Shown: positions 1-64,000 of the stretch, piece by piece
Position numbering within the stretch: the first letter of the stretch is position 1
How the letters are laid out: every line of letters begins with the position of its first letter
Source: Azolla caroliniana
Lineage: Eukaryota; Plantae; Polypodiophyta
Direction: 5' to 3'
NCBI GenBank assembly: GCA_043228905.1
Contig: JBHGNT010000020.1
Coordinates: 9,424,001-9,488,000, forward strand
Length of the DNA stretch: 64,000 nucleotides
Translations under genes and position numbers: made by a program
Notes under the pieces: model-generated
What the model was told of the DNA's origin: nothing
What the model saw: only the letters and a program-made list of their open reading frames with translations
Database searches by the model: none

Positions 1-1623
1 CAAAACTCTTGCAGACCTCCATCTTTTTGTACTAAGATATTAATAGTATTTTCACTATTATTGTTTTATATGATTCATACTCGATTTCGTATGTTTTATG
101 CGATTTTCACACCATTGCTGAAAATCTTCACGACATCCACCCTCACCAAACCGCACGTCCTTTGGTATGTGCCAAGAAGAGAGAATGTGAGATTTCGGCA
201 ATGGTGATTAGCATGACTCCGCAACGTCGAGCATGTCTGTTTCTTTGTACTCGAATCATTGTTGCCACCCAATCCACCATATCATTCGTTTTTTCTTTGC
301 TTTACCATGACTTGTTGTCATGGTCCCTTGCTCTCTTCTTGAGGATAATCGTTTAAGCCTCATGAATGTTCCACCTTCATCTCGGCCATCTCTTTGCTCA
401 AGGCACTTTGACTCGTTCACAGTAGTGTCTTTGATAGATGTTTTGATCACATCCTTCGGATCCTCATGGCTTGTTTGGGCATCGCCATCCCTTGTCATAT
501 TTTGCTCAAAGTCTTTGTTGCACATATCAGCTTTAACCCTTGCTTCTTCCCCATCACTATCCTTCTCTTGGGTAAGTCTCTAGAATGAGTGTGGATAGAC
601 CTATACATTTCCATCGTTCGCCTTTTTCGTGCTGCATTTAGCCATTTCCATCTTAAAGTTGTTCGAATTAGCATTGACCTTTTCTTCCTCGCCGCCAGCT
701 TCCGTTTCTTGGGTCTTACATCGGTTAACGCCCAAGTCTCTAGAACTATTGCGGGGAAAGGCTCTTCATGGCCATTCACCATCTTTGCCTTGATGTCATT
801 TTCCATAGCTATTCCTTCAAACTCATGGGCCTCGTGCACATCGATCCTTTTTATTGAGCAATCCCTTATTATGCTTCTCTTTTCATCGCATGTATTAGTT
901 TTGACCTTCGGTTCTTCGCCATCACCTCCCATCTCTTGGGTCTTACATCGGTTCTCGGACGCAATTGCCCAAGTCTCTGGAACAAGTGTGGAGAAAACTT
1001 GGCCGTCATCATTGGTGGTATTATCTTGGTCCTTCTCTTCCTTTTCGCCACCATCCGTCTCTTGGGTCTCACATTGGTTCTCAGATGCAACTGCCCAAGT
1101 CTCTAGATGGAGTGTTGAGAAAGTCTCCACATGACCATCCGCCATTGACTCGTTCATAGCCATCTCCGACTCGATGTCGTTTTTCATGGCTATCTCTTCA
1201 ATCTCATGGGCCTCGCACCCATTGACCCTCTTGATCAAGCAAGCTTCGATTATCCTTCTCTCTTCATCGCATGTATTCTTTTCGACCTTCGGCTCCTCAC
1301 CGACACCTTCTGTCTCTTGGGTCTCACATTGGTTCTTTGACGCAACTGCCCAAGTCTCTGGACCATGTGTGGAGAAAATCCGGCCATGGTCGTTGTCGAC
1401 GCTTGTTATCTTGTTTAAAGTCACCTCCTCAATGTCGTCTTTAGTGTCTAGATCCTCAATTACACTAGCCTCGCTCTCTTTATCTCCATTGATGCAAGCT
1501 TCGATTTGTCTTGTTCCATCATCCATTGTTTCGAACTCGACGCATGTTCCGAAACATTCGACCTCCTTTGAAATGGCCACCATCATCCTCGAGTCATCAT
1601 CAATCTTCTTTTTATGTTGGATG

Positions 1624-2356
1624 TGTTAGGAAACAAGTCCCTCTGGATGCAAGTGAGAAGAATAGTACTGATGAGCAAAATCGGCCGAGGCCGGAACCAG
1701 ATGTGGAGTACCCGGCAACGGAAGACCCGGTGAGAACCGGATGTGGAGTACCCGGCAACGGAAGACCCGGTGAGAACCGGATGTGGAGTACCCGGCAACG
1801 GAAGACCTAGTGAGAACCGGATGACGAGTACCCAACAAGAGCCGGATGACGAGTACCCGGCAAGAGCCGGATGGCGAAGACCCGGTGAGAAGTGCTCACC
1901 GGATGAAGGGACATATTCGTAAATATGTTTTCTGAGAGTCCATTGGGGTTATATTTGTAAATAGCCGAAAAGTCATATTAGTATAAATATGACTTAGGGA
2001 AAACTGAGAACTATAGATGTTGTTGTCATTCTTGTTGGCGCAAGATTAGAGCGCATAACAGTGTACAGAGAGAGAGAGAGAGAAGAAGAGGTCGTTGCCT
2101 ATGTTGTAACCGCCGCCTGTGGCGAAGATAGCAAGCTCGAGGTCGTTGCCTCGGTGCTCTACTATTGTACATTCTGATATAGTGATAGTTTGCAGTCTGT
2201 GGGTTGCCGTGGTTTTTCCCTAGTTTGGGTTTTCCACGTTAACATCATGTGTACTCTTCTCTTCACTGTGTCGTGCGTTCATTATCCGTTTTCTGTGTTT
2301 TATCCTAGGCTCGGTTGTGGCCGAGTGTTGTTCATCTGGAGCGTGTGTTCCTGTCA
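1624..2356 (+). mobile_element. Solo LTR (Copia-type)
   Basis: TG...CA ends with a 5-bp TSD GGATG (1619-1623 and 2357-2361). Its start resembles the Copia LTR at 4523. Confidence 0.85.
1695..1890 (+). repeat. 40-bp tandem repeat (~3.5 copies) followed by shorter derived units inside the solo LTR
   Basis: ATGTGGAGTACCCGGCAACGGAAGACCCGGTGAGAACCGG recurs at 1701, 1741 and 1781. Confidence 0.9.
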
Positions 2357-3536
2357 GGATGCGTTGTTTAGGCATCTCGACTTGTTTAGATGGTTTTGAT
2401 TTTTCTACGCTTGGTCTTACCAAGTCAATATCATCGAGCCATCGATGACGCTTGTCGATCTTGTTGCATGCTTCCTTCACCGCAACCCAGTCCGCCATAA
2501 GCCCGTTTGCTTGGGTATCATCTTCGAGGAGAGTCCCCAACTTTCGTCTATCCTTCATGTCCACGGCTTTCAAGAAGTACAAAGTCTTGTCCTCCTCAAG
2601 GAGCACTTGGTCCGTGTTGGGGAGACGACTAAACATTTGGTCGAACTCGTCGTACACCCTCGAGGTGCTCATCTTCTTCTTTTTCTTTTCTATCCACTTC
2701 ATCGAAGCATGTCGAGTCATCCTCGACAAATCTTCTGTTGTGAACTACGCTAGTATCGCTTTCTCGAATCCGGACCATGTTGTCTTCCCTTCTTGAAGCT
2801 CGACAACACGCCTTTGGACGTTGTTGGCGACCACTCTCTTGAAACTTGTGATTTGACGTGCTTCAGACATGTGCCTCTGATTCATCTCCCTTCTGTATGC
2901 ATCAAGGAACTCTATAATGTTCCTTCCGTCAAATTGACCCTCCAGCTCAACGACGCAGTCGACAGCCTTTCCCACGCTTGCATCGTTGTCTTGAGATCTC
3001 ATCATTTGTTCGACGATCAACATCATCCTTTCGAACTCTCCCGCTTGGTTGCTTGAGGATGCCATCTCCAAGTATCGTTTGATCCTCGATTTGATCCTTC
3101 CTGCCGCCTCTTTCACGTTGGGTTCACCACTTAATTATGTCGTGAAGATCCGTCACTACGTGCGGATCGTGAGGCAGAACCGCCGGGGTTTTGGACCGGA
3201 AGGACTCGAAGTTGGCGCTAGCTTTAGCGATAAAGGATTAAAGATAGATTGAAAGAGAGAGAGATTGAGATAAGATAGAACGCTTGATTTTAGATTGAGA
3301 GAGAGATTAAGATTGAACTCTTTACTTTAGATTTGAAGAACAAGGTATATCATCAAAAAGATAACGAATTTTCTTCTTAATATTAATTTTGATATAAAGT
3401 ACAAAGCTCTTGCAAACCTCCATCTTTTTGTACTAAGATATTAATTGTATTTTCACTATTATTGTTTTATATGATTCATACTCGATTTCGTATGTTTTAT
3501 GCAATTTTCACACCATTGCTGAAAATCTTCATGACA

Positions 3537-4862
3537 ACGTGGATGAGATGTTGATTGTCGGACGATACCCAAGGAAAATCGAGAGCTTGAAGAAGGCCTT
3601 GAGTAGGTCATTCTCGATGAAAGATACGGGTCCCGCAAAAAAAATCCTGAGAATGCACATTGTTCAGGATCGAACAAAGAAATTGTTATGGCTGTCACAA
3701 GAGAAGTACGTGACAAAAGTGCTCCAGAGATTCGGCATGGAGAGCGGGAAACCGGTCAGCTCGACACTGCCGACAAATTGTATGCTAAGCAAAGATCAAT
3801 GTCTGAAATCGAAAGCCAAGAAGGCTAAGTTGTCAAAAGTCCCTTATGTCTCGGTAGTCGGAAGCCTGATGTATGCAATGGTTTGTACCAGGCCAAACAT
3901 CGGATACATTGTCGGAGTTGTCAGCCGATATTTGAGCAATCTTGGAAGAGAGCATTGGGCAGTGGTCAAGTGGATACTTCAGTACCTTAGAGGCACCTCG
4001 AGCGTGTGTCTCCGATTCGGCTCAGGCAACCCCACGTTGGAAGGTTACACGGATTCAGACATGTCGGCTGATGTGGATACCAGCCGATCCACGTCTGGAT
4101 ACATAATGACTTATGCAGGGGGAGGTGTTTCGTGGCAGTCGAGGTTGCAGAAGGTCGTGGCATTATCAACCATGGAAGCCAAGTATATGGCCTCAGTGGA
4201 AGTCGGCAAGGAAATCATATGGATGAAGGAGTTTATCGGTGAGCTAGGAATTCGGAAGGAAGAGTTCTGACTCTATGGCAATAATCAGAGTGCCATCCAC
4301 CTTGCTAAAAATGCCGCCTATCACTTGAGGACAAAGCACATCCAATGGAGGTACCATTGGCTCCAAAGAGGATAGAAGAGAGTGAGTTTTCCCTATTGAA
4401 GATTCACACGCCCGAGAATGGATCGAATATGCTGACAAACGTGCTACCAGTAGAGAAGTTGAACGTGTGCCGATAGAGAGTCGGATTGATTAAGTACCCC
4501 ATGCTGGAGTGAAGGGGGATTTTGTTGCGAAAACCAAGTCCCTCCAGATAGGATTTCGAAATCGAAGTCGAGAATCGATTATACCACCAATTCGGAAGAC
4601 TATTTGTAAATAGTCCAAATGTACCCCTTGTGGGCTATACTTGTAAATAGCCAAAAAGTTGTTTTAGTATATAAAGAACTAGGGCAAAAAACTTTAGAGG
4701 TATAGTTGATCATTGTCATATAGTTAAAGTTATAGTGAGTAGTTGCCTCTATAACTGTGAGTGAGAGAGAGAGTGTGAGTTGTAACTCAGTCATCGTCTG
4801 TTAGAGGTATAGTTGATCATTGTCATATATTTAAAGTTACAGTGAGTAGTTGCCTATGTAAC

Positions 4863-4927
<65 letters not shown>

Positions 4928-5208
4928 ATGAGTGAGTGAGTTGTGACTCAACTGTCGTCTGTTAGACGAAGACGAGCTCGAGGGTGTTGCCTGCGAGACT
5001 CCTTGTATTTCTCTTTCTACACAGTGATCTATTTTTTAAGGTTTGTGGACCCCGTGGTTTTTCCCTTTACGGGTTTTCCACGTAAAATATATTGTGTCTC
5101 TATACCTTCTTATTCCTGTCTATCTGTGTACTCTGTTCACGATTGATCTCATTTTTGCACTTGAATAAGTATACGTGAAACCGGTTGTGGCAGGTTCCTA
5201 TCCTAACA
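3537..5208 (+). mobile_element. Ty1/Copia 3' portion: RT C-terminus, RNase H, PPT and 3' LTR (4523-5208)
   Basis: Motifs (Y)VDEMLI, GSLMYAMVCTRP, GYTDSD and VALSTMEA. PPT GAGTGAAGGGGGA at ~4507-4519. The LTR has TG...CA ends, an internal ~105-bp duplication and (TG)n(AG)n. Confidence 0.85.
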
Positions 5209-8066
5209 CAATGATTGGTGTTGAATCCCTTGAAAGGGACCAACGAGATTACAAGTATTTATACATGTTTGTGGGCTCTATGTGTAGTTCCATGCATACC
5301 CACATTTTCATGTAGAAGCTTCTAGAGGTTTCTAGAAGCTTCTAAAAACTCCTAGAGCTTGGTATAGATAATCTTAACTTGGAATATATAATCTACTAAG
5401 ATATATATAACATGACTATGTATTTGGATATGTTGGCTAGAACAAAGCACATGACTATATACAAAAGGTGAAGAGTTCGAATTTTATGACACCGCCACCA
5501 TAGGTGAAGATGTAGCCTAATGTCGACTTCCGATTATCTGAATTCCTAGCATAGTCGTAGTCGGTATAGCCTTCGACTTCGGTCCGATTTGCCGATCTGG
5601 AAGTTTGTTGTGCATCTTCGGTCCCTCTTAGGTACCTAAAGATGTGCTTGACGGCCTCCCAATTCTTTCATCCTGGATTCGACATGTACTAGCTAACGAC
5701 CCCTATGGCATATGCTAGGTCGGGTCGTGTCGCCACCATCGCGTACTTGATACTTCCTACTGTGTCGATGTATAGGGTATCTTTCCATTGAGCTCTCTCT
5801 CCTTATCCGTCGAAGGAGAGTCTCTGTCGGATTGACGTCGGAAGTAATGTTGGTGATAGCGTCGCATTCTCCATTTGAAGTACTTCATCACTTTGTGAAT
5901 GTAGTCGGACTGGGAGAGTCAGAGAGTCTTTGTCTTCCGATTTCGCTCGATCCTCATGACCAGTATGTGTCGGGCTTGTCTGAGTTCCTTCATTGCGGAC
6001 TTGTCCAGACGGCCCCGCTTTAGCTTTCCGATTTTGGCTTGGTTGCTCCATACAATTAGCATGTCGTCGACATATAGGATCAAATAGATCCGAGACTCGT
6101 TTGCCACTTGCCGAGTATATAGACATGGGTCGGAGTCGGATCAACTGTAGCCGAGCTATCGGATGTAGGAGTCGAACTTCTAGTGCCACATCTTGGGCGC
6201 TTGTTTTAAGCTGTAAAGGTTTTTCTTCAGTCGACATACAAGGTGAGCTTCCTCCCCCATCGCCGCGATGCATGTCGGTTGGGACATGTCAATGTCTTCT
6301 TCCAGATCTCCGTGTAGGAATGTTGTCTTTATGTCCAGTTGCTCGAGCTCTAGGTCTTCAATCACCATGAACCCAAGTAGGAGTCGAAGGGTGGTCATCT
6401 TGACTACTGGAGAGAATATCTCATCATAGTCGACCCCGTGTTCTTGTTTGAATCCCTTCGCGATGAGTCGGGCTTTGTATGTGGGCTTCTCTGAGTCAGA
6501 TACTTATTTGTATCTAAAAACCCATTTGCAGGGCAATGGCTTCCTTCTAGCTAGTAGTTTGACCAACTCCCATGTGTTGTTCTCTTTGATTGAGTACATC
6601 TTAGATTTCATGGCTTGTAGCCATGTGTCAGCATCTGGCTTGGCTATGGCTTCTTCATAGGAGCTCGCTTCGCCAGTGTCTATGTAGTTTACGTAGTCAA
6701 GGCCCGATGAATAGAACTTTGTCGGCCTTCTAACTTGTGCAGATCTCCTGGGTGCCAATTTTGTCGGTTCAATTTCTTCGGTAGATCGATCGGTATTACT
6801 TGAATCACCTTCAGGAGTCCTTCGGGATGATTCCCCCTTGTAATAGGATTTTGGCGATGTCGAATCATCCTCCCCGATTTCGGGATCGATTGACAGGGTA
6901 GCCTTTCTCTTGGTCATTTTGACTTTGTCATTGTCGGCCCTTGTCAATCTTCTAGTTGAATCAATTTTGACTAGTGGATCTCTTGCTAAGTTGGAATCGG
7001 CAAGTGTGGTGTTGGCTTAATCTATTTAGACTGTTTGTCGAATCTCCAATTTGGCCCAGTGGGTCAGTCTTTCTACGATGTCTCTATCGACTTCAAAAGA
7101 GACCTTTTTGCCAATTGTTTTCTGCTGGTTCTACTCAGAGAGAATGAAGTCTTCATTGAAGAATACGTCACTACTCTAGATCAGTTTCCGGTTCTCTAGG
7201 TCCCATAGTAGATAGCTGAATTCCCCATCAGTTCCATAACTGAGAAATATGCATTTTGTTGCATGGGGTGCCAACTTGGTCCTTTTCTCCCTAGAGATAA
7301 ATGTGTAGGCTTCGCATCCAAATATACGGAGCCTATCGTAGGTCGGTTGTTTGCCTGACCATAGTGCATGTGGCACTTCGATTATTGCTTTCAACGATGA
7401 TAGATTTATCAAGTAAACAAACTGTCTGCAATGCTTCGGCCAAGAACTCCAGCTTTATTTCGGCTTGCAGGAGCATTGTCGTCACCCTCTCTTGGATTGT
7501 TCAGTTGATCCATTTAGTCACTCCATTTTGCATGAGTGTGTATGGGATGGTTTTTTGGTGCCGGATACCTTGTCAAATAGGTACTGTTTGAAGGCTCGGA
7601 AGGTATATTCACCTCCTTTGTTGGATCAGAGCGTCTTCACTCAGTATCCCAACCAGTTCTCCACTTCGACTAACCATCGAGTAGTCCCAAACCTTCCGTG
7701 TGCAATCATCTACAAATGTGACGAAGTGTCGGGAGCCTCCTAGTGATCTCTTGGGCATAGGCCCACATATATCTATGTGAACAAGCTCTAGGGGTTGTCG
7801 TATTGTCTCGTAGTGGAGAGTGTGCAGACTTTGGGTCTGTTTCCCATAATGACAATGCTTGGAGAAGTCCGTCTTCGCCAAGAATTTCGGAATGTAGCCG
7901 ACCACCATTAGTCATTCCAGTTTGGCTTGCGAGATATGACCAAGTTAGCCTGCCATAAGTTCGGGCCGGTCGATTCGGCTACGTCCACGGACCCTTCTAG
8001 ATCGATCTTCATGATTGGATACAAGTTGTTGTACTTGTGTCCGCGTCTGATCTTCAGGTTTCCTCG

Positions 8067-11000
8067 TGTTGAGAGACAAGCTCAACATTGGGTGCATAAA
8101 ACCATATGCACAACACGGCCGTAACAGTGTGTAAACCGAGAAGCTGTTAGAATGTTATTCCTCGTAAGGAATAATTTTGGAAGTGTAGGATGCTCATTTA
8201 TGCCATAAGGAGAGTGAGTGTTGGAAGATGAGAGACGATTTGGACAAAACCGGATCGAGCGGAAGAGACGTAGAGAGGCGTCAGAGGTCGCACTATGCTG
8301 AGGGCTCCGAACGAGCCGAAAATGGATCGGGCCCAGCCTTTGTAATGAAGCACAAGGCCAATTCAATGACCATGAACACCTCGAGAGAGAACGAGGTGTG
8401 GTATGTTGACGCCTGAGTGTCAAATCATAATATGACAAGTCACAAGGAATGGTTCTCGTACTTGGAGAAACCGGAAAACCAAGGAGTGGTTGAAACGAGA
8501 GATGACACTCCACATACCATCGAACATGTCGGAGAAGTTCCCCTTAGCCACGTCGGGTAGAAAGGGAAACTTATGAATGTGTTGCACGTCCCGACAATAA
8601 CCAAGAACCTGGTGTCAGTCGGTCAGATCGTCGACCAGGGGATGCAAGTTCGATTCACGCACCTCAGGTGCTACATCGAAGAAGAAGGCAAAGTTATTGC
8701 GCAAGGGCACCGTGAAGGGAGGATGTTTATCCTCGACACCAATCAAGCCGGAACCGCGTTGTTCGCGAAAGGACAGAAGGTCGAGTCGGACATCGACCTA
8801 TGGCACAAGCGGTTCGACCACGTTAACTTCCGAAGGCTTCGTAATGAAGCACAAGGCCAATTCGATGGCCATGAACACCTCGAGAGAGAACGAGGTGTGG
8901 TATGTTGACTCCGAAGCGTCGAATCATATGACGAGTCACAAGGAATGGTTCTCGTACTTGGAGAAACCGGAAAACCAAGGAGTGGTTGAAACGGGAGATG
9001 ACACTCCGCATACCATCGAACAGGTCGGAGAAGTTCCCTTCATCCATGTCGTGTAGAAAGGGAATCTTATGAACTTGTTGCACGTCCCGACAATAACCAA
9101 GAACCTGGTGTCGGTCGGTCCCGACAATAAGCTGGACGCCAAAGCTGAAAAGTGCATCTTGGTTGGCTACTAAGACGAACAGAAGGGTTATAAGTGTTAT
9201 AACCCCCAAACCAAACAAGCTCGCGTAAGTCATGACATTGTGTTCGACGAGTCCACGTCCTGGTACTTGCCTTCGAATCCAACCCCTGACGACTCCATTC
9301 CGAATTCTGATGAAGATGTTGGCGAGGCTGAGATGCCTTTGCATGATGAGGATATCGGAGCTTTGAGAGAGAGTCTGATCTCATTTTGACTAAGCGGGCG
9401 GAATGAGGGGTTGAGCCAAGATGGCCAACCTTTTGAAGAACCGGCGAGTAGTGGAGACTCAACTGTATTGTCCCCGTGTAAAGAACCAAGGAGGCGGTTT
9501 ATGCGTAAAGAAAAAGGGAAGAAGAAAATGTCGGAGTACGATTTCGGTAGTGCCGAGTCAGATCGGAGCGAATCTAACTTCGGGCCAATCGAGAAGGAAC
9601 CTCCGCGGAAGAGGTCGAAGTCGGCCGAGAGGGCCGCGAAATCGGCTAATCACGAATTACGCCGATCTACCCGCCTAAAGAACCTCGTAAAGAGATAGGG
9701 GTATAATGCATACATGGTGCACCATTATGTGTACATGATGCGAGTGGCGGAAGTGCGTGAGCCAGAGAGCTACGCAGAAGCGGTGGAAGACGCAAACTGG
9801 CGTGCCGCGATGGAGGAAGAGATGCGCGCTTTAACAGACAACGAGACTTAGGACCTAGTTGACGCACCTAAAGGTGTAAAGCCGATCGACCGATATAAAG
9901 GTGTAGATGGGTGTTTAAGGTGAAATACAACACTGACAGCTCGGTCAACCGATATAAGGCTCGTTTGGTTGCGAAAGGCTACACGCAGAAGCACAGCGTA
10001 GATTACGACGAGACGTTCACGCCGGTCGCGAAGATGACCACGGTGCACGTTTTGCTAGCCGTAGCAGCGGTGAAGGGGTGGCACTTGCATCATATGGATG
10101 TAAAAAATGCGTTCCTGCAAGGCGATCTTGAGGAACATGTGTACATGGTACAACCCCCCGGATTTCTATCCGAACAAAACACTTCGGCAGTCTACCGATT
10201 GAAGAAGGCATTATACGGACTTAAACAAGCCCCGCGAGCTTGGAACGTGAAGATTACGCAACATTTGCATAGAATGGGGTTTACGAAGTCCAAATCGGAC
10301 TCTTCATTGTTCGTTCAGCAAGGTCGACATGGACCGGTTTGTCTTTTACTTTATGTTGATGATTTAGTCATCGATAGTGCCGACCTGGAAGAAATCGGCC
10401 GTGTAAAGTCGCAGGTTGCGGCATCATTCAATATGAAGGATCTTGGAGACCTTCATTACTTCCTCGGGATCGAAGTGATCTGTTCCCCCGAAGGCATATT
10501 GATCAGCCAGTATCATTACGCGTTGAATATGCTCTTCAAGTTTAGGATGACAGATTGTAAGCCCATCTCGACCCCTCTGGATAGAAACGTCAAGCTTCGC
10601 CGAGATTCGGGAAAGGCGTGCGACTTAACACAGTTTCGATAGATTGTCGGAAGCCTCATCTACCTGACCATCACTCGACCGGACCTCAGCTATCTGGTCA
10701 GCTTGATCAGTCAATTTATGTCGTAGCCTACGGCCGAACACTTTTAGTGCGCGCAAAGGATATTGCGATATGTCAACGGCACTAAGGACATGGCATTGTT
10801 GTATCACTCAGGCGTAGCCGAACAGTTAGTTGGCTACACGAATGCCGATTGGGTCGAAAATGCCAATGATCATAGATCCAGATCTGGATCTACGCATTCT
10901 CAATGGGAAGTGTGGCGATCGCGTGGAGTAGTAAGAAGCAACCGACAGTGGCACTGTCGAGCACGAAGGCCGAATATCGGGGGGCGACTATTGCTACGTG

Positions 11001-12979
11001 CGAAGTCATTTGGCTAAAATGGCTATTACGGGATCTGCATGTGGAGGTGTCCCCTCCAACGAAGATTTATTGCGACAACCTCAGTAGCATCCAACTTGCG
11101 AAAAATCTTGTATTCCATGCTCGGACCAAGCACATTGAGGTGCACTACCATTTTTTCCGTGAGCGTGTGCTTTCCGATGAAATCGAACTAGCGTATGTTT
11201 CGATAGATCGGCAAATTTCCGACATCTTCACCAAGCCCCTTGGTCTCGACAAGTTACAACATTTCTCGAGTGAGCTGGGATTGTGTCACCTCGACACACC
11301 GAACTTGAGGGGGAGACAGGAACAGGAGCGTGAAAGGAGTGGTAGTGACCGCGATGCCGAGACAGATGAAGAATTCGATTTCGGGCTGGCTAAAGAAGCC
11401 GAAGAGGTGAGCAAGTGCCGTAATCACAAGAAAGAGTCGAAGATAGCCAGATAAGGGGGAGATACAGGCAAGAAGGGCGTAAAGGCCAAGACCAACACGT
11501 GGTCTGATGTTGTCAAGGGCCTAAAGATAGAAGACGAATTGGAGACAGCCAATTCGGATGTAAGCAGAATTGGATTGGAAGTGACCGATTCAATCGAAAT
11601 GTTTGATTCGGACATTACAAATCGACTGAGGACCAAGCAGAGAAAAGGGTAGTGAAAGAGGCGCCACCACCGCGATAGCAAGGGAGCTAAGAAGGGCCAC
11701 ATGAGCAGACAAGCCGACCGAAAGGGTCAAGGCGCGCAGAATCGGACGGGTTGAGGAGCGCGAGCGAGGCGAAACCGAAGCGAAGATCCGGAGGACCATG
11801 TGGAACCTCAAGTTGAGCTTGAGGGGGGGTGTTGAGAGACAAGCTCAACATTGGGTGCTTAAAACCATACACACAACATGACCATAACGGTGTCGTGAAG
11901 ATTTCCGGCTACGATGAGAAAACCAGGAGGGACAAATAAATGGGGATGTGCAACATTGCACATGCATTCATAAATTTGTATGATGAGAATAAGATAACAA
12001 AATGTAAAGGGGAAGGGTAATAATCTAAGGTGCTAAAGGTGCACCACGAAGTTTGTAGAGGCATAAAAGTGATGTGCACTTTGTAGAGTAGAATGAGTGG
12101 TGGGCATTGAGAGTGAATGTGATAGGAGAGAGAGAGTTAAGGCCCACCGATTTAAGATCAAGGGAGATATTCCCCATTAAAGGAAAGGGGATTTGACTCC
12201 CTCTTGTAATATGCTCACCCCTTACTACTATAAAAGGGAGTGAGGGGTCACTTGTGAAGGGGTTGCCTATTTTGAGTGAGAGAGGTATACCACTTAGGTC
12301 GAGGGTTCTTTTTGGGGTTTTAGAGTTTCTTCTAGGGTTTTCTTCTTGGTTTTCTTGTAGGGTTTCTATGCTTCTTTGTTTACTTATCCGGTTAGGGTTT
12401 CTTGTAGTCATTTTGGTGTGGCCTATGCAGCCAAGGTTGTAATTGTTCGCGGAGTCTTAATATAACTTGTTGTGTTTCTTCCTCCATCTAACTTCTTGTT
12501 CCATCCATTCTATGTTTATATCCTAATTTTTCTCTTCCCCTCTTGAGCTAAGCTTCCATTTTTGGTCTTATTCCTTCTCCTCTACTCCCTAGTCCAAGAC
12601 CCCCGTGGTCCCGCCTCGGATCCTACACGTACTCGTGGAATACCGCGACAACGGTGCGTAAACCGAGAGGCCATTAGAACGTTATTTCTCGTAAGGAATA
12701 ATTTTGGGAGTAAGTGTAGGATGCTCATTTATGAGCAGTCAAGTACTGTCACTACTTGTGTCAGCCCAATAGTCAGGGCTTGTATAAAAGATGCTCACTG
12801 AGCACGAAGTATGTATAGAGAATTATTTTTTTGAATATAGTTTCATTTTCTGCTCTCTCTCTCTCTCTCTATCTCTTCCTCTCCTTCTCTATGATTTCTG
12901 CGTTTTATCGAACTGTCATACTTCCAAACTGTGTACTCTACGTCTTACACATACGCTTCCGCATACATATTCTTTTACA
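8067..12979 (+). mobile_element. Nested, internally deleted Ty1/Copia element
   Basis: 5-bp TSD CCTCG (8062-8066 and 12980-12984). 5' LTR is truncated at ~8203; 3' LTR is 11830-12979. Protease (WYVDSEAS), RT 9911-10642 (LYVDD) and RNase H (ARTKHIEVHYHF) are present; the integrase core is missing. Confidence 0.88.
11891..12650 (+). mobile_element. Solo LTR of the TGTCG...CGACA (Gypsy-type) group, inserted in a Copia LTR
   Basis: Ends TGTCGTG...CGCGACA with a 4-bp TSD ACGG (11887-11890 and 12651-12654). The host LTR sequence resumes afterwards. TATA-like CTATAAAA near 12228. Confidence 0.85.
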
Positions 12980-14166
12980 CCTCGGCTGATCATCCATGTC
13001 GACTCATTGAGAGTCGTCTGATACCCGTCTTCAGCTAACATGCCGATGGAGACCAGACTCCTTTTTAGATCGGGTACATGCCAAACTTGGTGCAGGGTAA
13101 TCATGTTGTCATTCGGCAATCGAATGGGACCTCTTCGATCCCTACAATTATGCACTCATGCCCATTGTCAAGTCGGACAGTGTCACTGGCATCAGCCGAA
13201 TAGTTCAAAAACCATTCAATGTTTGGGGTTACGTGAAATGTGGCACCAAAGTCTAGTAACCACGTGTGTGCATCTTGCGCACTATAGAGGACTTCTCCGA
13301 TTACCGAGTCCCCTAGAGAGAGGAGTCGGCAACATTGATTTGGTTGCCAATTGGAGAGCGGTTTGAGTCAGATCGTCCTCGGTTCCACTTGGATCGTCGA
13401 TCGCTCTCTTTTCTCTTAATTGACCAGCAGTCGAAAACGTTGTGACCGGCTTTTCTACAATGAGTGCAGAAATCACTTGGTCGGCTATTTGTAGACTTCA
13501 ACCGTTGTCCGTCTCCCCTCTTTCTCGATCGACTGGTGTTTCAACCGGATCGTTCGGCTTGTTCTCTCGATCGATCCAGTCGAGTGATGGGCTTCTACCA
13601 ACTCGTCAATGGTGAGTCCCATCGATTTTCACTGAATGTCCTCTGTGAGGATTTGACCGATAGTGTCGTCTAGGTTCAGCCTGGGGCTGCTATTGGCGAA
13701 AGTCGTGCAGAATACCTCCCAACTCGCCGGCAAGCTCGATAGGAGGGCAAGGGCTTTCACTTCTTCGTCGAAGTTGATCCCTTGGGAGGAGAGTTCAAAC
13801 AACACCCGGTTGAAGGTGTTGATGTGGGAGGTTGTTGGATCTGTCTCTCTCATCTTCATCTTGAATAGTTATCTGATCAGTATCAGTTTTGAAGATGAGG
13901 ACTTCTTTTCATACACAACCTGTAGGTTCTCCCACAAAGAGAATGTTGTCGTGCCCTCTCCCATACTGAAATAGACGTTTTCAGCCAGATGCATCCGAAT
14001 GGTGGAGCGTGCAATTTCGTCTATTAATCTCCACTCTTCGGTTGATATTGAGGCAGGTTTTTCGTTATGTTGAATGGCCTCAACCTATCTTCAAATGATC
14101 AGCACGTCTTCCATCATCTCCTTCCATAGGGCAAAGTTTTTGTCATCGAACTTTCAGATTTCAACT

Positions 14167-14513
14167 TGTTGAGAATCAAGCTCAACTTGGTCTAGTGTGT
14201 GAAATCACCTTGAGAGTGAATAGACACTCCAACGGTTAAGAGTCACCATTATGTCACCACTTTGTATTCTAGCATTTAGTATGAGTCATAGAATCATATT
14301 CTATGACACATAACTTATGAGCTTTCACATTCCCCATGCTCCATGAGTCTTGTAGTTAATGAAGAGAGAGGGTGACTATATAAAGCACCCTCCTCCCACC
14401 TTGTATAATGTTGAGTCTTTCTCCTTTGTTAATATACTCTTACCTTGTGTATTCTCTGTGTCTTACTCCTTGTCTCTCTCTCACTCTCTCTCACTCTCTC
14501 TCACTCTCTCTCA

Positions 14514-14545
<32 letters not shown>

Positions 14546-14592
14546 GTTCATATCTATTCCGCTACACAGAATCCATCTCTTGATTCTTTACA
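14167..14592 (+). mobile_element. Copia solo LTR
   Basis: TGTTGAGAATCAAGCTCAAC...TTTACA with a 5-bp TSD CAACT. Similar to the LTR at 37735-38180. Confidence 0.88.
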
Positions 14593-15015
14593 CAACTCAT
14601 GTTCCAGATGTTGAATTCATGTTCTTTTGAAGTGAGATTTACTGACCTAGTCTTTTCTTTCAGCTATGGGGTTTCCTCTTCTTGGTTTTTGTGTTATTCG
14701 TTACCGTTGAACAACAAGTCGCTCTAATACCAGTTGATGAATGATGTTCGAATGAATGCGTGGAAGTATGTGTGTGAGGAACTATTGAACTATGCATAGC
14801 AAACAACACAAATATGTAGCAATAATAAGAAGAAGATGGTAGACACAGTTTGAGCTTCAATGGAGTTTCTCTGTTATTCTATAACTCTCTCTACAAGACT
14901 AAAAAAAGATCATTATCGTTACAACATTAGGTTAGAGTTCATATACTCAAGCCCTAACTATTTGGACATGTTCACACTTGTATGGATGCAAAGTGGAAGG
15001 AGTCATCCTTTTATG

Positions 15016-16939
15016 CGCCAACAATGGAACCTTATTCCTCATTCACCTCGCCGGAAAGCAATTGGTTGTCAATGGATTTACAAGGTGAAATATAATGCAA
15101 ACGGCACAATCAATCAGTACGACTTGTAGCAAAAGGCTTCGCTCAAACACACGGAGTTGATTATGAAGATATCTTTGCCCCGGTGGCAAAGATGACGACC
15201 ATTCAGACCGTAATTGCGCTTGCAGCAGCAAAAGGATGGCAGCTTCATCAAATGGACGTAAAGAACGCCTTTCTTCAAGGCGAATTAGAAGAGGTGTACA
15301 TGGTACAACCACCCAGCTTCAAGTCAAGCTTGCATCCGACTACGATATGTCGACTTAATAAGCCTTGGCAGCTCTATCAAATGGACGTAAAGAACGCCTT
15401 TCTTCAAGGCGAATTAGAAGAGGTGTACATGGTACAACCACCCGGCTTCAAGCCGAGCTCGCATCTGACTGTGATATGCCGACTTAATAAGCCTCTCCGT
15501 GGCCTCAAGCAAGCACCTAGAGCATGACATTCGAAGATAATGCAATATCTTCATCAAGTCAACTTTAGAATGTCCAAGTCTGATAATTCCCAGTTTATCC
15601 GGAGTGACTCCAAAGGACAGATATTCATCATAATATATGTTGATTACTTGGTGATTGGAGGAGAACACATAGCCAACATCAATAATATCAAGATGCTCCT
15701 CTCCGGCGGATTCAAAATGAAGGATATGAAAGAGTTCCATTACTTCCTAGGTATCAAAGTAATTCATAAACCGGACGACATTATGATCTCCCAACAACAC
15801 TACATTCTAAACTTATTGTTCAAGTTTGGAATGATAGAGTGCAAACCTGTGGTGACCCCTCTCGATCAAAACCTCAAGCTTGGTACCGACTCTAGCACCA
15901 CAAATTGTGATCCAACATGATATCGACAACTTGTTGGAAGCCTCATCTATCTCACCATCACCTCACCTGACCTCAACTATTCGGTCGGCCTCCTTCGCCA
16001 ATTCATGCTAACACCACATGATATTCATCTAGAATGTGCTAAACAAGTGTTACGATACGTAAGTGGTACCACAAATTATGACATTCTCTACAAGTCGCCA
16101 ATGCCAATTTGACTCGAAAGGTACGTACATCTCGACTAGGCCGGCTACAAAGCTGACAGGCGATCAACCTCTAGATTCGTCTTCTCCCTCGATAGCAGAG
16201 CCATATCTTGGAGAAGCAAGAAGTCGTTGACAGTCGCACTATTGAGCATAGAGGCTGAATATAGGGGCGTGACCGTTGTTGCATGTGAAGCAGTATAGCT
16301 CAAAAGGATTCTAAAGGATCTAGACGTCTCCATCAAAGATACAATCATGCTCTACTGCGACAACCTCAACAACATACATCTCACTCGGAACCCAGTCTTC
16401 CATGCTCGGACTAAGCACATCGAGGTGCACTATCACTTCATCCGAGAACGTGTCTTGGCAGGGGATGTCGACCTCAAACACATCAATACTACCCATCAGA
16501 CAGCCGACATCTTTACGAAGGCACTTGGGGTTGACAAGCTTCGGCAATTCACATCGGACCTTGGTCTTTCAACTTTTGACTTGCCAAGCTTGAGGGGGAG
16601 TGAGCCGGAGCCAAACACGGACATCACCGAAGCCGGACGAATACGGAAAATGGAGTGAGTCGGCCAGACATCATCAAAGTCAAACTCGGACACCACCTGA
16701 GCCGACTATCTAGCCACCAGAAGTTGAGCTTGAAGGGACATGTTGAGAGTCAAACTCAACTTCCCCAAAGGTGTGAACACCCCACTACTATGTAACAATA
16801 ACTAATGTATCATAGATGTAACTCCTACGACACATATTTATGAGGTAGTTAAGTTTTCCCCTCTTTCCCGAGAGGTACACACACACACATAACCCTAATT
16901 CATTTCCGCTGCACACAATCACACATTCAATTGTTTACA
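15016..16939 (+). mobile_element. Ty1/Copia 3' fragment (RT/RNase H pseudogene, 3' LTR 16741-16939)
   Basis: Motifs [13 protein letters not shown] (present twice because of a ~129-bp tandem duplication), IYVDY and ARTKHIEVHYHF, with several stops. Confidence 0.85.
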
Positions 16940-16974
16940 AGTATTCTAGTGACTACAAAAATGATAAAGAAAGG

Positions 16975-17228
16975 CAAACACGGGCTTCTTTTAAACCCGC
17001 ATAGGTTATTCATGAATCTTTTACAATATGTGCTTAACATCGATGATGGTAAGGTGCATGCCAATGACCTCAAGCTTAGGGGTATTTAGAGAATTTTGTA
17101 GAAAGTGTAGGGGTATTCTAGTAAATATAGAAAAAGGCCAAGAAAAGCACACAAGGGCTTCTTTTAAACCCACGTGGGTTATCTATGAATCTCCTATAGC
17201 ATGTGCCTTAACATTGATGATGGTAAGG
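16975..17228. repeat. Diverged direct repeat (~80 bp, two copies ~175 bp apart)
   Basis: GGGCTTCTTTTAAACCC...TTAACAT(C/T)GATGATGGTAAGG occurs at ~16982 and ~17156. Confidence 0.7.
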
Positions 17229-17230
17229 CG

Positions 17231-17508
17231 TAGGGATCGACAATTGGCTTAACTGGTTTGGCCTTGTCCAAACTAAACCAGTTAAGCCTTAACTAGTTTG
17301 AGAGTTTTCAAGCTTGAATTGAATTGATTCCTAAACTAGTTTGGTCCTAAACCATTTGGTTCAATTCGGTTGGAGCCTTGCCAAACCGAGCCTAAACCTG
17401 TTAAGGTGGTGGGACAAACATGAAAAGAACCGAATTGAACCGCCAAACTGTTTAAAAACGGTTTGACAACTCGGTTCAGGCTTGAGCCGAGCCGTTGCCC
17501 AACTCCTA
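17231..17508. mobile_element. hAT-type MITE upstream of PRPS5
   Basis: Degenerate TIRs TAGGGATCGACAA / TTGCCCAACTCCTA. Imperfect 8-bp TSD GTAAGGCG/GTAAGCCA. AACCG/AACTG-rich subterminal motifs are shared with 29762-29880. Confidence 0.6.
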
Positions 17509-17748
17509 GTAAGCCAGTGGTGATGGCTTCAAGCTCAGGGGTATATTTGGGAGTTTTGAAGAAAGTATATTTGGGGAATTTTGGGAAGTACAGAGAAAAG
17601 GAGGAGAAAGCTTAGGCACACAACCTCTCAGGGGGCATGGTGCGAATTATGCAAAACCCTGCCTGAGCCAATGGATGAATTGCTCGCGCCACAGACACAT
17701 GAAGACACTGATTAAGCCTCTATTCTACCCTATCCACACAGAGGAGCT

Positions 17749-20564
17749 ATGGCGGCCTCAGCTCTGTCTCTCTCTTCCCTCTCTCTCTCTGTCTCTTCCT
17801 CTTCCCCCTCCATCTCCTTATCCACTTCTTCATCCCTCTCCTTCCCTAAATCCTCTCTCTTCTCCACTCTCCCAACCCCCCTCTTCAGTAAACACAGCTG
17901 CAGCAACTTCAACTTCCATGTCAAAGCTTCTTCCAGCCCCTCTTTCCCATCTGAAGAGAAAGGAGGAGGAGTAGTGATGGAAGAGGAGGAGGAGGAAGAA
18001 GAGAGCCCGGAAGAGATCCGTCGAGCTTTTGAAGACCTATATGGTCCTGCATTCTCTCGCCTCTCGACAAAGAAGACGAACTCAGATGAGGATGGTTTTG
18101 GTGCCGCAAAGAGAGGTGCACGCGATCGGAACCAGAAAGATAACATGGAAGAGAAAGTAGTTCAGGTGAGACGAGTTACCAAGGTTGTGAAAGGAGGAAA
18201 ACAACTCTCTTTTAGGGCTATTGTTGTTGTGGGCGATAAACAAGGTAGAGTCGGAGTCGGAGTTGGGAAAGCTAAAGAGGTCATTATCGCTGTCCAGAAG
18301 GCATCAACGGATGCACGCCGACACCTCATTACTGTGCCGATGACTAAGCAAAAGACATTCCCACATAGGTGACCAATTCTCCATTGTTTCTTTAAATCTT
18401 TTTTCTTTGTTATCTCTTGTTTTATTCGTGGTTTTCATTACTATCAATGTCATTGTTTCCATTGTTGTTGTTATTAATTTATTGTTACTATTATTATTCT
18501 GCTCCTTGTGTTGTGTATTGAATTAATCGATGTTGCACAAAGTGGAATAGATTTAGGATATCTAAAATATATATTTTGTACAAGCTTTTGAGGGAACCAA
18601 TAAGATGGAATTGTGTTAAATCCAGTTATGGAAGAGGGGACATGTAGGTTAGGAACATGGTTGGGATGGGTGTTCAGAGCCTCGGTGATCATGGACAATG
18701 TGGCTGGTTAATTATATGAGATGCATTTGTGATCTGGTATTAAGTGATAAAAAAGAGCTGGGAGATTTGGTGAGGCAAGAAGAGCACAGGATAATTTGTA
18801 AGAGCTTTTGGGAAGCATAATTATGAAATAATACTGATTTGGTGTAGCTTAGTGTCATGCCTGTTGGGCTGGCAATTGTTTATTTGGGTGGACAGATGTC
18901 GATAGCACCAATGTTCAATTACATTTGTCAATGATCATCGAGAGAGCTCGTGAGGACCTATGTGGCCATTTCAAATATAAATGGGGGCACAAATCTCATT
19001 TGTGGTATAATGATTGCCACTCAAAAAAGAGCTAGGTGCAACCCCATGGGGCTGGAATAGCACTAGGTCATCACCCTCAGAAGACATTCACCTATAGGAT
19101 CACCCTGTGTGTTTCTTTCTTTCCCATTCATGGTGTTTGTTTATCATCCTTGTTTATTGCATTGATGTGAGAAAATTCACATTCCTGGCTCTTATTTATT
19201 AACTCTGTGGCTGGGAGGTTAGACTGATGTATGTGACTCTATCCTCATCATGTTGCATGGACATGGGTTTGCTTTTGTATGATATCTTGTGTGCATGGTG
19301 AGATGTACCAGTTTCCCTCCCCATAATAATAATTCCATTTCATAATGCCTATTGCCATCAACGTTATGTCTGCTCCATAATAGTAATGCTGTTCCATATT
19401 AGGGTTTTCAAAATTAAGTCCAGGGCATGAAATATAATCGAATTGTATCCTAGAATGATGAACTGTGCTATATAGCTCAGGTCTGATTTTTGCAACCAGT
19501 TCCCATGAAAGCTAGATATGGGATATGAAGCTAGTGTTATTGTGCTTGTCAATAACATCATTAGACTATTAATGGTCTAAGATTCTCGAGGACACAAGAT
19601 CATTTTTCAAGATTTACATCCTTAGGTAAAACATAAGGCACACTTACAGGGCAGTTTTCACAGCAGAAAAGAACCCTGAAAGGCATCAGAAAATGTGTAA
19701 AATGGCAAGTGAAAAGTAGTAGAAGTTGAACGAACTATTTAAATGGGATCAGACATCTGGAAATGCTACAACACCATGGATGAGCTAAAAGTTCTAAAGA
19801 TCCCCTATCAGCTTTCAAAAAGTGATAAATGCGCAAGCATTTATGGAATATATCTCCTTTCAAACCATGTTTATATCCTGTCATGGTTGTGAAAACGAGT
19901 AAAAAAGAGGAGAAATGTGAAATCTTTATATGTTGATGACTAGAGAAGGAAATCGAAAATGCCATGATCCTAAAGATGATGTAAAAAGTTTGAAGAGCCC
20001 ATTTGGGCTTCCAAACCAAATGTTTTCGGGATCAGTGTTGCTTTATTTTCTCCTTTCAATGGCTATTTTACATGTGAAGCAGTAAAACGTGCGAAATGAA
20101 CGATAGAGTTCATACTCACATGTGGTTGGTTTAGTTCATTGACCTAAAACAGAGGCACATAGGTGTCTGAAGATGTTTTTTTTGGGGGGGGACATGGATG
20201 CTCCTTTCAAACGTGATTTATAATATCTATGAATATTTCAAAATATTAATGTCAATCAAGGTTAATGAAGATACAGTATTTTAACAACTTATAACGGAAT
20301 GATGTCTTATACAGAGCTGAAGGCAAGTTTGGAGCAGCGAAAGTGATGCTACGTCCTGCAGCTATAGGTACTGGCGTGATTGCCGGTGGCTCTGTAAGGA
20401 TAGTGTTGGAAATGGCAGGGGTTGTGAATGGAATGGGAAAAGAGTTGGGAAGCAAAAACCCGTTAAATAATGCTCGAGCTGTCATTGAGGCGATTTCGGG
20501 AATGAAACAATTCCGCGATGTTGCCGAGAAGAGAGGCATCCCCATGGAAGTGCTTTGGCAATGA
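17749..20564 (+). CDS. PRPS5: Nuclear-encoded plastid 30S ribosomal protein S5 (uS5c); exons 17749-18368 and 20315-20564
   Basis: Ser-rich transit peptide, then [27 protein letters not shown] and [19 protein letters not shown]...AG intron joins the exons in frame (HR|[10 protein letters not shown]). Confidence 0.95.
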
Positions 20565-21369
20565 ACTTCCAAATTCTTCAAGGACACTAGTGTAGTTCAA
20601 ATTGATCTCGAGTTTCTACCAAAAAAAATCATGTCTTCTTCTTTGACATGATAGGGTGTGGGAAGTTGGTTCCATTTGTATTGACCTTATCGTTGTATGT
20701 TCCTTTCTTTTTGCCAGTTTTATGAAAAGTGAGACCCAAACAAGCAGGACCGTGGAAAGCGGAATACCTAAAAATGTACTCTCTCTCTCTCTCTCTCTCT
20801 ATCTCTATCTCTATCTCTACCTGTCACCAAGTGTTTTAGCATAAGAGGGCAATCTATTGTTTTTGAAGTCTTAATGGAAGGCGAAACGAGAAAACCGAAT
20901 CAATATCTATTTGTTGTGCTGAATATGTTCACCCTATTGTAACATTAAAAATCATTTAAGAAGGCACATGCATACATTTATTGTTATGGTCTTTTATTTT
21001 TGTATTTTGAATGCTATAACAGTAGTGTCAATTTGCATGGTATCGTCCTTTGCACATTAGTGTCTTGTTTTCTTTTAGTTTACATAGCTTCATGTGGATA
21101 TTACTTGATTGATTGTCTTGTTGCACATCATTGATGACATCTTCCTTGCAAAGATACATGCACCATTATGAAGAATATATGCAAGACTAATATTTGAAAT
21201 TAACTTTGAATAGTGTGGTTATTAGGAACTTGGTCAATTTTTGTCAAGTGTTTAATGTTGAGATGCTCTGTCAATATTTGTTTGTGTTTGGTTCAGATTT
21301 CCTATGAGCAAAACCTTTAAAACATTTTATCATCACATTGATCGTTGAGTTGCATTTTAATGTTTGGCA

Positions 21370-21478
21370 TTTTAGCAACCAAAGCTTGTTGAGAACCAAC
21401 TATTAAATAAGACAATAGTATGTTTTTAGCAACCAAAGCTTGTTGAGGACCAACTTTTAAATAAGACGATAGTATGTT
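21370..21478. repeat. ~54-bp tandem duplication
   Basis: TTTTAGCAACCAAAGCTTGTTGAG...AAATAAGAC.ATAGTATGTTT occurs twice. Confidence 0.85.
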
Positions 21479-24400
21479 TGGTTGCAATTGTCAAGATAAA
21501 ACATACAACTATGAAAGAGTAGACATAAGGTTTTTTCTAAGTATTTAGCATAAGGGTGTTGGTCCATGGCTCGATAATGAGTATTGTGTTAAGTTCACCC
21601 TTTCATATCGATTTAGTTTCTAACCATGCATGCTTATAGATTGGTGGCAAACAAATGGCATTGCAACGTTGAGATTGACTATTGAAATAGAAACAAAGGG
21701 GAGAGCTTACAACCTAACAATCGAGAAAATATCAAGGATGGATTATTCTTAAAGAGGAACGAATTTGGCATTGATGCATTTTCACCAATGGAATGCTAAC
21801 GAAGGGAGAAAATCCTATGATTGGTAATTGAGTCATCTGATTGTTCATTTCACTTGTACTATTTTGTTGAAGGAGAAGTTCCTCATATACATCAGGGAAC
21901 AAAATCAAAGGCCAAGGGAAAGAGAAAAGTGATGGTGATGATGATATTTTTATGTCCTCGGAGCGACATGGTGGTGAGGGTGCCACATTGCTTTCATAGA
22001 GAGAAAGAAAGAAAGATATATTAATGTCTTCTAAGGCCAAAATTTGGCCCATGAGACAATTGGTGTACAATAAAATAGGGTGTCTACCCAATCATTGAAA
22101 TGCTAAGATGAGGGATTGGTGTTGCCATGGTAAACACATGAACGTGATGATATGAAACAAATAAATAGGTGTTGACTTTCCAATAGGTTGTGTGCCCTCT
22201 AGGTTTTAGCCTCATCATTTATTTGTTCCGTTGATTTGATCGCTTTCTAAACACTCTTCCTCATATATAAGTTGTAATGCATTGTGCCTTCCAAACCTTT
22301 AAGAATAAATGGATATAATACCCTTCAAGCAATAAAATGATAGCGAGATAATGTAAATACTTACATTTACTACTCCGACAACATCGGAGTGGAGAGCCAT
22401 TGGTGACCCAATTCCAACAATTGGTGCCAAAAAAAAAATCCAACAATTGGCATCTTCTTCAAGTAGGGTTGCGGCTTAAGACATCAATAAACAAGCATTA
22501 GCACAACCTGCGACATCAACAAGCCAAGGCACAAGCCAAGACATTAACAAATAAGTGCTCGGACAATTTGCGACATTCATAAAAAAAAAAGGAGTTATTG
22601 CACATGAAGTGCGTTAATTGTCGCACAAAACACAATACTCTATAATTTTAGCAAGCATTATTATTTTCCGAAACAATGAAACGGCACATACGTGTTAAGT
22701 TATTCGAGGAATTTCTTTTGATAAATTTTTATGGGAAATGGTTGCTCATTTCTAAAAGAAACTCATATACATTCAATGATTCTAGGCATAACTCTCCCAA
22801 TACAACCATTTTATATACATTATCAATAGTTAATGGATAGATCATGGTGCCAACTTCCACTTCGACAATATTGAATAAATATAGCACGATGGCAATTACA
22901 CTTTATGCATTGCTTTTTAAGCTTTGGTCCATGCACTTGCATATCTCGTAGCTCAGAACCTATTACTCAATTTCTCTCACATATATTTGTAGATTTTGAA
23001 GTTTAATATTTTACATGGTTAGGATTGCAATCCTTATTGTATCCATGGAATAGGATATTTCGAGCCAACATGAGCGTGTTCTCTGTGTATATGAGTGTGC
23101 ATTGGCGCAATTTACAATTAACTATGTGGATGTAACTTCAAGGTCCTAATTAGGCTATGATACTTCCAATGTCAATGGATTGACTGTTGAAAAGACAAGG
23201 TCATGGCCTCATTTGGACAATAAGAAGCCTAAGAGGGTTCTATTATATGGACATAGAGGTCAAGGGTTGCACCACCTCACATGTAGCTTTCACACATCAT
23301 AAATCCTATCTCCTAAGTATTTGATTTGATTTGGGAAATGTAAGCCAACAATAGCTTTCGTTGACAATTTGCCACAAGGCATTCATACAAATCTTTGTTT
23401 AAATTTCATCATATTATCCATTGCCATGTGACAAGACCTACGATAAGTGGATAATTGAGTGATGTTGACCCATACTAGGTTGCAGATTTAGTCAAAAAGT
23501 AGAGAAGACACGATGAAGTTAGTATTTGACGGTGAAAAAAAATGATATCCTAGTGTGTTGAAAGCTACTTGATTGGATGGTTCAAATCTAGTCCGTCCCA
23601 CCCACCCACAACATGTATTCTAATGACAAGAATGGAGTAATTTCAAAAATGTTATTGGAAAGAATGGTGTTAGTAATATCACATATTTGGTGAGACATTT
23701 TCCTCTTAAAAAACTTGAAGTGCATGAGTGTACGTCTTTATGCATTCCACAATATTGCATGCCACAAGTATCTAAACATTACATAAGATTTGGTGTGTGT
23801 TAAAAGAGCAAGAGAATAATGTGGAGTAAAATCAAGTAGACCTTGTATGTATTCCTAGGTCCATATCTAGACATAATACAATAGTGTGACGGTGACCGAC
23901 AAACTTATAATGGTTCACTTACCCAAGTGCACTAATCTATGATTGCATGTGCTGTCAATATTAAAGTACATATGGCATGGTTTGATTGTGAGGCTTTGTG
24001 AGTCTTTATGAATCTAGTGGCATCTAATACGTTGGTAAATTAGACTTGATTTGTTGTTATTTGTGGAGCCAAACGAGGACAATAACATGATTTGATCAAT
24101 GCCTTAGTTTCGCGTCACAAAGAGAGACTACACAAAAGGTTTCCTAGAAAAAGATGCCCTTCGTTGGTTAATGCAAACACACAACATTCAAAGACACTAA
24201 GATGCATCTTAGTTGTAGATCATTAGCCTCACCTAGGACTTGTCTCCTCCAATCGTGGAACTTTGAGGCTTATTTCACAAATGACAATGTCCTCTTTTAT
24301 ACACTTTCTCCTATGAACTCACCAATCACATATATTCTTCTTCTTGCTTGCTTATTGTTAGTTCATCTAGCTCTTGTAACACCCATATAAACCAAAATAG

Positions 24401-24966
24401 CTTGAAAGCTCAAAAACTTCCGTACGACATAGCTTGCCAAACTCTAGTTGACCAATTAGGCCTCAACAAGACATTGAACCTATCTCTGGTCTATTTGGTC
24501 CTATTAAACTATGGACATGCATAGGATTATAATATTAGAGTTGTGTCATGAACAAAATGCGATTTTGTGCATGCATACTCGTTAATATTAGGTTTATATC
24601 CAAATTGTGGGGTTTGACTAGGTGACCATCCAAACAAGCAAATAGACCTATTTATGATATAATCAACTCAATTATATAATTAGCAAGTATGCTTGTAGCA
24701 TTGCAGTGAGTGCTAAGCAAGAAAGCTCTATATGAGGGATTCTGAATGTACTTAATTAAGCCTTGGTCTTTGTCCAATCATCCATACTCTAGTAGACAAG
24801 GTTTGTAAGTGGTATCTCATGAGCCGATGAACCTATATGAGTCATCTGAACTAGCAAGGTGAGGGAATAAAGCGGGGTTTGAAACGTGTACATTGGTTAC
24901 AAACACATGTGGGCTGACGTTGTGGATGCAAGATGGCGAGAATGGCCCGTGTTGGGTGGCCGACCA

Positions 24967-25134
24967 CATACATACATGCATACCTTACATACATAGATAC
25001 ATAGATACATAGATACATCCATCCATACATCCATTGATCCATACATACATGATACATTATACATACATACATACACACACACACATACATAAACACATAC
25101 ATACATACATACATAACTACATACATTACATACA
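24967..25134. repeat. Compound (CATA)n/(CA)n microsatellite
   Basis: Directly visible simple repeat. Confidence 0.9.
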
Positions 25135-25754
25135 TGGTGGCCTGCCTAGATCTAAAGTAAGCTTTAAGGGCTCTTGGCTTGTATGAAATGAACCCCATCA
25201 AAACAAGTCTTCTCCTTCTCCTTTGCTCTTTCTCACACTACCTCAATCTCCTGCCCAGTCCGTCCTCCCCAGAAAGAAGCTATGGATGATCAGGGTTCCC
25301 TATGTTGGACAGAATTAGGAGTTCCCATTGTCTGATATAGATTTAGGGTTGGGTCCTCTTCGTTGGAGAGATTCAGGGGTTTCCTGTGCAGCACAAAGAA
25401 ACTAGGGACTCCTGTGCTAGAGATAGAGAGAGGGCTAAGGTTTTCTGTGTTTGAGAGAGAATTAGGGTCTTACGTGTTGGATTGAGTAATGCTTTCCTGA
25501 GAATTAGATTTCCTGCATATTTGACAGAGGATTAGGTTTTCCTGTGGATTTCACAGAGAATTAGGCGTTTCAGGTGGGAGACAAAATCAGAGTTTTATGA
25601 ATTTGAGACAAATTTTAGCCATTGTATTGAATTAGAGACTGGATTAGGGTTTCTTATGAATTTGAGACAAGATTGGGGTTTCTAATGAATCTAACTGGGA
25701 ATTAGGGGTTTCTAACAAACATGAGATAGTAATAAGACTCTCCAAAGAATTCAG

Positions 25755-28700
25755 ATGGGGACTGATTACTACAATGTTCTCAAAGTGAGTCGGAGCGTTT
25801 CTGAAGAAGACCTACGGAAAGCTTACCGACGGTTAGCTATGAAATGGCATCCTGACAAGAACCCAGATAACAAGAAAGAAGCCGAAGCTAAATTTAAGAA
25901 GATCTCTGAAGCTTATGAGGTATTTTTCTCTGTCGTCATATAGCACTGTAGAATATTTCTGAATCTTATGAGATATTTCCCTCTATATGTACTCTCTCTG
26001 CCTATCTTTTTTTAATAAAATTTACGAAGAATTATGAGGCTTAAGGGGTATTTTCTCTATTCTCTTTCTCTCTATTGTATCGATATATCGTTATCTTATA
26101 TTCTCCACTATCATCATACGTTTTCCTTCTGTTTTTGTACCTCCAACACTTGTTGCAAAAATGTTAAATTTATCCCTGGTTAGGGGGGAGATCTGCAGAA
26201 GTCTCACTTTAAATTTCATTTTCTTAAGAAAGATCTAAGATTTCATGGGATTAAATTTATCCACCTTAATCAAACATGTCACATTACATCATTGTGCAGG
26301 TCGTATGTCTGGTTAATGTTTATATATACATGTATATAACATGTTATCAATAAGGCCTGTTTAATCTTAATAAGTCTGTTAGATCTAATTCATGTATCAA
26401 TAAAACAAATGATTCATGAGTTTCATTAGTGATTTTCATAGGAATTAGATCTAACAGACTTCATAAGATTAAGCTGGCCATATTGATAACATGTTACTCT
26501 ATATGGATTAAAATCATATCATACCTTTAGTCCATGGATGGCCATTGTTTCTTTTCATAAGAAAGAGATCTAACAGATTTCATTAAACTAAAGTTGCCCC
26601 ATCTTGAGACCATACCACATTGCATGGTGATATGGTTCATATCATACAAATGATTCATGAATGCCATTATAATAAAGAGATTTAGGCAGGACTTTCCCCA
26701 CCTTGATAGCATGCTACATTACATGAAGATATGGGTCATGTGACTGTATGATATGTATCAGCTGTTGGAACTATATGATACAACTTCTTCATGAGTACCA
26801 TTGCTGCTTTCGCAAGACAGAGATCTAACAGATTTCTTTTGGTTAAGCTTTTTTTCATCTTTCATAACATGCTACATTTCATAGTGATATGGGTCATGCT
26901 ATCTACATGCTATTAGGATCACATTGTACAAATGATTCATGGTGTCAATAATGATGCACTGGTATTTCAATCAATATTGTCGATTGTGATCAAACCTAGC
27001 AATGATATTTTCGGCATATTAGAAAATCATTGTATACAGCTCTATGATTTCTACAAGCATCTCATACTATATCATGCATTTGATGTGTGATGAATTGTAA
27101 ACATCTTCAATCATAACTCGTTGATTGTTAGAAATATGAATTTTACATGTCATTAGCATTATATCATACAAATGTTTCAAGACTCATTGTGCATATCAGA
27201 GCATTACAAGAGTGCATTTTGCATAGCTTGATTCACATCTCATTGATTATGCCAGAACTTAATAATAATATGTTGGCTATCTTTATTCATATCATCCATT
27301 GTGACAGAGCATACCAATGATGCGTTGGGCATACTAGAGGATAACAATGATGCATTGAGCATACTAGAACATAACTATGATGCATTGGGCATACGAACAT
27401 ACTAGAACAAAAAATGAGACATTGGGTGTTTCAATTCCTATATTTGATTGTGTAAGAAGCTCTCAATTCTCATTCCTAAACTAAGCATATGCCTTTCTAT
27501 TTTTCAGGTTTTGAGCGATCCAGAGAAACGCTCAGTGTATGATAGGTTTGGTGAAGAAGGCTTAAAAGATATGGCAATAGGTGGCAATGGTGGAGGGAAT
27601 TCAAATGGGAATGCCTCTAAATCTTCACACAAGTTCAATCCAAGAAAAGCAGAGGATCTTTTCTCAGAAATGTTTGGTTCCAGTCCATTTACTAACATGA
27701 ATAGTACTTCTTTTAGCCGATCTAAGAGTGCACGAGCTCCTTTGAGTGAAGAATTTCACAACAACTTTGCTGAAGGAAGCACCAGTGGCCTCAGAAAAGC
27801 ACCACCTCATGAGATGAAGCTTCCTTGCACCCTAGAGGAGCTTTATAATGGAGCTGTACGGAAAATGAAAATATCACGGAATGTATTGAATGCCGAAGGG
27901 TTAGTACATGGTCACTCATAACTCATTTAATTGGAGAATGATAATGGTTTTGTGATAATTATCTTGTTGACATTCTGATAGGAGCTTGCAGTAAATGGGT
28001 GACCCGTCAGTGTGAACATAGAAAATTGATATTTAAGCATTGATAATTTGTGCTGTCTCATTGATTCGTTTTTTGCATATATCTTGTAAGTTGTGGAAAA
28101 CACAAAAGATATATGAAAATCGAATTGATGGCACAAGATATACACAAAATGTAACCTAAAGATGCACTTATGAAATGGTGTTCACACTGGCTGATCATTC
28201 ATTTACTAGTTTGTTCTCCACACCTCATCTTGTGTGATGCCCTCATTTTGCATATATATCCTGTGTGACCACAGGTGTATATGCAAAATGAGGAGATCAC
28301 ACAACATTTGTATGAAATGATGTAGTGAGCCCTATAGACGTTCACTTTCAAACAAGATTATGTAATGTGTGGTCACACAAGCTGCATGCAAAATGAGGGG
28401 ATCATATACGATATTAATAAAATGAAGTAGTGTACCCTATTTATATATTCACTTACAAGCCAAGTACCAGTGTTTACTACTGGTGTCTGTGGACATAATT
28501 TATGATTTGACAGTAGTTATCTTGTACTATACATTTCACCAGCTCATTTTACAGATATCTTGTACTATATACATACAATATGAGGTAGTGAGCTTATTTA
28601 TGGATCCTTACTATGTTATTTTGCTTAGATGACCACTTTATCACCTAAATTTGCATGTATTACTTCATATCACCTCCAATTTTGTTCTATATATATCTTG

Positions 28701-29331
28701 TACAGTTGAAGTACAAAATGAAGGTAGTGAGTTCTATTCATACAGATGCGGGCTTATGAAGTGGTCATATTCGCACTTACTGGTTGCTTAAGTAACATAT
28801 GTTTTATGCACAAGTGATTAGATTCTATGTAATTTACGTTATGATGCCTTTGTTCACAGGAAGACAAACATGATCGAAGAACTACTTAGCATAAATGTGA
28901 AGCCAGGCTGGAAGAAGGGTACAAAAGTGACATTTCCTGAGAAAGGAAATGAACAGCCAGGTCTCATCCCTGCCGATTTGATCTTTGTGATTGATGAAAA
29001 ACCACATGAGGTTTTTAAAAGAGATGGAAATGACCTTGTGATGCATAAAAAGATATCTCTTGCCGATGCTTTGGGTGGTCTCACATTATCTGTCCCTTTG
29101 CTCGATGGAAGAACACTTAGTGTTCCATTGGTAACCGAAATCATCTATCCGGGATTTGAGAAGGTCATCTCAAAAGAAGGAATGCCGATTGCAAAAGAGC
29201 ATGGGAAGAAAGGGAAGCTTAGGATCAAATTTGACGTCAAATTTCCTTCTCGGCTATCTGTGGAACAACGTTCTAGCATCAAGAAAATCTTGAATGGCAA
29301 TCTTACTACTAATAATAATGCTGATGAATAA
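25755..29331 (+). CDS. Class B (type II) DnaJ/Hsp40; exons 25755-25919, 27508-27899 and 28860-29331
   Basis: J-domain with HPD (WHPDKN), a G/F-rich linker, and C-terminal motifs LPCTLEELY and [13 protein letters not shown]. No CxxCxGxG repeats. GT-AG introns join in frame. Confidence 0.95.
27305..27410. repeat. ~31-bp intronic tandem repeat
   Basis: ATGATGC(G/A)TTG(G/A)GCATACTAGA repeated about three times. Confidence 0.7.
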
Positions 29332-29761
29332 AGTTTCACCATGTAAGAATCTTAATAGTAATGCCTTATCAGAAAGAATGATGGTTGGGCATGCTGATTA
29401 GTGGTAATGTGCGCTGGGTATGTGTATGTGGTTTTGGTGCATGAGTTGAAGCACTTGGGGCCATAAAAAATACAGACTGGGCCATCTTTACCATAATGTT
29501 TGTATAATGTACATGTTCTTTGAGATATGAAATGAATGAAATGTGACACTAATGACTCCAAAAGACATTGATCATCTGAGACATGGTGCATGGGCTAGAA
29601 CATAGAGAAAAGTGTATTGGTCACTGTTACAAATTGAAGCAACCCATTATCCTCCAGAAAGAGACTTACTCTACTAGAGGCTAGAACGCATAGCTTACTC
29701 GCCATATTCTTATGACAATGTATAACTTGGCAGAATCTAGTATTAACTATTGGATTGCCTT

Positions 29762-32300
29762 TAGGAATTGGTAACGGTTCGGTTTAGCCTAACTGGTTTG
29801 GGGTTTTAAACCTGAATCAAACTGATCCCTAAACCAGTTTAGGCTAAACTGGTTCCAAACCGGTTTGGGACTAAACTGCACTAGGTCAAATTACAACTAA
29901 TATAAAGCTTCATAATTACCTTGAACTTCTTTTGTGCTGTAGAAGAAAATCTAATTACTATTCCAATTTTAGCCTCTGCCTCAGAGATTTTTGTTTCAAA
30001 AAAGTGTGCTCCAAAGTTCCTGTTTCTCTACCTATCATTGCCTCTGCACCTGTAACATCCAAAACCAAACAAAATCTAAGCAGAGATACCAATAAAATCT
30101 CGACATATTTCATTTCATTCATATATTTAATTGAAAATCAGTCCATCAGTCCACATCTTCAGAAAATTATAAATGTAGGATGGTCACAAGACTTTGTAAA
30201 CACCTGGATTCCATCTAAATATGTTGTATACACCAATGCTATATTGATACATAAGAGCCAGGCTATGACAATGGTGGCAAATATAATGCCAACTTAGAGA
30301 AAAACAATGAGAAAACATAAAAAGAGAAAAACAAGACATATGTCTCTTAGTTTATGAAAAAGGAGAAATATATCAATGTCAACTATTCCAAAAATACAAG
30401 TCATCAATTGTTCAAGTCGGTTTGTATTCCAAAAAAAGTCACTTGTCCAAAGTACAAATATTCAATAACATCATAGTCTACCATCATCTCTTCTAAATTG
30501 ATTTCTAAACAAATATATGCATCATTAATATCTTCAGGAACCAGAATATTTACACTATCAAGTAGATCTAACCAAGATCGCATGCACATCTCTGCCTTGA
30601 AAGTGCATGAATACAACTGTTGCCTATCTTCAAAGTTATCACGAGCTTCGGAGTTGGCTTCCCCTAAAGGCACCGATGAAGCTGGAATTGGCAAATAATC
30701 GCATGCCATTTTGTACATCATTGGAAAAGTGGATCTGCTTTAGATCATCAAAAAAGATAATATCAAAATGTGTTTATTAATTACCAACAATAACGACAAA
30801 TTTGTTTAATACAACATGATGCAATATAGCTTGAAACTTGTTGGTAAACCATCAATGTAGAGGGTCTACGGTAGTCTTCACTCTAGGAAGCTTCAAGAAA
30901 TCATCAATTTCTGATTGGGCTGATGATTCATGAGATTTCTCATTGTTGATACCCCAAAATTCTAAATATTCAAACTGAGATCCTTCACATGCACCTTCGG
31001 ATAGAGAATCTTTGACATTAGGATCATAATATTGGGTTGTTAATACACTTTACACCAATTCTATATCTAGCTCTCACTCAATTGGATTGGCTGGTTTTGG
31101 AACTCTACATCCTAACAGAAGACACTATTAGTAAGAAAGAAAGAGTAAAAATGGGAAATTTTCAATTAAAAAACATTACCAAGGGTCAACAAGCATTGTG
31201 ATTTGAGATGGAATAGATTTCAGGGATTCTTTGTACTTGATTAGATATTGTAAGCATTTGATGCTAGCCTCCTGTTGCACTTGAAGTTCTCGAAGGGTGA
31301 ATCAACCGAGGTCATATCCATAGAAATATATTTATTACAATGTGATAGATTATAATAAGTTGTTGAATGCAAGCACTACTATTGAGAGGGTAGGGTACTT
31401 TGACCCACTCACATAATTACAAATTTTAGCGGGCACATGCAACCATTGTTCCATACTTTGTATATGACTCCACTCTTCTTTGGAGAGTGTATAGTCAACA
31501 AACTCATAAGCAATGCCCTTGTCACTTGTGATACAAATCAAGACATCTCTTAACTTTGGGGATTGTTGATAAATTATTAGAGTTGAATTCCATCTAGTAA
31601 TGCAATCTAGACATGGTAGTTCTTGCTCCCCATTCTCATGCATGGTTTTTGAATATTTTTTAAATATAGCTCTACTCACTTTAGTTGTGCGTATAGAATG
31701 TAATGTCTTCCTTAAGTTCATAGTAGAAGGAGTAATAACTTCTAATGTAGACTTTACACCAAACTGATATCTATGCACCATGCATCTTAACATATGTGAT
31801 GATTGTAAAATGTCTTGTCCAAATGACTAAGTAATAGCTTAGCTAATTCTTTTGATGCAACTAGAGATTCACTAGCACCATAAGAAGTTATAGGTAGAAG
31901 ACGTGAAGAGATACTAAATGATTTTAGGCACAAGAATAAAGTTTTTCCAACACTTTTTTCTACCCCATCTCTCAGAAAGACATCTAGAAAGTCTAAAAGC
32001 ACATTGGTCGGCTTACTAGACTCCAAAGAGACCCAATGTAAAGTCATGGGATATAATAAATGCTTGGTAATAGAACTTGTAGATGTAGAGCTTGACCATA
32101 ACAAGTAACAATAAGCACATCGACGTTTAGATGCATCTCCATGTGGTTGTGACATACTATTAATATTATGCTTATCTAATAAATGCTTGGCAATAGAACC
32201 CGTAGACATAGAGAATGACCATAACGAGTGACAATAAGCACATCGACGATAAGATGCATCTCCGTCCTTAATGGAGAGCATGTGTTGCTCGGTCCATGAA
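29762..32300 (-). mobile_element. Decayed hAT DNA transposon (transposase pseudogene; only one terminus located)
   Basis: BED-finger CAYC...KHL (present twice), catalytic-region motifs RCMVH and DCITRWNST, SGSKYPTLS, and dimerisation motif MACDYLPIPASSVP. Terminus TAGGAATTGGTAACGG at 29762. Likely intron at 31112-31179. Confidence 0.8.
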
Positions 32301-33472
32301 TTTTTTTCTTGCCTTTGTTTTGAATCTAGGGACTAATACTAATATAGCGTAACTCCACGACAACAAAGTACAATAAGATGTGATTGCATGTGTCTATCGC
32401 AATATGTTAGGTTTACCCGACCGCCATTATATTCAAATTCGCTATTATTCACTTGGATGTGAGGGCCTCTACTACGCATATGGTTCAACGTTCATCATAA
32501 GCAAATCATCAACGATCATCTCAAACTATGATTCACATTCCATTTCTTTACCAATTTGCATGCACAACTAGAAGAGTTAAGGATAATCAAACCAAGGATT
32601 ATCAAACGAGTCACTGCTTCAGGAAAACTTATCAATAGCTCATAGTTTCAGCAAATGATTCCTTTATATTTCCAAAGCTATGAAATTGATAGGATGTATT
32701 GCCTTGATACTGGAATTATGCATTAATATGCATGAGTTTGTGATTATTTGATATAAATCTTAGATAGCATAGCCAAATACTTAGAACATGGTAATGTTAT
32801 GCTGCCATCTAGGTCACCCTTTTGTCAATGTTTCATCCTATCAAAGCTTGAGTTCTTTAGAACAATACAGGATGATTTTGTCATTAGGAAACTCACGGTT
32901 GATCATTGGCTATTCAACTTAAGTGGAATAGGCAATAAATTTTCCATTACTACCCTGGGCAAAGTTCTTCTGCTATATGTACAAGGAAAGGTTATTACTA
33001 CAAATTTTTCACTGAATAGCCGGAGCCAAGAACAATTGTGTATACAAACACAATCAATTTTCCGGATGAAATTAAAGCCCTGAATTAATCATATTAATTT
33101 CATGGCATGTATACAGCAAAGCGATTCATGAAAGCATTTGTTTACCAGGAGAGACAAATGCATGTCTCACATCCATTACATATAGAATAATCAGTAGTGT
33201 AAACTGAAGAATAATTCAATACACTCTGAAAAATCCATTACAACAAAAATAATTCAGGAAAAGACAACTCAAATCTCGCCAATTGACTAATAGTAGTTTC
33301 ATTGAATTAATCAAACTCGATATTGATAATAACATAGCTGGATTTCCATTACTCGTTTAACAAAACCATAACTCAGTATCAGCAACATAACAAACTACTG
33401 TTTGAATTAACAAAACTCAGTATCAACATAACAAATACATAATCTGCAAGTTGTGTATGCTGATAACATAAT

Positions 33473-36854
<3,382 letters not shown>

Positions 36855-37087
36855 GATGTAGACTCCGATGGTTCGAGCAGCTCGAGCTCACGGCCGACAG
36901 ACAGACAGACAGACAGACAAAGATCCTGCAAAACCCTAATTTTCTTAGGCGTTTCCGCTTGAAGAGTGGGTTTGATTGGTTAACAATTTGCTTCGGTCTT
37001 TTGGAGCCCTAACATTCGGCTGGTTTGGGTGGGGGACGAAGTATGGTTTAAGTTTGGTTTGGTTGCTTGCTTTGGGGACAAAATTTC

Positions 37088-37480
37088 CCCCGAGCCTCCG
37101 AGGTTCGGGACACGTTTACTTTTACATCCCCCCATCGAGTCTCGGGGCGTGGCTCTCGCTCGCCCGTCGCCGAGCCTCGGAGGTTCGGAACACATTTTCT
37201 TTTTACTTCCCTCCTCCTAGTCTCGCGTGTATGTTGTAGGCTCCGAGGGCTCGGGGAATCCAGTTCTCTCGCTTGCTCATCGCCGAACCTCAGAGGTTCG
37301 GCATAAGTTTTCTTTTACTTCTCCCCGCTGGGTCTCGCAGCCTAGCTCTTCATCACCCGTCGCCAAACTTCATAGGTTCGGGACACGTTTTCTTTTACTT
37401 TTCCCCGTTGAGTCTCAGAGCATGGCTCTCGCTCGCCCATCACCGATCCTTGAAGGTTCGGGACACATTGTGTTTTACTA
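37088..37480. repeat. ~80-bp degenerate tandem repeat (~5 copies), each with an internal palindrome
   Basis: CCGA(G/A)CCTC-N-GAGGTTCGG...TTTTACT units at ~37090, 37170, 37283, 37362 and 37443. Confidence 0.75.
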
Positions 37481-37734
37481 TCTCCCCCTTTCTTCATCTA
37501 CATTTACATGATTGATTTGGGAAGAACTTGACTGCTCAATGTTATTTCCCTAGAAATTGAGAGAACCCAAGTTTGATCCTCGTCGTGGCCTAGGCCATGT
37601 CTCATAGACTACAATTAAACTCTTGTGGATATTGAAAAGGATATCTATTTATCTATCATTGTGTCTGGAAAAGATTCCGTTCAAATCATAGAAAGCCCAT
37701 ATAATGTGGCACTTGGGATCACATTTATACATCT

Positions 37735-40700
37735 TGTTGAGAATCAAGCTCAACCTAGTCTAGTGTGTGAACACACCTTTTGAGAATCTATGAGCACTCA
37801 AAGGTCAACGGTCACCACTACTTTCCACACATTAACTATGTGTTATAGAATCATATTCTATGACACATAACTAATGAGTTTCTACATTCCCCAAGGTTCT
37901 AGAGAGAGTGTGCATTTTAGTGAGAGAATGCAGAGAGGGTGACCTTATATATGTAAAGCACCCTCCTCCTACTTTGTAAAGTGTCGGTTAATCTCCTCTG
38001 TAATTTTCATTTTGTTGTTGTTCTCCACTTCCTAATACATACATCTTCTTGAGTATTTCATTTTTCCTATCTATCTATCTTGTGTTTCTCTCCTCTCCTC
38101 TCCTCTCCTCTTTACACACACACACACAACACAAATCCTTAATCTATTCTATTGCATAAAATCACACTCGATTCTTTACATGGTATCAAAGCAATTTGGT
38201 AGCTCGATCTAGCCCATCCTCGTGTGTTGTGTCTACTGTGATGATTCAAGAAAATCTACCTCATCGTTATCGTAGTGTCCCTACATAGCTCTTGTCCAAG
38301 AGAGAAGAAGAAGGAAGAAATATACATCGACCACCATGAATACTCAAATGGGCAGCTCTCTTCCCACCAAGAAGTTGGACCGAAACAACTTTGCATCTTG
38401 GGAGTACAAAATGCACCAATACCTTGTCGATCAAGGTTATTGGAGCTACATCAAAGGAGCACAAGAACATAAACCTGACCCAGCAGATCCCGAATACTCA
38501 ACATGGGAGCAAGACGCAAGTCGAGTGATGTATTGCTTGGCGACATGTGTCCATGACCACATGCTTGGCTACATTCAGGAAGCCAAGATGCTGAAAGAAG
38601 TTTGGGAGAGTCTCAAGAAGATATTCGCCGCGAATACAACGACACGAAAACTTCAACTCCGCTAAGAGTTTAACAATATCCAACAAAGGGATATGTCCAT
38701 CACAAGCTACACTTTGAAGATCAAGGAGCTTTGTGACTCACTCGGCTCAATAAGCGTCAACGTGGTGGATGATGAGATGGTGCAAATATGCCTAGGCGGC
38801 CTCACACCATGGTTCAACGCGATGAGAACCGTCATCCTAGCAAGGGAAAATCCTCCCTCTTTCTTTAATCTTCAATCAAATTCAATGGTATTGGTTGAAG
38901 AAGACCATGTTCGAACCAAGAGCAATACCTCGGAAGGTCACATTCTCTACGCACACTCGGATGGAGGAAGAGGACCCAATCGAGCAAGAGAGAGGCTAAT
39001 TCGGCCAAGGACGAGGTCCGGCCTATGAAAGCAACTCAACTTCGGCAAGAAAACGAAAACAACCAAAGACCATTAAGAAGAAAGGGGAGCTTCCATGCCA
39101 GTTCAAGTTGACAAAACAACTCAATCGAATGCGGATATTGGGGTAAAATCGGCCACCATGAAGAAGAGTGCCGAAAGAAGAAGCGTAAGTCGGCTTCCAC
39201 AAGCCGACAACTCACCAATTACGCGACCAACTCCGAATATGACGACCATGGCGGAATGTTCGTGATGAGAGATAGAGTAACCTTTATGTCAGCTTCTACT
39301 TCGACTAGTGCCTCCAGTCCGGAAGATATATGGTTCGTTGACTCCAGTGCCTCGAACCATATGACGTCTCATCAAGAATGGTTCTAAGACCTTTGAGAGT
39401 CGGATTGACCCAGCTATGTTGAGATACCACTCATCCGATTCAACACATTGGCAATGTCCCATTCGACAAAGAAGGCAACTTAAACATACATTAAGAATGT
39501 ATTGCATGTACCAACTATCATGAAGAATTTGGTCTCAGTTGGCCAAATTGTGGAGCAAGGGATGCAAATTCGTTTCAACCATGCAAGTTGCTTCATTGAG
39601 AAAGAGGGTCGACTCATCGCTCGTAGACGAAGAGAGGACCGAATGTTCATTCTCGATTCACACGAGATGAAATCAGCTAGGTTTGCAAAAGGCACGAAAG
39701 CCGATACAGACATAGTCTAGCTATCACACAAAAGAATCAACCCACATCAATCTCAACAAACTCAAGGCAATGCAATAAAAAGGAGTCGTCATCGGGCTCC
39801 TGACCTTCAAAGAGAAAGAGATTGAAGGTGTATTTGAAGCTTGCCAATTTGGCAAACAACATCGATACCCATTTCCAAAAAAGAGGAACATAAGCAAAGG
39901 GCTTTTGGATGTAATTATTCTGATGTATGGGGACTGGCTCAAACAACTACATTTGACGGATGCCGATATTACGTGACCTTCATCGACGACTACTCCAGGC
40001 ACATTTGGATCTATCCAATGCGTCACAAGAATGAAGTGTTCATACACTTCCAAAAGTTTAAATGCGAAGTCGAAAAGGAAACCAGCTTACATGTCTGGTG
40101 CCTTTGATTAGACGGAGGAAAAGAGTATTTCTCCAATGAAATTTCAGCCTTCCTTCGCAAAGAAGGAATTCGGCGAGAATTTTCGTGTCGACATACACCA
40201 CAACAAAATAGAGTAGTCAAACGAAAGAACTGGCACATCCTCGAAGTAGCAAGGGCCATGCTAAACGAGAAGCACATGCCAAAGTCATATTGGGGGGAAG
40301 CAACATGCACAACCGTCTACCTAATGAACCGGTGTACGACATCCTGTGTGCATGAGATTACCCCTCACAAGAAGTACTATGGAAAGAAACCGGATCTATC
40401 CCATGTAAGGATATTTGGATCAATTGCATACGTGCACATTCCCGATGAGAAGCGGTAGAAGCTAGATCCCAAGTCGGAGACGTGTATCCTCGTAGGATAT
40501 TCACTGGAGCAAAATGGGTACAAATGCTTCAACCCCTCTACTTTGAAGGTTCGCATATGTCGGGACATAGTCTTTGACGAATTGTCATCTTGGTACAAAC
40601 TTGAGCCGACTCAACCCAAACCATTTCAAGTCGACCTTGATGACATAGAGGACAATGATCAACTTAGGTCAATACATGAGGAGAATTCGACCTCAACCAG

Positions 40701-40808
40701 ATTGAGCGGACCTCAAGAGCCTCTGAGCGACCGAAGCACGTATCAGCTGAGTCCGAAGATGGACAAAGGGAAGTCCAAAATGCAGAGTATGAAGATGATC
40801 AATCTAAC
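37735..40808 (+). mobile_element. Ty1/Copia 5' part (LTR 37735-38180, PBS, gag-protease-integrase pseudogene), cut off by the next Copia
   Basis: PBS TGGTATCAAAGC at 38181. gag MNTQMGSSLPTKKLDRNNF, protease WFVDSSAS and integrase YYVTFIDDYSR, with stops. Confidence 0.88.
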
Positions 40809-40990
40809 TGTTGAGAATCAAACTCAACTTCCCATAGATAGGTTTCACACTAGCTCATGGACATTCCAGGCTAGTTTTGTAAATAGTAGTAAGGGCGCTT
40901 GCCCTAGCTTAGTTGGTATATAAACCAACTCATTGTAACTTAGTTAATGATGGATGTATGTTGTTTCGTTAACATAATATACGTTTTTGG

Positions 40991-41035
<45 letters not shown>

Positions 41036-42219
41036 CTGTTGCACATACACACACCTACGTTCACCTTCCGCTGCATTGCAATCACCATAGACTCCATTTC
41101 CTAACATGGTATTAGAGCGTGTGATTGCTTGATCAAGCATTTTCGACTGTGTTGTGCTGCACGACGACGATTAATAGAACCGGCCCATCGACAAAGAGGA
41201 AATCACCATGAATACTCAAATGGGAAGCGCTCTTCCTACCGAGAAGCTCGACAGAACGAACTTTGCATCTTGGGAATACAAGATGCATCAATATCTTGTC
41301 GGACAAGGCTACTGGAGCTACATCAAAGGAGCTCACGAATCACACCCCAACCCAACACACACCGACTATCCCTCTTGGGAGCAGGCCGCAAGCCGCTGTT
41401 GTATTGTCTAGCATCATGCGTTCATGATCATATGGCTACATTTGAGAGGCAAAAAAGCCGAAGCAGGCGCGGGAAAATCTCAAAAAGATTTTTGCAGCCA
41501 ACACGGTGTCGTGTTACTACGCTTTCGCGTGTGAAACGAGATGGGACCGCGGGGGCCCTGAACCAAGGAACGTGAGAGAGAGAAAAAGAGAGACTGTTGA
41601 AACATAGAGAAAGAGAGAGAGACAAACAGAAGATTTGATTATAATGCCAAACGATTACAACCGGCAAGCCGGCGACAAACCCAGCTCGGGGTTCCACGCA
41701 CACACACAGATGTCACACGCCAAACACAGAAACGCGAAGGGAGAGCCTCTACTGGAAGCGCACGGGCTGTCCACGAAACAGAGGCAACGATCTCCAAAAC
41801 CCGTAGAGAACGACAATCGAAGGAGGAGAGAGAGAGCTCGGTACACAACCCGATAGCACTTCGTCCTCGCTAACGCCTGATAACCTATTCTTCCTTCTCT
41901 TATTTCTTATATAGGTCGTTGGGGAGAGACCCCTCTCCTTCAGTCACAATCACCTTCCTTTTTCTCTGTCCCTTTGGACAGAGATACGCATTGATTTCCT
42001 AATAAATATGTCACACCTAGTATATGCACATCAGCCGCCCTACACATAATTATGTACAAGTTATCAATTCACACGCCCACACATGGAAGGGCCGGTTTGT
42101 GCACGGTTTCTCTCGTTTCCTCCTAGGGACGGTTTTCTCCACGACATCCACCCCCACCAAACTGCACGTCCACCGGTATGCACAAGATACAACACTGGTC
42201 GGAGAAAACCGGCCCGCCT

Positions 42220-45200
42220 TCACCCGTCGTTGCTCGGATCCTCGTATGTTTCGAGCCGGTCGTCGTCGTCGGTGGCGCGGTCCGGGTCTGGCTCACCTTC
42301 TTGCCGTTTCTTGAATACCTTGACCCTTTTTCCTGCCAATGGCACCACCATCCGTGTCCAGTCGAGCTCCTCGAGATGATACGTGCCGTTGTCAATCGCC
42401 CTTGTTATCGTATAGGGCATGAACCACGTCCTCGCAAACTTACGCACCGTCTTGTGCTGATTGTTGAGGCTACTGTCGTACACCAACACCCAATCACCTT
42501 CCTCAATCCTCCTCGGCCTCAGTCGGTGAACACGGTCGAACCGACCTTTGTTCTTTTCTCGTGCTGCGCGTAGCCTTTCCTTCACCCGCTCCACGTCTTC
42601 CGGTCTTTGTTCGAGTTGCCGGATCCTTGCTGCCAGTAACTCTTCCCGGCTCATCTCGTCCTTCCAGTCCAGCGAGGCCCACGAAGCGATCGTCTTCTCT
42701 GTCGGCATGATTGGCTTCTACCCGTACATCAGCTCCGCTGGCATGAACCCCGTCACCGAAATGTGCGTAGTCTGATCCACCCATAGTGCGTAAGGAAGGA
42801 GTCGCGGTCAACTCCCGACTTGTCCTTCACATGCACGTACTAATGCCTTCACAATAGGCCCGTGGTCGCGTTCCACTTTCCCGTTTGCCTCCGAATTGTA
42901 CGCCGTGGTGAGGGAGAGTTTGACCCCCAATTGGTCAAACAACTCCTCAACTTCCCGCGCGTCTAGCTCCCCCCGATCCGCTACGATCTTCCCAACGCAC
43001 CCGTACCGGCATATCACATCTTCTATTAGAAACCGGCACACGACCGCGGTCGTCTTGTTCTGTAGTGCGCAACCTTCCACTTGATTCGTCAGGTCCTCTC
43101 GGGCCAGCACCAGATACCGCATCTGTCCTACCCCCATTGGCATAGTCACTAAATCCACCATCCATTTGAAGTGGACGGTTGGTGGGTAGGTTGGATGAAG
43201 CTCGTCTCGATGTCGGACTGTAGAGTGCAGCTGGCAACTGTCACAAGTCATCACAAAATGATGCATGTCTCGGTACAGCCCCGATCACCAATACTTGCCC
43301 TTGAGCTTCTCGAACGTAGCCCACGTCCCGCGGTGCCCTGCCCAAGGACTGTCGTGACACGCCATAAGCAATGCTTTCTGCTCGTCTTCCCTCACCACTA
43401 CGCGGAGTGGGGTGCCACTACGCTTCTTTGGATGCCTCCATATGTGCCCTCCTCATAGGAAGAATCGGTACGCCTTCTTCTGCACCCAGTTGGCCTCTTC
43501 TCTAGTCCACGCCGTGTTCGGCGTCATTGTTCGTAGGAACCTTCCTATTTGGAGCCACTCCCTGTCGTATCCGCTCTTGTCGAACTTGTTAAGCGCCGGA
43601 GTGCTCCTCACCCTAGTTGCCACGTTAGCTGACCCGAAGAAGTCCTCATCGACTTCTTCGTCATCCGAAACCATGCCGTCCTCGTCGTTGAACCGCGCCC
43701 TTGAAAGCATATCGGCCATGGCATTATCCCTTCCGGAGATGTGCCGTATCTCCGGGTTCAGGGACTTGATGTACGCGATCCACCTGAGCATTGCCAGGTC
43801 CGGAGTCGCGCATCCGGAAACCATACCCAGAATCGGTAGGTAGTCCGTCTCAATGATCACTTCCGTCCCGATTAGATAGTCCTTGTCAGCCTTGATTGCC
43901 GAAACGATACCCCACAACTCGCGCTTAATTTGGGCGTATCCTTGTTGCCACTCGCTCAATACCTTTGCCCCGAACCGGATCGGGAACCGTACGCCGTCCT
44001 TGTCTTCCTGATTGATCACCCACCCAATCCCGGTTGGGCTCGTGTCCACCGTCACGTAAATGGGGACTTCCTTGCCGTAAACCGCTTTCCGGAGAGCCGG
44101 TGCCGTAGTGAGCGCCTCCTTCAGTCTCCGGACCGACTCCGTGTGCTCCGTCCTCCATTCGAACCGGCGCCCTTTCTTCAATAACCCGTAAAGTGGTTCC
44201 GCGACATGCGCGTAGTGCGGAATCCAGATGTGATAGAACGCACATGCCCCTAGGAACCTTCGGACCTCCGTAACCGACCCACAATCATCCTTCATCGCAG
44301 AGATGGCTTCTACCTTCGCCGGGGATGGCTTCCGGCCGTAAGACCCGCACGGGTGCCCGACTACTAGGATCTCTGGCTGTCTGAAGGTTGACTTTTCCCC
44401 GGAGAAGGTGAGTGCGCGCTCTCGAGTCTTTGTAGCACCTTCTCGCAGTCGCGGATATGGTCCGTCATGAACTTCTGGCAACTGTCCGGCTCGACTGACT
44501 CATCCTTGTCCTCCACCGGACATCCTTTGATTGGGATGTCGTCCAGAAACGACATGTTGATGTCTAGGATGCAGTCCCTCAACACCTTGTTCATCGCATT
44601 CACCATGTGCGCCACCGAGTTCGTCCCCCCTTGCGGTAGGGTACACATCCGAACTAGGCCGAGAGGAGTCCGCATCGTCGTGATATCCCTGCTCTCTACG
44701 ACTAGTTGGAACTGATCGTACCCCGAGTATAGATCCCCGACCGAGTAGATCGACCTCCCTACGAAGGCCTCCGCGAACTCATCGATGGTCGGTCCGATAC
44801 CTGCGTTTCGAATGGTCACCTTGTTGACTGGCTGCAGGTCCTCTATGAAGCGTAGTGTGCCGTTCTTCTTTGGCATGGTAAACCACCGATTCGAATATGG
44901 GGCACTCGATGGTTCGAGGATGCCCATCTCTACCTTCTGTTTTAGCAGCCCCATCAGATCTGGAATGTGAGCTCTAGGCACCGGAATCGGTTTGAGATTC
45001 CACGGTACATGCGGTACCGTGAAGATCACCATTGGTTCTACGATTGTCGGGTCTACGCACCCGATCTCCTCCGGCAAGAATGCGAAGGCTTTCCCATGCC
45101 TTCTGAGCATTCTTCGAAACCGGTCCTCCTACACCGGCAGTAGAAACCCACCCCCACCAACCTTGAGCTCCCGTAGCGTTATGTCGGTGAACCGGTGTCC

Positions 45201-47809
45201 TATGCCGGCCGGATTCCGTAAGCTAGGGTCTGACGCGACCCCTCTCATCCGTTCTTCGTTGCCCTTCGGCAAGGGTGCCGCGACGGGCCTCACCTTCTGG
45301 TCCACAATCTTGTACTTCGTATTTACGTAGGCTGTAAGACCTGGCCTAATATTTTCCCCGAAGTCCACGATGACTTCGTACATCTCCACCGAGCTAACCG
45401 GAATCATCCGGTCTTGGCTAAGGCCCTCATCGACTACACCGCATAGCTCTCCCAAGGTGTCGTCAAATGAGACTGCCTCCACGGTACCGCTAATTTCCTC
45501 ATCAGGGTGGAGAGCCCCACATGACCTGAGCCGCTCTTCCACCTTCTTCTTCTCCCTGTCGCCGATGCTGGTTAATGTACATCCTCCGTTGTCGGAGAGC
45601 CAAAATTTCCTACCTATGGTACAAGTGTGGGGTTCCTCCAGCGTGTCTGAACTATCGCGGCCCCACGCCTTGATAGCCCTATCTAAAATTCCCCTCGGCT
45701 GTCGCGCCGAGAGTTTTGCGATTACGCTCATGATTCGGTCTCACGGTCAGGAATTGGACGGAGTGTCGTCCGTCTTGAATTTTCACGTGCATGTATGCCA
45801 AGCCGTTGTCGAGCACCTTTGTCTCCATGCGTGCTGCCATGATGTACGATTCACCGAGTATCACTGGGTGTGAGGACGTCTCTTGCACAAAAAAGTGTTG
45901 GTCTATCTTGATGTCGCCGATCTTCACACGTACGTTTGGGCACACGCCCCGTGCAGCTCCTCCGTAGCGCGGGTCGTCGCGCGTATCTTCCAGCCGTGTT
46001 CGGTGTTGATCGGCCATTTCCCCTTTTTGTAAAAGTCCATGGACATCAGATTGATCTCGGATCCATGGTCTATTAGTGCCACTACTGGCTCTTGCACATC
46101 CCCGACCCGAACGGGGGTCTCGGTAGTGGCTCTGGCCCAGTGTAACTTAGAATAATGGCTTTCCGCCAACTCGTCCCCCAGGATCGCATCCTCTAAGTGC
46201 GTAGTCTGCACCTCTATGGGCTTCTCCGGTTCCGGTTCCGCGCTTCACCAAGTCCACAATGGAGTCATGGAACTCCTTCTTGGCGATTCCAAGCACCTCC
46301 CTCAACGACAAATCCACTTGCTGTCAAGGATCCGCTCTTCGAGGACCTTCCGTAGGTCCGTCGTTCTTTCTATCTCGGTGCTCAGCCGGTACCCGGTGGG
46401 CTTGGCCTTGTTCGGTATGCCGGAATTGCCGGCGTCACTCCTTTTTGGGCTGAACCGGGTGTCGTACCGTTGCAAGGGACCGGCCCCTCCAGCTTTTCCC
46501 ACACGCTTGTCTTGTACCAGAACCTCGTAGTTCTGGAATGCAGCTTCTACGAAGCCAAACTTTTCTTCGACCGGGTCGTCCCACCTAGTGACCTCTCGGA
46601 TCCGCTGCTCCGCGCGGTTTGCTTCTTCCTTCTTTAACCGGACTCCGGAGAGGCCTTGCAGCACCAGTGGCCAGAACCCGGAGTGGCTTGCCTTCTGTCC
46701 TTCGTTGCCCCCGACCCGGATTCCTACCGACGCCACATAATTCACGGCGTCAGCGTGACACGCGACGGCCTCTTCCGTCAACCTCTTCATTCCGCCACGC
46801 CCGATATTCAATTCCAGGGCTCTCTGAGTCTCGCTGGCGTGCACCCGCCCATTCCAGAGGTATACCGTGTTGGTTTTGAGCACATCTGCGAAATCCGCGC
46901 AGTCTCTCCGGGCATGGTCGACTGCGTTGCACCATATGCATCGCTGACCTGCCGGTGGTCTTGGGTTGCGAGGTTGGTCACTGCTATCCCGCCGTGCTTG
47001 CGCGATCTGGAGGTCGCGCACCATTTCCGTCAACTCCTCCAGCGCCGCTCCTCTGGAGGGACCTTTGACCACGCCGCTTGACGCCGACCCCGTCTCAAGC
47101 CAGTTTCGTGTTTCTTCCTTTCGTGCCGGCGAAGGCTCCTCGAACTGCCTTGCCGGGACGGGCCTCGCTGTCGACGACCCTTCATCACTCCACTCCCGCC
47201 GCTTGTCGAAATGGTTGCAGACTCCTTTGACCACGACCCAGTCAGGCGTGAGCCCTTCGTCGGTCTCCAACAAGAGACCTACCTTTTCCCTGTCCAATGC
47301 GTCAACCGCTTTGACGAACAACAGTACCCGGCTCGAATCGAGCACGATTCAGTCCAACGCTCACAATCGCGCAAACCGCGTTTCGAATTCCCGGAGGAGT
47401 GCCAATGTACTCCTCCCCTTCCCCATGTCATGAAGTTCCGCTTCGACAGTCGAAGTGAGTCGTCGAACCCATACCTTTCGAGGAGACGCTCCCCGAAAAC
47501 CTCCCACGTCTAGCATTCGGCCAACACCTCGAGCACCTTTGCATGGATGTTCGGCGTCACAACTCAAGGGAATTCGGACAACCTCCTGTCTTCAGGGATG
47601 TCTCTCATGATCATCTTGGCCCGATAGGCCTCCAAATAGCTCGTGGGGTTCTTACCACCAAATCGGCCTATGGTGCCGACAATCGATTCTATGGCTCTAT
47701 CGAGGCTACCTGTTCCCTCATGAGCGCTCACTAGTCGGTCAATGGCTACGGCCATAGCTTCAGCAAGCTTGGATACCCTCATCTTCAACTCCTTTGCTGC
47801 CTCCTTCAA
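42220..47809 (-). pseudogene. Gypsy gag-pol with frameshifts and stops
   Basis: Zinc knuckle CIWCNAVDHARRDC, protease LIDHGSEIN, RT (DLYSGYDQF, FLDD), RNase H (VTVDTSPTGIG, NAMADMLSR) and integrase (CDSCQ, WMVDL, VADRGE). Confidence 0.9.
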
Positions 47810-48859
47810 ATCGGGTTCACCAAATTATGTCGTGTTACTACGCTTTCGCGTGTGAAACGAGACAGGACTACGGGGGCCCTGAACCAAGGAACGTGAGAGA
47901 GAGAAAAAGAGCGACGACTGAAACACAGAGAAAGAGAGAGAGACAAACAGAAGATTCGATTATAATGCCAAACAATTACAATCGGCAAGCCGACGACAAA
48001 CCCAGCTCGGGGTTCTACACACACACAGATGTCACACGCCAAACACAGAAACGCAAAGGGACGATTGTCACACCATAACGGTGGCCACATGAGCCGTGGC
48101 GGTAATTATCCTACGGGCCGATACGGGAGGTCCATCCAATGCGAAGGCCATACATCTTATGGAAGCGGCACACGTGCCAACATAAGACAAGAAGTGTATC
48201 CCTATGGCGGCTGTGCAGGAGATCATGCAAGCCATGGCATAAACGACCTTCCGTCTTTCCCTCTCGGCCCTCCTGCTCCTCCTCTCCTCCCCACCCCACC
48301 CCTGCAGACAATTTCAAACATACCCTCTCACTTCCCATATGTGTGTTTAACCCTAATCACGCCCCTCCCCCCCCCTCCTTACCTCCTACAAATTTGATGC
48401 ATGCCCCCCCCTTTATTTTCTATAAACCCCCCTCATACCCCTCCCCCATTTTTTAACCATGCCCCTATGCATTTCCCCCCTAATAACCCCCACAACGTTT
48501 CCCTATTTCCAAACTGTACCCCTCCCCCTTTTCATGCATTTCCTACACATACCCCCCCCCCCCCCCTTCTTTACACATAACTCCCCTTCTACTTCTAGTA
48601 GATTTCAATATTCTACCGCACCCTCTAAATTTCCCCCACACTTATATGAAATCCCTCATAGAAAACAACCTATCCGTACTCACAATAATCGCCCCCTTCC
48701 CACGAAACTACAAACTTTCCCATGTTACAATAATGTTAGGCCAAAAAACGTGTAGCTAGGCGTGCCAAACGGGATAGTAAACAGTTTCGGCACGCCATAC
48801 ATCCCGCGAAACGTCTCTTTTACCTTCTCGATAGACCTACTTCTACTTTAGATACTTTC

Positions 48860-50705
48860 ATGTGGTTAGGACGTCATACATCTAATTTTCCCTTCTCCCC
48901 ATATGTGAAAAAACCCCGTAATAAATTTTGGACACCTCTCCTTAATAAACCTAGAATTAGTAGGATCCACAACCACTCTAATTATTCCCTCTCTAAACAT
49001 GAGACACAACTCCTTAGCCTAGGTTTGAAACACATCCTCCCATCTTCTCCACCACCATCCCCTACCCTACTTAAAGAATTTGATAGCCTAAGCAGGACCC
49101 TTCGACTTAAACATTTTTTTAAAGATGTGGATAATTTGCCCCAAAATCCCTTTAAGCTACCTAACGCTAGTTGGCAACCTCCTACTAAGTACACTCCCCT
49201 AGAAAACATTATATCTAAACACCAAACTATCTTCAGGGACACACTTCATACACTCAAATTAAAACCCACAAGGATTGCACCTCACTCATCACTAGCCTTA
49301 CAATCTCTTAAGAAAAACAACAAAATCATAATCCTACCTGCTGACAAGAATGTTGGAGTGTGTGTTCTTGATAAGGACACGTACTATAACAAAGCTATAG
49401 AACACCTTTCTGATACTAATACATATAAAAAAGTCTCCCACTATCCACTTGAGGAATTATCCTATAGATTGAAAAGCATTGTTAATTACCATCTTGGTAC
49501 CCTATCCAACATAGAAGCCAACTACATACTACATAAACCCTCAAAAGGGTACCAAGTATGCAATGTCTATTTCCTCCCAAAACTCCATAAAAACCCAATA
49601 GGTTTTAGACCTATTTGCTCATACAATAACTCCCTTTTTGAACACATCAAAATGGCTTCACCACCAACTCATGCCTATCCTTCTCCTTCAAAAGCAATAT
49701 TTGAAAGACTCACATTCCCTTGTCCAGGCTTTAGAACATCTCAACCCACTACCTAATAGCTTTATCTTCACCTTTGATGTTGAATCTTTATATCCCAGCA
49801 TACCCCCTAGGTTAGGACTCCAAGCTTTACGAAAAATGATTACCCCACATTTTTCATCTTCTAAAACTAACCTTATCTATACACTTAGCGCACTCACGTT
49901 AGAATATCACTTTCTATCCTTTGATGACATGATCTATCAACAAGTCAAGGGTACAACCATGGGTAGTAATTTTTCTGTAGTTTATGCATGCCTATTCTTA
50001 GCTCACTTAGAGAACTCCCAACCATCACACCCTAATCTTTTTTATTTCACTAAATATATAGATGATGCATTCGGGATATGGACATGTACTAAACCCGAAT
50101 TAGAAAATTACCTCCAGTTCTATAACACCTCCACTAATAATTGCATCGAAATTACCATCACCACTTCTCCCTTTAGATTACCGTTCTTAGATTTATGGAT
50201 TAACCTAAAGAATTCACATTTCTCCTTTAATTGCTACCAAAAGCCCCAAAATGCCTACTAGTATCTCTCATTCTTGTCAGTTCACCCCCTTCACTTAAAA
50301 CGTCATTTTATTATTAATGAACTAAAACGATACCTAATTAGAGAAAGTACACCCTTAGGTTTCCTTCGAATGAAAAAACTATTTTTTAGTAGATTAGTTA
50401 AGAGAGGATATCCCCTTTCTTTTATATTAGAGAATTATAAAAACGTCCCATTTAGCGCTTGGAAATCACTAGTATTTAGTAGAAAACCTAAAAGTACCCT
50501 TATACCTGTCATCTTCAAACTTAGGTATACGAAAGATACCCCTAGATTAGGAATTCACGACATGCTAGAAAACCTCCACGCAGATTTAGCCACACATCCC
50601 CAACTATCCGAACTACTGCGACCCTTCATATGTTGGACTAAGTCGAAGTCCATTCATTCCCTTCTCGTCAAAACTAAATATAAATCCATAAATACTCCCA
50701 CTTAA
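48860..50705 (+). pseudogene. PLE reverse transcriptase copy 1 (frameshift near 49645, TAG at 50259)
   Basis: Motifs LLSLGLKH, IILPADKN, YFLPKLHKNPIGFRPICS, FDVESLYPSIP, QVKGTTMGS, YIDD, LPFLDL, YQKP and RGYP. The ORF ends without a GIY-YIG domain. Confidence 0.88.
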
Positions 50706-50915
50706 TACTATATGCCTTTTATATCCCACCCCTATAATCCCCCGCTTCTTATATCCCACCCCCACACCCACCCCCACCTATCACTTATCATATACATACA
50801 TATAACCCCCCTCTAACCCATTTTCACTAACCAATCCTTTACCTATCACAATTCCCTGTTTCCCTCTCACCTATCATTAAACTCCTATTCTCTCTCTCTC
50901 TCTCTCTCTTCCCCC

Positions 50916-50923
50916 TATATAAA
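50916..50923 (+). promoter_or_regulatory. Putative TATA box of the PLE, repeated in each unit
   Basis: TATATAAA after a (CT)n tract, ~20 nt upstream of the hammerhead fold. Confidence 0.45.
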
Positions 50924-50943
50924 CCTACCCTCTTGTTGTAAAT

Positions 50944-50995
50944 GACCTTGGCACCGATGAGCTCTACCTAGAGCGAAACTAGTTTGCACAAGGTC
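50944..50995 (+). ncRNA. Minimal type I hammerhead ribozyme (copy 1)
   Basis: Stem I GACCTTG-GCA / TGC-A-CAAGGTC; core CCGATGA; stem II GCTCT-acct-AGAGC; GAAA; palindromic mini stem III ACTAGT; GUU cut after 50984. Confidence 0.8.
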
Positions 50996-51228
50996 TTTCT
51001 AATGAAAATTTCTTAAGCTTTTCTTTTTTCTCACTCACTCTTCTCTTCTTCTTTCATCTCATTCTCTCATTCTCTTTTACTCTTGTTCACCTCTAATCCT
51101 ACTCACCTTAGTTTCACTTGCATCATTGCTTTATTTCTTTTCTTACTCTTCCCATATCATCTCAATAGTTGTGGTAGTTCGCTCGCACTCCTGGTCATGA
51201 CGCTACGGTCATAGCAATAATTGTTATC

Positions 51229-52656
51229 TTGGTTCCTATGGAGGGATTATCATCGGAGTTTGGAACCCACAATAGTGATACTTTGACTCGCATCGAATCA
51301 CCATTTAGTGCCGAGTTCCCTCCACAACAGATGATGACTTTTGCAGCGATGGCATCAACTACACCGACACCAACAAAACCTAGAAGCGCCAACAAACGTC
51401 CTAATAAACGACAACGCGCCCCTACATTATCCCCAACTTTCATCAACTCTAATCCTAGTAATGAAAAGGTAAATTCCTCCGACTCATATATGTCCTCACA
51501 CCACTTTGACGACTATAAGCGTAAAGTGGTATCTGAATTTAAACATCTTTATAGGCGCACACAAGAAGCTAAGAATACGTATAAGCGTATCTCTGATCTA
51601 AACTCACATGACATCACCCCTCATAATCTTAGGGTTCACCCACCGAAATTAACAATAGGTCATGAGGAGATCAATTCGAGCTTGCGAACAGAATTTCTAG
51701 CCCTCACAACACAATATCGCAAGGATCTTACAACATGCTATATTCGACATATAGACTTATTCGTCCACGCATTAACCAAAGCCATAGATGATTTTCCTAA
51801 TCAAGTTCGTACCGACATAGTAAAAATAATGGAAACAATGCAAGAACCCCCATTCATACAAGAAGTAACATCACTAGTAGGTCCCGATTCATTCCAAGAT
51901 AGAATGGCACATTGGCAGCAAGAGTTTGCCACAGAAATCCTTAGATCTTGTGATGAAGTAGTAGTTACATATTCTATTACCGTGGCTATTAGAAAGAAGG
52001 CCACTATCGGTAGAGACAAAGCAGAGAGTAGCATGCACAACAATGTTAGAGAAATGGACATAGAGATGAGTGATAATGAAGATTATAATGTTAATAACAG
52101 TCCCTTTACAATTCCAAATTACATTGGGAGTGAAAAACCAAAGAAATCCTCTACAAATTATCCCATTCAAAAACCTAAGCCTAAAGCTAACGCTAACTCT
52201 AACACTAACCCCAACCCCAAACTAAAATCCTCTACAAAGAACCTAAAACCTAATCCCTTTCAAAAATCTAACCCTATTGCTAACCGTAACCGTAACCGTA
52301 ACCATAACCCTACTTTTCCAGCAAAAAGAAATCCTCGATCATTGAACCACCGGAACCTCCTCCCGCAATACATTTGCAACATAACAAATAATCAAGTAAA
52401 TAGAAATCCTCATCAAAACCATTATGGCCCACGAGTCTTACTTTATAACCCTAATCGCCCTTTCTTTAATCCTATCTACAACCCAACTAACCATCTAGGG
52501 CACACGGTTCCCTCATGCGCGGCGGAAGCGACATACCCGCCGAGGGCATCTGTCCAACATCCTCACATCGAACGAAATTCAAACCAATATATTTCAGCCT
52601 CGCACGAGCCACACTCGCGGCCTATACATCACCACCATACCTCGCCGGAATTTTGA
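51229..52656 (+). CDS. PLE ORF1, 475 aa, unknown function (first ATG at 51238)
   Basis: Long uninterrupted ORF upstream of the RT of the next unit. Basic NLS-like NKRPNKRQR, a probably helical core, and an N/P/K-rich C-terminus. Confidence 0.75.
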   Translation: MVPMEGLSSEFGTHNSDTLTRIESPFSAEFPPQQMMTFAAMASTTPTPTKPRSANKRPNKRQRAPTLSPTFINSNPSNEKVNSSDSYMSSHHFDDYKRKVVSEFKHLYRRTQEAKNTYKRISDLNSHDITPHNLRVHPPKLTIGHEEINSSLRTEFLALTTQYRKDLTTCYIRHIDLFVHALTKAIDDFPNQVRTDIVKIMETMQEPPFIQEVTSLVGPDSFQDRMAHWQQEFATEILRSCDEVVVTYSITVAIRKKATIGRDKAESSMHNNVREMDIEMSDNEDYNVNNSPFTIPNYIGSEKPKKSSTNYPIQKPKPKANANSNTNPNPKLKSSTKNLKPNPFQKSNPIANRNRNRNHNPTFPAKRNPRSLNHRNLLPQYICNITNNQVNRNPHQNHYGPRVLLYNPNRPFFNPIYNPTNHLGHTVPSCAAEATYPPRASVQHPHIERNSNQYISASHEPHSRPIHHHHTSPEF

Positions 52657-53520
52657 ATTCGAAGGATACAACAGAGAGCGAAGATCTTACTTCGATATCG
52701 GCTACACGTGCGGCGATGATGGACGATTGTCACACCATACCGGCGGCCACATGAGCCGTGGCGGTAATTATCCTACGGGCCGATACGGGAGGTTCATCCA
52801 ATGCGAAGGCCGTACATCTTATGGAAGCGGCACACGTGCCAACATAAGACAAGAAGTGTATCCCTATGGCGGCTGTGCAGGAGATCATGCAAGCCATGGC
52901 ACGAACGACCTTCCGTCTTTCCCTCTCGGCCCTCCTCCTCCTCCTCTCCTCCCCACCCCACCCCTAGACAATTTCAAACATACCCTCTCACTTCCCATAT
53001 GTGTTTAACCCTAATCACGCCGCACCCCCCCCTCCTTACTTCCTACAAATTTGATGCATGCCCCCCCTTTATTTTCTATAAACCACCCTCATACCCCTCC
53101 CCCATTTTTTAACCATGCCCCTATGCATTTCCCCCCTAATAACCCCCACAACGTTTCCCTATTTCCAAACTGTACCCCTCCCCCTTTTCATGCATTTCCT
53201 ACACATACCCCCCCCCCCCCCCCCCCCTTCTTTACACATAACTCCCCTTCTACTTCTAGTAGATTTCAATATTCTACCGCACCCTCTAAATTTCCCCCAC
53301 ACTTATATGAAATCCCTCATAGAAAACAACCTATCCGTACTCACAATAATCGCCCCCTTCCCACGAAACTACAAACTTTCCCATGTTACAATAATGTTAG
53401 GCCAAAAAACGTGTAGCTAGGCGTGCCAAACGGGATAGTAAACAGTTTCGGCACGCCATACATCCCGCGAAACGTCTCTTTTACCTTCTCGATAGACCTA
53501 CTTCTACTTTAGATACTTTC

Positions 53521-55366
53521 ATGTGGTTAGGACGTCATACATCTAATTTTCCCTTCTCCCCATATGTGAAAAAACCCCGTAATAAATTTTGGACACCTCT
53601 CCTTAATAAACCTAGAATTAGTAGGATCCACAACCACTCTAATTATTCCCTCTCTAAACATGAGACACAACTCCTTAGCCTAGGTTTGAAACACATCCTC
53701 CCATCTTCTCCACCACCATCCCCTACCCTACTTAAAGAATTTGATAGCCTAAGCAGGACCCTTCGACTTAAACATTTTTTTAAAGATGTGGATAATTTGC
53801 CCCAAAATCCCTTTAAGCTACCTAACGCTAGTTGGCAACCTCCTACTAAGTACACTCCCCTAGAAAACATTATATCTAAACACCAAACTATCTTCAGGGA
53901 CACACTTCATACACTCAAATTAAAACCCACAAGGATTGCACCTCACTCATCACTAGCCTTACAATCTCTTAAGAAAAACAACAAAATCATAATCCTACCT
54001 GCTGACAAGAATGTTGGAGTGTGTGTTCTTGATAAGGACACGTACTATAACAAAGCTATAGAACACCTTTCTGATACTAATACATATAAAAAAGTCTCCC
54101 ACTATCCACTTGAGGAATTATCCTATAGATTGAAAAGCATTGTTAATTACCATCTTGGTACCCTATCCAACATAGAAGCCAACTACATACTACATAAACC
54201 CTCAAAAGGGTACCAAGTATGCAATGTCTATTTCCTCCCAAAACTCCATAAAAACCCAATAGGTTTTAGACCTATTTGCTCATACAATAACTCCCTTTTT
54301 GAACACATCAAAATGGCTTCACCACCAACTCATGCCTATCCTTCTCCTTCAAAAGCAATATTTGAAAGACTCACATTCCCTTGTCCAGGCTTTAGAACAT
54401 CTCAACCCACTACCTAATAGCTTTATCTTCACCTTTGATGTTGAATCTTTATATCCCAGCATACCCCCTAGGTTAGGACTCCAAGCTTTACGAAAAATGA
54501 TTACCCCACATTTTTCATCTTCTAAAACTAACCTTATCTATACACTTAGCGCACTCACGTTAGAATATCACTTTCTATCCTTTGATGACATGATCTATCA
54601 ACAAGTCAAGGGTACAACCATGGGTAGTAATTTTTCTGTAGTTTATGCATGCCTATTCTTAGCTCACTTAGAGAACTCCCAACCATCACACCCTAATCTT
54701 TTTTATTTCACTAGATATATAGATGATGCATTCGGGATATGGACATGTACTAAACCCGAATTAGAAAATTACCTCCAGTTCTATAACACCTCCACTAATA
54801 ATTGCATCGAAATTACCATCACCACTTCTCCCTTTAGATTACCGTTCTTAGATTTATGGATTAACCTAAAGAATTCACATTTCTCCTTTAATTGCTACCA
54901 AAAGCCCCAAAATGCCTACTAGTATCTCTCATTCTCGTCAGTTCACCCCCTTCACTTAAAACGTCATTTTATTATTAATGAACTAAAACGATACCTAATT
55001 AGAGAAAGTACACCCTTAGGTTTCCTTCGAATGAAAAAACTATTTTTTAGTAGATTAGTTAAGAGAGGATATCCCCTTTCTTTTATATTAGAGAATTATA
55101 AAAACGTCCCATTTAGCGCTTGGAAATCACTAGTATTTAGTAGAAAACCTAAAAGTACCCTTATACCTGTCATCTTCAAACTTAGGTATACGAAAGATAC
55201 CCCTAGATTAGGAATTCACGACATGCTAGAAAACCTCCACGCAGATTTAGCCACACATCCCCAACTATCCGAACTACTGCGACCCTTCATATGTTGGACT
55301 AAGTCGAAGTCCATTCATTCCCTTCTCGTCAAAACTAAATATAAATCCATAAATACTCCCACTTAA
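53521..55366 (+). pseudogene. PLE reverse transcriptase copy 2
   Basis: Near-identical to copy 1, with the same frameshift and stop; RYIDD catalytic motif. Confidence 0.88.
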
Positions 55367-55604
55367 TACTATATGCCTTTTATATCCCACCCCTATAATC
55401 CCTCGCTTCTTATATCCCACCCCCACACCCACCCCCACCTATCACTTATCATATACATACATATAACCCCCCTCTAACCCATTTTCACTAACCAATCCTT
55501 TACCTATCACAATTCCCTGTTTCCCTCTCACCTATCATTAAACTCCTATTCTCTCTCTCTCTCTCTCTCTTCCCCCTATATAAACCTACCCTCTTGTTGT
55601 AAAT

Positions 55605-55656
55605 GACCTTGGCACCGATGAGCTCTACCTAGAGCGAAACTAGTTTGCACAAGGTC
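55605..55656 (+). ncRNA. Minimal type I hammerhead ribozyme (copy 2)
   Basis: Identical to 50944-50995. Confidence 0.8.
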
Positions 55657-55889
55657 TTTCTAATGAAAATTTCTTAAGCTTTTCTTTTTTCTCACTCACT
55701 CTTCTCTTCTTCTTTCATCTCATTCTCTCATTCTCTTTTACTCTTGTTCACCTCTAATCCTACTCACCTTAGTTTCACTTGCATCATTGCTTTATTTCTT
55801 TTCTTACTCTTCCCATATCATCTCAATAGTTGTGGTAGTTCGCTCGCACTCCTGGTCATGACGCTACGGTCATAGCAATAATTGTTATC

Positions 55890-57317
55890 TTGGTTCCTAT
55901 GGAGGGATTATCATCGGAGTTTGGAACCCACAATAGTGATACTTTGACTCGCATCGAATCACCATTTAGTGCCGAGTTCCCTCCACAACAGATGATGACT
56001 TTTGCAGCGATGGCATCAACTACACCGACACCAACAAAACCTAGAAGCGCCAACAAACGTCCTAATAAACGACAACGCGCCCCTACATTATCCCCAACTT
56101 TCATCAACTCTAATCCTAGTAATGAAAAGGTAAATTCCTCCGACTCATATATGTCCTCACACCACTTTGACGACTATAAGCGTAAAGTGGTATCTGAATT
56201 TAAACATCTTTATAGGCGCACACAAGAAGCTAAGAATACGTATAAGCGTATCTCTGATCTAAACTCACATGACATCACCCCTCATAATCTTAGGGTTCAC
56301 CCACCGAAATTAACAATAGGTCATGAGGAGATCAATTCGAGCTTGCGAACAGAATTTCTAGCCCTCACAACACAATATCGCAAGGATCTTACAACATGCT
56401 ATATTCGACATATAGACTTATTCGTCCACGCATTAACCAAAGCCATAGATGATTTTCCTAATCAAGTTCGTACCGACATAGTAAAAATAATGGAAACAAT
56501 GCAAGAACCCCCATTCATACAAGAAGTAACATCACTAGTAGGTCCCGATTCATTCCAAGATAGAATGGCACATTGGCAGCAAGAGTTTGCCACAGAAATC
56601 CTTAGATCTTGTGATGAAGTAGTAGTTACATATTCTATTACCGTGGCTATTAGAAAGAAGGCCACTATCGGTAGAGACAAAGCAGAGAGTAGCATGCACA
56701 ACAATGTTAGAGAAATGGACATAGAGATGAGTGATAATGAAGATTATAATGTTAATAACAGTCCCTTTACAATTCCAAATTACATTGGGAGTGAAAAACC
56801 AAAGAAATCCTCTACAAATTATCCCATTCAAAAACCTAAGCCTAAAGCTAACGCTAACTCTAACACTAACCCCAACCCCAAACTAAAATCCTCTACAAAG
56901 AACCTAAAACCTAATCCCTTTCAAAAATCTAACCCTATTGCTAACCGTAACCGTAACCGTAACCATAACCCTACTTTTCCAGCAAAAAGAAATCCTCGAT
57001 CATTGAACCACCGGAACCTCCTCCCGCAATACATTTGCAACATAACAAATAATCAAGTAAATAGAAATCCTCATCAAAACCATTATGGCCCACGAGTCTT
57101 ACTTTATAACCCTAATCGCCCTTTCTTTAATCCTATCTACAACCCAACTAACCATCTAGGGCACACGGTTCCCTCATGCGCGGCGGAAGCGACATACCCG
57201 CCGAGGGCATCTGTCCAACATCCTCACATCGAACGAAATTCAAACCAATATATTTCAGCCTCGCACGAGCCACACTCGCGGCCTATACATCACCACCATA
57301 CCTCGCCGGAATTTTGA
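55890..57317 (+). CDS. PLE ORF1 copy 2, 475 aa
   Basis: Translation identical to 51229-52656. Confidence 0.75.
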   Translation: MVPMEGLSSEFGTHNSDTLTRIESPFSAEFPPQQMMTFAAMASTTPTPTKPRSANKRPNKRQRAPTLSPTFINSNPSNEKVNSSDSYMSSHHFDDYKRKVVSEFKHLYRRTQEAKNTYKRISDLNSHDITPHNLRVHPPKLTIGHEEINSSLRTEFLALTTQYRKDLTTCYIRHIDLFVHALTKAIDDFPNQVRTDIVKIMETMQEPPFIQEVTSLVGPDSFQDRMAHWQQEFATEILRSCDEVVVTYSITVAIRKKATIGRDKAESSMHNNVREMDIEMSDNEDYNVNNSPFTIPNYIGSEKPKKSSTNYPIQKPKPKANANSNTNPNPKLKSSTKNLKPNPFQKSNPIANRNRNRNHNPTFPAKRNPRSLNHRNLLPQYICNITNNQVNRNPHQNHYGPRVLLYNPNRPFFNPIYNPTNHLGHTVPSCAAEATYPPRASVQHPHIERNSNQYISASHEPHSRPIHHHHTSPEF

Positions 57318-58180
57318 ATTCGAAGGATACAACAGAGAGCGAAGATCTTACTTCGATATCGGCTACACGTGCGGCGATGATGGACGATTGTCACACCATA
57401 CCGGCGGCCACATGAGCCGTGGCGGTAATTATCCTACGGGCCGATACGGGAGGTTCATCCAATGCGAAGGCCGTACATCTTATGGAAGCGGCACACGTGC
57501 CAACATAAGACAAGAAGTGTATCCCTATGGCGGCTGTGCAGGAGATCATGCAAGCCATGGCACGAACGACCTTCCGTCTTTCCCTCTCGGCCCTCCTCCT
57601 CCTCCTCTCCTCCCCACCCCACCCCTAGACAATTTCAAACATACCCTCTCACTTCCCATATGTGTTTAACCCTAATCACGCCGCACCCCCCCCTCCTTAC
57701 TTCCTACAAATTTGATGCATGCCCCCCCTTTATTTTCTATAAACCACCCTCATACCCCTCCCCCATTTTTTAACCATGCCCCTATGCATTTCCCCCCTAA
57801 TAACCCCCACAACGTTTCCCTATTTCCAAACTGTACCCCTCCCCCTTTTCATGCATTTCCTACACATACCCCCCCCCCCCCCCCCCCTTCTTTACACATA
57901 ACTCCCCTTCTACTTCTAGTAGATTTCAATATTCTACCGCACCCTCTAAATTTCCCCCACACTTATATGAAATCCCTCATAGAAAACAACCTATCCGTAC
58001 TCACAATAATCGCCCCCTTCCCACGAAACTACAAACTTTCCCATGTTACAATAATGTTAGGCCAAAAAACGTGTAGCTAGGCGTGCCAAACGGGATAGTA
58101 AACAGTTTCGGCACGCCATACATCCCGCGAAACGTCTCTTTTACCTTCTCGATAGACCTACTTCTACTTTAGATACTTTC

Positions 58181-60026
58181 ATGTGGTTAGGACGTCATAC
58201 ATCTAATTTTCCCTTCTCCCCATATGTGAAAAAACCCCGTAATAAATTTTGGACACCTCTCCTTAATAAACCTAGAATTAGTAGGATCCACAACCACTCT
58301 AATTATTCCCTCTCTAAACATGAGACACAACTCCTTAGCCTAGGTTTGAAACACATCCTCCCATCTTCTCCACCACCATCCCCTACCCTACTTAAAGAAT
58401 TTGATAGCCTAAGCAGGACCCTTCGACTTAAACATTTTTTTAAAGATGTGGATAATTTGCCCCAAAATCCCTTTAAGCTACCTAACGCTAGTTGGCAACC
58501 TCCTACTAAGTACACTCCCCTAGAAAACATTATATCTAAACACCAAACTATCTTCAGGGACACACTTCATACACTCAAATTAAAACCCACAAGGATTGCA
58601 CCTCACTCATCACTAGCCTTACAATCTCTTAAGAAAAACAACAAAATCATAATCCTACCTGCTGACAAGAATGTTGGAGTGTGTGTTCTTGATAAGGACA
58701 CGTACTATAACAAAGCTATAGAACACCTTTCTGATACTAATACATATAAAAAAGTCTCCCACTATCCACTTGAGGAATTATCCTATAGATTGAAAAGCAT
58801 TGTTAATTACCATCTTGGTACCCTATCCAACATAGAAGCCAACTACATACTACATAAACCCTCAAAAGGGTACCAAGTATGCAATGTCTATTTCCTCCCA
58901 AAACTCCATAAAAACCCAATAGGTTTTAGACCTATTTGCTCATACAATAACTCCCTTTTTGAACACATCAAAATGGCTTCACCACCAACTCATGCCTATC
59001 CTTCTCCTTCAAAAGCAATATTTGAAAGACTCACATTCCCTTGTCCAGGCTTTAGAACATCTCAACCCACTACCTAATAGCTTTATCTTCACCTTTGATG
59101 TTGAATCTTTATATCCCAGCATACCCCCTAGGTTAGGACTCCAAGCTTTACGAAAAATGATTACCCCACATTTTTCATCTTCTAAAACTAACCTTATCTA
59201 TACACTTAGCGCACTCACGTTAGAATATCACTTTCTATCCTTTGATGACATGATCTATCAACAAGTCAAGGGTACAACCATGGGTAGTAATTTTTCTGTA
59301 GTTTATGCATGCCTATTCTTAGCTCACTTAGAGAACTCCCAACCATCACACCCTAATCTTTTTTATTTCACTAGATATATAGATGATGCATTCGGGATAT
59401 GGACATGTACTAAACCCGAATTAGAAAATTACCTCCAGTTCTATAACACCTCCACTAATAATTGCATCGAAATTACCATCACCACTTCTCCCTTTAGATT
59501 ACCGTTCTTAGATTTATGGATTAACCTAAAGAATTCACATTTCTCCTTTAATTGCTACCAAAAGCCCCAAAATGCCTACTAGTATCTCTCATTCTTGTCA
59601 GTTCACCCCCTTCACTTAAAACGTCATTTTATTATTAATGAACTAAAACGATACCTAATTAGAGAAAGTACACCCTTAGGTTTCCTTCGAATGAAAAAAC
59701 TATTTTTTAGTAGATTAGTTAAGAGAGGATATCCCCTTTCTTTTATATTAGAGAATTATAAAAACGTCCCATTTAGCGCTTGGAAATCACTAGTATTTAG
59801 TAGAAAACCTAAAAGTACCCTTATACCTGTCATCTTCAAACTTAGGTATACGAAAGATACCCCTAGATTAGGAATTCACGACATGCTAGAAAACCTCCAC
59901 GCAGATTTAGCCACACATCCCCAACTATCCGAACTACCGCGACCCTTCATATGTTGGACTAAGTCGAAGTCCATTCATTCCCTTCTCGTCAAAACTAAAT
60001 ATAAATCCATAAATACTCCCACTTAA
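58181..60026 (+). pseudogene. PLE reverse transcriptase copy 3
   Basis: Near-identical to copies 1 and 2, with the same lesions. Confidence 0.88.
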
Positions 60027-60262
60027 TACTATATGCCTTTTATATCCCACCCCTATAATCCCCCTCCTCTTATATCCCACCCCCACACCCACCCGCACCT
60101 ATCACTTATCATATACATACATATAACCCCCCTCTAACCCACTTTCACTAACCAATCCTTTACCTATCACAATTCCCTGTTTCCCTCTCACCTATCATTA
60201 AACTCCTATTTTCTCTCTCTCTCTCTCTTCCCCCTATATAAACCTACCCTCTTGTTGTAAAT

Positions 60263-60314
60263 GACCTTGGCATCGATGAGCTCTACCTAGAGCGAAACTA
60301 GTTTGCACAAGGTC
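60263..60314 (+). ncRNA. Hammerhead ribozyme copy 3 (C3 changed to U, probably impaired)
   Basis: Same stems as copies 1 and 2, but the core reads TCGATGA instead of CCGATGA. Confidence 0.65.
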
Positions 60315-63300
60315 TTTCTAATGAAAATTTCTTAAGCTTTTCTTTTTTCTCACTCACTCTTCTCTTCTTCTTTCATCTCATTCTCTCATTATCTCATTCT
60401 CTTTTACTCTTGTTCATCTCTAATCCTACTCACCTTAGTTTCACTTGCATCATTGCTTTATTTCTTTTCTTACTCTTCCCATATCATCTCAATAGTTGTG
60501 GTAGTTCGCTCGCACTCCTGGTCATGACGCTACGGTCATAGCAATAAATGTCACACGCCAAACACAGAAACGCGAAGGGAGAGCCTCTACTGGAAGCGCA
60601 CGGGCTGTCCACGAACTAGAGGCGACGATTTCCAAAATCCGGAGAGAACGACAACCGAAGGAGGAGATAGAGAGAGCTCGGTACACGGCCCAACAACACT
60701 TCGTCCTGGCTAACGTCTTATAACCTATTCTTCGTTCTCTTCTTTCTTATATAGGTCGTTGGGGAGAGACCCCTCTCTTTCAGTCACAATCACCTTACTT
60801 TATTCTCTATCCCTTCGGACAGAGATACACATTGATTTCCTAATAAATATGTCACACTTAGTATATGCATATCAGCCGCCCTACACATAATTATGTACAA
60901 GTTATCAATTCACACGCCCACACATGGAAGGGCCGGTTCGTGCACGGTTTCTCTCGTTTCTTCCTAGGGACGGTTTTCTCCACGACAGCGGCCGCACGCA
61001 AGCTCTAGCTTCGTCAGGAGCTGAATAGCATCCAACAGAGGGACATGTCAATCTCAAGCTATACCTTGAAGATCAAGGAGCTATGTGACGTCCTTGGATC
61101 GATTAACATCGCCATTGATGATGACGAACTGGTGTAGATATGCCTTGGAGGCTTAGCACCGCGTTTCGGCTCGATTAGATCAACCATTCTTGCAATGGAG
61201 AACCCTCCCTCCTTCTTCCACCTTCAATCGATATTGCTGGTCGAAGAGAATCACGCTCGGTAGAGGAGCAATGCACCAGATGGTCATATGCTCTACTCCT
61301 AGTCGGATGATAGAAGGAATTTCGGCCGAGGTCACTGAGGTCGCTTCGGACAAGGTCATAATGATCGGCAAAATCAAGAGCATAACTCTCACCAATGGCA
61401 AGCGGACAAGAACGGGCCCAGAGAGCTTGGCGGAAGGGGGAGTCATAATGCCGGACCAAGCAATCGCCAAAACCCAATCGAGTGTGGGTACTGCGGAAAA
61501 CCCAACCATTACGAAGAAGAGTGCCGGAAGAAGAAACGTGAGGCGGGCCGACAACTCACGAATTACGCCACGAACTCCAACTATGGCGACCGTGGCGGAC
61601 TGCTCATAATGAAGCACGAAGCACACTCGATGTCTGCATTTGTGACAACCAATGCCTCCACTACTAATAGTGTATGGTTTGTCGACTCGGGAGCTTCCAA
61701 TCACATGACTTCCCATGAAGATTGGTTTCGGGAATTACGGAAGCCCGAACGTCCCGGATATGTCGAAACAGGCGATGATATGACTCATCCAATACAACAT
61801 ATTGGGAATGTCCCATTCAGAAACGACGACAAACAGACCTACCTCAAGAACGTATTCCATGTTCCTACCATCACGAAAAATCTGGTCTCGGTCGGCCAGA
61901 TTGTAGAACAAGGAATGCAGGTACCCTTCAACAACGATGGGTGCTTCATTGAAAAAGGTGATCAAATTGTAGCTCACGGCGGACGAAAAGGCCGTATGTT
62001 CATCCTCGAGTCGAGCAAAGTAAAGTTGGCTATGTACGCAAAGGGCCAGAAACTCGAAACCGACTTAAAATTGTGGCACAAGAGAATCGGCCACATCAAT
62101 CCCCAGAAGCTTCAGAACATGCAGACAAAAGGAGTCGTAATCGGACTCTCGAACTTTACGGCAAAGGAGATCACGGGCCTGTGCGAAGCATGCCAATTCG
62201 GAAAGCAACGCCGTCATCCATTCCCAAAAGAGCGGAATGTAAGCAAAGGGATCCTAGATCTCATACATTCAGTTGTGTGGGGACCAACCCAAACAACTAC
62301 TTTCGGCGGATGTCGTTACTATGTCACGTTCATCGATGACTTCTCCAGAAATACCTGGATTTATCCGATGAAGCAAAATAGTGAAGTGTTCGGCCACTTC
62401 CAGAAGTTCAAAGCCAAAGTGGAAAAAGCCACGGGATGGCATGTACGCTGCCTTCAATCAGATGGAGGCAAAGAATATTTTTCAGATGAGTTCTCGGCGT
62501 ATCTCTGCAAGGAAGGAATCTGACGAGAATTCTCGTGTCAACATACACCTTAGCAAAACGACGTAGCTGAGCGTAAAAACCGCCACATAGTAGAAGTCGC
62601 ACGAGCCATGATGAATGAGAAGAACCTACCGAAATCGTATTGGGCAGAAGCGGCAAACACGGCCGTATACCTCATGAATAGGTGCGCAACCTCAGGAGTA
62701 CATGACATAACTCCTCATGAAAAGTTCTTTGGAAAGAAGCCGAACTTATCGCATGTCCGCATTTTCAGTTCTATTGCCTACGTACATATTCCCAACGATA
62801 CGCGACAAAAGCTCGATCCGAAGTCGGAGAAATGTATCCTCGTAGGATACTCACTTGAACAGAAGGGGTACAAGTGCTACAACCCATCTAACCGAAAAGT
62901 TCGCATCAGTTGAGACGTAGTCTTCGACGAGTCCGCATCCTGGTACGCACCAGAGAATACTTCGACTCCACTCAACGTGGATGACACTGAAATAGAAATA
63001 GACGTTGAGGATTGGCTCACACAGATGTTAGAAGACAACCCAATTACGACACAGCTAAGTGGGCCATCTGAGCCGCCGAGCGATGAAAGCACATCTCGGC
63101 CGAGTCCGAAACTGGACAAAGGCAAGGCAAAAATGCATGAGTATGAAGATCATTTTGATCTTGACAGTGAGTTCGATTGCCTTGATATCCACACGGACGG
63201 CGTGAAGAAACCCCTAGAATCCGCAAATGACAAGCCACACCGATTCACGCGTGAGAAGAACCTCGTAAACCGCTACGGCTACGACGAGTACATGGCGTAT

Positions 63301-64000
63301 CATTACACATTCATGATGAAGGTCGCGTCAATATGGGAACCGGAAACACTTTCCGAACCCGCAAAGGATCCACGATGGGTCAACGCAATGAATGAGGAGA
63401 TGGGAGCGTTATGCAAAAACGAGACATGGGATCTCGTTCCTCACCCCCCGAACAAGAAACCAATTGGTTGCAAGTGGATTTACAAGGTGAAGCACAATGC
63501 CGATGGTTCTGTAAATCGCTTCAAAGCACGGCTCATTGCAAAAGGCTACACACAGACACATGGCGTAGACTACGAAGAAACCTTTGCCCTGGTGGCAAAG
63601 ATGACGATAGTATGGACCGTAATCGCGCTAGCAGTAGCAAAAGGGTGGCACCTTCATCAGATGGATGTGAAAAATGCTTTCCTCCAAGGAGAGCTAGAAG
63701 AAGAGGTGTATATGACACAACCACCCGGATTCGAATTGCGTAATCATCCGCACGCCGTATGCCGACTCAAGAAGCCACTCTATGGCCTCAAACAAGCACC
63801 GCGTGCTTGGCACTCGAAGATCACGCAGTATCTTCACCAAGTCGGATTTCGGATGTCAAAATCCAATACATCTCTGTACATCCGAAATGAGTCGGATAGC
63901 CCGATAGTCATCATTCTATACGTGGATGACTTGGTTATCGGAGGAAAGGATCTCGCCGAGATTAATAGAGTTAAATCACTTCTTTCTTGCAGATTCGAAA

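What the first reader, a model, noticed from the sequence alone, without database searches (positions are those of the whole stretch)
50944..50995. Non-canonical minimal hammerhead ribozyme in every unit, with a palindromic stem III
Seen: GACCTTGGCA-CCGATGA-GCTCTACCTAGAGC-GAAA-CTAGTT-TGCACAAGGTC folds as a type I hammerhead. It has a 10-bp stem I with one bulged A, a 5-bp stem II, and a 2-bp stem III inside the palindrome AAACTAGTTT. It deviates from consensus (CCGAUGA rather than CUGAUGA; GUU cleavage triplet), so strict motif searches would miss it. A TATA box ~20 nt upstream would start transcription at about the ribozyme. Established: PLEs carry minimal type I hammerheads with tiny palindromic stem III that can cleave as dimers. 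Inference: tandem copies could cut read-through RNA into unit-length 4.66-kb monomers. Copy 3 carries an additional C3-to-U change.
Basis: partly seen in the sequence, partly recalled or inferred. Interest (0 to 1): 0.82.

Follow-up and report, generated by a model that had tools for sequence, protein, structure and literature searches.

The report
Hammerhead ribozyme of plant Penelope retroelement
The RNA motif is a real hammerhead-ribozyme fold carried by a decayed, endonuclease-free Penelope-like retrotransposon of a plant; relatives keep the textbook catalytic core, so the 'non-canonical' letter is a private mutation of this locus that likely weakens cutting, and the system is a well-supported new member of a known kind.

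Summary
The motif is there as described, in three copies (50944, 55605, 60263), and is not chance. It sits in a 2.68-unit array of a two-ORF, GIY-YIG-free Penelope-like element (PLE) inserted into a gypsy LTR with a 32-33 bp target duplication. 75 related loci gave 45 hammerheads in 44 loci: all have the canonical CUGANGA core, all a UU at positions 16.1-17, and all a palindromic helix III in four covarying versions; no hits on the opposite strand or in shuffles. Family contigs in six sequencing runs read U at position 4. So CCGAUGA (U4C) is a private change of this decayed locus, not a new core; GUU is family-wide but fits the known NUH rule. The fold is canonical-size type I, not the 'minimal' type. 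A dimer-dependent cut of read-through RNA is the likely role in the family (inferred, not assayed). The element ends about 240 nt past the cut site, so the inserted cDNA came from uncut or circular RNA. A -1 frameshift signal, a fixed TATA spacing and a conserved 3'-end signal came up. Hammerhead-bearing endonuclease-free PLEs are published; the scan noted a fungal one before.

The parts
50944..50995 (+). Type I hammerhead, copy 1 (U4C at 50955; predicted cut after 50984)
55605..55656 (+). Hammerhead copy 2, identical to copy 1 (predicted cut after 55645)
60263..60314 (+). Hammerhead copy 3, U4C plus C3U (60273) with G8 unchanged (predicted cut after 60303)
50976..50985 (+). 10-nt palindrome A13-U1.1; inner 6 nt would form the intermolecular helix III of a dimer
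50916..50923 (+). TATA box, first base 38 nt before C3; same spacing (36-39 nt) in 35 of 45 family motifs, 51-53 nt in 7
51184..51220 (+). Conserved CGCACTCC motif plus short covarying hairpin just before the ORF1 start; element 3' ends cluster right after it (likely start of reverse transcription)
51238..53416 (+). ORF1 (about 750 aa in intact relatives, no Pfam family); broken here by a frameshift near 52651
53404..53460 (+). Slippery heptamer A AAA AAC, ORF1 stop 3 nt later and a conserved hairpin: predicted -1 frameshift into the RT frame (also at 48743 and 58064)
53401..55366 (+). PLE reverse transcriptase ORF ending after the thumb, no GIY-YIG; broken by a frameshift near 54300 and a stop at 54920 (same breaks in all three units)
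48062..60547 (+). Whole 5'-truncated head-to-tail array, 2.68 units of about 4.66 kb
48029..48060 (.). Left copy of the 32-33 bp target-site duplication (one mismatch)
60548..60579 (.). Right copy of the target-site duplication
47828..60987 (.). Interrupted LTR (47828-48061 and 60548-60987) of a host LTR retrotransposon; intact partner at 41507-42146, 93.6% identical

Best explanation
The motif is the type I hammerhead of an endonuclease-free, two-ORF Penelope-like retroelement of land plants; in intact family members it likely cuts read-through RNA after GUU only when two copies pair through the palindromic helix III, and the three copies here carry a private U4C change that likely weakens or stops cutting. 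Shown: fold, family conservation, covariation, element anatomy, insertion junctions. Inferred steps: (1) Pol II starts about 30 nt after the TATA box (spacing recalled), at the 5' edge of stem I, and reads through the next unit; (2) ORF1 is translated and a -1 slip at A AAA AAC gives ORF1-RT; (3) two hammerheads 4.66 kb apart pair through the palindrome and cut, releasing a unit-length RNA that a host ligase may close into a circle; (4) RT starts internally just after the CGCACTCC-hairpin signal, about 240 nt past the cut site, and copies back across an intact hammerhead junction, so the template is a circle or an uncut multimer; (5) cDNA is primed at a telomere end or, as here, at a staggered break inside a chromosome, leaving a 32-33 bp duplication.
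For: Core CU at 3-4 and G8 in 45 of 45 motifs from 44 loci with RT identity 40-100%. 99% of 300 cells paired, 35 double-sided changes, 0 of 500 shuffles as high, slid controls 25-40% paired. Inner tetramer palindromic in 45 of 45 in four versions (CTAG 27, CATG 8, TGCA 6, CCGG 4); two copies co-fold at -47.0 against -38.6 kcal/mol for two monomers. Position 50955 reads T in 500/540, 809/809, 487/487, 1496/1496 depth units of four DNA-type runs and 70/70, 13/13 in two further runs. RT relatives are PLE RTs, distant ones with GIY-YIG; GIY-YIG probes hit three distant loci (L069, L072, L074) but none of the close loci or the array. Close RTs group with Selaginella, Ginkgo and Cryptomeria proteins (SH-aLRT 99, quick tree). 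Slip site in register in 44 of the 47 loci that hold the ORF1-RT junction (of 67 examined). Published: dimer model and Selaginella PLE hammerheads (PMC4209133); U4C lowers activity in vitro (PMC3088659); internal RT initiation gives the PLE tail (PMC11167929).
Against: No cleavage was measured. U17 (a slower triplet, recalled) and a 10-nt palindrome that can lock A13, A14, U17 and U1.1 into an inactive duplex (the lowest-energy co-fold) argue for weak activity. In an animal PLE, hammerhead mutants inserted as well as wild type and no RNA-seq reads ended at the cut site. The only guessed-RNA contigs over the motif run across both the TATA box and the cut site. Covariation counts come from related sequences and a structure derived from them. 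Most loci come from assemblies with similar name prefixes and may repeat the same genomic copies, so 45 motifs are 28 distinct sequences.
Confidence: 0.72

Rival explanations
1. The hammerhead fold is conserved mainly as a structural or dimerisation element (RNA pairing, protein binding, 5'-end shaping), and cleavage is slow or dispensable for retrotransposition; this insertion was copied from uncut read-through RNA.
For: U17 and U1.1 are invariant in 45 of 45 and complete a 10-nt palindrome; hammerhead mutants still insert in vitro in PAc; U4C is present in all three units, including unit 3 whose neighbourhood keeps its own private changes, so it was probably in the template; guessed-RNA contigs cross the site.
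Against: Every catalytic position (C3, G5, A6, G8, A9, G12, A13, A14) is kept across 40-100% RT identity, which pairing alone would not need; note that G5, A6, A9 and GAAA were fixed by the descriptor, but the covariance model found only 6 more motifs with core changes, each a single change.
Confidence: 0.17
2. One reading: CCGAUGA is a functional non-canonical core and these three copies cut the local read-through RNA into 4.66-kb monomers.
For: U4C hammerheads keep enough activity in vivo for viroid infectivity; a minority of depth in run X1 (about 40 of 540) does not read T at 50955; the stems are intact.
Against: 0 of 51 family motifs have C4; the locus is decayed (ORF1 and RT frameshifts, RT stop); other decayed copies show other single core changes (G5U, G5A, G12A); copy 3 also breaks C3-G8.
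Confidence: 0.08
3. The family hammerhead works as a monomer, helped by loop I-loop II contacts or by the element's protein, and the palindrome is incidental.
For: Stem I has an internal loop or bulge after 3-4 pairs in most members, where tertiary contacts usually form; PAc hammerhead is protein-assisted.
Against: The loop positions of helix III covary as a palindrome (11 double changes at columns 44-45), which only pairing between two copies explains; a 2-nt loop is not feasible in a monomer helix.
Confidence: 0.03

Closest known systems
Type I hammerheads of Penelope-like elements (Cervera and de la Pena 2014, PMC4209133), including the canonical ones of Selaginella moellendorffii EN-minus PLEs and the palindromic-helix-III variants of Drosophila, Aedes and rotifer PLEs
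   Same: Type I topology, one per repeat unit, sense strand, downstream of RT, G10.1-C11.1, palindromic helix III, NUH triplet with U17 seen in many listed animal PLE motifs
   Different: No extra base between 9 and 10.1 and a 4-bp helix II, so not a min-HHR; U17 and U1.1 nearly invariant across the clade, giving a 10-nt palindrome. The Selaginella sequences are in a figure that I could not see.
Endonuclease-deficient PLEs, Coprina/Athena (Craig et al. 2021 PMC8557442 intro and Fig. 1 legend; Coprina-1_Alen PMC13159263; EN-minus PLEs of Selaginella, Pinus, Picea listed in PMC9033089)
   Same: No GIY-YIG, ORF1 plus RT ORF, frameshift between them, hammerhead near the 3' end, head-to-tail chains; three related loci abut CCCTAAA arrays (L034, L035, L063)
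   Different: This copy lies inside an LTR with a 32-33 bp target duplication and no telomeric repeats at its ends; most related 3' ends also join non-telomeric DNA. No reference Coprina RT was available for a direct clade test.
PLE-X / Chlamys-2_cBra of Chara and Selaginella (PMC8557442 section 9, supplementary files S1-S2)
   Same: Plant, hammerhead-bearing, PLE-X lacks EN, Chara families spread genome-wide
   Different: No CxC or CxCX1-8C motif and no insertion-in-fingers in this RT by inspection of alignment A1; the PLE-X hammerheads listed have long stem II loops and C17.
Rfam Hammerhead_HH9 (RF02275) and amphibian non-LTR retrozyme hammerheads (PMC7229834)
   Same: Canonical-size type I with weak palindromic helix III, efficient only as dimers in amphibians
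   Different: Score far below the HH9 gathering threshold; here inside an autonomous-type 4.66-kb element rather than a 170-400 nt non-coding repeat.

Membership tests
Type I hammerhead ribozyme | Three-way junction with open helix I, helix II with G10.1-C11.1, A15.1-U16.1 | tested here: met
Type I hammerhead ribozyme | Core CUGANGA ... GAAA in the family | tested here: met
   45 of 45 family motifs; six runs read T at 50955
Type I hammerhead ribozyme | Core CUGANGA in the three window copies | tested here: not met
   U4C in all three, plus C3U in copy 3: mutated members
Type I hammerhead ribozyme | NUH cleavage triplet | tested here: met
   GUU here; GUU or AUU in 45 of 45, GUC in one decayed motif seen in L063 and L064
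Type I hammerhead ribozyme | Self-cleavage | not testable with these tools
   no assay; only contigs, no raw RNA reads
Minimal hammerhead (min-HHR) of animal PLEs | Extra base between 9 and 10.1, long helix II, short helix I, absent or tiny helix III | tested here: not met
   extra base in 0 of 45; helix II 4 bp; helix I extended; definition
Penelope-like element | PLE-clade reverse transcriptase with DKN, motifs 1-7 and thumb | tested here: met
Penelope-like element | Tandem or partial-tandem layout, 5' truncation, 3' tail past the repeat | tested here: met
EN-minus PLE (Coprina/Athena) | No GIY-YIG endonuclease | tested here: met
   no hit in close loci or array, positive controls hit L069, L072, L074; Pfam
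EN-minus PLE (Coprina/Athena) | Attachment to telomeric repeats | tested here: inconclusive
   3 of 75 related loci abut CCCTAAA arrays; the window copy does not
EN-minus PLE (Coprina/Athena) | RT falls in the Coprina clade | tested here: inconclusive
   groups with a Selaginella RT, apart from GIY-YIG-bearing RTs, but no named Coprina reference was in the tree
Chlamys / PLE-X | CxC motif and insertion-in-fingers domain | tested here: not met
   absent by inspection of alignment A1; features

The most novel reading that the evidence does not exclude
A land-plant clade of endonuclease-free PLEs has left the telomere and inserts all over chromosome arms by target-primed reverse transcription at breaks it does not make, using a conserved RNA signal (CGCACTCC plus hairpin) to fix where RT starts and a hammerhead whose invariant U17/U1.1 turn helix III into a 10-nt palindromic latch: it pairs two units first and cuts only after partial release, metering how much RNA stays multimeric or becomes circular. 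The array here would be a natural mutant, copied from RNA left uncut by U4C.
Probability: 0.2. Interest if true: 0.6.

Novelty: new member of a known kind. Interest (0 to 1): 0.3.

Why it matters
It removes the claim of a new catalytic core, but gives a clean, covariation-rich set for two open questions: whether PLE hammerheads really act as dimers and matter for retrotransposition, and how endonuclease-free PLEs insert away from telomeres (left open for PLE-X in PMC8557442). The family supplies natural compensatory palindromes, near-intact elements, a fixed promoter spacing, a frameshift signal and a mapped 3'-end signal, all directly assayable.

Tried and rejected
Whole genome: none held, so no genome-wide copy count. 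Viral contigs: 51 pattern matches, none a relative. A GIY-YIG-like reading of the ORF at 52499-53008 was rejected: it is mostly the out-of-frame continuation of ORF1 and GIY-YIG probes miss it. A pseudoknot after the slip site (loop pairing with a stretch 3' of the hairpin) fits only the closest subfamily; the alignment supports a hairpin only, 6 core pairs with no double change and 2 of 11 pairs with double changes. No solved structure matched the RT profile. ORF1 has no Pfam match; Atlas hits were all under 0.9, leads only. Expression: no RNA holder listed; four guessed-RNA runs are contigs and cannot show starts, ends or levels. The careful tree did not finish; the quick tree is used (46 of 130 proteins, chosen by hand). 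19 of 67 loci with RT identity of 40% or more gave no hammerhead; most are short or break off before the expected place, not checked one by one. The first palindrome count used a lazy pattern that mis-parsed CTAG members and was replaced. Papers not held: Gladyshev and Arkhipova 2007, Lunse et al. 2017, Lin et al. 2016; these may already describe this clade's hammerhead, frameshift or interstitial copies. Searches for a prior description; none listed a paper on this family. No passage giving a GUU rate was found. Earlier scan notes by sequence and by place: none.

Full report
Observation. The 52-nt motif is at 50944-50995, with copies at 55605 and 60263. It folds with the stem I and stem II described (z -3.67, 0 of 200 shuffles). 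By standard hammerhead numbering (recalled; also used in PMC4209133) the core reads C3 C4 G5 A6 U7 G8 A9, so the departure is U4C at 50955; the triplet is G16.2 U16.1 U17 with the cut after 50984. Copy 3 adds C3U with G8 unchanged. Rfam gives only a sub-threshold HH9 match for copies 1 and 2.

The host element. The copies lie in a head-to-tail array of a 4.66-kb unit from 48062 to 60547, 2.68 units, 5'-truncated. The array splits an LTR whose intact partner is at 41507-42146 (93.6% identical) and is flanked by a 32-33 bp duplication with one mismatch. Each unit has an ORF1 and an RT ORF. RT relatives are about 620 aa, end after the thumb and include Selaginella, Ginkgo and Cryptomeria proteins. 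Distant relatives carry GIY-YIG, which places the RT among PLEs; GIY-YIG probes hit three distant loci and none of the close loci or the array. A quick tree of 46 hand-picked proteins groups the family with the land-plant RTs, Selaginella at the base (SH-aLRT 99). The window's copies are dead: a frameshift in ORF1, a frameshift and a stop in RT.

Family test. One scan of metagenome contigs gave 75 loci. A descriptor free at positions 3, 4, 7, 8 (purine), helix III and 16.1-17 found 50 plus-strand motifs, none on the minus strand and none in 10 shuffles of all 357 kb. In loci with RT identity of 40% or more there are 45 motifs in 44 of 67 loci (28 distinct sequences): C3-U4 45 of 45, G8 45 of 45, UU at 16.1-17 45 of 45, no extra base before G10.1, and a palindromic inner tetramer in 45 of 45 in four versions. 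On a 30-row alignment 99% of cells pair, 35 cells show double-sided change, and slid controls fall to 25-40%; relatedness inflates such counts, but changes at the two loop positions of helix III (11 double changes) make sense only as pairing between two copies. A covariance model added six motifs with single core changes, G5U, G5A or G12A, all with U4; one of them (seen in two loci) has GUC. Contigs of four DNA-type runs read T at 50955 in 500/540, 809/809, 487/487 and 1496/1496 depth units, and two guessed-RNA runs agree. So U4C is private to this locus or a small lineage. PMC3088659 (passages) notes that U4C lowers activity in vitro yet leaves a viroid infectious. GUU is family-wide, obeys NUH, and U17 is frequent in the published PLE list (PMC4209133 supplement parts 1-2). 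The motif is canonical-size type I, not the minimal type (PMC4209133 results and discussion).

Context signals. A TATA box begins 36-39 nt before C3 in 35 of 45 motifs and 51-53 nt before in 7 whose stem I folds longer; 3 have none by the pattern. With the usual spacing of about 30 nt (recalled), transcription would start at the 5' edge of stem I. At the ORF1-RT overlap A AAA AAC stands in the -1 register in 44 of 47 loci that hold the junction (67 examined, 20 truncated or open to the contig start), followed by a conserved hairpin; a frameshift with pseudoknot is already drawn for EN-minus PLEs (PMC8557442 Fig. 1 legend). Just before the ORF1 start sits CGCACTCC plus a 3-pair hairpin in which all 3 pairs show double changes. 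Eight of 17 apparent element ends, the window's included, fall 29-45 nt after the start of that motif, and L034 runs into CCCTAAA repeats at the same place. This matches the internal RT initiation that makes the PLE tail (PMC11167929 main text).

Mechanism. Intact members likely make a read-through RNA with two hammerheads that pair through the palindrome (6 bp in the active form; the 10-bp form is lower in energy but would hold catalytic bases) and cut, as proposed for PLEs and shown for amphibian retrozymes. One point follows from geometry: the element ends 244 nt (236 in unit-1 numbering) past the last cut site, so cDNA crossed an intact hammerhead junction straight after starting. The template was a ligated circle or an uncut multimer, not the cut linear monomer. 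PAc data show cleavage is dispensable for insertion in vitro, so this remains a real rival.

History of the array. Units differ by 11 substitutions in the first 500 bp and 9 in the last 620 bp, but by 1 (unit 1 against unit 3) over the 2 kb between, and the 1,496-bp ORF1 part is identical in units 2 and 3. That is what unequal crossing-over or conversion gives, or consensus polishing of an assembly; I cannot separate them. Either way the three hammerheads are not independent and U4C is one event, probably older than the split of the edge copies.

What is known. Hammerheads in plant EN-minus PLEs, palindromic helix III, dimer cleavage, ORF1 frameshift and telomere attachment are published. What I did not find in the library is a description of this family, its near-invariant U17 palindrome or its target duplications away from telomeres; three key papers were not held and one figure with Selaginella sequences could not be seen. 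Verdict: real feature, new member of a known kind; the headline novelty is a decay mutation. Interest 0.3.

Noticed in passing
window 53404-53460 (also 48743, 58064): Conserved -1 slippery site A AAA AAC with ORF1 stop 3 nt later and a hairpin; kept down to 40% RT identity (44 of 47 loci with the junction).
   Followed up: yes
window 51184-51220; L010, L015, L020, L022, L033, L047, L060, L034: CGCACTCC motif plus covarying hairpin about 55 nt before the ORF1 start; element 3' ends cluster just after it.
   Followed up: yes
window 48029-48060 and 60548-60579: 32-33 bp target-site duplication around an endonuclease-free element inserted into an LTR; source of the nick unknown.
   Followed up: partly
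L034:6238-6302, L035:1-105, L063:1956-1986: Related elements joined to CCCTAAA arrays at the 3' end (L034, L063) or capped by them at the 5' end (L035); the L028/L029/L031/L034 subfamily has telomere-like repeats in its 5' UTR.
   Followed up: partly
L003:4352-4397 and 6614-7013; L001, L002, L004, L026, L052: Chains of different subfamilies head to tail (67-88% between neighbours); in L003 one switch falls at the 3'-end motif. Could be insertion into own family or assembly chimeras.
   Followed up: partly
window 48059-48551 and 59938-60547: Differences between units are confined to the array edges; interior nearly identical (recombination or assembly polishing).
   Followed up: partly
window 52190-52320; ORF1 of many loci: ORF1 holds (CCCTAA)n-like runs coding Asn-Pro repeats, resembling reverse telomeric repeats.
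   Followed up: no
L069, L072, L074: Distant GIY-YIG-bearing PLEs with min-HHR-type motifs; L069 shows the U3-A8 core variant.
   Followed up: no
window 26337-26496: 55-nt inverted repeat arms, 91% complementary, 50 nt apart (MITE-like or hairpin).
   Followed up: no
window 38332-40216, 41204-47828, 60969-62566: Nested LTR retrotransposon remains: a gypsy-like internal region on the minus strand (RT/RNase H) and copia-like pol fragments.
   Followed up: no
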